From a bacterium (GTDB taxonomy: Bacteria; Desulfobacterota; Desulfuromonadia; Desulfuromonadales; JAAYDE01): a stretch of 39,314 bases of DNA. The position numbers were made by a program, and so were the translations under genes. The notes beneath the pieces were generated by a model that worked only from the letters and a program-made list of their open reading frames with translations, was not told the DNA's origin and did not search any database. Shown piece after piece: positions 1 through 39,314 of this stretch. How positions within the stretch are numbered: the first letter of the stretch is position 1; every line of letters starts with the position of its first letter. The stretch spans positions 1 to 39,314 of the forward strand of contig JAILGY010000036.1 in the NCBI GenBank assembly GCA_024696325.1, given 5' to 3'.

Positions 1-4
1 AAAA

Positions 5-1120
5 ATGTCTTATCTTGGCGAGAACATCCCCAAATTTGGTTTTGGCCTGATGCGGCTTCCCCAGAAAAACGGAAAAATCGATCTGGAACAGACCAGGGAG
101 ATGGTGGATCTGTTTCTGGATGCCGGTTTCACCTACTTCGATACGGCACCTGCCTATGGAGAATCTGAAAAGGCCATCGGCGAAGCGCTGGTCAAACGCC
201 ATCCGCGCGAAAAATTCCAGCTGGCCACCAAGCTGGCAGCCTGGCTGGGCCCCAAGACCGCGGAAGAGGCCAAGGGCTTCTTAAAAGCCTCTCTGGAGCG
301 CACCGGAGCCGGTTATTTCGATTTCTACCTGCTGCACAACCTGGGCGATGAGCGCAGCGCCTCCTTCGATCGTTTCGGCATCTGGGATTTTGTCGCCGAA
401 CAGAAGGAAAAGGGGCTTATCCGCCACTGGGGTTTTTCCCTGCACGACAAGGCGGAGGTGCTGGATGAAATTCTCACCCAACATCCGGAAGCCGAGTTTG
501 TCCAGCTGCAGATCAACTATGCCGACTGGGAAAACTGCCTGATCGAATCCCGCAAGTGCTACGAGGTGGCCCGCAAGCACAAGAAACCCATCGTCATCAT
601 GGAACCGGTCAAGGGAGGAAGCCTTGCCAAGCTGCCGCAAACGCTCATGGACATTTTCCAGGCCGTTGATCCGCAAGCATCTCCCGCCTCATGGGCACTG
701 CGTTTCGCCGCCTCGCTGGAGGGGCTGATCACCGTGCTGGGCGGCGTGTCCTCCGTCGAGCAGATGCGTGAAAATCTTGCGACCATGAAAAATTTCCAGC
801 CACTGAACGAACAGGAACAGGAAGCGATCCGCAAGGTGCGGGAGGCCCTGGCTACCCTGCCGCAGGTGCCCTGCACCGACTGCCGCTACTGCGTGAGCAG
901 CTGCCCGCAGAAAGTCGTCATTCCGCGGATATTTGCCGCGATGAACATCGAACTGATGTACAACCATCATGCCGGAGCCAAAAACTGCTACGGCTGGGAA
1001 ACCCGCAACGGCGGGCGCGCCTCCGAATGCATCGGATGCGGAAAATGCGAAAGCATCTGCCCACAGCATATCCACATTATAGATGAACTGAAGAAGGCCG
1101 CGGCCAAACTGGAAAAATGA
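5..1120 (+). CDS. Aldo/keto reductase fused to a C-terminal 2x[4Fe-4S] ferredoxin-like domain
   Basis: 371-aa ORF. AKR-like N-terminus (GFGLMRLP, DTAPAYGESE, LATK). Two Cys-cluster motifs near the C-terminus (CTDCRYCVSSCP and CIGCGKCESICP). Confidence 0.85.
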   Translation: MSYLGENIPKFGFGLMRLPQKNGKIDLEQTREMVDLFLDAGFTYFDTAPAYGESEKAIGEALVKRHPREKFQLATKLAAWLGPKTAEEAKGFLKASLERTGAGYFDFYLLHNLGDERSASFDRFGIWDFVAEQKEKGLIRHWGFSLHDKAEVLDEILTQHPEAEFVQLQINYADWENCLIESRKCYEVARKHKKPIVIMEPVKGGSLAKLPQTLMDIFQAVDPQASPASWALRFAASLEGLITVLGGVSSVEQMRENLATMKNFQPLNEQEQEAIRKVREALATLPQVPCTDCRYCVSSCPQKVVIPRIFAAMNIELMYNHHAGAKNCYGWETRNGGRASECIGCGKCESICPQHIHIIDELKKAAAKLEK

Positions 1121-1749
1121 CCGGAGGCAAAGAAGAAAGGCCTATGAACAACCAACAGGACGATGACAAAAATCTGATCTGGGAACCGGTCAAGACCGAA
1201 TACCTGGTCCGGGACGCATGGATGGATCTGCGGAAGATGACCTACAGGCTTCCGGACGGCAGGCTGCTGGACACGATTTACACCTACAGCCGCCGCGACT
1301 ACGTCATCATCGTGCCGGAAGACGAGGAGGGAAACTATCTCTGCGTTCGCCAGTTCCGCTACGGCGTCGGCACGGTGACAACGGAATTTCCCGCCGGCTG
1401 CATCGAAGGCGCAGAGGGAGCGCGGTATGTTTCCGATGCAAACCGCGGAATCACGATGGAGAATGCCCTGGCGACGGCCCAACGGGAACTGCAGGAAGAA
1501 ACGGGATATGCCTCGGAAAACTGGAAACATCTGATGACCATCCCCTCCAATGCCACCCTTGCGGACAACTTCGCCTACCTCTTCAGCGCCAGGCAGTGCC
1601 GCCGTTCCGGCGACAGACATCTGGACGATACGGAATTCCTGAACACCGTCAAAGTCTCCCCGGCGGAGTTGGAGGACCTGATACGCCGCGGCCAGTTCCC
1701 GCAGGCCATGCATGTGCTGGCCTGGCTGCTGGCCAAACAACTCTCATAA
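1117..1749 (+). CDS. NUDIX family hydrolase (ADP-ribose pyrophosphatase-like)
   Basis: 210-aa ORF with a Nudix-box core (AQRELQEETGY). The ATG overlaps the upstream stop (ATGA), suggesting translational coupling. An alternative start is at 1144. Confidence 0.8.
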   Translation: MTGGKEERPMNNQQDDDKNLIWEPVKTEYLVRDAWMDLRKMTYRLPDGRLLDTIYTYSRRDYVIIVPEDEEGNYLCVRQFRYGVGTVTTEFPAGCIEGAEGARYVSDANRGITMENALATAQRELQEETGYASENWKHLMTIPSNATLADNFAYLFSARQCRRSGDRHLDDTEFLNTVKVSPAELEDLIRRGQFPQAMHVLAWLLAKQLS

Positions 1750-1774
1750 GAAAAAACATACCCTGGAAAGAGCT

Positions 1775-1810
1775 AAAAAAAGCCGGCGGGCAACAATTCC
1801 CCCCGCCGGC
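1775..1810 (-). terminator. Intrinsic terminator downstream of the FKBP gene, in the convergent gap with the NUDIX gene
   Basis: Perfect 9-bp GC-rich stem GCCGGCGGG (1782-1790) / CCCGCCGGC (1802-1810). A flanking A7 run at 1775-1781 gives a U-run on the minus strand. Confidence 0.6.
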
Positions 1811-1858
1811 CTTGAGGCTTGCATCACGTGCGCAGCACGATACCTTTGCCTTTCGGTT

Positions 1859-2296
1859 TCAGGATTTGACGATTTCCAACAGCTCAATGTCAAAATTGAG
1901 CTCCTGCCCGGCCAGGTAGTGATTGGCATCCAGCACCGCGTAACCTTCCCCTACCGAACGCACGGTGACCTTCACCACTTTCCCCTTCTCGTTGCCCATC
2001 TCAAAGACCGTCCCCAGTTCGGGCAGCTTGTGCCCCGGGAAAGCCTCCGGCTGCGCCTTGAACACCAGAAAATCGCGGTAGGGGCCGTAGGCCTCCTCCA
2101 CCTTCAGATGAACATGTTTCTTCTCGCCAACCTTCATCCCCAGCAAGGCCCGGCTGAAACCTCTAATGATGTCCTGGCTCCCCACCTGAAAGGTCAGCGG
2201 CTCGTCCGCCGTGGTCACATCAAACTCAGAGCCGTCGTTAAGCGTGCCGCGATAACAGACCTTGACCGTATCCCCCACCTTTACTTCTTCCGCCAT
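1859..2296 (-). CDS. FKBP-type peptidyl-prolyl cis-trans isomerase (SlyD/SlpA-like with insert-in-flap domain)
   Basis: 145-aa ORF. FKBP signature (VGDTVKVCYRGTL.DGSEFD, FQVGSQDIIRGFSRALLGMKVGEKK, EEAYG). GAGGAAG RBS upstream of the ATG. Confidence 0.85.
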   Translation of the reverse strand: MAEEVKVGDTVKVCYRGTLNDGSEFDVTTADEPLTFQVGSQDIIRGFSRALLGMKVGEKKHVHLKVEEAYGPYRDFLVFKAQPEAFPGHKLPELGTVFEMGNEKGKVVKVTVRSVGEGYAVLDANHYLAGQELNFDIELLEIVKS

Positions 2297-2364
2297 AGTC
2301 TTTCTTCCTCATCTTGAACGTACGCCATGGGAAATATTCCCGAAAACATGCAAAAAATCCAAAA

Positions 2365-2808
2365 TTACCATCTGGAAACGCGGTAACGCCCCGCCCCGGT
2401 GAAAAACAGCGCAAGGAAAATCACCGTCATTTCCAAAGCATGAGACGCCGCCGTCCAGTTCAGGCTGGCCATTCCCGCCGCCGGATTCAGCTGCTGGAAC
2501 GCAAAGAGACCCGCTATCACGGCCAGCAACAGGGTCACCGGCCTGAACAGCGCCCCCAAAATCAGCAGCAGGGCGCCAAAAAAGACGATAACGACTATCG
2601 CCACACCCGGAAAAAGCGGCGGAATATTCACCCCAAACAGCTCCACCATCCCTTTTCCGATTTTTTCCCACACTTCCGGACCGCCAACCAGATTGTCATA
2701 ACCGTGGTGAAGCATGATCACGCTCACGCCAATGCCGACGCGCAGCAACAGCAAACCCAAATCACGGCAGAACTCCCCGAATGCCAGATTCTTCAAACTC
2801 TTGAACAT
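2365..2808 (-). CDS. DoxX family membrane protein
   Basis: 147-aa hydrophobic ORF with about 4 predicted TM segments and a DoxX-like N-terminus (LLLLRVGIGVSVIMLHHGYDNL). AGGAG RBS. Confidence 0.75.
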   Translation of the reverse strand: MFKSLKNLAFGEFCRDLGLLLLRVGIGVSVIMLHHGYDNLVGGPEVWEKIGKGMVELFGVNIPPLFPGVAIVVIVFFGALLLILGALFRPVTLLLAVIAGLFAFQQLNPAAGMASLNWTAASHALEMTVIFLALFFTGAGRYRVSRW

Positions 2809-3032
2809 GGCCTTTCTCCTTTTTTGTAATGGTTGTCCTCATCCTCTGATGTTGTCATTCCACGATACATGGCTGCCCACAGGCAGGCGGCAAAATTCCG
2901 GCAATTCCATCGGAAACATCTTTTTCAAGACCATCGCCAGCCAGAAGTTTTCATTTTTAAAAATACCGGCGACAAAAGCAATGGGCAAAAGCCCTTTCCG
3001 GATTTCGCAAAGCATTTTTTCCAAAAGAAAAC

Positions 3033-3068
3033 AAAAAAAGGTGCCCAAGATCTTCTCCCGGGCACCTT
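3033..3068 (-). terminator. Intrinsic terminator after tRNA-Gln
   Basis: 9-bp stem AAGGTGCCC (3038-3046) / GGGCACCTT (3060-3068). An A7 run at 3033-3039 gives a U-run on the minus strand. Confidence 0.65.
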
Positions 3069-3079
3069 CTCGATTTTTC

Positions 3080-3153
3080 TGGCTGGGGAACGAGGATTCG
3101 AACCTCGGTAGACGGAGTCAGAGTCCGTAGTCCTGCCGCTAGACGATTCCCCA
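3080..3153 (-). tRNA. tRNA-Gln (anticodon CUG)
   Basis: Minus-strand cloverleaf. Acceptor stem TGGGGAA/TTCCCCA, anticodon stem ACGGA/TCCGT with loop CTCTGAC, T-arm CGAGG-TTCGAAT-CCTCG, and an encoded CCA end. Confidence 0.9.
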
Positions 3154-3165
3154 AAAGCGAAAGGA

Positions 3166-3194
3166 ACACTATCAGAAATGCATGAATCTGTCAA
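3166..3194 (-). promoter_or_regulatory. Sigma70-type promoter for tRNA-Gln
   Basis: Minus strand reads TTGACA (3194-3189), a 17-nt spacer, then TAGTGT (3171-3166). The -10 lies 12 nt upstream of the mature tRNA 5' end. Confidence 0.5.
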
Positions 3195-3203
3195 TCACCA
3201 TTT

Positions 3204-3917
3204 TCAGGCAACTCCCCCCAAATAGGCGTTCTGAACATTGGGATCGGCCAACAGCTTTTCGGCGGAATTTTCAAGCACCACTCGCCCCACTTCAAAGACA
3301 TAACCGCGATGCGCCAGTTTCAGGGCGGCCCGGGCATTCTGCTCCACCAGAACGATCGTCATGCCCAACTCGTTGATATGCTGAATCGTGCGGAAAATCG
3401 TTTTGACCAGAATCGGCGCCAGTCCCAGGCTTGGTTCGTCCAGCAGCAGAATCTTCGGACCGGCCATCAGGGCACGCCCAATGGCCAGCATCTGCTGCTC
3501 TCCGCCGGACAGCGTACCGGCCAGTTGGTCACGGCGCTGTTTCAATACGGGAAAGAGCTCGTAGATCCGCGCTTCGGTCTGTTCGACCTGTTCCTGATTG
3601 CGGTTGGAAAAAGCGCCCAGCCGCAGATTTTCCGCCACGGTCAGCGTGCCAAACACCCGCCGTCCTTCCGGCACCTGCGCCACGCCCCGGTTGACTATCT
3701 CATGCGCGGGTGCTTCGTGCAGCGGAAAGTCATCCAGAAAGATTCGTCCGGCACTCGGCTTCACCAGACCGCTTATCGCCATCAGGGTCGTGGATTTGCC
3801 CGCTCCGTTGGCTCCGAGAATCGCCACAATTTCACCCTCGCGGATGGTGAGATTGATCCCGTGCAGAACTTCCACCTGGCCATATTTGACACGTAAATCT
3901 TCAACCTTGAGAATCAT
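3204..3917 (-). CDS. livF: Branched-chain amino acid ABC transporter, ATP-binding protein LivF
   Basis: 237 aa. Walker A (GANGAGKST), ABC signature (LSGGEQQML), Walker B (LLLDEPS). Last gene of a liv-type operon. Confidence 0.9.
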   Translation of the reverse strand: MILKVEDLRVKYGQVEVLHGINLTIREGEIVAILGANGAGKSTTLMAISGLVKPSAGRIFLDDFPLHEAPAHEIVNRGVAQVPEGRRVFGTLTVAENLRLGAFSNRNQEQVEQTEARIYELFPVLKQRRDQLAGTLSGGEQQMLAIGRALMAGPKILLLDEPSLGLAPILVKTIFRTIQHINELGMTIVLVEQNARAALKLAHRGYVFEVGRVVLENSAEKLLADPNVQNAYLGGVA

Positions 3918-3975
3918 GTCCCCTTATCCAAAAACTAGAGATGAGAAATATCCGTTACGCGGATTTTGCACGATG

Positions 3976-4737
3976 TCAATCGACACCCAGATAGGCTTCG
4001 ATCACCTTGGGATTGTTCTGAATCTCCTCGGGAGGGCCTTCCGCGATCTTGCGTCCGTATTCCAGAACCACCAGATGCTCGCAGGCCTGCATAACCAGAT
4101 TCATGTCGTGCTCGATGAGAATGATAGTCAGGCCCCGGGACTGAAGCTTCTTGATCAGCGCCATCAGCTCTTCCGTTTCCTGCTCGTTCATGCCTCCGGC
4201 CGGCTCGTCCAGAATCAGCAGCCGCGGTTCGCTTGCCAGCGCGCGGGCGATTTCCAGCAGGCGCTGATTGCCGTATGACAGGCTGCTGGCCCGCTGGGCA
4301 GCATGTTCCCGCAGCCCCACAAATTCCAGCTCACGAAGCGCAAATTTCAGGGCTTCACGTTCCTCCTTGCGTTCCGACGGCAAATGCAGCATGGAGGCCA
4401 GCAGCCCCGCCTTCATGCGGCAATGTCTTCCCGCCAGTACATTCTCCAGAACCGACATATTCTGAAACAGCCGGATGGTCTGGAAGGTCCGCGCAATTCC
4501 CAAATAGACGATCTCGTGTGGGGAAAGCCGGCTGAGCAGCTGCCCGTCAAACACTATCTCGCCCCGATCACAGCGGTAATTGCCGGTAATCAGGTTGAAA
4601 ACCGTGGTTTTGCCAGCGCCGTTGGGACCAATAAGGCCCACGACACTGCCACGCCGCACATCAAAAGAAACATTGTCCACCGCGGTCAGACCGCCAAAGA
4701 CCTTGGTCACTCCGCAAATTTCCAGCAGATTGCTCAT
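3976..4737 (-). CDS. livG: Branched-chain amino acid ABC transporter, ATP-binding protein LivG
   Basis: 253 aa. Walker A (GPNGAGKTT), signature [12 protein letters not shown], Walker [10 protein letters not shown]. LivG-type C-terminus. Confidence 0.9.
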
Positions 4738-5687
4738 GAGACATTCCTGTCAATATCCTTGAAGACCCGTGGCCGGGGCGGCAAAATGCCTTCCGTCCGA
4801 AAGACCATCATGATCATCATGGCCAACCCGAAAAACCACATCCGCGCCTGGGAAAAAGCCTTGAATTCCCGGAACAGCTCCGGCAGCCCCACGATCAGGA
4901 AAGCGCCCAGAATCACCCCGGCAATATTCCCCGAACCGCCCAGAATCACGATGATGAAGATAACCACCGATTCCCAGAAGTTGAACGATTCCGGAGAGAT
5001 AATGCTCATCTTCGAGGCATAGAGGCAGCCGGCCATGCCCGCCCAGGCAGCGCCCAGCATAAAGGCCAGCAGCTGGTAGCGCGCCGTGTCGATGCCGCTT
5101 CCCTCCGCCGCCACATGATCCTCGCGCAAATAATCCAGCGCCCGGCCAAAACGGGAGTTCTTCAAACTGCTGAACAGCAGTACCGTCAAGGCCACAAAGC
5201 CCCAGATCAGGAAGAAAAATTCATGCGGCTTGGCAATCTTGAAACCAAAGATGACCGGACGCGCGATGCCAAAAATGCCGTTGGGACCACCGGTTACGCC
5301 AAAAACATTGTTGATGAGCGCAATCCGGACAATTTCGCCCACGCCCACGGTGACAATCAGCAAATAGTCTCCGCGCAGATGGATGACCGGACGCGCCAGC
5401 ACCAGTCCGACCAGGCCCGCCAGTATGCCGCTGATCGGCAGGGTCCAGAGAATGCCGATTCCCAGCTGGGTGTTGAGGAAGGCGGCGGTATAGGCACCCA
5501 CGGCGTAAAACGCCGCATGCCCCATGTTGTACATGCCGGCATCGCCCAGAATGATGTTCAAACTCAGCGCCAGCAGCGCATACAGACCGATATTGTTGAA
5601 AACATCCACCTGATAGGGATTCAGGCAGAAAGGCACCGCGGCCATCGCCGCGACAAAGGCGATTATGCCCCACATCCTGCGATTCAT
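4734..5687 (-). CDS. livM: Branched-chain amino acid ABC transporter permease LivM
   Basis: 317-aa polytopic membrane ORF. Its ends overlap livH and livG by 4 nt each. LivM-like motifs ([14 protein letters not shown]). Confidence 0.9.
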
Positions 5688-6589
5688 ATCTTGTCCGCTA
5701 CCCTTTCACCCAAAAGTCCCTTGGGGCGCGCAATGAGAATCACGATAAGCACCAGAAACGCAATGGCGTCCTTCCAGGCGACCGACACATAGGCCGCGCC
5801 CAGAGCCTCGATCACGCCCAGAATCAGCCCTCCCAGCATGGCACCGGGGATGTTGCCGATTCCGCCGAGAATCGCCGCGGTAAACGCCTTCAAACCGTAG
5901 ATCCAGCCCATCGTGAAGTTGACCTGCCCGTAGTAGAGGCCCACCAGCAGCCCGGCCACTCCGCCCAGACCCGGGCCGATGAGAAACACGATCATTATCA
6001 CCTGATCCACGTTGATGCCCATCAGACGGGCGGCATCCTGATCGATGGCCACCGCACGGATGGCGGTTCCCAGCCGGGTTTTCTGGATAAACGCGAACAG
6101 CGCCGCCATCAGCAGCAACGACACCACAAACACCAGGATCCGCACCAGAGGAACCTGAAGGCCGAATATGTTCACCGCAACCGCCGGCAAAATGCCCTTG
6201 GGATAGACACGGATCTTGGAACCATAGATCAGCATGAGGGTATTCTGGATGAAGATCGATGCACCCAGCGCCGACACCACCGCGGAAAGCCGGGGCGACT
6301 GACGCAGCGGCCGGTAGGCGGCCCGTTCCAGCAGGGCACCCGCCAGAGCGACCAGACCCGTCACAAAAACCACCAGCAGCGCCAGCCCAGCCAACGGTCC
6401 CAGACGATTGTTCAGCCCCAGGGAAGTCAGCAGCGTCAGCCCCAGATAGGCGCCCAGCGCGAAGAGATCACCGTGGGCAAAGTTGATCAGCTTGAGTACC
6501 CCATAGACCATGGTGTAGCCCAGAGCAATAAGGGCATAGATGCCACCCACCGCCAGACCATTGGTCAACTGTTGAAAAAATTCTTCCAT
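5684..6589 (-). CDS. livH: Branched-chain amino acid ABC transporter permease LivH
   Basis: Polytopic membrane ORF with a LivH-like N-terminus (MEEFFQQLTNGLAVGGIYALIALGYTMVYG). The track ORF begins at a TTG at 6604; the ATG at 6589 matches typical LivH starts better. Confidence 0.88.
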   Translation of the reverse strand: MEEFFQQLTNGLAVGGIYALIALGYTMVYGVLKLINFAHGDLFALGAYLGLTLLTSLGLNNRLGPLAGLALLVVFVTGLVALAGALLERAAYRPLRQSPRLSAVVSALGASIFIQNTLMLIYGSKIRVYPKGILPAVAVNIFGLQVPLVRILVFVVSLLLMAALFAFIQKTRLGTAIRAVAIDQDAARLMGINVDQVIMIVFLIGPGLGGVAGLLVGLYYGQVNFTMGWIYGLKAFTAAILGGIGNIPGAMLGGLILGVIEALGAAYVSVAWKDAIAFLVLIVILIARPKGLLGERVADKI

Positions 6590-6704
6590 TGAGGGTTCTT
6601 TCAAAAGGCATAAAGCAGGCGGCCCACAGTTGTACGCGAACCGCCTTCACAAGAATTCTTCATGGAAAGAAAAGGTCAAAGACCTTCATGACCACGAAAA
6701 AAGA

Positions 6705-7841
6705 TTACTGCTCCTGCAGAACAAAAGCGCCATCTTTGTTAACCCGGTAGACCCGGTAGACATCGCCGACACGATCACCCTTGGTATTGAAACCGATTTC
6801 ACCGGTCAGGCCAGAGGTCTTGTGCTCGCTCTTGTGAAGATACTGCGCCATTTTGTTCACATCGGTAGAACCAGTTGCCTTGATGGCATCGGTGATGCTC
6901 AGGAAGGCATCGCCCGCCAGTACCGCCCAGATCGAGCCCGGTTGAGTTCCCTCATATTTCTCGCTGTAATTTTTGAGAAAGGCGCGCGTCTTTTCGTAGG
7001 GCAGATCGTTGGGAATAGGAGGGCTGATGAAGTAGTAGCCTTCCGCCGTCTCTCCGGCAATCTTGACCAGATCGGGATTGTTGGTGGCATCGCCGCCAAT
7101 AACGGGGATAGTCCAGTTGATCTCTTTTTTCTGACGCAGAATCAAACCAAGTTCCGGATAGTAACCGGTAAAAAATATCAATTCGGGGCCGGCGCTCTTC
7201 ATCTTGGTGAGGATGGCGCTAAAATCACGTTCACCCGGAGTCAGCGCATCAAAGAAAACCACCTCGACGCCCCCCTTCTTCAAATGAGGCAGGCTCGCAT
7301 CGGCCAATCCCTTGGCATAGCTGGTATTGTCATGAAGAATCGCCACTTTTTTGACCCCCGTTTTCAAGATGGTCTGGGCGGCTACCCGTCCCTGATCATC
7401 GTCACGCGGGCAAGTGCGGAAAAAGTACTTCAAATTTTTCTCGCTCAAACGGATGGAAGTGGATCCGGTGGCTATCTGGAGAATGGAAGCCTCGTCATAA
7501 ATGCTCTGGGAAGCTTCCGTCACCGAGGAACCGTAGGTGCCCACCACCGCAACGATTCCCTGGGTTGCCAGCCGCTGCGCCGCAAGAGAGGCCGTGCGCG
7601 GATCGCCGCCGTCATCTTCCAGCACCACTTCAATCTTGCGGCCCAGCAGACCGCCTTTCGCATTCAGCTCCTCCGCCAGCAAGTTGACGATATTTTTCAT
7701 CTCCTCGCCCTCGCTGGCCCATGCTCCGGTTACCGGCGCCATCAAACCAATCCGGATAGGCTCGGCCGCCCAGGCCGTACCCATTCCCAAGACTGCGCAC
7801 ATCAACGCGCATCCCCATGCCATCATCCGCTTCATACCCAT
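6705..7841 (-). CDS. livJ: Branched-chain amino acid ABC transporter substrate-binding protein (LivJ/LivK family)
   Basis: 378 aa. Signal peptide (MMAWGCALMCAVLGMGTAWA). Type I periplasmic binding fold motifs (IRIGLMAPVTGAWA, VVGTYGSS). First gene of the liv operon. Confidence 0.9.
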   Translation of the reverse strand: MGMKRMMAWGCALMCAVLGMGTAWAAEPIRIGLMAPVTGAWASEGEEMKNIVNLLAEELNAKGGLLGRKIEVVLEDDGGDPRTASLAAQRLATQGIVAVVGTYGSSVTEASQSIYDEASILQIATGSTSIRLSEKNLKYFFRTCPRDDDQGRVAAQTILKTGVKKVAILHDNTSYAKGLADASLPHLKKGGVEVVFFDALTPGERDFSAILTKMKSAGPELIFFTGYYPELGLILRQKKEINWTIPVIGGDATNNPDLVKIAGETAEGYYFISPPIPNDLPYEKTRAFLKNYSEKYEGTQPGSIWAVLAGDAFLSITDAIKATGSTDVNKMAQYLHKSEHKTSGLTGEIGFNTKGDRVGDVYRVYRVNKDGAFVLQEQ

Positions 7842-7956
7842 GTTTCATCCTTTCCCTGTGGACAAATGCTTTCCTAAAGAAATGACAACGGCCTCTCCCC
7901 CTCATGTACAAAGAGGAGAACGGCACATTTCCCGGCGACTTTCACCGGAGTGGATA

Positions 7957-7985
7957 ACCATAAAAAGATCGCGGTTATATGTCAA
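7957..7985 (-). promoter_or_regulatory. Candidate sigma70 promoter of the liv operon
   Basis: Minus strand reads TTGACA (7985-7980), a 17-nt spacer, then TATGGT (7962-7957). This would leave a 5' UTR of about 110 nt. Confidence 0.35.
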
Positions 7986-8034
7986 GAAAAGGGTTCCCCC
8001 TTTATCCCCTTTTGGCATGCAGAACCTTTTTCTT

Positions 8035-9201
8035 CTACAGGCCAAAAATCCGCGCGGCATCCGCCATGTTCGCCGTCACCGCCACCTTGAAAGGACAGCG
8101 CCGTTCGCAGTGGCCGCAACTGGTACAGTCCGAACCGTGGCGCGCAAGGCTGCGGTAATGCTGGCGAACGCTTTCCGGGACCTGTTTCTCGTCGAGCCTT
8201 GCGATATCCAGATACCTGGTAACCGCGGCGACATCTATTCCCTGTGGACAGGGTTGGCAGTGGTTGCAGTAGACACAGGAGCCGGCAAAACCGTCCTGCC
8301 CATCCGTCTTGAAGGCGCCTATCGCCCGGGAGTAGTCCTTGGCCGGATCGTCATCTCCGGTTTCGGCGTAAGCCGCGGCAAGTTTCACCTCTTCCGCGGA
8401 GCGGCAGCCCACCAGAACGCTGGCTACCGCCGGACGGGCCAGCGCGTAGTGCATGCACTGGTGGACGGTCAGCGGCCGGGCGAACGGTGTCTGCTCTGCG
8501 GAAAGCAATTTCCCCGCGCCCAGAGTCTTCATCACGGTCAGCCCCACGCCACGGCTTTCACAGAGTCGGTAAAAGGCGGCACGCTCCGGATCCGCCCGCG
8601 TCATCTTGCCCGAAAGCGGTTCATCGCTCATGATGGCCACGATATCGCTTTCTCCGGGCATCATGTCGAAGGCGGGATTGATGCTGAACATCATCATGTC
8701 AACCAATCCCTCCTCGACCAGACGGCGCGCGGTCACAGGGTTGTGGGTGCTGGCGCCAATGGCGCGAACGGCACCCTTTTTCTTCAGCTCCTGGGCATAG
8801 GCAACGATGCCGTTGTTCAACGCGGCGTCGATATCCTCGTTCGAATCCATGAAGAAAAGCATCCCGCAGTCGATATAGTCGGTTTTGAGACAACGCATGA
8901 GCGTTTCGAAATATTCCCGGCAAACTTTCGGATCGCGGCTCATATCGTACTGTTCGCGCAGATCCACCGAGCCGATATGCCCCTGAATCAGCACCTTGTC
9001 GCGGTTGCCGCTCAACGCCCGGCCGATATTTTCACGCACCGCACGACCGGGCATGAAGATGTCCAGAATGTTGATGCCGCGATCCAGCGCCGCATGAATG
9101 ACCGGCTCCACCTCGTCAAAGGGCCGGTTGTCCAGATATTCACAGCCCAGTCCCACAACGCTGGCTGTCAGGCCGGTTTTTCCCAAAGACCGGTATTGCA
9201 T
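8035..9201 (-). CDS. Aldo/keto reductase fused to a C-terminal 4Fe-4S dicluster domain (paralog of the gene at 5-1120)
   Basis: 388 aa. AKR N-terminus (MQYRSLGKTGLTASVVGLGC). C-terminal CVYCNHCQPCP and CTSCGHCERRCP motifs. AGGAG RBS. Confidence 0.85.
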   Translation of the reverse strand: MQYRSLGKTGLTASVVGLGCEYLDNRPFDEVEPVIHAALDRGINILDIFMPGRAVRENIGRALSGNRDKVLIQGHIGSVDLREQYDMSRDPKVCREYFETLMRCLKTDYIDCGMLFFMDSNEDIDAALNNGIVAYAQELKKKGAVRAIGASTHNPVTARRLVEEGLVDMMMFSINPAFDMMPGESDIVAIMSDEPLSGKMTRADPERAAFYRLCESRGVGLTVMKTLGAGKLLSAEQTPFARPLTVHQCMHYALARPAVASVLVGCRSAEEVKLAAAYAETGDDDPAKDYSRAIGAFKTDGQDGFAGSCVYCNHCQPCPQGIDVAAVTRYLDIARLDEKQVPESVRQHYRSLARHGSDCTSCGHCERRCPFKVAVTANMADAARIFGL

Positions 9202-9402
9202 GTTTCCTCTCCTTTGTTTTCTTTAAAACTTGTCCCTTGAAGACTTTGGCAAGCTCTGCGTTCCATCCCGTCATCCCCATCCGACAAAACGCATCTCCTT
9301 GCATTGGACACATTGAGAATTCGTGACATTTTTTTGGAAAAAAGGTACTGAATACAGACGTGCCACTGTTTTCATTTTATATGTTCATCTTTTGGAAAGG
9401 AA

Positions 9403-10737
9403 ATGCTTTTCATGGAACAATCCATTGACTATCAGCAATTCATGCCCCGTTTCCACAACGACGAAGAACTGGCCGCCATCCAGCTTCAGGGCCTGAAGTG
9501 GACGGTGCGTCACGCCTGGGAAAACTGCCCCTTCTACCATGACCGTCTGACCCAGGCCGGCGTCACACCCGACAGCATCACCTCGCTGGACGATCTGCAG
9601 CGTCTGCCCTTCACCACCACCGAGGATCTACGCGACGGCTATCCCTTCCCCTTACGTTCGGTGCCCTTCGAAAAAATCGTCCGGATCCACGCCTCATCCG
9701 GCACCACCGGCAAACGCAAGGTGCTCTGCTACACCCAGAAAGACGTCGATGACTGGATCCATCACTTTGCCCGCGCCTATGTCATGGCCGGCGTCACGGC
9801 CGAGGATCGCGTGCAGATTGCCGTCGGTTACGGCGTCTGGACCGCCGGCATCGGTTTCCAGTGCGCCTGCGAGAAAATAGGTGCCATGGCGCTGCCGGTC
9901 GGCCCCGGAAACGTCGATATGCAGTGCCAGTTCCTGGTTGATTTCCAGCCGACCGTCTACTGCTGCACCGCCTCCATGGGTTTGTTGATGGCCGAGGAGA
10001 TCCACCGCCGCAACCTTGCCGACAAGATCAACGTCCGCAAGATCATCTACGGTTCCGAACGCTCCTCGCGGAGCATGCGCGCCAGGATTTCCGAACTGTT
10101 CGGCGGCGCGGAGCTGTTCGACATCCCCGGGCTGACCGAACTGTGCGGCCCCGGATCCGGCATCGAGTGCACCGATCATGACTGCATCCACTACTGGGGA
10201 GATTACTACATTCTGGAGATCGTTGATCCCGACACGCTGCAGCCGGTTCCCGACGGCAAATGGGGTGAAATGGTCGTTACCACGCTCTGCAAGGAAGCCG
10301 CCCCGCTGATCCGTTACCGCACCCGCGACATCAGCCGCATCCTGCCCGGACGCTGCACCTGCGGTTCGCCGCTTCCCCGCCATTCCCGGATTATGGGACG
10401 CAGCGACGACATGTTCAAGTTCCGCGGCGTCAACATCTACCCCTCTTCCATCGATACCATCCTGTCGCAGATTCCCGGCCTGGGTTCCGAATATCAGGTG
10501 CACCTCAGCCGCGACGAGAAAAGCGGCCGCGACTCCATGGTCATCTGGGTGGAAAGGGAAAAGGACACCAGCGAGGAACGCAACGCCGCCATCAGCACGG
10601 AAATTATCGAACAGTGCAAAAAACGGCTGCTGGTAACCGTCAACGTCTCCATCGTCGATTACGGCGCTCTGCCGCGTTCGGAAAAGAAGAGCCAGCGGAT
10701 CTTCGACAGCCGCGGCCTCAATGAATCCGTTATTTGA
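9403..10737 (+). CDS. paaK: Phenylacetate-CoA ligase family (PaaK / coenzyme F390 synthetase-like) adenylate-forming enzyme
   Basis: 444 aa. PaaK-like N-terminus (LQGLKWTVRHAWENCPFYHDRL...LDDLQRLPFTTTEDLRDGYPF), AMP-binding SSGTTGK motif, ACT-like C-terminus. The start could be the second ATG at 9412. Confidence 0.85.
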   Translation: MLFMEQSIDYQQFMPRFHNDEELAAIQLQGLKWTVRHAWENCPFYHDRLTQAGVTPDSITSLDDLQRLPFTTTEDLRDGYPFPLRSVPFEKIVRIHASSGTTGKRKVLCYTQKDVDDWIHHFARAYVMAGVTAEDRVQIAVGYGVWTAGIGFQCACEKIGAMALPVGPGNVDMQCQFLVDFQPTVYCCTASMGLLMAEEIHRRNLADKINVRKIIYGSERSSRSMRARISELFGGAELFDIPGLTELCGPGSGIECTDHDCIHYWGDYYILEIVDPDTLQPVPDGKWGEMVVTTLCKEAAPLIRYRTRDISRILPGRCTCGSPLPRHSRIMGRSDDMFKFRGVNIYPSSIDTILSQIPGLGSEYQVHLSRDEKSGRDSMVIWVEREKDTSEERNAAISTEIIEQCKKRLLVTVNVSIVDYGALPRSEKKSQRIFDSRGLNESVI

Positions 10738-10767
10738 CGGACCCAAAAGTAGCGTTTAGTGTTACCG

Positions 10768-10848
10768 AAACACCGCTTTGGCCCGGGACCACGCCGGGGG
10801 TTCCACTTCCGGAATGACCGGACTGCGCCCTTTTCCAAAGCGGTGTTT
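10768..10848 (+). other. Long structured stem-loop element, a possible paaK terminator or small structured RNA
   Basis: A perfect 14-bp stem AAACACCGCTTTGG (10768-10781) / CCAAAGCGGTGTTT (10835-10848) encloses a 53-nt GC-rich interior. The interior has its own short palindromes (CCCGG...CCGGG, TTCCGGAA). It is followed by TGTTTCT. Confidence 0.4.
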
Positions 10849-10931
10849 TGTTTCTCAAAAGGAAAACGTATTTTATCCGAGATGTGATGAACAAAAGCCG
10901 TCGGACAAACTGGCGGCTTCTTGAAGATGCT

Positions 10932-11210
10932 TTAAAACAGATCGCTGTGGTTGCCCGTGCGCAGCAAATCCAGCAGCAGCAAATCATCATCGTATTGATA
11001 GACAAGCAGCCAATCCGCCTGGATGTGGCATTCACGGACACCAAGATAGTTTCTGGAATTGGTCAGGGGATGGTCGCGATATTGGGGAGGAAGGACTTCA
11101 TCGTTCGCGAGCATGGCTATCACTTTTTGTAAAAGCGAAATGTCGCGTCCTCGCCTCACGGCCAGCTTCATATCCTTTTTGAACTGGACATGATAGACAA
11201 TCCTACGCAT
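10932..11210 (-). CDS. yafQ: Type II toxin, YafQ/RelE-family mRNA interferase
   Basis: 92 aa. YafQ-like motifs (F.KD.KLA.RRG.D...L..V...L...E.L....RDH.L.....G.RECHI..DWLL.Y). Overlaps the antitoxin stop by 8 nt. Confidence 0.85.
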   Translation of the reverse strand: MRRIVYHVQFKKDMKLAVRRGRDISLLQKVIAMLANDEVLPPQYRDHPLTNSRNYLGVRECHIQADWLLVYQYDDDLLLLDLLRTGNHSDLF

Positions 11211-11466
11211 TCAGATCCTCCATCAGCGCCTCCACACTGTCAAAAGGACCGCTGAGGTTTCTGCCCTGCTTTACATCTTCCAGCACGGAATACGTTAAAG
11301 CGCTCGGCTCCGGATTCCGCACTTCAAAGGGAAAACCGTTATAACGGATGGCTTGCCGCAGGAACACATTGATGGCGGTCGTCATATCCATGCCCAGATC
11401 GGCAAACACCCTTTGAGCCTGTGCCTTGACTGTCGGATCCATGCGTATGGTCATGGTAGATGCCAT
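11203..11466 (-). CDS. dinJ: Type II antitoxin, DinJ/RelB family
   Basis: 87 aa. Ribbon-helix-helix DinJ-like N-terminus (TIRMDPTVKAQAQRVFADLGMDMTTAINVFLRQ). AAGGAG RBS. Directly upstream of the toxin. Confidence 0.85.
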   Translation of the reverse strand: MASTMTIRMDPTVKAQAQRVFADLGMDMTTAINVFLRQAIRYNGFPFEVRNPEPSALTYSVLEDVKQGRNLSGPFDSVEALMEDLNA

Positions 11467-11731
11467 AGAAAAACTCCTTGATAGTTATACAGCTGATAGA
11501 CAGCTAATGTATGGCTGAATGAAATCTAAAACAAGCAAATTCAACCTGCCCAAGGTAAGTTCTCCTCATGGGCGCACCGAACAGACAAAAAAGACACCAG
11601 CTTCGTTACGAGGCGGACAACATTTTGATTTTAAGCCAGATTTTGTCTGGATCGATAGTATTCCCGGCAGCCATTGGCGGTCCTTCCGCTCTGTGTCGCC
11701 GCATCTTCAGGATTTTGCGGTTATTACAACG

Positions 11732-13066
11732 TTAAAGCTGTTCCAACGCAAGGCCTATCAGCCTGTCCGCCCGATCTGCCATGAACAGCGGAATATTCAG
11801 CATATCGTCATCCAGCTTCAGATTGTCCAGAGAGAAACGCACGCGGAGTTTAACCTTGTCCGCGAACAGTTCCTTGAACTTCTTAAGGCTCCTGCTGGTT
11901 GTGTTGGCTTCGGATTTCACTTCCACAGGAATAATGTCATTTTCACGCTGAACCAGAAAATCGACTTCATAGGGAGGATTGCTTTGGCTCCAATACCGTG
12001 GCAGGACTTCAAACTGGGGAACCAAGGCCTGAAGCACAAAGTTTTCCGTCAGCGCGCCTTTGAACTCAGTAAATAAACGGTTGCCTTCTCCAAACGCCGT
12101 AGGAGCCAGCTGCGCCAGACGGCGAAGCAGTCCCACATCCACAAGATAGATCTTGAAGGCAGAGAGATCGTCATAAGCGGCTACAGGCAATCCGGGCATT
12201 GTACTGCGATAAATTTTATGCACCAGACGGGCATCCACCAGCCACTGGAGGGCATCTTCATATTCGCGCGCTCTTGCGCCATCCTTGACAACCCTGTAGA
12301 GAAACTTCTTGTTTTCCCTTGCCAGTTGGGAAGGCACCGACTTCCAAATCATGGAAATCTTTGGAAACTCACTAATGCCAGGATGCTTGGCAAAGTCTCT
12401 TTCATAGGAACCGATAATTCCTGACAGCGCTTCCTGCATGGCGGGAACATCCCGTGCCTCAGTCCACATAAGAACCGGTTCGGGCATGCCGCCAGTGACA
12501 TAGTACATCTTCAATTTTTCATACAGAGGATTGAAAAAAGCATCAGGAACAGGCGAAATGACATCGACGGTTTCAAGATAATCGACAAGGTTCGCATCGC
12601 CATTGGCAACCAGAAATTCGGAAAAGGTCATGGGATCGATTTGCATGAAGTTGACCTTGCCAACTGGAAAAGAAGATGGCTTTGCCATGGTAATGCCCAG
12701 CAGGGAACCAGCACATGCAATATGATACTGTGGAGCATTTTCGCAGAAATATTTCATGGAGTTGAGGACTTTGGGACAGTCCTGCACTTCGTCGAAGATG
12801 ATGAGGGTCTTCTCGGGCGTAATCTTCTGACCACTTGCCAGCATCAGGTTCTGCAAAAGGCGATTCACATCCTTGGTCGTTTCAAAAAACTGCCGATATT
12901 CCTCGTTTTCATCGAAATTGAAGTAGGCGGTATTTTCGTAGCAACGTTTGCCGAACTCCTTGAGAATCCATGTCTTGCCCACCTGACGCACACCCTTCAG
13001 GATCAGAGGCTTGCGATAGGGAGAATTCTTCCAGTCCACCAGTTTTTTCAAAATACATCGTTCCAT
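11732..13066 (-). CDS. AAA+ ATPase (AAA_14) with DUF4143-type C-terminal PD-(D/E)XK-like domain
   Basis: 444 aa. Walker A (GVRQVGKT), Walker B (LIIFDEVQ). C-terminal YEVDFLV...IIPVEVKS resembles a D...ExK nuclease-fold motif. Confidence 0.8.
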   Translation of the reverse strand: MERCILKKLVDWKNSPYRKPLILKGVRQVGKTWILKEFGKRCYENTAYFNFDENEEYRQFFETTKDVNRLLQNLMLASGQKITPEKTLIIFDEVQDCPKVLNSMKYFCENAPQYHIACAGSLLGITMAKPSSFPVGKVNFMQIDPMTFSEFLVANGDANLVDYLETVDVISPVPDAFFNPLYEKLKMYYVTGGMPEPVLMWTEARDVPAMQEALSGIIGSYERDFAKHPGISEFPKISMIWKSVPSQLARENKKFLYRVVKDGARAREYEDALQWLVDARLVHKIYRSTMPGLPVAAYDDLSAFKIYLVDVGLLRRLAQLAPTAFGEGNRLFTEFKGALTENFVLQALVPQFEVLPRYWSQSNPPYEVDFLVQRENDIIPVEVKSEANTTSRSLKKFKELFADKVKLRVRFSLDNLKLDDDMLNIPLFMADRADRLIGLALEQL

Positions 13067-13233
13067 GGAAACGTTCCTTCACATTTTTATTGGATTTATC
13101 GTGTATATTAACCACATTTTTATACAAATATAATAAAAAATGAATCCGGAACCCTTCTGTTGCAGACGGATACAGCCTATGCCAAAGAGCGGTGGTAAGC
13201 CGCGTCTTTTTGCTGCGCCAGGATTGTGCAAAG

Positions 13234-13272
13234 AAAAAGCCGCCAGTCTTTCGAGACTGACGGCATTTTTTC
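13234..13272. terminator. Bidirectional intrinsic terminator between the GH65 gene and the ATPase islet
   Basis: 11-bp stem GCCGCCAGTCT (13239-13249) / AGACTGACGGC (13254-13264) with one mismatch and loop TTCG. Flanked by an A-run upstream and a T-run downstream. Confidence 0.6.
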
Positions 13273-13311
13273 TTGAAGCACGAATAAGATATTGCGGGTT
13301 TGTGGAGCTCC

Positions 13312-15720
13312 TCACAGGGCAAACTCTATCTTCCCGCCGCTTTGCACCATCGATACCGCCCCACGGCATCCGACCCGCACCTGCGGTGCCCAGCCGTTAC
13401 GCAGCGCGCACACCGTGAGCAGACGGTGATCGCAGCAGACCTCCAGCAACTGTCCCCGATAGAGCAGCCGCAGGTTCAGCTGCTGCATTCCCTGGGGCAA
13501 ACGCGGATCGAACCAGAGTACATCTTCGCGCAAAGAGGCCCCCAGGTAGCAACGCTGCGTCAGATCCACCGCGCCGGCCATCGCGCCCAGATGGATTCCC
13601 TCCGGCGTCGTACCGCCCTGCGTGTCCTTGACGTCGCTTTCCAGCACCCTTGTAAAAAACTTCCAGGAACGTTCCAGATCGAAACGGGCCAGCACCCAGG
13701 AATGCACCAGCTGGCTCAGGGTTGAGCCGTGTGATGTGCGCCCCAAATAGTACTCGATGTTACGCCGGATCATCGTCTGATCGAACGCGTAGCCCAGCCT
13801 TGCGAAAAGCGCCTCGATTTCGGCCTCCGGAAACAGATAGAAGAGCATCAGCACATCGGCCTGTTTGGAAAGCTTGTAGTTGTTGGCCGATGAGCCCTCC
13901 GCTTCCAGAATGCGATCCATGCGCATGATGTCGCCATAGCGGGCACGGTACTTTTCCCAGTCCAGCTCGGCAAGCTGATCATAGCCCTCGAACTGGCTGA
14001 TAATCCCGTCACCGTGAAACACGACACGCATCTTCCGGCTGATGTTTTCCCAAAGCTCCACTTCGGCGGGCGTCAAATCAATCTTTTCGCAGACGGCGCT
14101 TTTCTGATCATCGGGCATGATGCGCAAAAGCTCCAGAGCCCGGCACAGCGTCCAAACCACCAGCACGTTGGTATAGGCATTGTTCCTCAGCCCCTTTCCA
14201 CTTTGTCCCGGATAGTCCTCGTGATATTCATCGGGCCCCATGACGCCGGTAATTTCAAAACGATCCAGTTCTTCGTTATAGAAGGCAATGCCGCTGAAGA
14301 ACCGGGCGATTTCAAAAATCATCTCGGCACCGTAAAAGGCCATGAACTCGACGTCGCGCGTGGCCTGGTAGTACTGCCAGGTGTTGTAGGCAATGGCCAG
14401 ATTGACATGACGCTGCAGGCTGGAATAATCCGGCAGCCAGCGCCCGGAACGCGGATTGAGATGCATTTTCTGGCTCTCTTCGCGCCCGCTGCTGCCGCTC
14501 TGCCAGGGATACATCGCGCCAGTGAAACCGGCGGATACGGCTGCAGCCCGCGCTTCCTCCAAGCGCCGGTAGCGGTAGCGCAGCAGCGCCCGGCTCAGTT
14601 CCGGAAAATGGAAGTTGAGCAGAGGCATGATGAAGAGCTCGTCCCAGAAGATATGCCCGCGATAGGCCTCTCCATGCCAGCCGCGTGCCGGCACTCCCAC
14701 ATCCAGATCCAGCGAGTGGGCCGACACGGTCTGCAGCAGATGGAACAGGTGCAGCCGCAGAATGCGGACAGTCTCCGTATCATCCTCGCCCTTCACATCA
14801 ATGTAGAAACGCTCCCAGAGATTCCACCAGGCACGGCTCTGATGCTCCACAAGCTGCTCGAAATTCGCGGCACGCTTGACATCCAGCAGAGCTGCCTCTC
14901 CGCATTCCGACATGACCCGATCGCGGGAGGTCCGCAGGGAAAGCGTCTTTTCGACCCGTACCTCCAGCCCCGGGGAAAGCGCCACCCGGAAACGCTGCGC
15001 CACCCAGCCCGGTTCCTCGCGCACGGCCACTTCCGGCGCAAAGGGCTCTCCGTCCAGAAAAACCCGGTTGCGCATGACCTCAACCACCACGATATCCGAC
15101 TGGCTGGTCTTCATCCGCAGTCCCACCAGATCGCCTGCACGCAGATTGGCAAGCGGCAAGAGATGCGCGGAATTCAGCTCCCGGTAGCGTTTGACGCCAG
15201 CATTGATCACCCGGCCGTCCAGCGCGGATTCAAACTCCACCTCTCCCGTCCAGTTTTCCGCTACAAGCGATACCTCCTGCGCCGCCAGATGCGGCCACTT
15301 CTGGTGCACCAGCCGCCGGTTGCTCCAGACAAAGATCCGTCCCTTTTCATCGGCAAACCGTACCCGCCGCGTCAAAAGCCCACGCCTCATATCCAGTTGC
15401 TGACGGTATTCGAGCAATTTCGCCGATTCCAGATTCAGCCAGTCTTCCCCGGGAATGCGAAATGTCAGGCGAAAGGCGTTGGGCAGATTGACCAGATCCT
15501 CATGCTCGATGGTTGTGCCCGCTATTTCCGTTTTCAGGCGGTTATAGCCGCCGGCCAGATATACCGCCGGATAATGGCAGGCATCGGCGCTTACTTCGGA
15601 TCCGGCTCCGCGAGCGGCAAAATAGCCGTTTCCCAGCGTGCAGAGCGTTTCCCGCAAGCCCTCTTCGGCAGGATTGAAGCCTTCATAGGTCAAAAGCCAG
15701 GTCTCATCACCGTGGGTCAT
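13312..15720 (-). CDS. Glycoside hydrolase family 65 enzyme (trehalose/maltose/kojibiose phosphorylase-like)
   Basis: GH65-like N-terminus (WLLTYEGFNPAEEGLRETLCTLGNGYFAARGA) and central RGWHGEAYRGHIFWDELF motif. I moved the start to the ATG at 15720, which is preceded by GGAGG; the track ORF extension to 15828 overlaps otsB. Confidence 0.85.
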   Translation of the reverse strand: MTHGDETWLLTYEGFNPAEEGLRETLCTLGNGYFAARGAGSEVSADACHYPAVYLAGGYNRLKTEIAGTTIEHEDLVNLPNAFRLTFRIPGEDWLNLESAKLLEYRQQLDMRRGLLTRRVRFADEKGRIFVWSNRRLVHQKWPHLAAQEVSLVAENWTGEVEFESALDGRVINAGVKRYRELNSAHLLPLANLRAGDLVGLRMKTSQSDIVVVEVMRNRVFLDGEPFAPEVAVREEPGWVAQRFRVALSPGLEVRVEKTLSLRTSRDRVMSECGEAALLDVKRAANFEQLVEHQSRAWWNLWERFYIDVKGEDDTETVRILRLHLFHLLQTVSAHSLDLDVGVPARGWHGEAYRGHIFWDELFIMPLLNFHFPELSRALLRYRYRRLEEARAAAVSAGFTGAMYPWQSGSSGREESQKMHLNPRSGRWLPDYSSLQRHVNLAIAYNTWQYYQATRDVEFMAFYGAEMIFEIARFFSGIAFYNEELDRFEITGVMGPDEYHEDYPGQSGKGLRNNAYTNVLVVWTLCRALELLRIMPDDQKSAVCEKIDLTPAEVELWENISRKMRVVFHGDGIISQFEGYDQLAELDWEKYRARYGDIMRMDRILEAEGSSANNYKLSKQADVLMLFYLFPEAEIEALFARLGYAFDQTMIRRNIEYYLGRTSHGSTLSQLVHSWVLARFDLERSWKFFTRVLESDVKDTQGGTTPEGIHLGAMAGAVDLTQRCYLGASLREDVLWFDPRLPQGMQQLNLRLLYRGQLLEVCCDHRLLTVCALRNGWAPQVRVGCRGAVSMVQSGGKIEFAL

Positions 15721-15778
15721 AGGCACCTCCCTTTCCAGTCTGTCCAACACCGTTTTCCCGCGCCTTGGCAAAAAATTC

Positions 15779-16579
15779 TTAGAGCATGGCCGCAAGATCG
15801 CCCAGAAAACGCCGCACCTCACGCACATCGTTCAAAGCCATTGAGGCTTCGGTAGGCCGTTCTTCCCCATCGCGCACCAGAATCCCCAGACCCCGTCCGT
15901 TCAAAGCCCGAAAGGCGTTTTCATCCGTCAGATCGTCTCCGATGTAAATCGGCAGCGTCGACTCATTGTCGGCATGCCACCGCTCCAGCAAACGCAAAAC
16001 CGCCTGCCCCTTGTCCCAGTCCATGTCGGGCACCAGTTCCCGCACCATCTTGCCGAAAGTGGCACGCAAAGCCGGATATTCCCGGGCGATTTCCTCAAAA
16101 ACCTTAAGCACGTTTTCCGTTTCTTCCGGAGCCACCTGCCGGTAATGCACCGCCAGCGCATATTTTTTACGCTCGACAAGGCAACCGGCAACCGCGGCAT
16201 AGCGCCTGCGGCAAGCCTCTTCCGCAGCATCCAGATCGGGAAGAAATTTCCCGCCTTCCGCAAGATCGGCCTTCTCTCCACCCGGCCCCGCCATGTCGAA
16301 ACCATGGCTGCCCGCATACCAGAGCGTCTCCAGTCCCACCATGCGGCGCACGTTGTCCAGATCGCGCCCACTGACAATCGCCACCTTGGTGCGGGAAGCG
16401 AGCGCGCGTAGCACATCCCGGGTTTCCGGTGCCAAAACCGCCAAATCCGGGCTGGACACTATCGGCGTCAGGGTTCCGTCATAATCCAGAAAAACCACGA
16501 TGCGCCGCGCCAGTGACTCCGACCAAAAACGCGGAAAACGGTTCAATGCGGAAAACAAATCCTGCGTCATTCGAGACAT
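15779..16579 (-). CDS. otsB: Trehalose-6-phosphate phosphatase (HAD superfamily)
   Basis: 266 aa. HAD motif I (FLDYDGTL), VAIVSGR, and C-terminal [12 protein letters not shown]. Confidence 0.85.
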
Positions 16580-16651
16580 CGTTCAACTCCCCTGTATGGT
16601 GGATAGTGTTGGATATGTATACTGACAAAAAATCTTCCAGTTGTCCGAAAC

Positions 16652-16697
16652 AAAAAAGCCGGATGAGCAAGTTTCCCTGCAAATCCGGCTTTTTTTA
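16652..16697 (-). terminator. Intrinsic terminator after tRNA-Pro
   Basis: Stem GCCGGAT (16658-16664) / ATCCGGC (16683-16689), flanked by A6 and T7 runs. Confidence 0.6.
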
Positions 16698-16710
16698 TAA
16701 TCTTTTTTTC

Positions 16711-16787
16711 TGGTCGGGGCGAGAGGATTTGAACCTCCGGCCCCTAGCACCCCATGCTAGTGCGCTACCAGGCTGCGCTACGCCCCG
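16711..16787 (-). tRNA. tRNA-Pro (anticodon GGG)
   Basis: Minus-strand cloverleaf. Acceptor CGGGGCG/CGCCCCG, D-arm GCGCAGCCTGGTAGCGC, anticodon stem CTAGC/GCTAG with loop ATGGGGT, T-loop TTCAAAT, and an encoded CCA end. Confidence 0.9.
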
Positions 16788-16799
16788 ACACAAGTGGCA

Positions 16800-16828
16800 A
16801 TACTACAGTTACAGGAGACATTTGTCAA
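16800..16828 (-). promoter_or_regulatory. Sigma70-type promoter for tRNA-Pro
   Basis: Minus strand reads TTGACA (16828-16823), a 17-nt spacer, then TAGTAT (16805-16800), 12 nt upstream of the tRNA 5' end. Confidence 0.5.
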
Positions 16829-16863
16829 GGATCAAAAGAGATTTTTCCCGGCAGCCCGAAAAC

Positions 16864-16892
16864 TTGACACCCAAAACGACATGGCCTATTAT
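16864..16892 (+). promoter_or_regulatory. Candidate sigma70 promoter for patB-pdxK
   Basis: TTGACA (16864-16869), a 17-nt spacer, then TATTAT (16887-16892), about 100 nt upstream of the patB ATG. Confidence 0.45.
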
Positions 16893-16992
16893 TTACCCAC
16901 CAAACTGATAGGCAATATTAGGCAAATTTATTATTCTAAAACAATCCACCAGATTTTCCCAGTATTTTCTCTCCTACGACAGGAGGCGCAGA

Positions 16993-18174
16993 ATGGGCAT
17001 CTACGATTTCGACACGGTCATTGCTCGTGAAGGCACCAATTCGGTGAAGTTTGATGCTGCCCTGCGGCTCAAGGGCAGAGACGATCTGCTGCCGCTCTGG
17101 GTCGCGGACATGGACTTCCGCCTGCCCGAAGAAATTCTCGAAGCTCTGAAAGCCCGGGTGAAACATGGCATCTTTGGCTATGCAGAACCTGGAGCGGGCT
17201 ATTTTGAAACGCTGCAGCGCTGGTTTCAGAAACAGTACCGGTACCAAATCGAAAAAGACTGGAACACCATCACGCCGGGCGTGATCTTCGCGATTGGCTG
17301 CGCAATCCGCGCCTGCACCGAACCGGGAGATGCAGTTCTCATTCAACCGCCGGTCTACCCTCCCTTTGCGAAGACAATCCGCGGGAACGGGCGAAAAATC
17401 GTCAACTCGCAGCTGCTCTACGAAAACGGCGCCTACCGCATGGATTATGACGGCTTCGAGCGCGCGATCCTTGCGGAAAAGGTCAAACTGTTCATTCTGT
17501 GCAGCCCGCACAACCCGGTCGGACAGGTATGGACAGAGGAAGAACTGCTACACATTGCCAGGATCTGCGAACACCATGGAGTGACCGTGGTTGCGGACGA
17601 GATCCACTGCGATTTCATCTACCCCGGACACCGTTTCACGCCGTGGCTGACCCTGCCGGAACGCTACGCGCGGCAGGCAATAGTTTGTACCTCGCCCAGC
17701 AAAACCTTCAACCTGGCGGGCCTGCAGATTGCCAATATCCTGATTCCCGACGAAACACTGCGGTCGCGTTTCCGGCGGGAAGTCCACGCCTGCGGCTATG
17801 GTGCGCCCAACGCCATGGGGCTTGCCGGAACGGAAGCCGCCTACCGCAAGGGTTTGCCGTGGCTCAAGGAGCTGCGCGCCTACCTGAACGGCAATCTGGA
17901 TTTCGTCCGGACCTTTCTCGCGGAAAAGCTGCCGCGGATCCGCCTGGTCGAACCGGAGGGCACCTACCTCATCTGGCTGGACTGCACAGGCCTGGGGCTG
18001 ACCAGGGAACAGCTGAGCAGCCTGATGGAGGACAGGGCAAAACTCTGGCTGGATCACGGCGATCGTTTCGGCGCGGAAACGGCACTCTTCGAACGCCTCA
18101 ACATCGCGGCACCGCGCGCGGTGCTTGAACGAGCGATGCGGCAACTCGAAGCCGCCATCTCCGGGAAAATCTGA
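16993..18174 (+). CDS. patB: PLP-dependent C-S lyase, MalY/PatB family (cystathionine beta-lyase-like aminotransferase class I/II)
   Basis: 393 aa. PatB/MalY-like N-terminus (YDFDTVIAREGTNSVKFD......LLPLWVADMDF), SPSKTFNLAGL PLP-lysine motif. AGGAGG RBS. Confidence 0.85.
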   Translation: MGIYDFDTVIAREGTNSVKFDAALRLKGRDDLLPLWVADMDFRLPEEILEALKARVKHGIFGYAEPGAGYFETLQRWFQKQYRYQIEKDWNTITPGVIFAIGCAIRACTEPGDAVLIQPPVYPPFAKTIRGNGRKIVNSQLLYENGAYRMDYDGFERAILAEKVKLFILCSPHNPVGQVWTEEELLHIARICEHHGVTVVADEIHCDFIYPGHRFTPWLTLPERYARQAIVCTSPSKTFNLAGLQIANILIPDETLRSRFRREVHACGYGAPNAMGLAGTEAAYRKGLPWLKELRAYLNGNLDFVRTFLAEKLPRIRLVEPEGTYLIWLDCTGLGLTREQLSSLMEDRAKLWLDHGDRFGAETALFERLNIAAPRAVLERAMRQLEAAISGKI

Positions 18175-18286
18175 GGGAAAACAATTCTTGATTTGAAACA
18201 TTTTCTTTGTACTGTCATGGTGCAATGCGCTACATCTTGCGAGACGCATCTGCGAAAACTACTATTTTTTGCAACAGGAGGAAGTT

Positions 18287-19120
18287 TTGAAAAGAGTTCT
18301 CACCATTCAGGATATTTCATGCCTGGGCAAATGTTCTCTGACCATCGCCCTGCCCATCATTTCGGCACTCGGCAGCGAAACGGTCATCCTGCCCACGGCG
18401 GTGCTGTCCACCCATACGATGTTTAAAAATTTCACCTGCAAGGACCTTTCCGACCAGCTCGACCCCATTGTTGAACACTGGAAAAGCGAAGGTTTTGGCT
18501 TTGACGCCATCTATACCGGCTATCTCGGCACGATTGCCCAAATTGATCAGATGAAGCGGCTGTTCCGGGATTTCCGGGGCAAGGACACGATAATTTTTGT
18601 CGATCCGGTCATGGCCGACAACGGCAAGCTGTACCCGGCCTTCAACATGGACTATGTGAAGAAAAACGCGGAACTCTGCGCGGAAGCCGACATCATCGTG
18701 CCGAACATCACGGAAGCGTCCCTGATGACCGGTGCAGAATACCGGGAAAATCATGACGAAGCCTATATCAAGGACCTCCTGATGCGGCTGAACGCCTTCG
18801 GCGCAAAGATCAGCGTGCTGACCGGCGTCTGCCTGGAACCGGGGATGATCGGCGTAATGGCCTATGAACGGGAAAGCGACACGTACTTCACCTACCAGCG
18901 CCCGCGCATTGACGCGGTTTATCACGGCACCGGCGATCTCTTTTCCAGCACCTGCATCGGTGAAATCATGCGGGGCGTGCACTGGAAAGACGCCCTCAAA
19001 ATCGCGGCCGAGTACACCGCCCATACCATGGAAGTCACCCTGCAAAACCCCGACAAACCCTGGTACGGCGTCGATTTCGAAGCGACCATCCCCGATCTGC
19101 TCGCCATGAAGGCCGTGTAA
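18287..19120 (+). CDS. pdxK: Pyridoxal/pyridoxamine kinase (PdxK/PdxY family)
   Basis: Ribokinase-fold pyridoxal kinase motifs (VLTIQDISCLGKCSLT.ALPI, DAIYTGYLG, VDPVMADNGKLY, GTGDLFSS). I placed the start at the TTG at 18287, 3 nt after AGGAGGAAG; the track ORF starts at the TTG at 18269. Confidence 0.8.
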   Translation: MKRVLTIQDISCLGKCSLTIALPIISALGSETVILPTAVLSTHTMFKNFTCKDLSDQLDPIVEHWKSEGFGFDAIYTGYLGTIAQIDQMKRLFRDFRGKDTIIFVDPVMADNGKLYPAFNMDYVKKNAELCAEADIIVPNITEASLMTGAEYRENHDEAYIKDLLMRLNAFGAKISVLTGVCLEPGMIGVMAYERESDTYFTYQRPRIDAVYHGTGDLFSSTCIGEIMRGVHWKDALKIAAEYTAHTMEVTLQNPDKPWYGVDFEATIPDLLAMKAV

Positions 19121-19144
19121 AAGCACATCCGTCCACTGAAAAAA

Positions 19145-19177
19145 GGGGCTGTTCTATTATGGAACAGCCCCTTTTTT
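19145..19177 (+). terminator. Intrinsic terminator after pdxK
   Basis: Perfect 10-bp stem GGGGCTGTTC (19145-19154) / GAACAGCCCC (19162-19171), 7-nt loop, then T6. Confidence 0.8.
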
Positions 19178-19502
19178 CATCATATTTCCAATACTCGCCA
19201 CTCGTCAACCTGCCTGGTCTTCGTGCTGAAATTCACGCTCGGCCTGAACTTTGCCCTGAAAGCGACTCGCTCTTCCTCCAGGTGTGGTCAATTTTAAAGT
19301 TTATCAGATTTTTGTTCCCATCATCCCCCGTCGCAGCGTGTTCTGGGCACCGGGTTAAATATGTTGAGATACCCCTCTAAAATGGACGGGATAAGCTATC
19401 TCCAACTTCAAGAGAGCGCCTCTGTCTTCGCATGCAGTTTCTAAGCTTTAGGCTGCGGTGATACGACTCAGAGGCTGTCCTCAATTCTTTTTCATTTTTT
19501 CC

Positions 19503-19531
19503 TTGACATTCATCACAGAATGGCATAAAGA
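19503..19531 (+). promoter_or_regulatory. Candidate promoter of the sulfate-assimilation operon
   Basis: Perfect TTGACA at 19503-19508. The -10 is weak or ambiguous: TAAAGA with a 17-nt spacer, or AAAGAT with an 18-nt spacer. Confidence 0.35.
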
Positions 19532-19549
19532 TGCTCCCCACGAAATAAC

Positions 19550-19572
19550 ATACCAACATAGTTGGTTGGTAT
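19550..19572. promoter_or_regulatory. Inverted repeat between the promoter and the leader ORF (candidate operator or 5' hairpin)
   Basis: ATACCAAC-N7-GTTGGTAT is a perfect 8-bp inverted repeat. It has a nested CCAAC-ATA-GTTGG palindrome and lies 10 nt upstream of the leader-ORF SD. Confidence 0.3.
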
Positions 19573-19593
19573 CTTTAACGGAAGGAGAAAAAT

Positions 19594-19725
19594 ATGAATG
19601 CCTCGTTTCTGTGCCGAAGGTCGTGCTGTTGCTGTGAAGGCCCGTCCCGTCGAACGTGTTGCCTCCGATGTTGCACTGTCCTGATGTGTTCGCACACAGT
19701 TGGACAAAGACGAATGCACACCTGA
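19594..19725 (+). CDS. Cysteine-rich leader peptide (43 aa, 10 Cys), candidate regulatory uORF
   Basis: It is below the ORF-track size cutoff and was read directly. AAGGAG (19582-19587) lies 6 nt before the ATG. Translation: MNASFLCRRSCCCCEGPSRRTCCLRCCTVLMCSHTVGQRRMHT*. Cys codons are at 19612, 19624-19635 (four in a row), 19657-19662, 19669-19674 and 19687. Confidence 0.6.
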   Translation: MNASFLCRRSCCCCEGPSRRTCCLRCCTVLMCSHTVGQRRMHT

Positions 19726-19756
19726 GCGGGATGAACGGATTATCCCGCTTTTTTAT
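19726..19756 (+). terminator. Intrinsic terminator (attenuator) between the leader ORF and sbp
   Basis: Stem GCGGGAT (19726-19732) / ATCCCGC (19742-19748), 9-nt loop, then TTTTTTATT. It starts 1 nt after the leader stop codon and ends 46 nt before the sbp ATG. Confidence 0.7.
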
Positions 19757-19802
19757 TGTCTGAAAAACATGACTACAACCATTTGAAAAGGAATACATCA
19801 CC

Positions 19803-20888
19803 ATGAAGCATCGCAAAAAACATCTCTTTGCCCCGGCATTCGCCGCTGCTCTCGCCTTGGGAGTACTGGGCGCATTGGCCACCCCGGTTTCTGGAAACGC
19901 CGCGGAGAAGAAAGACCCTATCGAACTGACGAATGTCTCCTACGATCCGACCCGCGAGTTGTATGCCGCCTACAACAAAATCTTCGAACCGCACTATGAA
20001 AAACTGACCGGCCGCAAAATCTCGGTGACCCAGTCCCACGGTGGGTCCGGTAAACAGGCGCTGGAGGTGGCCAACGGTCTTGAAGCCGATGTGGTTACTC
20101 TGGCTCTGGAAGGCGACGTGCAGGTCGTAGCCAACGCCGGGCTCATCGAACCTGGCTTTACTTCCGAATTTCCGTTGGACAGCTCGCCCTATACGTCGGT
20201 CATCGTGTTTCTCGTTCGTGCCGGAAATCCCAAGAAGATTCTCGACTGGAACGATCTCGTCCGGGACGATGTGGGCATCATCACTCCCAACCCAAAGACT
20301 TCGGGCGGCGCCATGTGGAATTACCTTGCAGCCTGGCGCTACTTCGAGCTTCAGGGGCAGGACAACAAGCAGATTCTGAACTCCATCCGCAAACTGTACA
20401 GTAACGTGGTGGTCCTGGATTCCGGGGCACGCGGCTCCACCACCTCCTTTGTGGAAAACAAGCAGGGCGACGTGCTGCTGGCCTGGGAGAACGAGGCCTT
20501 CCTGTCCCTGAAAGAATATCCGGGTGAATACGAGATTGTGGTTCCTTCTGTCTCCATCCTGTGCCAGCCCACCGTGGCCGTGGTGGACAAGGTGGCCAAA
20601 AAGCACGGCACAACGGACGCAGCCAAGGAGTATTTGCGCTATCTTTACTCCGAGAAGGCCCAAATCATTGAGGCCCAAAACTTCTACCGTCCAAGTTCGA
20701 AAGCAATCCGCGACCGTTTCGTCTCGACATCCGAATCCTCCACCATCACCGCGATTCCTGCGGACGGCCGGTGGATCAACGAAAAAGTGCATCTTACCGA
20801 TATCAGACACTTCGGCGGCTGGACCAAGGCAAGAGCCGTCCACTTCGCCAACGGCGCCAATTTTGACAGCATCTACGAGCGCCGTTAG
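19803..20888 (+). CDS. sbp: Sulfate/thiosulfate ABC transporter substrate-binding protein
   Basis: 361 aa. Signal peptide. Sbp/CysP motifs (LTNVSYDPTRELY, SHGGSGKQA, ADVVTLAL, PKTSGGA.WNYLAAW). Confidence 0.9.
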   Translation: MKHRKKHLFAPAFAAALALGVLGALATPVSGNAAEKKDPIELTNVSYDPTRELYAAYNKIFEPHYEKLTGRKISVTQSHGGSGKQALEVANGLEADVVTLALEGDVQVVANAGLIEPGFTSEFPLDSSPYTSVIVFLVRAGNPKKILDWNDLVRDDVGIITPNPKTSGGAMWNYLAAWRYFELQGQDNKQILNSIRKLYSNVVVLDSGARGSTTSFVENKQGDVLLAWENEAFLSLKEYPGEYEIVVPSVSILCQPTVAVVDKVAKKHGTTDAAKEYLRYLYSEKAQIIEAQNFYRPSSKAIRDRFVSTSESSTITAIPADGRWINEKVHLTDIRHFGGWTKARAVHFANGANFDSIYERR

Positions 20889-20896
20889 CGGCACTG

Positions 20897-20935
20897 CTTT
20901 TCGGGGCGCAGGCCGGGACGCTTCGCCCCGAAAAG
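20897..20935 (+). promoter_or_regulatory. Intercistronic stem-loop after sbp (mRNA stabiliser or partial terminator)
   Basis: Perfect 12-bp stem CTTTTCGGGGCG (20897-20908) / CGCCCCGAAAAG (20924-20935), 15-nt loop, no clean U-run downstream. Confidence 0.55.
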
Positions 20936-20969
20936 CTCTGTTTGCACCACAACGCCTTAAGGAAAATCC

Positions 20970-21818
20970 ATGAAACATACAACGCGAAACAACCGGCACA
21001 GCATCATCCCCGGCTTCGGATTGTCTTTCGGAGTCATGATTACCATCCTGAGTCTGGTGGTGCTGATTCCGCTGTGCTCACTGGTGGTCTTTGCGGCCAA
21101 GCTCTCGCCCGCCGAATTTTTTTACATCATCACCCGGCCACGGGTCTTGTCGAGCTGCTGGGTGAGCCTCTCCACTGCGCTAACGGCGGCGTTGGTCAAC
21201 GCGGTCATGGGACTTGTCCTTGCCTGGGTACTGGTGCGTTACGAATTTCCCGGCAAACGTTTTATCGACGGTATCATTGAACTGCCCTTCGCCCTGCCCA
21301 CGGCTGTGGCGGGCATCTCCCTAACCCATCTGACCACAACCAATGGCTGGGTAGGAAAAATTTTTCACGATCTCTTCGGCATCCGCATCGCCTACACCCG
21401 TCTGGGCATTATCGTGGCCCTTGTCTTCATTGGCATTCCTTTCGTGGTGCGCTCAATTCAGCCTGTGCTGGAGAAAATCGATATCCAGTACGAGGAGGCA
21501 GCTATGATTCTGGGCGCAAACGGCAGGACTACCTTTCGCCGGGTTATTTTCCCGGAAATTCTCCCGGCGCTGATTTCCGGTTTCACCCTGGCTTTTGCCC
21601 GCGGCATCGGAGAATACGGCAGCGTGGTCTTCATCGCGGGCAACACACCCTACAAGACGGAGATAGCCCCGCTGCTCATCATGGCGGAACTACAGGAATT
21701 CGACTATGCCGCTGCCACCACCATCGCGCTGATGATGCTGGCCATCGCCTTCATCATTCTGTCTGTAAACGCGATCTTGCAAAGCGTCGTATCCCGCCGC
21801 ATCAGCGGACTGGCCTAG
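20970..21818 (+). CDS. cysT: Sulfate ABC transporter permease CysT
   Basis: 282 aa. CysT-like motifs (IPGFGLSFG, VLVRYEFPGKRFIDGIIELPFALPTAVAGI). Confidence 0.9.
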   Translation: MKHTTRNNRHSIIPGFGLSFGVMITILSLVVLIPLCSLVVFAAKLSPAEFFYIITRPRVLSSCWVSLSTALTAALVNAVMGLVLAWVLVRYEFPGKRFIDGIIELPFALPTAVAGISLTHLTTTNGWVGKIFHDLFGIRIAYTRLGIIVALVFIGIPFVVRSIQPVLEKIDIQYEEAAMILGANGRTTFRRVIFPEILPALISGFTLAFARGIGEYGSVVFIAGNTPYKTEIAPLLIMAELQEFDYAAATTIALMMLAIAFIILSVNAILQSVVSRRISGLA

Positions 21819-21828
21819 GGAGGAAATT

Positions 21829-22659
21829 ATGGAACTCCGGAAAAACAGAGGTCTCCTGAAGTGGACTCTGATCACGCTCTGCGCGGTCTTTCTGGCCGTT
21901 TTCCTGTTACTGCCGCTCGTGTATATCATCATCACGGCGCTCCGAGAAGGATATGCCATCTATATTAAAAAGATCACGGACATCTACGCATGCAAAGCGG
22001 CCTGGCTCACGGTACAGGCTACAGTCTGGGCCGTGGTGGTCAATACGATCTGCGGTGTTGCCGCGGCATGGTGCCTGACAAAATTCGCCTTCAGAGGTAA
22101 AAAGCTCATTGCCACCTTTATCGATCTGCCGGTTACGGTATCCCCCATTATCGCGGGCCTCATCTATCTTCTCACCTTCGGCCGTCAGAGCTTTTTGCAT
22201 CCGCTTCTGGAAAACTGGGACATCAAGATCGTCTTCGCCGTTCCGGGCATCGTCCTGGCAACGATCTTTGTCACCTTCCCGTTTATCTCCCGGGAACTGA
22301 TCCCGGTACTGACGGCCCAGGGCACGGACGAGGAAGAGGCCGCTGCCCTCATGGGCGCAGGGACTTTTACCATCTTCCGCAAGGTGACTCTGCCTCACAT
22401 CAAGTGGGCGCTTCTGTACGGCGTCGTACTCTGCACGGCCCGGGCCATGGGAGAATTTGGAGCGGTCTCTGTCCTTTCCGGGCATCTCCGGGGCAAAACC
22501 AACACACTGCCGCTGTACATCGAACTGCTGTATCAGGGCTATGATTTCACCGGCGCATTCGCCGCGTCGTCACTTTTGGTGGTGATGGCGCTTGTCATTT
22601 TAGCACTTCGTCTCTGGCTGGAACGCCGGGGCAAAAAGGAACTGGACATCCGAAAGTGA
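21829..22659 (+). CDS. cysW: Sulfate ABC transporter permease CysW
   Basis: 276 aa. CysW-like motifs (FRGKKLIATFIDLPVTVSPIIAGL, EEAAALMGA). Confidence 0.9.
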   Translation: MELRKNRGLLKWTLITLCAVFLAVFLLLPLVYIIITALREGYAIYIKKITDIYACKAAWLTVQATVWAVVVNTICGVAAAWCLTKFAFRGKKLIATFIDLPVTVSPIIAGLIYLLTFGRQSFLHPLLENWDIKIVFAVPGIVLATIFVTFPFISRELIPVLTAQGTDEEEAAALMGAGTFTIFRKVTLPHIKWALLYGVVLCTARAMGEFGAVSVLSGHLRGKTNTLPLYIELLYQGYDFTGAFAASSLLVVMALVILALRLWLERRGKKELDIRK

Positions 22660-22669
22660 GGTAACCGTC

Positions 22670-23743
22670 ATGAACGGATATGCCGCTTATGTGGAACTTC
22701 GGAATATTAACAAGCATTTCAATGACTTTCATGCTTCAAAAGATATCAACATTGCTATTCCCAAAGGAAGGCTGGTCGCGTTGCTCGGTCCCTCCGGCAG
22801 TGGAAAAACTACAATTTTGCGCATGATTGCCGGACTGGAGCAGCCGGATTCCGGCGAGATTCTCATTGACGGTCAGGTGGTCAACGATGTGCCCGGCAGT
22901 GAGCGGGGTATTGGCTTCGTCTTCCAGAACTATGCATTGTTCCGCTCCATGACGGTCTTTGAAAACATCGCCTTCGGTTTGCGGGTGAAGAAGGCGCCGG
23001 AAAACATCATCCAGGAGCGGGTGGCCGAATTGCTTGCGCTCATCGACTGCAAGGGTCTGGAAAAACGTTATCCCAGCCAGCTCTCCGGCGGCCAGCGCCA
23101 ACGCGTGGCCTTTGCAAGGGCACTGGCGCCCAATCCCCAGATTCTGCTTCTGGACGAGCCCTTTGCCGCCATTGATGCCAAAGTCCGGCTGGAATTACGT
23201 ACCTGGCTGCGGGAGATGATCACAAGACTGCACATTACCAGCATTTTCGTCACTCATGATCAGGACGAGGCCATTGAGGTAGCAGACGAGATCGTCGTGA
23301 CCAACCAGGGACGGGTGGAGCAGTCCGGTTCGCCGCAGGAGCTGTATGCCCGTCCGGCCACATCCTTTGTTGCACGTTTCATTGGCAACTCCATTCTGGT
23401 GAAAAATTACGAACGTTTTCACCATTTTGATCGGCGTGGCGCGGACACGGAGGCCATTCTCCGGCCGGAGTTCGTTGGTATCTTCAAGAAGGGTGAAAAT
23501 CTCCAGTATTCGAGTTCCGCCGAGGAAGGCGTGGTGGAAGACATCATTTTCCGGGGCAGCAGCCTGGAAATTCGCGTGCGCCTGCACGGCAATCTGCTAT
23601 CCGCTCTTCGCAGCATCAACGAGCCGACCATCCAGGTGGGCGAAACGGTGGACGTATTCATCTATCGGCTGTTCGTCATCGACGGCAGCACTGTAACGCT
23701 GGCGCACAACCAGTCGCTGGCGCGGGAAAGCGTGGTGATCTGA
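22670..23743 (+). CDS. cysA: Sulfate ABC transporter ATP-binding protein CysA
   Basis: 357 aa. Walker A GPSGSGKTT, signature LSGGQRQRVA, Walker B LLLDEPF, plus a C-terminal TOBE-like regulatory domain. Confidence 0.9.
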   Translation: MNGYAAYVELRNINKHFNDFHASKDINIAIPKGRLVALLGPSGSGKTTILRMIAGLEQPDSGEILIDGQVVNDVPGSERGIGFVFQNYALFRSMTVFENIAFGLRVKKAPENIIQERVAELLALIDCKGLEKRYPSQLSGGQRQRVAFARALAPNPQILLLDEPFAAIDAKVRLELRTWLREMITRLHITSIFVTHDQDEAIEVADEIVVTNQGRVEQSGSPQELYARPATSFVARFIGNSILVKNYERFHHFDRRGADTEAILRPEFVGIFKKGENLQYSSSAEEGVVEDIIFRGSSLEIRVRLHGNLLSALRSINEPTIQVGETVDVFIYRLFVIDGSTVTLAHNQSLARESVVI

Positions 23744-23744
23744 A

Positions 23745-25436
23745 ATGATGAAGAAACGGTTTTTGGCAACCGACATACTTGTCGCCGGAGGAGGAACAGC
23801 AGGCTGCTACGCCGCTATTACCGCGGCGCGGCGTTCTCCGGATATCGGCATTCTGATTGTGGAAAAGGCGAATGTGGAGCGTTCCGGCTGCCTGGCTGCC
23901 GGGGTAAACGCACTGAACGCCTACATTACGGAGGGGCAGAGCGTTCGGGACTATCTGGAATTCGTCCGCCAGGACGCGGAAAAGATTATACGCGATGACC
24001 TCGTCCTCACCATGGCGGAGCGTTTCAACGAAACTGCCGCAGATCTGGAACGCATGGGGCTGGTGATCCAGAAGGACAAAAACGGAAACTATGCCGCCCG
24101 TGGCCGGCACAACATCCGGATCAATGGAGAAAACATCAAGCCCATACTGGCCGCTGAAACACGGCGTCATGGGAACATCCGTATCCTGAACCATGTTAAC
24201 CTGACGGAGCTCCTGACCTGGGACGGCCGCGTGATAGGCGCGGCGGGTTTTTCCGTAACGGACGAAACCGCCTATGCCATTTTTGCGCGAGCGGTGATCA
24301 TGGCCACCGGAGGAGCAGCGGGATTGTACCGTCCCAACAACCCCGGTTTCTCCCGGCACAAGATGTGGTACCCGCCTTTTAACACCGGGGCGGGTTACGC
24401 CATGGGCATCAGGGCTGGGGCGGAAATGACCAGCTTCGAGATGCGCTTTGTCGCCCAGCGCTGCAAGGATACCATCGCCCCGACAGGCACCATTGCCCTA
24501 GGAGCCGGTGCGCGGGAAATAAACGCGCTGGGCGAGATATTTGAGACACGTTACGGACTTTCCACCTCAGGCCGGGCTTATGGAGCAGCCAATGAGGTCC
24601 GGGAAGGACGCGGACCCTGTTTTCTACGCACGCAGGGCATCACCCCCAAACAGGATAATGATCTGTTGAAAGCCTACCTTAACATGGCTCCCGCACAAAC
24701 GTTGAAATGGATCGAAAGCGGAAAGCTGCCGTCCGGGTACAACGTGGAGGTGGAAGGTACGGAGCCCTACATCGTCGGCGGACATACTGGAAGCGGATAC
24801 TGGGTAGACACGGCACGGCGCACCACCCTTCCCGGTCTGTACGCAGCCGGCGACGTATCCGGCGGCGCACCGAAAAAGTTCGTCACCGGTGCTCTGGCCG
24901 AGGGTGCCATAGCGGCCGAGACGGCACTGGCTGATCTGAAAGTCCTGCCCGATGTTCCGGAACTCGCATTTGCGGAACAGGCAAACACGGTCTTTGCCGA
25001 ATATGAAACGCATCTTGCCCCTTTGGATAAAAAGACACTTTTCGACATATCCGCCCTGGAGGAAGCCATGCAGAAAATCATGGACGAATATGCCGGAGGC
25101 ATCCGCACCGGGTACCGCTACAACGAAAACCAGCTTTCCGTGGCGGAGGAGCGAATAGCATCACTGGCCGGGCTGGTTGAAAATCTGCGCGCCGAAGATG
25201 GAGACGGACTTCTCCGCATCTATGAACTCACCGAGCGCCTTACGGTTTGCCGGACACTGCTGGCCCACATGCGGGAGCGGAAAGAAACCCGCTGGCCGGG
25301 TTTCGGCATCCACACCGGTTACCCCAATGTGGACGAATGGCAGGAAAACTACGTCAACTCAAAACTCACGGACGGCCGTATAGAAGTTTTCCGCCGGGAG
25401 CTGGTCGGGGAGGACAACTATGAGCATACGCATTGA
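23745..25436 (+). CDS. AprA-like FAD flavoprotein (adenylylsulfate reductase alpha-subunit / fumarate reductase flavoprotein superfamily)
   Basis: 563 aa. N-terminal FAD dinucleotide fold (DILVAGGGTAGCYAA). AprA-like segments (GLYAAGDVSGG, PYIVGGHTGSGYW). Lies between cysA and cysD. Confidence 0.7.
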   Translation: MMKKRFLATDILVAGGGTAGCYAAITAARRSPDIGILIVEKANVERSGCLAAGVNALNAYITEGQSVRDYLEFVRQDAEKIIRDDLVLTMAERFNETAADLERMGLVIQKDKNGNYAARGRHNIRINGENIKPILAAETRRHGNIRILNHVNLTELLTWDGRVIGAAGFSVTDETAYAIFARAVIMATGGAAGLYRPNNPGFSRHKMWYPPFNTGAGYAMGIRAGAEMTSFEMRFVAQRCKDTIAPTGTIALGAGAREINALGEIFETRYGLSTSGRAYGAANEVREGRGPCFLRTQGITPKQDNDLLKAYLNMAPAQTLKWIESGKLPSGYNVEVEGTEPYIVGGHTGSGYWVDTARRTTLPGLYAAGDVSGGAPKKFVTGALAEGAIAAETALADLKVLPDVPELAFAEQANTVFAEYETHLAPLDKKTLFDISALEEAMQKIMDEYAGGIRTGYRYNENQLSVAEERIASLAGLVENLRAEDGDGLLRIYELTERLTVCRTLLAHMRERKETRWPGFGIHTGYPNVDEWQENYVNSKLTDGRIEVFRRELVGEDNYEHTH

Positions 25437-25734
25437 CCAGGAAAAATGCGCGGCCTGCGGCCGCTGCCGGGAAATTTGTCCAGGAAATCTCATAAAACGG
25501 GCTGAGAACGGCAAAGTGTTTCTGAAACGGCCGGAGGAGTGCTGGGGCTGCGCCTCATGCCTTAAAGAATGTGTCCACGGTGCCATTGCCTACTTCCTCG
25601 GAGCGGACATCGGCGGACGCGGGAGCCTCATGCGGACAAAGCGCGAGGGGGATGTCACCGACTGGATCATCACCCTTCCGGAAGGGAAAACCGTCACCAT
25701 CTCGGTCAACAGGCGCAACGCCAACGAATATTAG
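25420..25734 (+). CDS. Small 2x[4Fe-4S] ferredoxin (AprB-like partner of the flavoprotein)
   Basis: 104 aa. [12 protein letters not shown] and [11 protein letters not shown] motifs. The start overlaps the flavoprotein gene by 17 nt. Confidence 0.7.
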
Positions 25735-25747
25735 GAGGCATAAAGAC

Positions 25748-26650
25748 ATGCGGGAATTATCCCATCTCGACAAACTGGAGGCGGAAGCTATTTACATTAT
25801 CCGAGAGGTAGCGGCGGAGTGCGAAAAGCCGGTGATGCTCTACTCCATCGGCAAAGACAGCTCCGTCATGCTGCATCTGGCCAGAAAAGCCTTTTATCCG
25901 GAAAAGCCGCCTTTCCCCTTTTTACATATAGATACAGGATGGAAATTCAGGGAAATGATCACCTTCCGGGATAACATGGCAAAGAGATACGGCCTTGACA
26001 TGCTCGTCTACACCAACGAAGAGGGAGTGCGGCAAGGCATCAACCCATTCGATCATGGCGCTGTTTACACGGATGTGATGAAGACCCAGGCACTCAAACA
26101 GGCACTCACGAAGTACGGCTTCACAGCGGCTTTCGGCGGTGGACGACGAGACGAAGAAAAGTCCCGCGCCAAGGAACGCATTTTTTCTTTCCGCAACACC
26201 GAACAGGCCTGGGATCCGAAAAACCAGCGCCCGGAGATGTGGAAGCTCTACAATACCCGTATCAAAAAAGGTGAAAGCATCCGGGTGTTTCCCATCTCCA
26301 ATTGGACGGAGAAGGATATCTGGCAGTATATCCGGCGTGAGAGCATAGAAATCGTACCGCTGTACTTCGCGGCAAAGCGTCCCGTTGTTCGCCGGGACGG
26401 CAACATCATCATGGTGGACGATGATCGTTTGCCGCTTTTACCCGGTGAGAGGCCGGAGTATCTAAGCGTGCGTTTCCGCACCCTGGGTTGTTACCCGCTG
26501 ACCGGCGGTGTGGAATCGACGGCGGATACACTGGATGCCATTGTCAGAGAAACATTGAGTGCTGTCACGAGCGAACGCACCAGCCGTGTCATAGATCGGG
26601 ATGGCGGCGCAGCCAGCATGGAAAAACGCAAACGGGAGGGATATTTCTGA
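25748..26650 (+). CDS. cysD: Sulfate adenylyltransferase subunit 2 (CysD)
   Basis: CysD N-terminus ([21 protein letters not shown]...[18 protein letters not shown]). AGGAGG RBS before the ATG at 25748. The track ORF start at 25571 is an upstream extension that overlaps the ferredoxin gene. Confidence 0.9.
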
Positions 26651-28248
26651 TGAACGGACTTCTGAAATTCATCACCTGTGGCAGCGTGGATGACGGTAAG
26701 TCCACACTCATCGGGCACATTCTTTACGACACCAAGCTCCTCTATGCCGATCAGGAGCGAGCACTGGAACTGGACAGCCGTGTGGGCTCCCGGGGCGGAG
26801 CGATCGATTACTCCCTGCTTCTGGACGGGCTTATGGCGGAACGCGAACAGGGCATCACCATCGACGTGGCCTACCGTTATTTCACGACAGATCGACGCAG
26901 CTTCATTGTGGCAGACACGCCTGGACATGAGGAATACACCCGCAATATGGCGGTAGGCGCAAGTTTCGCCGATCTGGCGGTTATTCTGGTAGATGCAACG
27001 AAGGGCGTGCTTGTGCAGACGCGCCGTCATGCGCGCATCTGCGCACTCATGGGCATCCGAGCTTTCGTATTCGCTGTAAACAAAATGGATCTGGTAGAGT
27101 ATGACCGCAAACCCTTTGAAAAGATTCAGGCGCAAATAGAGGAACTTGAAAACGAACTGGGGCTGCAGGACGTCAAAATCATCCCGCTCTCCGCCACAAC
27201 AGGGGAGAATTTGACAAAACCGTCAGCTCTCATGGACTGGTACCAGGGCGGACCTTTGCTGAACTGGCTCGAAACGGTGGCAGTGGAACCCGCCGGTCAC
27301 GAGGAGGGATTTTACATGCCCGTCCAGCGGGTATGCCGTCCGGATCATACCTTCCGGGGCTTTCAGGGACAAATCGAAACCGGTGAGATCCGGATCGGAG
27401 ATATGCTGAGCGTTCTGCCCAGCGGCACAAAGGCCGGTGTAAAAAACATACTGGTGGGCGATCAGTCCGTCAGTGCAGCAGGAGAAGGCCAGCCCGTTAC
27501 CATAGAACTGGATACGGAGGTGGACATCTCGCGCGGCAGCGTTCTCGTCAAAGACACGGTTCCGCACACGGCCAGCCATTTCGATGCCACCCTGCTCTGG
27601 ATGGATGACGAGACATTGACCCATTCCCGTGCCCTCTTTATCAAGGCAGGCACCCGGCTCATACCGGCAAAGATTGACAGCATCCGTTACACCGTGGATG
27701 TAAATACCGGTGAACACAGAAATGCCACAAGCCTGAAAAAGAACGAAATCGCCCTGTGCTCCATCTCGCTGTCGTCCCCAATTGTGGTGGACACCTTTTC
27801 CAGCCACCGGACACTGGGCGAACTGATCCTGATTGATCGGATCACCAACGCCACTGCCGCCTGTGGTATCATCGAAACGGTCTTTGATGCCGGTGAACAG
27901 AACGCGGAAAAGATCGGCCCGGAAACGCGGGCGAAATATATGGGCCAGACGCCGTTTCTCATCCTTGCGGACAACATCCACAAAGCCGAGGAAATTGAGC
28001 GGGAACTGCTCTCTCAGGGACTTCACACCATGCAGGTGCGCGAAAGTGGCGAGCATCTCCTTTTCGCCGCGGATCTGCTGCAGCAGGCCGGGATCATCAC
28101 GGTCATCCCTGGAGAGTCTCTGGATGCTCCGACGGAAAAGCGGATCCGGCAGGAACGGCGGCCGGAATTCGTTCTGGATCTTCGGGAAAGTGGACCGGAA
28201 AAGGATCGTCTGCTGTACGAAAATACCGTAAATTATACATACTACTAG
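26650..28248 (+). CDS. cysN: Sulfate adenylyltransferase subunit 1 (CysN GTPase) with a ~115-aa C-terminal extension
   Basis: The start ATG overlaps the cysD TGA (TGATG). GTPase motifs: GSVDDGKST, DTPGHEEY, NKMD. 532 aa, against roughly 475 aa for stand-alone CysN. Confidence 0.9.
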   Translation: MNGLLKFITCGSVDDGKSTLIGHILYDTKLLYADQERALELDSRVGSRGGAIDYSLLLDGLMAEREQGITIDVAYRYFTTDRRSFIVADTPGHEEYTRNMAVGASFADLAVILVDATKGVLVQTRRHARICALMGIRAFVFAVNKMDLVEYDRKPFEKIQAQIEELENELGLQDVKIIPLSATTGENLTKPSALMDWYQGGPLLNWLETVAVEPAGHEEGFYMPVQRVCRPDHTFRGFQGQIETGEIRIGDMLSVLPSGTKAGVKNILVGDQSVSAAGEGQPVTIELDTEVDISRGSVLVKDTVPHTASHFDATLLWMDDETLTHSRALFIKAGTRLIPAKIDSIRYTVDVNTGEHRNATSLKKNEIALCSISLSSPIVVDTFSSHRTLGELILIDRITNATAACGIIETVFDAGEQNAEKIGPETRAKYMGQTPFLILADNIHKAEEIERELLSQGLHTMQVRESGEHLLFAADLLQQAGIITVIPGESLDAPTEKRIRQERRPEFVLDLRESGPEKDRLLYENTVNYTYY

Positions 28249-28262
28249 AAGGAGGATTTCCC

Positions 28263-29123
28263 ATGGCTGTGGACTATGCGGCACTCAAGGCCGGCGGTTT
28301 TATGCGCCAGAAGCAGAAGAACACCTTTTCTCTCCGTCTGCGGGTGGTAGGCGGCACACTGACGGTGGAGCAACTTCAGACCATCGCCGCCGCAGCAAAA
28401 AAATACGGAAAGAACTACGTTCACCTCACTTCACGCCAGGGGGTGGAAATTCCCTTTATCCGGCTTGAAGACATTGAAAACATCAAAAACGACCTTGCCG
28501 CGGGCGGGGTGTCCCCCAGTGTCTGCGGGCCCCGCGTCCGAACGGTAACGGCCTGTCAGGGAGGACAATGCTGCCCCAGCGGCTGCATCGACGCGCTGGC
28601 CATTGCCACCGAGCTGGATCGCCGCTACTTCGGGCGGCAGCTACCCCACAAATTCAAGTTTGGCGTCACCGGATGCCAGAACAACTGCCTCAAGGCCGAG
28701 GAAAACGATCTGGGCGTCAAGGGCGGCATGGCCATCTCCTGGGCGGCGGATGAATGCACTCTCTGCGGTGTATGCGAAAAAGCCTGCCGCCGTGACGCGA
28801 TCTCCATGGGAAATGGCAAGATTGTGCTGGATGCGGGAAAATGCAACCACTGCGGCCGCTGCGTCATGGCCTGCCCCTCCGGAGCCTGGCACGGAAAAAG
28901 CGGTTACCTCGTCTCCTTCGGCGGCACTTTCGGAAATGCCATTCGGAAAGGCAGGGAGCTTCTTCCTCTTGTTGAAGACGAGGAGACATTGTGGCGGATA
29001 GCGGACACCGCCATCGAATATTTTGCCCAAAACGCCCAGCCCGGCGAACGCTTCGCCAAAGTACTGGAGCGTTTGGGATGGGATGATTTCACACGGAAAG
29101 TACGGGAAGCATATCAGGCTTGA
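28263..29123 (+). CDS. Small siroheme/[4Fe-4S] sulfite reductase with an inserted ferredoxin domain (low-molecular-weight assimilatory or AsrC/Dsr-like type)
   Basis: 286 aa. Sulfite/nitrite reductase Cys cluster (TACQGGQCC...GVTGCQNNC). Two inserted CxxCxxCxxxC motifs (CTLCGVCEKAC, CNHCGRCVMACP). GGAGG RBS. Confidence 0.8.
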   Translation: MAVDYAALKAGGFMRQKQKNTFSLRLRVVGGTLTVEQLQTIAAAAKKYGKNYVHLTSRQGVEIPFIRLEDIENIKNDLAAGGVSPSVCGPRVRTVTACQGGQCCPSGCIDALAIATELDRRYFGRQLPHKFKFGVTGCQNNCLKAEENDLGVKGGMAISWAADECTLCGVCEKACRRDAISMGNGKIVLDAGKCNHCGRCVMACPSGAWHGKSGYLVSFGGTFGNAIRKGRELLPLVEDEETLWRIADTAIEYFAQNAQPGERFAKVLERLGWDDFTRKVREAYQA

Positions 29124-29206
29124 CGTGAACCCCCCAAAAAACTTGAAAAGGTGGGAAACTCATCCCGAAGACAGGCGTTCCTAAACGGCAACGGAGAGGA
29201 GTATCA

Positions 29207-30059
29207 ATGTCTTTGCCGGAATTGTCTCCAGAACTGAAACGAAAATTTGCTCGACTCCAGGCATATATCAGAACCCTGAATAGTCTGGTGGTAGCCTGCT
29301 CCGGAGGCGTAGATTCCACTCTCCTGCTTGCGGTGGCCCACGAGGTTCTGGGTGACCGGGTACTGGCTGTCACCGGCGCAGACGTCTCGGTGCCCAGCCG
29401 GGAAGTGGAGTTTGTGCGAACCTTTTGCGCGGCCCGGGGCATCCGGCATGTCATTTGCCCGGTCAATCCGCTGAAGGAAGCGGGCTACCGGCACAACAGT
29501 CCGGACCGCTGTTATTTTTGCAAAAAGATCCTGTTTACTGCGCTGATGGGCATCGCCCGGAAAAAGAGCACATATCGCGGAAGGCTCCAACAGGGATGAC
29601 ACGGGCGATTACCGGCCCGGACTGAGGGCTGCGGCGGAACTGTCGGTCAAAAGTCCGCTCAAGGAGGCGGGACTGGGCAAAGAGGAAATTCGCTTGCTTG
29701 CCAAAGCACTGGGCCTGCCAATCTGGGACAAGCCCGCCTCCGCCTGCCTGGCATCACGTTTCTCCTATGGCGAGGAAATTACCGAAGAAAAATTGCGCTG
29801 CGTCGAGCGCGCCGAACAATTTCTCATGGACAGCGGTTTTCGGCAGGCGCGGGTCAGAATTCACGGGCATCTCGCCAGAATTGAGGTGCCTCGGGAAGAT
29901 ATCGAAAAGCTGGCGGCGGCGGAGATACGTCAGGCTGTCTGCCAAGAATTCCGACGCATCGGTTTTCTGTTCACCGCCTTGGATCTGGAGGGCTACCGCA
30001 CCGGCAGTATGAACGCGGCTCTATCGCGCGAAACACCCGCCGGATTTCCGGGACGTTGA
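29207..30059 (+). pseudogene. larE: LarE-like PP-loop ATP pyrophosphatase / sulfur transferase, interrupted by a +1 frameshift
   Basis: The two track ORFs (29207-29599 and 29694-30059) together form one LarE/TIGR00268-like protein. They carry the PP-loop ACSGGVDS, CYFCKK, DDTGDYRPG and the SACLASRF Cys motif. The reading frames change at the A5 run at 29561-29565. Removing one A gives a continuous ...IARKRAHIAEGSNRDDTGDYRPG.... Confidence 0.7.
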
Positions 30060-30125
30060 CGCTTGACGCAGCTCACAAGGAAAACACGGGCAAAAGCCTC
30101 ATCAATCAAGAAGGGAAAATCAATC

Positions 30126-31127
30126 ATGACAACCTTGCTGCAAGACGTTGAAGAACGCCTGTTTTCCGGCGGAAGCATCGACCGGGATGCAGCTCTGGCG
30201 CTGACCGAATGGCCGGACAAACCTTCCCTCTACCGCCTGGCTGACAAGATCCGCCGCCATTTCATGGGTGACCGCTTCGACGCCTGCGCCATCATCAACG
30301 CCAAAAGCGGCAATTGCATGGAAGACTGCCGCTTCTGCGCCCAGTCGGCCCGGCACCGCACCGAAGCCCCTCATTACGCCTTCATCGACAAGGAGGAGGC
30401 TCTGCGTCTGGCCCGGGACTGCGACGCGCACGGAGTGGAACGTATCGGCCTGGTCACCAGCGGCCGTAAACTGAACGAGCGAACGCTGGCCGACATGGAG
30501 CGGCTTTTCGCCGAAATGGCCAGAAGCACGGGGCTCTATCTCTGCTCCTCGGCCGGACTGCTGGACGAAGCAACCGTCAGCCGCCTCGCCGCGGCCGGGC
30601 TAAAACGTTACCACTGCAATCTGGAGGCCTGCAAAAATTACTTTCCCCAGGTCTGCACCACCCACACTTGGGAGGAAAAGGCAGCCACTCTCAGGCTGGC
30701 GCGCGCACATGGACTGGCGCTTTGCTCCGGCGGCATTATCGGCATGGGCGAGAGCATTGCCGACCGCGTCGATCTGGCTTTGGAGCTGCGGGATTTGGGC
30801 GTCATGTCCATCGCCTTCAACGTGCTCACCCCGATTCCCGGCACACCGCTGGCTCACCTAGAGCCACTTGCCCTGGATGAGGTACTTACCGCGATCGCCG
30901 TGTTCCGCCTGATCAATCCGAAGGCGGTTTTACGCATGTGCGGCGGTCGCCAGCAACTGGGAAAAGATCAGTACCGCTGCTTCACCTCGGGCGCAAACGG
31001 AGCCATTGTAGGCAACTATCTCACCACGAACGGCAACGAACTGGCCGACGATTTGGCCCGTATCAAGGCTTTGGGCTTCACCCTGCCCCGGGAGACAGCC
31101 GGGACGGATCTGAGGCGGACCAGTTAA
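30126..31127 (+). CDS. bioB: Biotin synthase-like radical SAM enzyme (BioB)
   Basis: Radical SAM CMEDCRFC motif. BioB motifs YHCNLE, LCSGGIIGMGE, RMCGGRQ, NYLTT.G. I placed the start at the ATG at 30126 (MTTLLQD...). Confidence 0.85.
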   Translation: MTTLLQDVEERLFSGGSIDRDAALALTEWPDKPSLYRLADKIRRHFMGDRFDACAIINAKSGNCMEDCRFCAQSARHRTEAPHYAFIDKEEALRLARDCDAHGVERIGLVTSGRKLNERTLADMERLFAEMARSTGLYLCSSAGLLDEATVSRLAAAGLKRYHCNLEACKNYFPQVCTTHTWEEKAATLRLARAHGLALCSGGIIGMGESIADRVDLALELRDLGVMSIAFNVLTPIPGTPLAHLEPLALDEVLTAIAVFRLINPKAVLRMCGGRQQLGKDQYRCFTSGANGAIVGNYLTTNGNELADDLARIKALGFTLPRETAGTDLRRTS

Positions 31128-31192
31128 ACGCCTGTTGAATCCCGCCGGCAGTGTGGAAACCCGCAGTTCCTTTTTTACGCGAGGCGACAGCC

Positions 31193-31678
31193 ATGAAAAT
31201 ATGCATCACAGCTCTCCTGGCCTGCGTAGCCCTGTTTTTTCCCGTATCCGCCGTGTCCGCGTTTCCGGCGGATGCCCCCGCCTGGTCACTGGATGCGGCG
31301 GGCAATCTGCATATCCACGCCGGTCAAGTAACGGCCAAGCCCCTGTTCATTCCCCTGAAAGCGGGGGAAACCTCCATGGAAATCATCGCGGTACGCGACG
31401 GAAACGGCGAAATACGGGCAGCCTTCAACACATGCCAGATCTGCAACGGCGCGCCCCGCACCTATTTTGTCCACCAAAGCAAGCTCTTTGCCCCCAAAGG
31501 CTTTGTCTGTCAGAACTGCGGCAACGTGTTTTCCGCCAAGCAGCTCGGCCTGCAAGGCAACGGCTGCCACCCCCTGGCCATACCCAACTTGAGCACCGCT
31601 GTGGAAAACATCATCATTCCCGCAGACGTCCTGATTGTGCACACACCCTTTTTCCGCAACTGGGAAAGAGGACTTTAA
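31193..31678 (+). CDS. Exported DUF2318-like Cys4 (zinc-ribbon/Fe-S-like) protein
   Basis: Start set at the ATG at 31193, which gives a signal peptide (MKICITALLACVALFFPVSAVSA). CQICNG...CQNCGN pair of CxxC motifs plus GCHP. Confidence 0.6.
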   Translation: MKICITALLACVALFFPVSAVSAFPADAPAWSLDAAGNLHIHAGQVTAKPLFIPLKAGETSMEIIAVRDGNGEIRAAFNTCQICNGAPRTYFVHQSKLFAPKGFVCQNCGNVFSAKQLGLQGNGCHPLAIPNLSTAVENIIIPADVLIVHTPFFRNWERGL

Positions 31679-33048
31679 TGGACAGCAGCACGCTTCGCCT
31701 GAATATTGCGGGCATGACCTGCCCGCTCTGCGAGGAACGGGTGGCAAAGGCACTGTCCGCCGTACCCGGCGTACTGGGGGCAAAAGCCGACTTCGCACGG
31801 GGGGAAGCGGCATTGAAGCTCGCTCCGGAACAAAAAGCGGCACTTCTCATGCCCAAACTCCATCAGGCTGTGCAGGAAGCCGGTTACCGCATCGTCCCGC
31901 AGCCGGGTAAGGAAACCGGGGCTAAATTCGGCCAGGTTTTGGGGCTTCTCGGTATGGCGCTTCTTATCTTTTGGGCAGGCAAGCACTTCATCCCCGCCAA
32001 ACTCACCGGCTTTTTCCCCGGCCCTGGCCAGGCGGCAAGCCTGGGAGCGCTCTTCAGCGTGGGCCTCCTGACTGCCCCTCACTGCCTGGCCATGTGCGGC
32101 GGCATTGCCATGTCCCATGGCCTCTGGGCCGCGAAAAACGCCGGCCAGGGAACCGGTATCCGTCAGGCCGCTCTTTGCTTTCAGGCAGGCAGACTGCTCT
32201 CCTACAGCGCCACAGGTGCAATCGCAGGCCTGCTCGGCCAAACCTTTGCGCTTGAGCCTGTTATGCGAGGAGGCCTCATGCTCCTGGCTGGCGCGTTCAT
32301 GCTGATCATGGCACTGAACATGGTGGGCAGTTTCAGCTTTTTACGGCGTCTGCAATTCCGCCCGCTCCGCCTTCCCGGCCGTCTGGCCGCCAGCTTGCGC
32401 GACCGTTTTTCCGTTTCCGGAACAAGCAGCGGCAGGCATTTCTTTTTGCTTTCCCTCGGCATGGGATTGGCTAACGGGCTTATGCCCTGCGGCCCGCTGC
32501 AGCTTATGCAGGTCTATGCCCTGGGCCTGGATGGAGCGGGCTCAGGGGCCGCGGCCTTGGCCGCTTTCTGTCTTGGCACCATGCCCGCCTTGCTGGGTGT
32601 GAACCTGTTTACCGGCCACCTGAACCAAAAGGAGACAAAACGGATCTTTCAAGCGTCGGCGCTCCTGATCATGGTTTTAGCCCTGGGGATGATGCAAAAC
32701 GGATTAGCCCTGACCGGACGGCAAACATTGGCCGCGTCTCAAAACCCGGAAGGTGCGGTCGCACGGCTTACTGCAACCGGGCAGGAAGTCGTTTCCACTG
32801 CGGATTTTGGCGCTTTTCAGCCCATTGTGGTGCAAAAAGGGCTGCCCGTGATATGGAAGCTGATGATGCCCAAAGACAAACTTGTCGGATGCAACAACGC
32901 CATCCTCGTTCCGATCTTCGGGATAGAGCAGCAACTGACAGCAGGGGAAAATCTTATTTCCTTTACCCCCGGGCAAAGCGGAACTTTTGCCTTTACATGC
33001 TGGATGGGCATGATCACCAGCCGCATCACCGTGGTAGACACCCTGTAA
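31678..33048 (+). CDS. HMA domain / DsbD_2 (TauE-SafE/UreH-like) polytopic membrane domain / C-terminal cupredoxin-like domain fusion protein
   Basis: The start ATG overlaps the upstream TAA (TAATG). N-terminal GMTCPLCE heavy-metal-associated motif. TM region with HCLAMCGG and MPCGPLQ motifs. The C-terminal beta-rich domain ends FAFTCWMGMITSRITVV. Confidence 0.7.
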   Translation: MDSSTLRLNIAGMTCPLCEERVAKALSAVPGVLGAKADFARGEAALKLAPEQKAALLMPKLHQAVQEAGYRIVPQPGKETGAKFGQVLGLLGMALLIFWAGKHFIPAKLTGFFPGPGQAASLGALFSVGLLTAPHCLAMCGGIAMSHGLWAAKNAGQGTGIRQAALCFQAGRLLSYSATGAIAGLLGQTFALEPVMRGGLMLLAGAFMLIMALNMVGSFSFLRRLQFRPLRLPGRLAASLRDRFSVSGTSSGRHFFLLSLGMGLANGLMPCGPLQLMQVYALGLDGAGSGAAALAAFCLGTMPALLGVNLFTGHLNQKETKRIFQASALLIMVLALGMMQNGLALTGRQTLAASQNPEGAVARLTATGQEVVSTADFGAFQPIVVQKGLPVIWKLMMPKDKLVGCNNAILVPIFGIEQQLTAGENLISFTPGQSGTFAFTCWMGMITSRITVVDTL

Positions 33049-33107
33049 TTCTTTTTACAAGAACTTTTTGCGGAATCAAGAGGAAGAGAAAAAACAACCG
33101 CGCGCTG

Positions 33108-33359
33108 TCAGTCTCCCGCTTTCCGCACTATCAGATCATAGGTTCCGTCACCGTTGGCGGAAAGTTTCAAAACCTGATGTCCCTCTTCCTTCATGCTGCG
33201 GGGTACATCCCGTACCGGCTCGCCATCGTTCATACGGACTCGCAGCACCTGCCCTTCCTCAAGTTCCTCCAGAGCGGCTTTCGCCTTGACAAAGGTAACA
33301 GGACACACGACATCCGTGATATCGATCGTGTCATCCACCGTATATTTTTCCTCAGGCAC
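33108..33359 (-). CDS. tusA: TusA/SirA-family sulfurtransferase
   Basis: 83 aa. Conserved DITDVVCPVTFVKAKAAL Cys-Pro motif. GTG start preceded by AGGAGGGAAGG. Confidence 0.8.
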   Translation of the reverse strand: MPEEKYTVDDTIDITDVVCPVTFVKAKAALEELEEGQVLRVRMNDGEPVRDVPRSMKEEGHQVLKLSANGDGTYDLIVRKAGD

Positions 33360-33376
33360 TTTCCTTCCCTCCTGTT

Positions 33377-33796
33377 TTAATCAACCAGTACCAGTTCCTC
33401 TTTTCTTACCATGTCGCCTTCGATGTGGAATGCATTGAGCACCGGGCGTTCCTCGTCCACAAGGGAGAGTATCAGATACGTCGCCTTCGAATCATAGGCG
33501 AGACGTCTGTCCTCCTCCGAGGGCCTTGCGGGAGAAGCCGGATGGGAATGCCAGTTGCCGATCGGTCTGATGCCCAGAGCCCTCATATCTTTAACCGCCC
33601 GCAGCTGTTCTTTGGGATCAAGCGTGAAATGATCAGAGGAATCATCAAGATTGGTCAGCAAATAGACCTTTCTGATTTCCCGTACTCCGTCCGCCGTTTC
33701 AACACCCCCGACTAGTCCGCAGACCTCCTTGGGCGCGCATTTTACGGCATGCGCAAGAATGGTCCCGTAGTCGGCGCTTTTCATAGTGATCCGCAT
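33377..33796 (-). CDS. JAMM/MPN+ (Mov34) metalloprotease, Mec+/HcyD/QbsD-like
   Basis: EVCGLVGG plus HSHPASPARPSEED (the HxHx7Sx2D JAMM motif). I placed the start at the ATG at 33796, which is preceded by GGAGG; the longer track ORF overlaps the thiF-like gene. Confidence 0.8.
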   Translation of the reverse strand: MRITMKSADYGTILAHAVKCAPKEVCGLVGGVETADGVREIRKVYLLTNLDDSSDHFTLDPKEQLRAVKDMRALGIRPIGNWHSHPASPARPSEEDRRLAYDSKATYLILSLVDEERPVLNAFHIEGDMVRKEELVLVD

Positions 33797-33812
33797 CTTG
33801 AGCCTCCCCGCC

Positions 33813-34628
33813 TCAGGTCCCGGGCCGCCACTCGCAGGCCGGTTGTTCATAGTCGGCAAGTTCCCTGATTTCGGGCTCGTCCGCGCAGACGGCGCACCCC
33901 TTTCCCCGTGCCGGCAGCTTGACCTTGCGGAAGTTCATCTGGAGGGCATCGTAGGTCAGAAGATAACCGGTGAGCAATTCCCCCACGCCGCAGATATACT
34001 TGACCGCCTCCATGGCCTGCAATGAGCCGATCACGCCGCCCATCGCGCCAATCACGCCCGCTTCCTTGCACGTGGGAATAACACCCTGCGGCGGCATTTC
34101 CCTGAATATGCACCGGTAACAGGGGCTTTCACCGGGAAGAACCGTCATCAGCTGCCCCTGAAAACGGATAATGCCCGCATGGCTGAAAGGCTTTCTGGCC
34201 ATGACGCAGGCGTCGTTGATCAAAAACTTGGCGGGGAAGTTGTCCGTACCATCCAGGACAAAGTCGTATTCCTCAATAATGTCCAAAATGTTGCCGCTGT
34301 CGACCCGCTCGGGCCAGGTCACGACCGTAATCTCCGGATTGATCGCCAGCATGGTTTCCTTTGCCGAGTCTACCTTGGCCTTGCCAATATCCGGCGTTGT
34401 GTGGATGATCTGGCGCTGCAGGTTGGACAGATCGACCACATCCGCATCCGCTATCCCGATAGTTCCAACCCCCGCCGCCGCAAGATACATCGCGGCAGGC
34501 GCGCCCAAGCCCCCCGCGCCTATGATCAACACCTTGGCATTCAGAAGCTTCTTCTGCCCCTTTGCGCCAATCTCTTTCAGGATGATATGCCGGGAATACC
34601 GCTCCAACTGTTCATTGCTCAAAGCCAT
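33813..34628 (-). CDS. ThiF/MoeB/HesA-family E1-like adenylyltransferase for the sulfur-carrier protein
   Basis: Starts at MALSNEQLERYSRHIIL. Nucleotide loop IIGAGGLGAPAA. CYRC and CAVC zinc motifs. No C-terminal rhodanese domain. The ATG at 34628 is preceded by GGGAGG. Confidence 0.85.
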   Translation of the reverse strand: MALSNEQLERYSRHIILKEIGAKGQKKLLNAKVLIIGAGGLGAPAAMYLAAAGVGTIGIADADVVDLSNLQRQIIHTTPDIGKAKVDSAKETMLAINPEITVVTWPERVDSGNILDIIEEYDFVLDGTDNFPAKFLINDACVMARKPFSHAGIIRFQGQLMTVLPGESPCYRCIFREMPPQGVIPTCKEAGVIGAMGGVIGSLQAMEAVKYICGVGELLTGYLLTYDALQMNFRKVKLPARGKGCAVCADEPEIRELADYEQPACEWRPGT

Positions 34629-34833
34629 GGCATCCGCCTCCCATGAAGTAGAGAAACTCCACCTCGTCGTTCTCCTGCAGAACCGTTGCCGCGAAATCCC
34701 GCCGGTCGACAAAGTTTCCGTTTATGGAAACCGTGACATATTCCGGCGATTCAATACCTTCCTGCTCAATCAGGGCGGGAAGCGCTATTCCTGCCGGAAC
34801 TTCTTTTTCCGTACCAGATACAACAATATGCAT
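34612..34833 (-). CDS. ThiS/MoaD-family sulfur-carrier protein with a C-terminal extension beyond the Gly-Gly motif
   Basis: 73 aa. ThiS-like fold signature (VSINGNFVDRRDFAATVLQENDEVEFLYFMGGG) followed by CHGFEQ. GGAGGGAG RBS. Overlaps the thiF-like start by 17 nt. Confidence 0.75.
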   Translation of the reverse strand: MHIVVSGTEKEVPAGIALPALIEQEGIESPEYVTVSINGNFVDRRDFAATVLQENDEVEFLYFMGGGCHGFEQ

Positions 34834-34850
34834 CTTGATTTTCTCCCTCC

Positions 34851-36083
34851 TCAGGCGTTTGCCCTGGCAATCGCCTGCGCAAAATCATGGGTCAAATCGC
34901 CGATATCCTCAATGCCCGCGCTTACACGCACGGTATCGTCATGAACGCCCGCTGCAAGCCGGCGTTCTTCCGTATTATTCTTGCAGATCGTCGAGGCAGG
35001 ATGCACCGCAATCGTCCGTACATCTCCAATATTGCTGACAATTTTGACATATTCCAGAGCATTCAGGATACGGTAGGCCCGTTCCTTCGAGCCTGCCCGG
35101 AATGTAAGGATGCCGCCGCCCAAACCGCGCAGTTCTTCCTGTACAAGCCCGCCATAGGGATTGCCGGGCAAAGTCGGATAGTTGACATCCCGGACCCCTT
35201 CCATTCCCGCCAGTGCCCGCGCAAGCCGGTCCGCATTGTCACAGATATGCTCCATCCGGATTCCCAGAGTTTCCATCCCGACAACGTTCAGAAACGCGTT
35301 CATGGGTGAGAGGCAGGCGCCCAGGTTTTCCCACAGATCGGTACGCAACCGGACCAGATAGGCCTGTTTCCCGTATTTCCGGAACCTGTTCAATGCGGGG
35401 AACCGGTCAAAATCCCAGTCAAATCTGCCGCCGTCCACTATGACGCCACTGATCGCGTTGCTCCCTCCGTTGATGTATTTCGATCCTGAATGCACCACGA
35501 TATCCGCCCCCAGCGACAGGGGATTGGCAAGAAACGGCGTGGCTGTCGTATTGTCCACAATGAGCGGGATTCCTCTTGCATGTGCAAACGCGGCAACGCT
35601 TTTTACATCCACCACATCCAGCCCCGGATTGCCAATCAGTTCGCAGTAGATCGCCCTTGTCCGCTCCGTCACAAGGTCCCCCAGTTCTTCAACACAAACA
35701 TGGCGCACAAAAGCGACATTGATGCCGAACTGGCGCAGATCCTCGAACAGATCGAAGGTGCCGCCGTACAATCCGCTTCCCGCGACGATCTCGTCACCAG
35801 AGCTCAGTATGTTCAACAGGGACAAGGCCACAGCTGCCATGCCGGAAGCCGTGGCCAACGCGCCGTTTCCTCCCTCCAGTTCGTTCATCCGCTGCTCGAA
35901 AGCGGCCACAGTAGGATTGCCAATCCGGCTGTAGGCAAACCCGGCTTTCCGGTGATGAAACACCTGTTCATGCTCTTCGGCGCTTGCATAGGCAAAGGCA
36001 TTGACCTGACTGACCGGAGGCAGAGTCGCCCCGGCAAAATAACCGGATGCGGCTCCATGCAGCAGCCTGGTATTGAAATGCAT
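34851..36083 (-). CDS. metY: O-acetylhomoserine/O-acetylserine sulfhydrylase family PLP enzyme (MetY/Cys-Met metabolism family)
   Basis: Starts MHFNTRLLHG at the ATG at 36083, after GGGAGG. Motifs YSRIGNPT, SGMAA, HSGSKYINGG (PLP lysine). Confidence 0.85.
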   Translation of the reverse strand: MHFNTRLLHGAASGYFAGATLPPVSQVNAFAYASAEEHEQVFHHRKAGFAYSRIGNPTVAAFEQRMNELEGGNGALATASGMAAVALSLLNILSSGDEIVAGSGLYGGTFDLFEDLRQFGINVAFVRHVCVEELGDLVTERTRAIYCELIGNPGLDVVDVKSVAAFAHARGIPLIVDNTTATPFLANPLSLGADIVVHSGSKYINGGSNAISGVIVDGGRFDWDFDRFPALNRFRKYGKQAYLVRLRTDLWENLGACLSPMNAFLNVVGMETLGIRMEHICDNADRLARALAGMEGVRDVNYPTLPGNPYGGLVQEELRGLGGGILTFRAGSKERAYRILNALEYVKIVSNIGDVRTIAVHPASTICKNNTEERRLAAGVHDDTVRVSAGIEDIGDLTHDFAQAIARANA

Positions 36084-36096
36084 TTCCGCCTCCCTT

Positions 36097-37059
36097 TCAA
36101 ATGACATAGAACCAGCCGGCATCCTCTTCATCCGCCTTCACCCGTTCCACCGGGCGATGCGTGGCATGATTGAACACCAGCTCCTGATTCTTCACGCTGA
36201 CCTTCGTGCCTTCGGGAACCGATTCCGTGATGAAGGTATTGCCGCCGATCACGACATTCCTGCCGATAACCGTATCGCCGCCCAGAATCGAAGCTCCGGA
36301 ATAGATGGTCACGTTATCGCAGATGGTCGGATGCCGTTTCACATTTTTCAGGCGCTGCCCGCCCCTGGTGGAAAGCGCTCCCAGCGTTACTCCCTGATAG
36401 ATTTTGACGTTGTCCCCGATAACCGTGGTTTCCCCAATGACGATGCCCGTCCCATGATCGATGAAAAAATACTTCCCGATGCAGGCTCCGGGATGGATAT
36501 CGATGCCGGTTTCCCGATGCGCATGTTCGGTCATGATGCGGGGAATGAGCGGTATGCCAAGGATATGCAGTTCATGCGCGATTCTATTGACCAGGATTGC
36601 GTACAGGCCGGGATAGGAGAAGATAATCTCATCCTTGTTAAACGCGGCGGGGTCGCCATCATAAGTCGCCTGGATGTCTGTTTCCAGCAATTCCCGTATG
36701 AATGGGATCCGTTCGAGAAAATGGAAGGTCAGCTCAAGTGACAGTTCGTGCAGTTCTTCTTCAGGAAGAGATCTGTATTTTTCCACGCATGGAAGCACAA
36801 TCATAATCTGTTTGGAGAGAACGGAAATGACATCTTCCAAAAGCATCGACGTGTTGTTTTTGGGTGTCAGCACCTTGCATTTCTTGTTGCTGAAAAATCC
36901 TTGGAAAATGATGATTTTCAGGTTTTCCAGCACATCCAGAATCAGTTCCGCGTCCGGATGTTCATGGTTGTTCACCGTGTCAATGTACTTGCTCCCCGCG
37001 TAGCTCCCCATCAGGTTTTCAACAAGACGATCAATTCGACCTGCCAAATCCGTTTTCAT
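36097..37059 (-). CDS. cysE: Serine O-acetyltransferase (hexapeptide-repeat, long N-terminal form)
   Basis: 320 aa. SATase motifs (DPAAFNKDEIIFSYPGLYAILVNRIAHEL, GIDIHPGACIGKYFFIDHGTGIVIGETTVIGDNVKIYQGVTLG). Confidence 0.9.
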   Translation of the reverse strand: MKTDLAGRIDRLVENLMGSYAGSKYIDTVNNHEHPDAELILDVLENLKIIIFQGFFSNKKCKVLTPKNNTSMLLEDVISVLSKQIMIVLPCVEKYRSLPEEELHELSLELTFHFLERIPFIRELLETDIQATYDGDPAAFNKDEIIFSYPGLYAILVNRIAHELHILGIPLIPRIMTEHAHRETGIDIHPGACIGKYFFIDHGTGIVIGETTVIGDNVKIYQGVTLGALSTRGGQRLKNVKRHPTICDNVTIYSGASILGGDTVIGRNVVIGGNTFITESVPEGTKVSVKNQELVFNHATHRPVERVKADEEDAGWFYVI

Positions 37060-37112
37060 ATCCTCTCTCGAATGCTCCTCTCCAAAAGGTTTACCGATAT
37101 TTTTACAATATA

Positions 37113-37129
37113 CCTACTTACATAGTAGG
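37113..37129. promoter_or_regulatory. Palindrome overlapping the predicted cysE-operon transcription start (candidate operator)
   Basis: CCTACT-N5-AGTAGG is a perfect 6-bp inverted repeat. It directly abuts the -10 element. Confidence 0.3.
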
Positions 37130-37158
37130 CTAATATCAGCATGAATTTTCCTTGTCAA
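37130..37158 (-). promoter_or_regulatory. Candidate sigma70 promoter of the cysE-metY-thiS-thiF-JAMM-tusA operon
   Basis: Minus strand reads TTGACA (37158-37153), a 17-nt spacer, then TATTAG (37135-37130), about 70 nt upstream of the cysE ATG. Confidence 0.45.
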
Positions 37159-37323
37159 CAGGAAAGCGGACACCGCCCCCTCAGGAATTGAAGAGTATGT
37201 TGAAGGAAATGTCGGAGAGCGGGGTACGGGGAAGATACAGCCTACAAGGCGATTCTGCCCTCAGGCTGGCTGTGTCCACGAGCCCTTGAGGCAGATTATG
37301 GAAAGCATGCTGGAGATTGACGC

Positions 37324-39069
37324 TTATCCCCAGAAGTGATCGCGCAGGCCGGAAATCCGCGTCACCTGCCGCCGCACCGCCATTTTCAGCGTCTCTTCGG
37401 CAGCGCAGATCGTCACCGCCTCGCGGGCTCGTGTCAGTCCCGTATAGACCAGCTCGCGGGTCAAAAGCCCGGAGGCGGAGTCGGCCAAAACCAGCAGCAC
37501 ACGGTTGAATTCCGAACCCTGGCTTTTATGCACCGTCATGGCGAACACTGTCTCGCAGGCAGGCAGACAAAACGGAGAAAATTTTACAAGCCGGCCTTCG
37601 GCGTTCAAAAAACAGGCCTCGTTGTGAAAGATGACACCGATATCGCCGTTGAACAGATCGAGCTGATAGTTGTTTTCCACTACCATGATCGGCCGGGCAT
37701 GGTAGCGTCCGCCACGGCGCCCGATCAGTGTGCGATTTTGCAGTTCACGCTCCAGCGCGGTGTTGAACGATTCCGCTCCCAGCGTGCCCTGCCGGTGAGA
37801 ACAGAGCACCGCAAAATCCCGGAATCTGTGCAGAAATTCTTCCGGATCGGCACTGGCAAAAAGCCCTTTGTAATAGTCGAGTTCACGCTCCACCACAAGG
37901 GATGCCAGCTCCGTTACCGGGACAGGCGTCATCAGGCGGCAAGGCTCTTCGGAAGACGCTGCCGAAAGCATGTCCCACAGACCAGTCCCCTGCCCGCTTT
38001 TGACCAGACGAGCCGCACGCCCTATGCCTCTTTCACCGTCAAAACGGTAACTCTTTTCCAGCACCACCACTGCATCATCCAGCGGCCGGGCGGCTTCATG
38101 CGCCACAGACGCAAAACCCAGCCGTACAAGCCGGGCCGTAAAATCTGGGGAAAAGATGTTGGAAGTACGCTCGCCGCACAGATCGCCCAGAATGTTCCCC
38201 GCCCCGACCGAGGCCAGCTGATGCTGATCCCCCAGCAAAATCAGACGAGCATCCGGCGGCAGGGCCCGCAGCGTGGCGACCATGAGCTCCAGATCCACCA
38301 TTGATGCCTCATCGATCACCAACAGGTCGCAGGGCAGCGGATTCTTTTCGTTGTGGCGGGGAACTCCGGTAACCGGATTGACGCCCAGAAGCCGGTGCAA
38401 TGTGAGTACCTCTCCGGGAAGCCCGGCCTCGCGCGCCAGACTCTCCCGCAGACGCATCACCGCCTTCCCGGTAAAAGCCGCCAGATACACGCGCAGACCG
38501 GGCCGCTGCGCCGCTATCAGCCGCAAGGTCTGGGAAATAATGGTGGTTTTTCCGGTGCCGGGGCCGCCGGTAATAATGCAAAAACGCCGCAGGGCGGCAA
38601 CCGCAACCGCAAGCAGCTGCGCCTCGTCCAGTGCTTCCAGACTGGCAAGGCCTTCGCGCAAGGCGGCTTCATCCACTTCGACAAAAGAGATCAAAAGCTC
38701 TTCGATGCGGCGGATCAGCTCCCGTTCTCCCTTCCAGAGACGGTTCAAGTAGAGCCTCTCGCCGTCCAGGATCAGCGGACAATGTTCTTCGGGCGCTCCC
38801 ACCACCGAAGTCGCCCGCAACGCCTGCGCCCATGCATGTGGTTCAAGCTTTTCCGGAACACCCAAAGCGCCTGCCTCTTCCGGCGGCAACCAATGCAGCT
38901 CGCGGCAGGCCCGCGGCAGATCAAGACAGACATGGCCACTGGCCTGCCAGCGGCAAACCAGCGCCGCCGCCAGCGCAAGCTCCGGAATCCCGCCGCCCAG
39001 CCGGGTCATCAGATTGGCAAAGTGGCGTTCAAACGGAGAAAAGGCGGTTTCAGCAGGGGCTGCATTCAT
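37324..39069 (-). CDS. recD: Exodeoxyribonuclease V alpha subunit (RecD helicase)
   Basis: 581 aa. Walker A GGPGTGKTT, DEASMVD, LLGDQHQL, and C-terminal TVHKSQGSEF / YTGLTRA motifs typical of RecD. Confidence 0.85.
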   Translation of the reverse strand: MNAAPAETAFSPFERHFANLMTRLGGGIPELALAAALVCRWQASGHVCLDLPRACRELHWLPPEEAGALGVPEKLEPHAWAQALRATSVVGAPEEHCPLILDGERLYLNRLWKGERELIRRIEELLISFVEVDEAALREGLASLEALDEAQLLAVAVAALRRFCIITGGPGTGKTTIISQTLRLIAAQRPGLRVYLAAFTGKAVMRLRESLAREAGLPGEVLTLHRLLGVNPVTGVPRHNEKNPLPCDLLVIDEASMVDLELMVATLRALPPDARLILLGDQHQLASVGAGNILGDLCGERTSNIFSPDFTARLVRLGFASVAHEAARPLDDAVVVLEKSYRFDGERGIGRAARLVKSGQGTGLWDMLSAASSEEPCRLMTPVPVTELASLVVERELDYYKGLFASADPEEFLHRFRDFAVLCSHRQGTLGAESFNTALERELQNRTLIGRRGGRYHARPIMVVENNYQLDLFNGDIGVIFHNEACFLNAEGRLVKFSPFCLPACETVFAMTVHKSQGSEFNRVLLVLADSASGLLTRELVYTGLTRAREAVTICAAEETLKMAVRRQVTRISGLRDHFWG

Positions 39070-39078
39070 TGGGTACTT

Positions 39079-39314
39079 TCATGTGAGTATACCCCTGTTT
39101 CTGAATATCATGCGGCCGACCCAGACGCTAAACAGCCCGCGCAGATCCCTGTACCGCGGTTTCGAAAGACGCTGCAGGAGCAAGCCCAGCACGGAACGTA
39201 TTCTCTCCGGCGTCTTTGCCCCCTCAAAGCGCATCCTGGACAAGAACATATCGCCTATGTTCCATGGCCGGTAGTTTGCATCGCGACCATATAGGAAAGC
39301 ACGGAAGGATCTTC
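39079..39314 (-). CDS. 3' end of the upstream gene in the recD operon, probably recB (partial, runs off the window)
   Basis: A minus-strand frame is open for 78 codons from the window edge to a TGA at 39081-39079, 9 nt before the recD ATG. The assignment rests on recBCD synteny only. I see no diagnostic motif in this short tail. Confidence 0.35.
   Translation of the reverse strand, partial: RSFRAFLYGRDANYRPWNIGDMFLSRMRFEGAKTPERIRSVLGLLLQRLSKPRYRDLRGLFSVWVGRMIFRNRGILT

Follow-up and report, generated by a model that had tools for sequence, protein, structure and literature searches.

The 43-codon open reading frame (ORF) upstream of the sulfate-binding protein gene sbp is probably the leader of a ribosome-mediated transcription attenuator, which, judged from sequence comparison, would control a sulfate uptake and reduction operon by sensing charged tRNA-Cys and probably also tRNA-Met. 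The leader lies in a 39,314-nt stretch of bacterial DNA, referred to here as the window, and its features are listed in Table 1. It carries the signature of a translated ORF, an enrichment of Cys and Met codons, a terminator, and an upstream block (R2) that is complementary to the 5' arm of this terminator. A sensor of Cys-tRNA had been proposed in an earlier, sequence-only reading of the window; the comparison with related loci supports this proposal and extends it, as Met codons are enriched as well.

Table 1 Features of the leader and the operon downstream of it (positions in the window)
Feature	Position	Strand	Details
Likely sigma-70 promoter	19503-19531	+	-35 TTGACA (19503-19508), 17-nt spacer, -10 TAAAGA (19526-19531); proposed from conservation
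Near-perfect inverted repeat in the 5' UTR	19547-19575	+	AACATACCAAC ... GTTGGTATCTT; 11 nt, 91% complementary
Shine-Dalgarno (SD) sequence of the leader ORF	19580-19587	+	GGAAGGAG; 6 nt 5' of the ATG
Leader ORF, 43 codons	19594-19725	+	ATG start; peptide MNASFLCRRSCCCCEGPSRRTCCLRCCTVLMCSHTVGQRRMHT; absent from the annotation
Sensor cluster 1	19612-19635	+	Cys7 and the Cys11-14 run; best-kept Cys/Met cluster of the family in alignments A1 and A2
Block R2, candidate upstream antiterminator strand	19642-19658	+	CCGTCCCGTC pairs with the terminator 5' arm, and GTGT (19655-19658) with GCAC immediately 5' of the arm
Sensor cluster 2	19657-19689	+	TGT TGC CTC CGA TGT TGC (19657-19674), then ATG TGT (19684-19689)
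ORF end	19711-19725	+	CGA-ATG-CAC-ACC-TGA; Met codon 8 nt 5' of the terminator stem, stop within the stem
Intrinsic terminator	19724-19754	+	11-bp stem 19724-19734/19740-19750 (G-U included), 5-nt loop, T6 19749-19754
sbp and its ribosome-binding site	19788-20888	+	AAGGAA (19788-19793); sbp 19803-20888 (NF008022, 385 bits)
Rest of the sulfate assimilation operon	20970-29123	+	cysT, cysW, cysA, AprA-like and AprB-like APS reductase, cysD, cysN, small sulfite reductase

The ORF, its strong SD at 6-nt spacing and its TGA stop codon (19723-19725) are present as originally described. The ten Cys codons (codons 7, 11-14, 22, 23, 26, 27 and 32) include the TGC-TGT-TGC-TGT run pointed out earlier (19624-19635). 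The ORF also contains two internal Met codons and seven Arg codons, four of which are the rare codon CGA. Given the base composition of the window, 43 codons would contain 10 or more Cys with a probability of 2.2e-7. The Cys fraction of 23% is the highest among the 425 six-frame ORFs of at least 30 amino acids in the window, the runner-up having 14.5%, and chance is ruled out as the source of this Cys richness. A search with the leader peptide against 5.8 billion protein clusters gave no match, indicating that gene finders overlook the ORF.

The terminator had been described as a 7-bp GC stem with a T6 run, beginning 1 nt after the stop codon. The GC stem and the T6 run are real, but the stem has 11 pairs when G-U is included, and the stop codon thus falls within the stem instead of preceding it by 1 nt. 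The hairpin (19724-19750) was assigned -15.9 kcal/mol in the terminator scan and has the perfect core AGCGGGAT/ATCCCGCT. It is separated by 53 nt from sbp, the first gene after the leader, and the consensus scan detected no promoter in this interval. No strong terminator was found on the + strand inside the gene array. Of the more than 13 kb of sulfate genes suggested to be under leader control, only about 9.3 kb (19803-29123) clearly encode sulfate assimilation; the figure of 13 kb presumes one transcript for the whole + strand array.

Upstream of the leader, the promoter elements TTGACA, a 17-nt spacer and TAnAAn are common to L001, L002, L116 and L117, four related loci. The consensus scan missed this promoter because its -10 element is weak. 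Transcription would start near 19538 and the 5' UTR would be about 55 nt long; the promoter is about 90 nt upstream of the ORF. The inverted repeat in the 5' UTR is kept in the leaders of the window type, with ACCTGC/GTAGGT in L117 in the place of ACCAAC/GTTGGT, and no second copy of it was found within the window. It may form a 5' stem-loop or else be the operator of some repressor.

Of 66 sbp loci in related genomes, 15 have a homologous leader 5' of sbp according to an nhmmer profile, which gave no hit elsewhere within those loci. Members of the family were also found in metagenome contigs (L081, L110-L119). The carriers are metagenome-assembled genomes (MAGs) of Clostridia and of Desulfobacterota-like rumen bacteria, and across these several phylogenetic groups the leader is always directly upstream of sbp. 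Among six further relatives of Sbp, L120, L125 and L126 were without a leader, while L118 and L119 were near-duplicates. When metagenome DNA was scanned for the terminator pattern, 39 of 40 loci proved to be unrelated terminators with the same stem, following other genes or a tRNA-like or tmRNA-like 3' end, and only L081 was related. A LysR regulator gene upstream was considered as an alternative to the leader, but the two are not mutually exclusive, as L034, L057 and L062 carry both.

Each copy of the leader has an SD and start codon, an open frame with 21-41% Cys plus Met, and a terminator; an SD-like sequence and a start codon were seen in every leader whose 5' end was covered, L062 excepted. 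A hairpin followed by a T-run was found in ten of ten representative leaders (-10.6 to -20.9 kcal/mol). Leader length ranges from 26 to 58 codons across the family, and single Cys positions have been gained and lost. The position of the stop codon differs by subfamily, being 20-62 nt 5' of the stem outside the window type. L001, L002 and L117 share the overlap of stop codon and terminator with the window, and the ORF of L116 extends through the terminator. The conservation check that had been suggested for the leader thus had a positive outcome: SD and ATG, a Cys/Met-rich frame and the terminator are kept upstream of sbp, while other codons vary freely.

Several observations indicate that the ORF is translated. 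The ORF frame of the leaders is free of stop codons, and another frame always contains them. ATG is in the ORF frame in 41 of 54 occurrences across the leaders (p = 2e-10) and TGY in 62 of 114 (p = 3e-6), and within the ORF up to cluster 2 the indels in alignment A2 are of 6 or 12 nt. Non-synonymous changes exceed synonymous ones and variation is equal at all three codon positions; Cys-Cys cores are maintained while new Met codons arise. Selection in these leaders, as seen from the aligned sequences, is on codon content and not on the peptide. Cys accounts for 17% of leader codons compared to 0.9% in neighbouring genes, and CGA for 46% of the Arg codons compared to 6%. The TGT:TGC ratio is 72:33 in the leaders and 48:176 in the neighbouring genes. 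As Met codons are enriched alongside those for Cys, the sensor probably responds to Cys plus Met.

The clearest clue to the switch itself is R2, the core of which (19642-19651) lies just 3' of the first Cys cluster. The pairing noted by eye earlier (19643-19650 with 19726-19733) turned out to involve the best partner of the 5' arm, with -14.3 kcal/mol in the window (p ~0.03) and -16.4 kcal/mol in L001 (p ~0.015). In 11 leaders the pairing is kept in 89.8% of cells, compared to 30-48% when the partner is slid. In L116 a compensatory change from C:G to U:A is seen in the pairing of R2 with the arm, and L116's own terminator stem is mismatched at the same position. With the arm extended, the best partner begins at R2 in nine of nine representatives tested. 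In the L034 subfamily the arm is a different one, and R2 differs too and matches it (-26.5 kcal/mol, a value reached by 0 of 300 shuffles; the fold has z = -3.57). By sequence, an antiterminator that would exclude the terminator is supported for the window, the L034 type, L001 and L116, and weakly for L002, L005, L007 and L035, where the antiterminator energy did not differ significantly from shuffles. The spacing from cluster 1 to R2 is invariant, alignment A2 being without indels at columns ~86-155, and the leaders of the window type, L005 and L007 all have CGA-TGT-TGC of cluster 2 at a constant distance from R2.

Folding, which had been suggested as a check, gave a mixed answer. Both the MFE and centroid folds of the window pair R2 with the arm once the 3' arm is omitted, but the terminator is always favoured thermodynamically. 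Equilibrium folds with a ribosome mask at every codon therefore barely separate the ribosome positions and are uninformative. The whole leader is no more stable than its shuffles (z = -0.38). No pairing above shuffles was found for a 1:2 (anti-antiterminator) helix in the window type, whereas the L023 subfamily has a classical hairpin between cluster 1 and R2. This helix is held to be typical of attenuators rather than defining, since some described attenuators are without one.

We propose that the RNA would start near 19538 and that the strong SD would drive translation of the leader ORF. When Cys is scarce, the ribosome would stall at codons 7 and 11-12, cluster 1 being the proposed main stalling site, with its leading edge just before R2 (19642-19651). 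The free R2 would then capture the emerging 5' arm (19726-19733), the terminator would be blocked and RNA polymerase would proceed into sbp-cysTWA-aprAB-cysDN-sir. With plentiful Cys the ribosome would pass over R2, the arm would join its 3' partner and most transcripts would stop near 19754. CGA codons ahead of Cys and Met codons, and the use of TGT for TGC, probably heighten the sensitivity of the ribosome to tRNA supply. The stalling and its timing, the way in which the response runs and the sensitising role of the codons are our inference from the sequence.

Some features do not fit this model easily. The geometry is non-classical, as had been remarked earlier: the stop codon is 72 nt past R2, within the terminator stem, so that a terminating ribosome is not placed over R2. 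A ribosome closely coupled to the polymerase would then block the terminator at plentiful Cys, which is the wrong direction. In addition, five of the ten Cys codons are 3' of R2, and a ribosome stalled there would cover or just pass R2. Many carriers belong to the Clostridia. In Bacillus subtilis, of the same phylum (Bacillota), the polymerase reportedly runs ahead of the ribosome; if this is also so in these Clostridia, control by a leader peptide would be harder to time.

The position of the stop codon suggests another mechanism, which we consider unlikely. In Escherichia coli pyrBI, a leader ORF of ~44 codons enters the attenuator terminator and UTP is sensed via polymerase pausing; because of this extension a ribosome near the end of the ORF can block the hairpin physically. 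In the window, too, the ORF ends within the terminator stem, and a ribosome at the last codons, slowed at CGA40-AUG41 or waiting at UGA, would therefore cover the 5' arm and prevent termination. Read-through would then be set by the distance between ribosome and polymerase or by Met-tRNA at codon 41, and not by an RNA antiterminator. The stop codon and Met41 (19714-19716) are inside one ribosome footprint of the arm, and in the mask folds the terminator probability was 0-0.5 only with the A site at the last four positions, from Met41 to the stop. The overlap retained in L001, L002 and L117, and the crossing of the terminator in L116, speak for such occlusion. However, its direction would be wrong for Cys, as stalls at the upstream Cys codons would promote termination, and the conserved complementarity of R2 and the arm would be left without explanation. 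The overlap is also missing in the other subfamilies, so occlusion cannot be the common mechanism of the leader family. Unlike the leader described here, pyrBI senses no amino acid and lacks a series of regulatory codons, and the likeness to it, an ORF running into the terminator, is confined to one subfamily.

It is very unlikely that a translation-independent RNA switch, i.e. a riboswitch or a leader to which a protein or tRNA binds, controls the terminator and that the ORF is incidental. The palindrome conserved in the 5' UTR and nucleotide-level conservation of untranslated blocks would suit such a switch, e.g. GAATAYACACATGAGCGGG 3' of the stop in L007; the bases at the ORF end are conserved at the RNA level, since the homologous bases are untranslated in L007. 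The frame-locked ATG and TGY codons, the conserved SD and start codon and the in-frame indels in the ORF core argue against it, as do an overall fold that is not unusually stable and a search of Rfam, which at gathering and relaxed thresholds gave no match in the window or in 20 related loci without the leader. The idea of a T-box or S-box replacing the leader in these 20 relatives finds no support in the same Rfam result. Slightly further down in probability we place an independent small-protein gene with its own terminator beside sbp, encoding e.g. a Cys-rich metal-binding or redox peptide. Its strong SD, open frame and conserved Cys-Cys pairs could be read in this way, and Cys-rich peptides may vary outside their Cys residues. 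The peptide, however, is without purifying selection, has 26-58 codons with shifting Cys positions and stop, and has no counterpart in the protein clusters; Met and rare-codon enrichment would be unexpected in a structural peptide. The constant place upstream of sbp in several groups, with no consensus promoter detected from terminator to sbp, also disagrees with a separate gene. The least probable reading is translational attenuation of the mycobacterial kind, in which stalled leader ribosomes would expose a hidden sbp ribosome-binding site and the terminator would be only a leaky barrier. There is a precedent for it (bioRxiv 10.1101/834739), and the segment 19682-19691 (codons 30-33, including ATG-TGT) shows 90% complementarity with 19791-19800, a stretch located between SD and start codon of sbp. 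This segment is deleted in L001, L111 and L112, the pairing looks poor by eye in L002 and L117, and it is the terminator that the family keeps, not a helix sequestering the ribosome-binding site.

The antiterminator-based attenuator that we favour shares much with the classical attenuators (trp, his, leu, thr, ilv and pheA in Proteobacteria; trp and ilvB in Actinobacteria). In both, a short SD-led ORF is enriched in codons for the pathway product, regulatory codons are rare ones, an intrinsic terminator precedes the first structural gene, and the terminator 5' arm has a possible pairing partner in an upstream strand immediately 3' of the regulatory codons. The differences are that Cys (plus Met) would be sensed here, which is outside the classical cases, that the window leader is without a 1:2 helix and has regulatory codons flanking R2 on both sides, and that the ORF continues 24 codons past R2 to end inside the terminator stem. 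Terminators in the 5' leader are also the means by which Cys T-box and S-box (SAM) riboswitches of Firmicutes control Cys, Met or sulfate genes, but here the sensor would be a translated ORF.

Leaders rich in Cys codons have been described before. In mycobacteria, leaderless polycysteine short ORFs, which had been cited as a precedent for the present leader, unmask the following gene's ribosome-binding site where this was tested (Canestrari et al. 2020, bioRxiv 10.1101/834739). Cys leader peptides without a conserved terminator have been predicted in Actinobacteria (Seliverstov et al. 2005, PMC1262725). Like the leader studied here, these short ORFs are missing from annotations, contain consecutive Cys codons and precede operons of Cys and sulfur metabolism, and the proposed sensor is a ribosome pausing for want of Cys-tRNA. 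In contrast to the leaderless mycobacterial ORFs, the present leader ORF is preceded by ~55 nt of 5' UTR with a strong SD, and it differs from both groups in its conserved canonical terminator and co-enriched Met and CGA codons. The few descriptions of the Actinobacterial leaders that were considered show no resemblance to it. In a full-text literature search, Cys-codon leader ORFs were found only in Actinobacteria and without terminators. The combination of leader and terminator was held earlier not to be a standard annotated element, and the Rfam and literature results agree with this.

Leader-peptide attenuators are rare in Clostridia (PMC2965389), yet the carriers found here include Clostridia. 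It is possible, although we regard this as rather doubtful, that the leader is a mobile Cys and Met attenuator that has been spread horizontally across phyla together with the assimilatory sulfate-reduction operon, passing from Clostridia to Desulfobacterota-like rumen bacteria. The stalls would then be sharpened by CGA occupying the P site ahead of UGU or AUG, and the window subtype would combine an antiterminator with occlusion by the ribosome. If so, this would be the first Cys-specific classical transcription attenuator, as well as a working leader-peptide attenuator in Clostridia.

If the attenuator proposed here is real, cysteine and probably methionine would join the amino acids sensed by classical terminator-based attenuation. 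Such attenuators would also be at work in Clostridia of the gut and rumen, which belong to a phylum in which this task is attributed to T-boxes and riboswitches. Rumen sulfur supply influences hydrogen sulfide production. As the leader is missed by gene callers, the operon at present appears unregulated, and the attenuator would explain how the entire sulfate-to-sulfide pathway is switched in uncultured rumen bacteria. With its odd geometry and rare-codon bias, the leader would provide a compact natural system in which codon choice and ribosome-polymerase spacing can be related to the attenuator response.

All features of the layout described in the sequence-only reading, i.e. a Shine-Dalgarno (SD) sequence, a 43-codon ORF with ten Cys codons and a terminator before the sulfate-binding protein gene sbp, are present in 19480-19810 (table below). 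The stop codon had been placed 1 nt before the stem; since the 11-pair hairpin starts at 19724, it instead falls within the stem's 5' arm. The Cys codons (10 of 43) include the run TGC-TGT-TGC-TGT (19624-19635). With the base composition of the window the probability of at least ten Cys in 43 codons is 2.2e-7, and the leader has the highest Cys fraction among the 425 six-frame window ORFs of at least 30 aa.

Features of the leader and its surroundings
Feature	Position	Strand	Remark
Strong terminator of the pyridoxamine kinase gene	19137-19179		Upstream of leader
Putative promoter, TTGACA	19503-19508	+	TAAAGA 17 nt downstream; conserved in closest relatives
Leader SD, GGAAGGAG	19580-19587	+	6 nt before ATG at 19594
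Leader ORF, 43 codons, peptide MNASFLCRRSCCCCEGPSRRTCCLRCCTVLMCSHTVGQRRMHT	19594-19725	+	ATG start; TGA at 19723-19725
R2, pyrimidine-rich block CCGTCCCGTC	19642-19651	+	Just 3' of first Cys cluster
Terminator hairpin, 11 pairs, then T6	19724-19750	+	Terminator scan; -15.9 kcal/mol
sbp	starts 19803	+	First gene after terminator
sbp, cysT, cysW, cysA, AprA-like and AprB-like adenylylsulfate reductase, cysD, cysN, small sulfite reductase	to 29123	+	Downstream of leader

Because the upstream pyridoxamine kinase gene has a strong terminator of its own, the leader heads a separate transcription unit. We take the TTGACA/TAAAGA pair, which a consensus scan did not call, as the putative leader promoter. 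Between it and the leader SD lies a near-perfect inverted repeat (AACATACCAAC / GTTGGTATCTT, 19547-19575), which occurs only once in the window. The repeat is kept in window-type leaders, with ACCTGC/GTAGGT replacing ACCAAC/GTTGGT in locus L117. It may form a hairpin that stabilises the 5' end, or serve as an operator through which a second layer of control acts. More plus-strand genes follow the operon to about 33380, with no strong terminator in between. At 29207-30059 a 130-aa ORF, which matches LarE-type PP-loop sulfur transferases over its N-terminal 110 residues only, is followed by a 121-aa ORF without a family match; the two could represent a single gene of the operon that is frameshifted or split. 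A minus-strand cluster (33377-37059) converges on the sulfate operon and encodes a cysE-like serine acetyltransferase, an O-acetylhomoserine/O-acetylserine sulfhydrylase, a MoeB/MoeZ-type adenylyltransferase and a JAB/Mec-like peptidase, a set reminiscent of the protein-thiocarboxylate (CysO-type) route to sulfur amino acids.

For comparison, 69 loci encoding close Sbp relatives were collected, one genome per species, and short Cys-rich ORFs were found immediately upstream of sbp in a subset of them. A nucleotide profile built from ten Cys-rich leaders was scored on the 66 of the 69 loci that cover the sbp 5' end; it matched the leader in exactly 15 sbp loci and nothing elsewhere in the same 66 loci. 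Contigs encoding Sbp relatives supplied further copies (L110-L119), and a metagenome match one more (L081). Upstream of sbp orthologues, where the sequence-only reading proposed to test conservation, the leader, its Cys-Cys cores and the terminator recur in this subset and the other codons vary.

Several features point to translation of the leader ORF. An SD-like sequence precedes the start codon in every leader covering the 5' end, except L062, and in ten representatives the ORF frame is stop-free, another frame always having a stop. Internal ATG triplets are in frame in 41 of 54 cases (p = 2e-10) and TGY triplets in 62 of 114 (p = 3e-6), and in an alignment of 11 leaders the ORF indels as far as the second Cys cluster measure 6 or 12 nt. 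No conservation is seen for the peptide sequence. Non-synonymous changes are more frequent than synonymous ones within subfamilies, the three codon positions are equally variable, single Cys codons are lost or gained and new Met codons arise, the Cys-Cys cores stay, and leaders vary in length from 26 to 58 codons. This pattern fits a leader peptide, in which the codon content would count and the product would be unimportant, and speaks against a functional small protein.

In codon counts that include close relatives, Cys accounts for 17 % of leader codons compared to 0.9 % in neighbouring genes, the rare codon CGA for 46 % of Arg codons compared to 6 %, and the TGT:TGC preference is reversed (72:33 compared to 48:176). 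The CGA bias persists with one sequence per subfamily (about 15 of 27 Arg codons, hand count). Cys and internal Met together make up 21-41 % of each leader, and CGA mostly directly precedes ATG or TGT (CGA-ATG, CGA-TGT-TGC). CGA codons of the window leader lie e.g. at 19615, 19651, 19666 and 19711. Met is probably a second sensed amino acid, which would make sense as the pathway feeds both Cys and Met. CGA and TGT may be deliberate slow-decoding sensitisers, which would sharpen the ribosome stall. Rare regulatory codons have been reported to sharpen stalls in some classical leaders.

A hairpin and T-run lie between the ORF and sbp in all ten representative leaders examined, and the terminator 5' arm nearly always contains GCGGGA. 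As a separate observation, the stem TGAGCGGGATGA...TCCCGCT is also found in unrelated terminators (L070-L109), in many human-gut contigs after a coding region and in L084, L088, L106 and L109 after a tRNA-like or tmRNA-like 3' end (GGTTCGATTCC...CCAC). R2 is similar to the terminator 3' arm and complementary to its 5' arm, and its spacing from the first Cys cluster is indel-free in 11 leaders. The sequence-only reading had noted by eye the pairing of 19643-19650 with 19726-19733. Of all upstream segments R2 pairs best with the arm, both in the window (-14.3 kcal/mol, p ~0.03 vs shuffles) and in L001 (-16.4 kcal/mol, p ~0.015), and in the 11 aligned leaders 89.8 % of the cells of the 8-pair helix are standard pairs, compared to 30-48 % with the partner slid by 1-3 columns. 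L116 has a compensatory pair (arm GCAGGA, R2 CCCTGCC) at a position where its own terminator stem is mismatched. The amino acid at this position switches (Arg, Ser, Cys) and pairing is mostly kept, indicating a constraint on the RNA and not on the peptide. When the arm was extended by 14 bases of 5' flank, the best partner began at the R2 block in all nine representatives tested. As we read them, these duplexes also take in a conserved element just ahead of the terminator, (G)AATGCACA / ACACAT, which is kept after the stop codon in L007, seemingly because the extended pairing would use those bases. The L034 subfamily, with a different arm (ATGCCCGGGAGC) and a correspondingly different R2 (ACTCCCAGGCAT...ATGGCA), is the strongest case for the proposed pairing (-26.5 kcal/mol, matched by 0 of 300 shuffles; z = -3.57 when folded with the 3' arm left out). 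In the L023 subfamily the consensus fold pairs the first Cys cluster with R2, i.e. a classical 1:2 helix; nothing above chance was seen for such a helix in the window subtype. Taken as the specific antiterminator, R2:arm pairing is a proposal we judge evenly balanced.

The comparative evidence supports the attenuator reading proposed originally, and we consider it likely that the leader is a ribosome-mediated attenuator of the sulfate operon sensing Cys-tRNA and probably Met-tRNA. A ribosome with Cys7, Cys11 or Cys12 in its A site would have its leading edge (~13 nt ahead) at or before 19641. R2 would then be unoccupied and could capture the arm, and transcription would run into sbp. With ample Cys-tRNA the ribosome would lie over R2, the arm would pair with its 3' partner and transcription would stop. 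The family-wide fixed spacing of cluster 1 (19612-19635), R2 and cluster 2 (19657-19689) is consistent with the ribosome footprint serving as a ruler. In a fold of 19636-19739, mimicking a ribosome on cluster 1 before the 3' arm has been transcribed, R2 pairs with the arm in both MFE and centroid structures.

Some features do not fit this mechanism, among them the lack of an above-chance 1:2 helix in the window subtype. The ORF does not stop until 24 codons beyond R2, within the terminator stem, and half of the leader Cys codons are downstream of R2. If the ribosome followed the polymerase closely, it would sit on the 5' arm when it reached the stop, giving read-through when Cys is plentiful. 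Equilibrium folds with a ribosome mask did not discriminate between ribosome positions. In the window, L001, L002 and L117 the stop overlaps the stem; it is 20-62 nt upstream in other subfamilies and beyond the terminator in L116, where a 1-nt difference removes the stop at the terminator and the 58-codon ORF (L116 796-972) reads through the hairpin to end ~30 nt before sbp. As its position is not conserved, the overlap of stop and stem is probably not the core mechanism; direct occlusion by a ribosome stalled at CGA40-AUG41 could be an added mode. Codons 30-33 (19682-19691, including ATG-TGT) are 90 % complementary to 19791-19800, between the sbp SD and start codon, probably by chance, as this segment is deleted in L001-type relatives.

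No Rfam family matches the leader, and full-text literature searches found no Cys-codon leader ORFs outside Actinobacteria. In Actinobacteria, Cys leader peptides without terminators have been predicted (PMC1262725), and leaderless polycysteine ORFs of mycobacteria relieve sequestration of the ribosome-binding site (bioRxiv 10.1101/834739), later being treated as translation attenuators (PMC13236596). In Firmicutes leader-peptide attenuators are described as rare, a His leader in bacilli having been reported as the first (PMC2965389). The sbp leader shares its logic with classical attenuators and mycobacterial uORFs, but differs from them in being SD-led, in its conserved intrinsic terminator and antiterminator strand, in the co-enrichment of Met and rare codons, and in its occurrence in Clostridia and a Desulfobacterota-like host.

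In many relatives (L004, L006, L011, L014, L017, L040, L121, L034, L057 and L062) the gene directly preceding sbp, in the same orientation, encodes a LysR-family regulator; as the last three also have the leader, the two controls can be layered and are not alternatives. The leader is carried by MAGs labelled Oscillospiraceae, Lachnospiraceae, Acutalibacteraceae and Clostridiales and by the two 'delta' MAGs, and the two closest sbp loci are from rumen MAGs labelled Deltaproteobacteria and Desulfovibrionaceae. The nearest named relatives of the RecD protein encoded in the window are 'Deltaproteobacteria' MAGs (48-50 % identity). From these relatives, the host is most probably a Desulfobacterota-like, Gram-negative bacterium of the gut or rumen that has not been cultured. 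Sbp identity is 72-92 % across the carrier groups and even in rumen Planctomycetes; evidently the operon has moved horizontally together with its leader. Sbp proteins 68-92 % identical to that of the window (L001-L069) occur in rumen and gut MAGs labelled Lachnospiraceae, Oscillospiraceae, Planctomycetes (Thermoguttaceae), Fretibacterium and Desulfovibrionaceae, which suggests that the sulfate transporter and operon have spread widely by horizontal transfer in the rumen.

Follow-up and report, generated by a model that had tools for sequence, protein, structure and literature searches.

Background

Little is understood of how anaerobes and Gram-positive bacteria handle copper at the outer face of the membrane, and copper chaperones of the CupA type have been thought a streptococcal oddity. 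According to a review, CupA occurs in only a few streptococci (PMC7558416). The binuclear Cu(I) site of this protein is formed by Cys74, Cys111, Met113 and Met115, and the protein reduces Cu(II) in vitro through C74 and C111 (PMC5646241). A second relevant description comes from the Erill group, who in 2016 predicted that NOG72602 (DUF2318) and COG2836 (HMA + DsbD_2) belong to the CsoR copper meta-regulon of gut Firmicutes; that work is a regulon prediction only, in which the CupA-type domain, the topology and the gene pairing were not recognised (PMC4938975). DUF2318 is also found in the periplasmic part of Campylobacter jejuni FetA (Cj1660), encoded in the iron-uptake cluster fetMP-fetABCDEF, where it carries two CxxC motifs and a fifth Cys (PMC10783030).

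Here we describe a pair of adjacent genes from a 39,314-nt stretch of bacterial DNA, referred to as the window, that encode a DUF2318 protein and a membrane fusion protein. The pair looks like a widespread module whose usual site is beside copper-export genes and which here stands at the tail of a sulfate-assimilation operon. Because the module normally lies beside copper-export genes and appears to have moved to the operon tail in this genome, it is probably not a sulfur transporter.

A coupled gene pair at the end of a sulfur operon

Both open reading frames proposed in a sequence-only reading of this DNA were borne out at the coordinates given here, together with the domains of the second gene product.

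31128..31192, + strand: 65-nt spacer that separates gene 1 from the radical-SAM/BATS gene (sequence)
31193..31678, + strand: gene 1, exported DUF2318/FtrD-like protein, 161 aa (translation; Pfam PF10080, E 1.6e-14)
31676..31680, + strand: TAATG stop/start overlap, translational coupling (sequence, translations)
31678..33048, + strand: gene 2, 456-aa fusion of HMA, TM0, DsbD_2 (6 TM) and CupA-type cupredoxin (translation, Pfam, AF2)
31699..31887, + strand: HMA domain, residues 8-70, GMTC15PLC18 (Pfam PF00403, E 9.7e-11)
32050..32682, + strand: DsbD_2 membrane core, residues 125-335 (Pfam PF13386, E 9.8e-35)
32743..33036, + strand: CupA-type Cu(I) cupredoxin, residues 356-453, predicted extracytoplasmic (profile, Foldseek, VIA)

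The TAA stop codon of gene 1 (31676-31678) overlaps the ATG start codon of gene 2 (31678-31680), and overlaps of 1-4 nt also occur in homologous pairs (e.g. L012, L015, L051, L068 and L080). Translational coupling and a position at the operon end, both claimed in the sequence-only reading, are thus borne out by the sequence and the translations, as is the anatomy it proposed (a signal peptide and CxxC pairs in one protein, a three-part fusion in the other) by the translations and Pfam.

Upstream of the pair runs an operon with the order sbp-cysTWA-aprAB-like-cysDN-sir-larE-like, closed by a radical-SAM/BATS gene, and the pair follows 65 nt later, with the LarE-like gene two genes upstream of it. 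The pair lies at the 3′ end of this sulfate-assimilation operon and faces a TusA-JAB-ThiF-OAHS operon. The spacer contains a GAGG ribosome-binding site 9-12 nt 5′ of the gene 1 start codon and, at 31152-31175, a weak hairpin with a T-run; this terminator-like site does not score above shuffled sequences, and the RNA fold z-score is -0.58. A promoter scan of the 65 nt found nothing above chance, and no CsoR-type operator was seen by eye 5′ of gene 1. Given the short gap and the lack of a significant terminator or promoter, the pair is probably co-transcribed with the sulfur operon. Genes for CopA, CsoR, CopZ or a two-component system are absent from the vicinity of the pair in the window, and the csoR-copA genes of the same genome are on other contigs (C88 and C184).

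The C-terminal domain is a CupA-type cupredoxin

By profile, alignment and model comparison, the C-terminal domain of the fusion is a CupA-type Cu(I) cupredoxin, an identification that is new here. A profile built from 22 such C-terminal domains matched CupA in the PDB (2mry/4f2e, E 5.6e-13) as well as the CopA-MBD entry 4f2f (E 3.1e-11), and a whole-protein profile of the fusion also matches CupA. The domain alone gives a weak match to Pfam Cupredoxin_1 (E 0.043). Foldseek superimposed the gene 2 model on 4f2e with a TM score (target) of 0.85 and an rmsd of 1.6 Å, and VIA-align of the domain against 4F2E gave a Z score of 15.6 over 96 of 98 residues, in a region where AF2 pLDDT is mostly 80-94.

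Residues C405, C441, M443 and M445 align to CupA C74, C111, M113 and M115, such that all four ligands are kept, and the four positions are invariant in sets of 21 and 22 homologues. Judged from this alignment, the domain retains both the bis-thiolate S1 and the Met-rich S2 Cu(I) ligands. The cupredoxin-like domain noted earlier has therefore become firm through homologues, profile and fold, while the “C..M” motif assigned to its end is one part of the fuller pattern C405 ... C441-x-M443-x-M445.

HMA domain, membrane core and topology

At the other end of the protein, the HMA domain scores 42.3 bits against a Pfam cut-off of 24.8, is matched by the NCBIfam models for CopZ, CopA, MerP, MerTP and MerA, and in the structural model aligns by VIA with Z scores of 9-11 to CopZ, PacS and ZntA domains (11.2 to the PacS N-domain, 4a48). 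The DsbD_2 core scores 120.7 bits against a cut-off of 24.9. The AF2 model of the whole protein (pLDDT 81) has seven long helices, of which TM1 and TM4 carry the invariant motifs H135-C136-x-x-M139-C140-G-G and N266-G-x-M269-P-C271-G-P-L-Q-x-M277-Q, respectively, and are broken at these motifs (at 132 and 268-271). Membrane Cys residues are therefore C136 and C140 in TM1 and C271 in TM4. GMTCPLC, HCLAMCGG and MPCGPL, the three motifs that the sequence-only reading had singled out, are all present and invariant across 21 homologues, and neither deep branch of the family departs from the Cys, Met and His motifs of the membrane core. Pfam assignment, which had been proposed as a check, places PF10080, HMA and DsbD_2 all above their cut-offs.

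Gene 2 protein is predicted from its sequence to have its N terminus inside and its C terminus outside, with the HMA domain in the cytoplasm and the CupA-type domain on the outer face, in agreement with the placement suggested earlier. By the positive-inside rule, Arg-rich loops at 146-163, 218-253 (which holds 8 Arg) and 313-321 are placed inside. Searches with residues 105-350 by Foldseek and VIA-align returned no convincing match and no solved transporter, a result that is not evidence of a new fold. The Pfam TauE family (PF01925) does not match gene 2 at E ≤ 0.1, and the label “sulfite exporter TauE/SafE” comes from source annotations only. DsbD_TM (PF02683) likewise gives no match to gene 2 at E ≤ 0.1; homologues reach 1e-7 to 1e-9.

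The exported DUF2318 partner

The product of gene 1 begins with a Sec-type signal peptide (MKICITALLACVALFFPVSAVSA/FP, roughly residues 1-23) and matches the Pfam family FtrD-like/DUF2318 with 54.3 bits against a cut-off of 26.3. An alignment of 25 sequences reveals five invariant Cys residues, C81-x-x-C84, C106-x-x-C109 and C125, the last within a GGCNP-type motif. The two CxxC pairs given in the sequence-only reading therefore stand, and its “Cys4” description does not, since C125 is a fifth invariant Cys.

In the AF2 model (pLDDT 88.7), the top structural neighbours are nearly all Rieske domains, with Z scores of only 5-7.5. The ligand pattern is CxxC...CxxC, as opposed to CxH...CxxH in Rieske proteins, and the signal peptide lacks a twin arginine. 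A sequence search of the PDB with DUF2318 gave only chance zinc-finger matches. Most DUF2318 partners in the family carry Sec or lipoprotein signals, which makes a pre-assembled Fe-S cluster unlikely. Like the CupA-type domain, the DUF2318 partner is predicted from its sequence to reside outside the membrane.

At least 94 of the 248 loci have a DUF2318 gene adjoining the fusion gene, with few exceptions both on one strand. The family had been described as one usually seen with FTR1/EfeU; the short exported form instead typically adjoins the fusion. FTR1/P19 genes and the ABC transporter and thioredoxin genes of the FetA cluster were all absent among the window neighbours between roughly 18.3 and 39.1 kb. 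We also considered a Rosetta-stone fusion of DUF2318 with the membrane protein and set it aside: in the five long forms (664-834 aa) the additional domains are cupredoxins and not DUF2318.

Genomic context across the family

The context set comprises 248 non-identical loci besides the window. CopA or CsoR is encoded within 5 kb of the fusion gene in 119 of these (CopA in 117, CsoR in 18), a response regulator and kinase pair in 102, and at least one of CopA, CsoR or such a pair in 166. CopA density falls from 18.9 per 100 kb at 0-1 kb to 0.4-0.7 at 5-10 kb, and CsoR density from 2.6 to 0-0.2 over the same distances; neighbours of the CopA, CsoR and CopZ types all drop steeply with distance from the fusion. 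Every one of the 18 neighbouring CsoR proteins has the copper-sensing C-H-C signature (Cys...His-x-x-x-Cys).

Sulfur genes are distributed differently. Taken over the whole family, 12 sulfur-type gene families change little in density with distance from the fusion (2.2 versus 1.0-1.4 per 100 kb farther out), and OAHS is flat. The one exception is ThiF-family genes, which are found within 1 kb in 6 loci, a density roughly 4-fold or more that of sequence farther out; this is a weak signal, and a family-wide sulfur association was rejected. Cys/Met or thiocarboxylate genes do occur near the fusion in L015, L032, L040, L081, L086, L097, L153, L300 and L313. The sequence-only reading had held that a consistent link of orthologues to copper or iron resistance loci and not to sulfur genes would speak against its sulfur-operon view. 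Such a link to copper is found for most of the family, and also in L012 and L313, where the order is DUF2318-fusion-CopA; for the branch that includes the window gene it is not clean, with recurring sulfur-amino-acid contexts.

Branches and distribution

All trees were built with FastTree and carry SH-like support values. In the 249-row tree, the window gene belongs to a branch of 13 rows (support 98), in which 2 of the 12 other members adjoin CopA and 4 adjoin sulfur or Cys/Met genes, and no two-component system is present. A second small branch (L081, L066, L086 and L210; 4 rows, support 99) also lacks the two-component pair; three of its members have Cys/Met-type genes within 5 kb, and in L210 such genes lie at a distance of about 5.4 kb. 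About half of the members of both small branches sit among Cys/Met genes, and all copper ligands are kept in these sulfur-linked branches too. A larger sulfur-linked “group A” clade, which had support of 99 and 94 in trees of 81 and 151 rows, was not recovered in the 249-row tree. We claim no single sulfur-linked subfamily, because only the 13-row and 4-row branches hold.

Two Desulfovibrionales-type relatives, L012 and L313, have enough flanking sequence, and both show the order with CopA given above. Together with L092 they stand in, as far as gene context goes, for P0003-P0015, the metagenomic homologues closest to the fusion (~50 % identity). No orthologues from the order of the window were found in 232 other genomes. 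In a genome of the same genus (83 % complete), the sulfate operon begins in the same way and larE-bioB is also present; the gene pair was not found there. The module occurs in 8-18 % of sampled genomes of two clostridial orders, and the CupA-type domain of the fusion is spread through Clostridia, Spirochaetes and others.

A putative copper(I)-handling module and its alternatives

Of the three roles offered by the sequence-only reading, handling of a thiophilic metal fares best, with copper(I) as the metal: it is backed by the CupA-type ligands, the CopA, CsoR and CopZ neighbours, the CsoR signatures and the regulon prediction (PMC4938975). Export of sulfite, sulfide or polysulfide found no support, with no Pfam TauE match and no sulfur-gene enrichment around the family. 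We consider it moderately probable that the two proteins form a membrane module for copper(I) handling, which acts as a relay or trap beside CopA.

In the mechanism we propose, Cu(I) would pass by ligand exchange among the cytoplasmic HMA domain, thiolate and thioether sites within the membrane, and the CupA-type and DUF2318 sites outside. In this manner the module could relay or trap Cu(I) beside the CopA pump and so keep it off sensitive targets. Either metal or electrons may move through the membrane core, and movement could be in either direction. Several points count against a copper module. For a secondary carrier, cation export in opposition to the membrane potential is awkward in energetic terms, and CupA itself works in the cytoplasm, whereas the domain here is predicted to be outside. 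The window copy also has no cop genes beside it, sulfur or Cys/Met contexts recur in the two small branches, and the membrane core matched no solved transporter.

In this genome the module stands apart from csoR-copA and is probably read through from the sulfate-operon promoter, so that it would be expressed under Cys or Met shortage. This placement may protect the many sulfur enzymes that depend on Fe-S clusters and thiols at times of weak thiol buffering, or may reflect chance insertion; we regard the two as about equally likely.

Transmembrane thiol-disulfide transfer, the remaining role from the sequence-only reading, is a live rival to which we assign a rather low probability. Here the pair would be an electron relay of the DsbD/CcdA/ScsB type, in which membrane Cys residues take cytoplasmic reducing equivalents to the external CupA-type domain and the five-Cys DUF2318 protein, and copper stays outside with no membrane crossing; external thiols would be kept reduced, or Cu(II) would be reduced to Cu(I) by them. 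The core is a member of Pfam DsbD_2, and matches to DsbD_TM occur among homologues. The invariant Cys residues of TM1 and TM4, the P-C-x-P motif and the broken helices are as in CcdA and DsbD, and Salmonella requires the DsbD-like protein ScsB to tolerate copper. The resemblance of the DUF2318 model to Rieske electron-transfer domains and the reduction of Cu(II) by CupA through C74/C111 (PMC5646241) fit as well. However, known DsbD relays take electrons from thioredoxin, and a cytoplasmic HMA metal site would have no role there. The conserved Met and His beside the membrane Cys suit Cu(I) ligation, TM1 has two Cys compared to one in DsbD, and the Sec or lipoprotein signals of most DUF2318 partners count against a pre-assembled Fe-S cluster.

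Uptake of a thiophilic metal in the manner of the Mer system is improbable. In such a scheme, metal captured by the external CupA-type and DUF2318 sites would travel through the Cys-lined core to the cytoplasmic HMA domain, to be supplied or safely routed inside, where it may serve a sulfur-operon enzyme or cofactor. An outside site, membrane Cys and an inside HMA domain follow one another as in MerP, MerT and NmerA, the HMA domain matches MerTP, MerP and MerA models, and inward movement of a cation runs along the membrane potential. Relatives with DsbD_2 are annotated as UreH-type nickel permeases, and the LarE-like gene upstream of the pair has counterparts that adjoin the fusion gene in L081, L153 and L300. 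Membership of an excess-copper regulon and adjacency to an exporter argue instead for detoxification, cuproenzyme and LarB/LarC genes were not seen in the window, and the Mer similarity is limited to the HMA domain.

A further proposal concerns only the branches off the cop locus, including that of the window: either the Cys residues move sulfane sulfur or reducing equivalents, or, in a milder version, copper defence is deliberately wired to sulfur starvation, because the Fe-S enzymes of sulfate assimilation are open to attack by Cu(I) when thiols run low. The two versions together have a slim chance of being correct. The Cys residues in the sulfur-relay version form a chain from the HMA CxxC through the membrane Cys and the external Cys pair to the five Cys of DUF2318, and, if this version were true, it would constitute a new kind of transmembrane sulfur/thiol relay that feeds thiocarboxylate pathways of the ThiF/TusA type.

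Least probable is a transporter or sulfane-sulfur relay that serves the operon by moving sulfite, sulfide, polysulfide or thiosulfate in either direction, for although the position at the operon end opposite the TusA-JAB-ThiF-OAHS operon, the TauE/SafE database name, the ThiF enrichment and the Cys/Met or thiocarboxylate genes that recur in two small branches and sporadically elsewhere all point that way, the TauE family does not match at E ≤ 0.1, the sulfur-linked branches have lost none of the copper ligands, sulfur-gene density including OAHS is flat or nearly so, “group A” lost its monophyly in the larger tree, and the pair was not found in the same-genus genome, which has the beginning of the sulfate operon and larE-bioB.

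The copper(I) module, if correctly assigned, places a CupA-type Cu(I) site on the predicted outside of the membrane and wires it via a Cys/Met-lined core to a cytoplasmic HMA domain. Should it relay Cu(I), or accept Cu(I) for CopA on the outside, it would fill a gap in copper homeostasis and correct the common mis-annotation as “sulfite exporter TauE/SafE”. The window copy, probably under the control of a sulfur-starvation operon, offers a concrete setting in which to ask whether bacteria couple copper defence to thiol supply.

Comparison with known systems

The Mer chain of MerP, MerT and NmerA resembles the module in its sequence of an outside metal site, a membrane Cys pair and a cytoplasmic HMA domain. 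However, the membrane parts have no homology, and the ligand set of the fusion is that for copper and not that for mercury.

C. jejuni FetA shares with gene 1 a DUF2318 domain that has two CxxC motifs and a fifth Cys. FetA has in addition eight TM helices and a YHS domain and is encoded beside FTR1/P19, an ABC transporter and thioredoxins, whereas gene 1 encodes a small exported protein with a signal peptide only, paired with a copper fusion.

DsbD, CcdA and ScsB have a related membrane core (DsbD_2, and DsbD_TM in homologues of the fusion) with TM1 and TM4 Cys residues in broken helices. Unlike these proteins, the fusion has no thioredoxin-fold partner domains and carries an HMA domain inside and a Cu(I) cupredoxin outside, as predicted. 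Its extra conserved Met and His and the second Cys of TM1 suggest metal ligation, and the window protein itself falls short of PF02683.

The COG2836 and NOG72602 proteins of gut Firmicutes (PMC4938975) belong to the same two protein families as the pair, HMA + DsbD_2 and DUF2318. The window copy differs in that it lies in a sulfur operon with neither CsoR nor CopA beside it.

Streptococcus pneumoniae CupA has the same eight-stranded cupredoxin β-barrel with the Cu(I) ligands Cys ... Cys-x-Met-x-Met and, as in most of the fusion family, a genomic link to the CopA P-type ATPase. CupA is a stand-alone protein on one N-terminal helix that hands Cu(I) to CopA on the cytoplasmic side. In contrast, the domain described here forms the C terminus of a seven-TM protein, is predicted to lie outside, opposite the HMA domain, and is paired with a DUF2318 protein.

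Operon-terminal gene pair

Both open reading frames described by the sequence-only reading exist, and their TAATG overlap was confirmed in the sequence.

31193-31678: gene 1, 161 aa, with a Sec-type signal peptide at the N-terminus
31678-33048: gene 2 (the fusion), 456 aa, matching Pfam HMA (residues 8-70) and DsbD_2 (residues 125-335)

Gene 1 matches Pfam PF10080 (DUF2318, renamed 'FtrD-like'), scoring 54.3 bits where the cut-off is 26.3. NCBIfam models for CopZ, MerP, MerTP and CopA match gene 2 in its HMA part only. Many fusion homologues bear the database name 'sulfite exporter TauE/SafE', which lacks Pfam backing since gene 2 has no Pfam match to the TauE/SafE family.

Upstream lie, in this order, sbp, cysT, cysW, cysA, genes for an AprA-like flavoprotein and a small ferredoxin, cysD, cysN, a small sulfite reductase gene, a split LarE-like PP-loop gene and a radical-SAM/BATS gene. 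A convergent operon encodes TusA, a JAB protease, ThiF, O-acetylhomoserine sulfhydrylase (OAHS) and a serine-acetyltransferase-like protein. Because the 65-nt spacer 5′ of gene 1 holds neither a promoter nor a terminator above chance and no significant RNA structure, the pair is probably co-transcribed with the sulfate operon. The LarE-like gene (29207-30059) is divided into two ORFs, and a full-length 263-aa relative has the same placement relative to the pair in locus L081 (LarE-like, ThiF, DUF2318, fusion).

Association with copper genes

We gathered the top 80 loci each from genomes and metagenomes, and all matches in evenly drawn samples of two clostridial orders (401 genomes per order, of which 71 and 31 bore a fusion), which left 248 loci besides the window once identical copies were removed. 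Gene density by distance from the fusion served as the control.

Genes within 5 kb of the fusion in 248 loci, and their density per 100 kb at 0-1 kb versus 5-10 kb
CopA-type ATPase: 117 loci (Pfam-confirmed in L012); 18.9 versus 0.4-0.7
CsoR: 18 loci; 2.6 versus 0-0.2
CopA or CsoR: 119 loci
Response regulator plus histidine kinase: 102 loci; two-component genes, 20 versus 1.6-4.3
CopA, CsoR or a response regulator/kinase pair: 166 loci

DUF2318 adjoins the fusion in at least 94 of these loci, nearly always on the same strand. All 18 CsoR neighbors carry Cys ... His-x-x-x-Cys, the fingerprint of Cu(I) sensing that sets them apart from the CstR type, which senses persulfide. The family is catalogued and was tied to copper computationally in 2016, when a regulon study assigned both DUF2318 (NOG72602) and HMA + DsbD_2 (COG2836) proteins to the copper meta-regulon of CsoR in gut Firmicutes (PMC4938975). 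Directly 3′ of the CopA-type ATPase, 54 of the 248 loci encode a conserved protein of ∼212-237 aa (∼227) without a Pfam match (L079:9241-9924, L300:4345-4995, L314:7844-8545; also L013, L029 and L041), which looks like an unnamed cop-locus member.

Sulfur genes near the fusion

Across the whole fusion family, sulfur genes are only weakly linked to the fusion. When 12 sulfur-type gene families are pooled, their density hardly changes with distance (2.2 versus 1.0-1.4 per 100 kb, at 0-1 kb and 5-10 kb respectively), and OAHS density is flat. The only sulfur-type neighbor enriched within 1 kb is the ThiF family (E1-like), at 1.3 versus 0.1-0.4 per 100 kb; its six loci (L040, L081, L086, L096, L102 and L168) are a small number, and L081 and L086 are kin. 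Two metagenome loci have halves of a YeeE/YedE-type 'Sulphur transport' protein together with a TusA-like gene near the fusion (L104:5616-7107; L124:726-1519), and L124 also has a thioredoxin reductase-thioredoxin fusion nearby.

The window's gene belongs to a 13-row branch (SH-like support 98) that has no two-component system and in which CopA adjoins only in L012 and L018. Sulfur or Cys/Met genes stand beside the fusion in four of the 12 other members:

L015: AprA-like flavoprotein and ferredoxin directly upstream, matching the window
L032: OAHS directly downstream
L035: Glu-Cys-ligase-like gene and Rrf2 regulator
L051: ThiF

A second small branch comprises four rows (support 99):

L081: Rrf2, nitrilase-family hydrolase (CN_hydrolase), LarE-like and ThiF, then the pair
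L086: OAHS, aminotransferase and ThiF before the pair, MTHFR after it
L066: flanked by Glu-Cys ligase, a SAM-synthetase fragment, GNAT and an Ssu-like ABC system
L210: OAHS at ∼5.4 kb, outside the 5-kb counting window

Both branches keep every copper ligand. Their joint monophyly, seen in smaller trees, was lost in the larger tree.

Conserved sites of the fusion and its partner

Among 21 fusion homologues (36-53% identity), five motifs are invariant: GMxCxxC of the HMA domain, H135-C136-x-x-M139-C140-G-G, N266-G-x-M269-P-C271-G-P-L-Q-x-M277-Q, G404-C405-N406 and C441-W-M443-G-M445. The AlphaFold2 model (pLDDT 81, pTM 0.69) has a helix at 80-104 followed by six long helices, with breaks in the first and fourth that coincide exactly with the conserved Cys motifs. 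Arg/Lys-rich loops at 146-163, 218-253 (eight Arg) and 313-321 predict, by the positive-inside rule, that HMA is inside and the C-terminal domain outside. Some fusions are longer (600-830 aa), with at least two cupredoxin domains in tandem and, in some cases, a second HMA domain (L152:8871-11375, L311:7980-10388, and the homologues P0016 and P0057); ∼72 of 249 anchor sequences measure 600-650 aa.

The C-terminal domain's own sequence barely reaches Pfam Cupredoxin_1 (E 0.043), and homologues exceed the cut-off across the aligned region. A profile of 22 domains matched only two kinds of PDB sequence, Streptococcus pneumoniae CupA (2MRY/4F2E, E 5.6e-13) and the S. pneumoniae CopA metal-binding domain (4F2F, E 3.1e-11). 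The alignment equates C405 with CupA Cys74, and C441-x-M443-x-M445 with Cys111-x-Met113-x-Met115, residues that in CupA make up Cu(I) sites S1 and S2 (PMC5646241; PMC7558416). The domain model superimposes on 4F2E with a TM-score of 0.85 and rmsd of 1.6 Å (Foldseek) and a Z of 15.6 over 96 of 98 residues (VIA-align). By profile and model, the domain is assigned as CupA-type.

Five cysteines (C81-x-x-C84, C106-x-x-C109 and C125) are invariant in 25 aligned DUF2318 partners. Structural neighbors of the gene 1 model (pLDDT 88.7) are nearly all Rieske [2Fe-2S] domains at a Z of only 5-7.5, a modeled resemblance that serves as a lead only; PDB sequence searches with DUF2318 gave chance matches only. 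Most partners have a Sec or lipoprotein signal without a twin-arginine motif, which makes export of a pre-assembled Fe-S cluster less likely and favors a putative metal-ion or thiol site. Small DUF2318-type proteins form at least 342 clusters in the protein collection. Our literature search found no experimental studies of the fusion or of its small DUF2318 partner; functional data on the DUF2318 domain concern only FetA, from an iron-uptake cluster of Campylobacter jejuni (PMC10783030).

Origin of the pair

The window's fusion is ∼50% identical to its nearest relatives. In both Desulfovibrionales-type relatives with enough flank, CopA lies directly 3′ of the pair:

L012: sigma-54 activator, DUF2318, fusion, CopA
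L313:8028-16305, one strand: flavodiiron protein, DUF2318, fusion, CopA, PALP (CysK-like), OAHS-like

In L313 a 25-nt gap follows CopA, and copper genes are joined to cysteine/homocysteine synthesis genes. The closest metagenomic relative, L092, has too short a flank to judge CopA; a 663-aa ORF without a Pfam match (149-2143, minus strand) lies beside its pair.

The family is rare in the order of L012 (3 of 401 genomes). Searches of 232 other genomes from the window's order, and of a same-genus genome that is 83% complete, did not find it. This same-genus genome has the first part of the sulfate operon in common with the window, and its larE-bioB pair lies elsewhere. Its locus L179 is rearranged relative to 16993-31127 of the window: the larE-like and radical-SAM (bioB-like) genes (72% nucleotide identity) are found between pdxK and the 16993 gene and not where the sulfate operon ends, and pdxK and sbp are a further ∼4.3 kb apart. 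GC and GC3 do not distinguish the pair from neighboring genes. The window's genome has its own csoR-copA, split over two short contigs (C88, locus L172, and C184, locus L002), whose CopA is 59-65% identical to that of L012. Most likely, the pair came from a cop-type unit (DUF2318-fusion-copA), either by acquisition or by relocation, and was then captured at the sulfate operon end.

Possible function and comparison with known systems

Three conserved soft-metal sites stand in line in the fusion: the HMA CxxC, the membrane Cys/Met/His sites in the two broken helices and the CupA-type binuclear site. Their partner is the coupled five-cysteine protein with its signal peptide, predicted to lie outside with the CupA-type domain while HMA is inside. 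Cu(I) could move along this line, in one direction or the other, by ligand exchange, and the module may act with CopA as a relay or external trap. Thiol-disulfide transfer, with a core that passes electrons like DsbD/ScsB and not metal, remains a rival. The interpretation given by the sequence-only reading holds in part: of the roles it proposed, handling of a thiophilic metal, here copper, is favored, while export of sulfur compounds by the pair is poorly supported.

The link to sulfur starvation in the window is about equally likely to be protective or accidental; a protective link would be reasonable, since the operon's Fe-S enzymes are exposed to Cu(I) when thiol buffering is low. To the catalogued family our analysis adds counts for the gene pairing and its context, the unusual location of this pair at a sulfur operon's end, and the CupA-type identity and predicted outside location of the C-terminal domain. 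CupA itself acts in the cytoplasm, whereas the fusion's CupA-type domain is predicted to occupy the outer face.

Follow-up and report, generated by a model that had tools for sequence, protein, structure and literature searches.

A probable protein-thiocarboxylate route to homocysteine, headed by a serine O-acetyltransferase gene and adjoining an assimilatory sulfate operon

What is made by a sulfur-carrier operon whose first gene encodes a serine O-acetyltransferase (SAT) and whose second encodes an enzyme of the O-acetylhomoserine (OAH) sulfhydrylase family? The question is raised by a 39,314-nt stretch of DNA, here called the window, from a metagenome-assembled genome (MAG) labelled Deltaproteobacteria. 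Six genes, all on the minus strand at 33108-37059, encode in order the SAT, a MetY-like enzyme, a ThiS-like carrier, an E1-like adenylyltransferase, a JAMM metalloprotease, and a TusA protein. They are as tightly packed and co-oriented as the first-pass annotation had claimed, with junctions of 13, 17, -17 (an overlap), 16, and 17 nt, and the identities it gave them are upheld by domain and profile matches and by catalytic motifs. A GGAGG-type ribosome-binding site lies ahead of each gene, and for metY, thiF, and the JAMM gene translation truly begins downstream of the longest-ORF start. The locus is probably (about two chances in three) an HcyS/HcyF/HcyD/MetY-type protein-thiocarboxylate route, adjoining the assimilatory sulfate operon that would feed it.

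The HcyS/HcyF/HcyD/MetY system of Wolinella, in work attributed to Krishnamoorthy and Begley in 2011 and to Tran et al. in the same year, is reportedly a protein-thiocarboxylate route to homocysteine. The former authors are also said to have found that HcyS-Ala needs a processing protease. In the window, the carrier (34612..34833, minus strand, 73 amino acids) ends in FMGGG-CHGFEQ and matches TIGR01683 at 59 bits, above the cutoff of 37.45, with the profile ending at G67. Its cap beyond GGG is six residues long, whereas that of Wolinella is one. All 34 complete carriers recovered share the EFLYFMGGG end followed by 1-7 extra residues. The ThiS-like protein is a capped pro-carrier and therefore needs a processing JAMM protease. 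This protease (33377..33796, minus strand, 139 amino acids; Prok-JAB E=7e-23) retains the motif E24 + H83-S-H85-x7-S93-x2-D96 with all five residues present, in agreement with the first-pass annotation, and its orthologues conserve the motif. Its top PDB match is 2kks (136 bits). In Pseudomonas QbsE/QbsC/QbsD, the residues beyond GG of a ThiS-like carrier are removed by a JAMM protease before E1 activation. This thioquinolobactin system shares the extended carrier and the JAMM protease with the window, but its product is a siderophore thiocarboxylate rather than an amino acid, and it has neither MetY nor a link to sulfate assimilation.

The carrier score above the thiS cutoff, and that of the E1 above the NF004281 MoeB subfamily cutoff, would fit an ordinary thiamine or molybdopterin carrier system lying beside metY by chance. 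This is highly improbable. No thiG, thiH, thiC, thiE, moaE, or moaD partner is found in the 39-kb window, so carrier uses outside the pathway are unlikely. Moreover, the capped GG terminus and the co-encoded JAMM and TusA proteins are not features of a thiamine ThiS, and there is conserved synteny with metY and sir.

The E1 (33813..34628, minus strand, 271 amino acids) belongs to the ThiF/MoeB family, with PF00899 (E=1e-84) as its sole domain; the first 17 nt of its gene overlap thiS. It carries GAGGLG, CYRC, and CAVC motifs. No rhodanese is found in it, and the rhodanese-bearing NCBIfam MoeB/MoeZ models match over the adenylation part only. TusA (33108..33359, minus strand, GTG start, 83 amino acids; PF01206 E=9e-21) has Cys19 within DVVCPVTF, and DITDV(V/T)CP(V/I)TF is conserved across six orthologues. 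The Mycobacterium tuberculosis CysO/CysM/Mec+/MoeZ system also joins a ThiS-fold thiocarboxylate to an activated amino acid; after an S-to-N shift, a JAMM protease (Mec+) releases the product. The likeness drawn to it is loose. CysM is a fold-type II enzyme acting on O-phosphoserine, whereas the window enzyme is a fold-type I MetY-family member, and MoeZ bears a rhodanese, whereas the window has a rhodanese-less E1 and a separate TusA. The terminus of CysO is a free GG.

The analogy to Wolinella holds, and the core of the operon matches a neighborhood described by Iyer, Burroughs, and Aravind in 2006 as class 4e, in which the E1 is rhodanese-less, SirA is always present, and genes for sulfate transport, activation, and reduction are linked (PMC1779556). 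The E1 without rhodanese and the stand-alone TusA are thus real but not, contrary to the first-pass annotation, unusual, and the same applies to the sulfate-reduction linkage; all are defining features of class 4e and occur in the relatives surveyed. The window and the Wolinella/class 4e systems both have a ThiS-like carrier with a capped GG terminus, an E1 lacking rhodanese, a JAMM protease, SirA/TusA as a stand-alone protein, and a MetY-family enzyme, and in both the genes are linked to those for sulfate uptake, ATP sulfurylase, APS/PAPS reductase, and sulfite reductase. The window differs in that its operon is headed by a long-form SAT and is a separate unit convergent with the sulfate operon, not embedded in it.

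The MetY-like PLP-dependent enzyme (34851..36083, minus strand) is 410 amino acids long from an ATG backed by a ribosome-binding site. It matches Cys_Met_Meta_PP (PF01053, E=1e-102) and TIGR01326 (E=2e-120; 402 bits, below the cutoff of 495), and its PLP lysine is K202 in HSGSK. Its PDB matches include 8sf5 and 7kb0 (337 bits) and Wolinella 3ri6 (284 bits); it is no closer to the Wolinella MetY (284 bits) than to the sulfide-using Thermotoga MetY (337 bits). In an unbootstrapped neighbor-joining tree, it nests in a clade of mostly carrier-linked MetYs. Stand-alone MetYs, 58% identical and lacking any carrier within 10 kb, are nested within the same clade, and therefore the window enzyme may also accept free sulfide.

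Such enzymes would also fit a MetY working on free sulfide from the sulfite reductase, with ThiS, E1, JAMM, and TusA serving in sulfide buffering or storage, cofactor or tRNA sulfur donation, or SAMP-like conjugation. A sulfur-using bioB and a larE remnant adjoin the operon, and both the E1 (326 bits on NF047750, the SAMP-activating enzyme) and the JAMM protease (79 bits on the desampylase model) score on archaeal models, below their cutoffs. The archaeal SAMP/UbaA/JAMM1 system likewise has a ubiquitin-fold carrier, but that carrier is also conjugated to proteins, whereas the context in the window is biosynthetic. We consider this combination of roles quite unlikely, as metY adjoins thiS-thiF-JAMM in many clostridial lineages as well as in the window, and no conserved consumer enzyme for another role is seen among the neighbor families listed. 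In addition, the carrier thiocarboxylate, not bisulfide, is the demonstrated sulfur donor for the Wolinella MetY (PMC8191291; PMC6271081).

The SAT encoded by cysE (36097..37059, minus strand, 320 amino acids) is of the long form and has a Hexapep match and GIDIHPGA and KRHP motifs. It scores below cutoff on TIGR01172 (E=3e-47; 160.8 bits against 210.65) and on EpsC NF041874 (144.9 bits against 150), and it aligns full-length to solved long-form SATs, over residues 9-299 with 9u39/6lcn (234 bits) and also with 3f1x (228 bits). It is 64-71% identical to SATs of Ruminococcus, where the family is a stand-alone housekeeping gene. The pairing of a SAT with an OAH-sulfhydrylase-family enzyme is real and, as proposed earlier, unusual. 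Only the lineage of the window (the window itself, L008, L009, and L010) has a SAT beside the carrier module; 0 of 80 metagenome loci have one, and neither do the clostridial relatives L001-L002 and L011-L014.

Could the operon make cysteine, alone or beside homocysteine? O-acetylserine (OAS) from the SAT would then be condensed with carrier-COSH by the MetY-like enzyme, and the JAMM protease would free cysteine. This is rather unlikely. In its favor, only 13 nt separate cysE from metY downstream in the same operon, an arrangement also found in L009 and L010, relatives at 93% identity; members of the MetY family often act on both OAH and OAS (both appear in the name of TIGR01326, and the top PDB match, 8sf5, is an OAH/OAS sulfhydrylase); no cysK or cysM is found in the 39-kb window; and a Cys-rich leader ORF precedes the sulfate operon. 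Set against these, the window MetY nests among orthologues from SAT-less loci, with cysK-adjacent orthologues elsewhere in the carrier-linked clade, its lineage-specific substitutions are mostly conservative, SAT adjacency is confined as described, and the sole reconstituted relative produces homocysteine. Counted against homocysteine are the bifunctionality of the family, the 13-nt gap, and two negative results: neither the window nor the 74 distinct neighbors of related loci include metX or metA (25 families listed, with MetX possibly ranking below these), and no SAM riboswitch or T-box linking the operon to methionine was found.

At the position of the SAT, relatives have cysK with an Rrf2 regulator, thioredoxin, or nothing. 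Cysteine and homocysteine branches thus occur together in those relatives whose locus with metY and the carrier genes is headed by cysK and the Rrf2 regulator. Because of these neighbors and the lineage-restricted adjacency, we take cysE to be co-regulated and to belong to a cysteine branch, not to supply MetY's substrate. The pattern argues for a separate O-acetylserine/CysK branch co-regulated with the module, in which the co-transcribed cysE would provide O-acetylserine either as a regulatory signal or for a CysK-type enzyme whose gene lies elsewhere.

By analogy with the Wolinella reconstitution, the homocysteine route would begin with the JAMM protease cutting CHGFEQ off the pro-carrier after GGG. 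The exposed glycine would be adenylated by the rhodanese-less E1, and the acyl-adenylate converted to carrier-COSH by reduced sulfur, either sulfide from the small sulfite reductase or persulfide relayed via Cys19 of TusA. The MetY-like enzyme would then condense carrier-COSH with O-acetylhomoserine. After an S-to-N acyl shift, JAMM hydrolysis of the carrier-homocysteine amide would yield homocysteine and regenerated carrier.

The sulfate operon proposed to feed reduced sulfur to this pathway lies on the plus strand at 19803..29123 and, by Pfam and NCBIfam matches, comprises sbp, cysT, cysW, cysA, aprA, aprB, cysD, cysN, and a small sulfite reductase (NIR_SIR + Fer4, with a ferredoxin insert). 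Scores are 386 bits for the sulfate-binding protein, 819 for AprA (NF005331), 514 for CysD, and 540 for CysN. The Cys-rich leader ORF suggests cysteine-responsive control. The two operons face each other as first described but do not abut, since ~4 kb with four plus-strand genes (split larE, bioB, FtrD-like, and HMA-DsbD_2) lies between sir and tusA; in L009 they converge directly across a 137-nt gap. Ahead of cysE, the 264-nt gap after recD contains at 37113..37158 (minus strand), as read from the sequence, a promoter-like TTGACA-17-TATTAG and then the palindrome CCTACTatgtaAGTAGG. A consensus scan did not flag the promoter-like element, and the region is mostly conserved in L009 and L010. 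The palindrome is a candidate operator, a role unproven because one arm is degraded in L009.

About 45 related contigs share the metY-thiS-thiF-JAMM order with tusA, and the module is usually found inside aprAB-cysDN-...-sir operons, and in clostridial relatives the sulfate genes and metY-thiS-thiF-JAMM-tusA share one operon. Unlike in Wolinella, the host is a Deltaproteobacteria-labelled MAG with clostridial-looking genes. The closest relatives of the cluster are clostridial, at 65-85% identity, despite this label, which suggests that a deltaproteobacterial genome acquired it from Clostridia by horizontal transfer. This kind of operon has already been described, and what is unusual here is only the added SAT gene and the apparent clostridial transfer.

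The six-gene operon is genuine and well-formed. Its genes all lie on the minus strand across 33108-37059, the arrangement proposed in the first-pass annotation, and the ORF listing and direct reading of the sequence bear this out. The first gene encodes a hexapeptide serine acetyltransferase (SAT, cysE; 37059-36097; 320 aa; TIGR01172, E = 3e-47). This is followed by a MetY-like PLP enzyme of Cys/Met metabolism (36083-34851; 410 aa; PF01053, Cys_Met_Meta_PP, E = 1e-102; TIGR01326, E = 2e-120), whose PLP lysine is K202, and by a ThiS-like carrier (34833-34612; 73 aa; TIGR01683, 59 bits, above the cutoff). The E1 (34628-33813; 271 aa) contains a ThiF domain only (E = 1e-84), with a GAGGLG motif and two CxxC pairs, and a domain search of the 271-aa protein returned no C-terminal rhodanese domain. 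Possessing a complete active site of E24 and H83-S-H85-x7-S93-x2-D96 (E...HxHx7Sx2D), the JAMM protease (33796-33377; 139 aa; Prok-JAB, E = 7e-23) precedes the last gene, a stand-alone TusA (33359-33108; 83 aa; PF01206, E = 9e-21) whose Cys19 is conserved among orthologues. The closest solved structures to the carrier are 2k5p and 3cwi, annotated as ThiS, and the closest to the JAMM protein is 2kks, annotated as an uncharacterised protein; both are ordinary members of their families. The junctions, in gene order, measure 13, 17, -17 (an overlap), 16 and 17 nt, and a GGAGG-type ribosome-binding site is found before every one of the six genes. In a consensus scan, internal promoters and terminators were no more frequent than expected by chance. 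Upstream of the operon is recD (37324-39069, minus strand), and the 264-nt gap that follows recD holds a promoter-like TTGACA-17-TATTAG site and a palindrome.

This neighbourhood was already defined by Iyer, Burroughs and Aravind (2006, PMC1779556) as row 4e of their Table 1. Class 4e joins ThiS/MoaD-like and JAB proteins to an E1 that "always lacks" rhodanese, and was reported from Wolinella, Geobacter, Alkaliphilus, Bacillus cereus, Carboxydothermus, Caldicellulosiruptor, Clostridium thermocellum and Desulfitobacterium. PMC8191291 and PMC6271081 describe the Wolinella member (HcyS/HcyF/HcyD/MetY) as using a carrier thiocarboxylate rather than bisulfide. The window resembles this HcyS-type system in its capped ThiS/MoaD-fold carrier, its E1 without rhodanese, its JAMM protein with an intact site, its stand-alone SirA/TusA with a conserved cysteine, its adjoining PLP enzyme of the O-acetylhomoserine sulfhydrylase family, and its linkage to sulfate transport, ATP sulfurylase, APS/PAPS reductase and sulfite reductase. 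Because the class and its Wolinella member were already described, two of three features first taken to be unusual, the rhodanese-less E1 with a stand-alone TusA and the linkage to sulfate assimilation, are hallmarks of class 4e (Iyer et al. 2006).

Two other carrier systems differ from the window. In the Mycobacterium CysO/CysM/Mec+/MoeZ system, the condensing enzyme is the fold-type II (PALP) CysM, whereas the window has a Cys_Met_Meta_PP protein of fold type I in this role, and no CysK/CysM-type (PALP) enzyme turned up when its main ORFs were scanned against Pfam. MoeZ is an E1 with a fused rhodanese, but the window E1 has no rhodanese match and aligns to the MoeZ model NF005902 over positions 14-271 of 392 only. 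The thiamine ThiS/ThiF system has thiG, thiH/thiO, thiC and thiE partners, a free-GG carrier, and no JAMM protein. The window differs on all of these points, and no thiamine genes are found within its 39 kb.

The window carrier ends in FMGGG-CHGFEQ, so that its Gly-Gly is masked by extra residues. All 34 complete carriers recovered (34/34) end in EFLYFMGGG plus 1-7 further residues; the cap is R in 15, Q in seven, CHGFEQ or CHGFDQ in four, and other residues in the rest. In Wolinella, HcyS-Ala is reportedly trimmed. The parts list and the synteny are read directly from the DNA; from that synteny and the Wolinella precedent we infer the chemistry of the cycle, in which MetY would use carrier thiocarboxylate (carrier-COSH) and O-acetylhomoserine (OAH), and the JAMM protease would free homocysteine. 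In a Wolinella-type cycle, the JAMM protease would trim the cap, the E1 would adenylate the carrier, and sulfur would be loaded via sulfide from the sulfite reductase or via a TusA persulfide. MetY would then condense the loaded carrier with OAH and, after an S-to-N acyl shift, the JAMM protease would release homocysteine.

The MetY-like enzyme scores 284 bits against the carrier-dependent Wolinella structure 3ri6, versus 337 bits against both the Thermotoga structure 7kb0 and 8sf5; carrier linkage therefore seems to track no single MetY clade. In an unbootstrapped neighbour-joining tree, the window enzyme nests among carrier-linked enzymes, and stand-alone MetYs are nested there too. Lachnospiraceae, Eubacteriales and Oscillospiraceae hold many members of this MetY subfamily, at 58-67% identity. 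Where distant members of the subfamily agree in 88% or more of sequences, the window protein departs from them at only 19 columns. These differences are mostly conservative and uninformative as to a change of function.

The SAT is a lineage-specific part of this operon. Residues 9-299 align to solved long-form SATs (9u39/6lcn, 234 bits; 3f1x, 228 bits), and the protein retains the GIDIHPGA and KRHP motifs. This agrees with a long-form, EpsC-like SAT, in which a left-handed beta-helix bearing the catalytic Asp-His and the Arg-His substrate motif is joined to a long N-terminal helical domain. Its scores fall below the NCBIfam trusted cutoffs (160.8 versus 210.65 and 144.9 versus 150). Among the loci surveyed, a SAT is next to the metY-thiS-thiF-JAMM-tusA module only in the window and in L008, L009 and L010, three loci of the window's own lineage. 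The pairing of a SAT with a MetY-family enzyme raises the alternative that the product may be cysteine, made from O-acetylserine (OAS) in a carrier-mediated reaction, and the MetY family is often bifunctional. In its fullest form, this alternative would have the MetY-family enzyme and the translationally coupled SAT recruited in this lineage for carrier-thiocarboxylate-dependent cysteine synthesis from OAS, with TusA perhaps persulfidated directly by the small DsrAB-like sulfite reductase and no free sulfide released; we consider this quite unlikely. If true, it would be a fold-type I analogue of the mycobacterial CysO/CysM route. Our reading of cysE is instead that it belongs to the cysteine branch and is co-regulated with the module, because it is joined to the module in this lineage alone, because some relatives carry cysK and an Rrf2 regulator at the same locus, and because the SAT family elsewhere is a stand-alone housekeeping gene. 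The lineage-specific addition of cysE beside the predicted homocysteine-forming module is a modest one, and the rest of the operon belongs to a known class.

As first proposed, the operon converges on a sulfate-reduction operon. That operon is real (19803-29123, plus strand) and encodes sbp, cysT, cysW, cysA, aprA, aprB, cysD, cysN and a small ferredoxin-containing sulfite reductase (sir), but the two do not abut, as approximately 4 kb lies between sir and tusA. This interval contains a larE-type sacrificial sulfur transferase gene broken into two reading frames (29207-29599 and 29694-30059, plus strand), along with bioB, an FtrD-like gene and an HMA-DsbD_2 gene. The larE frames lack approximately 44 model residues, and the break probably reflects either a pseudogene with a frameshift or a fault in the assembly. 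The 93%-identical relative L009 has the same recD-SAT-metY-thiS-thiF-JAMM-tusA order; there the ~4-kb block of larE remnant, bioB, FtrD-like and HMA-DsbD_2 genes is missing, and tusA converges directly on sir. L009 also apparently has no cysD between aprB and cysN (15589-15993), where a 404-nt gap gave no tblastn match; this may disable ATP sulfurylase or may reflect misassembly. In four clostridial loci (L011-L014), the sulfate genes and the carrier module share one operon. Directly 5' of the window's sulfate operon (16993-19120, plus strand) are genes for a PatB-family C-S lyase (446 bits, above the cutoff) and a pyridoxamine kinase, which could tie to cystathionine/cysteine cleavage and PLP supply.

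Control by a riboswitch or T-box was rejected. Rfam searches at the gathering threshold over the window and 13 related loci, and at E<=10 over 32900-37450, gave no match apart from an FMN riboswitch and a SAM riboswitch in L003, the latter preceding an unrelated, 43%-identical MetY. A 43-codon ORF with 10 cysteines, MNASFLCRRSCCCCEGPSRRTCCLRCCTVLMCSHTVGQRRMHT, and its own ribosome-binding site is located at 19594-19755 (plus strand). It ends ~50 nt 5' of sbp, with an 11-bp GC-rich hairpin and a U-run directly 3' of it. From its sequence, this looks like a candidate cysteine-codon leader-peptide attenuator of the sulfate-assimilation operon. Folding of the region as a whole gives an unremarkable z-score (-0.79), and the related loci examined showed no Cys-rich leader 5' of sbp, aprA or cysK. 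Both promoter regions also have 8-7-8 palindromes, ATACCAAC-N7-GTTGGTAT at 19550-19572 and the imperfect ATACCTAC-N7-GTAGGCTA at 37110-37132. The first fits ATACCWAC-N7-GTWGGTAT and the second has three mismatches to it; these could be a putative common repressor site. The match was rejected as evidence of a shared operator because the pattern was drawn from the same two sites, which is circular, and because in L009 one of the arms has degenerated.

A metagenome scan by subfamily alignment yielded 80 loci, heavily redundant by species. In a tblastn census of these, the carrier-linked arrangement occurs in ~45 loci, cysK with an Rrf2 regulator just 5' of aprA in ~12 loci that represent one or two species, and MetY alone in ~35 loci of essentially one species. 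Exact-protein look-ups revealed aprA-aprB-cysD-cysN-metY-thiS-thiF-JAMM-sir-tusA as one operon in relatives. When 74 distinct neighbours of related modules were classed by Pfam, the 25 families listed included neither metA nor metX, although metX could lie below that list. In approximately 20 of the carrier-linked loci, on gut clostridial contigs, a thioredoxin gene separates tusA from thiS, and four of these loci add a thioredoxin reductase 3' of the JAMM gene (examples of this type are L036, 12338-12706 and 14137-15069, and L082, 12608-12922). A possible role of these proteins is to provide the reductant for an acyl-persulfide intermediate; no thioredoxin equivalent is present in the window. 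In two Lachnospiraceae MAGs (L001, 10024-12540; L002, 4252-6964), the module is found without nearby sulfate genes, beside a family 2A (SrpI-like) encapsulin shell. A long cysteine desulfurase (583 aa) is encoded in L002 as well, and a ThiS-ThiF-rhodanese fusion in L001. If TusA relays persulfide, a persulfide source would be expected.

Cluster-mates of the window proteins carry the label "MAG: Deltaproteobacteria bacterium". Outside its own species, RecD reaches no more than 48-50% identity; its matches there come from MAGs labelled Deltaproteobacteria and from other Gram-negative phyla, and none is clostridial. SAT, MetY, ThiF and CysD share 65-85% identity with clostridial proteins. Because the sulfur genes are clostridial-like whereas RecD is without clostridial relatives, the simplest reading of these identities suggests that the whole sulfur-assimilation package (19803-37059) was acquired horizontally into this Deltaproteobacteria-labelled lineage.

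Clostridia of the gut and rumen commonly carry the module. The protein-thiocarboxylate homocysteine route is seldom annotated, and Price et al. (2018) reported it absent from MetaCyc and KEGG. Spotting the module averts its mis-annotation as thiamine or molybdopterin genes, as well as false predictions of methionine auxotrophy.
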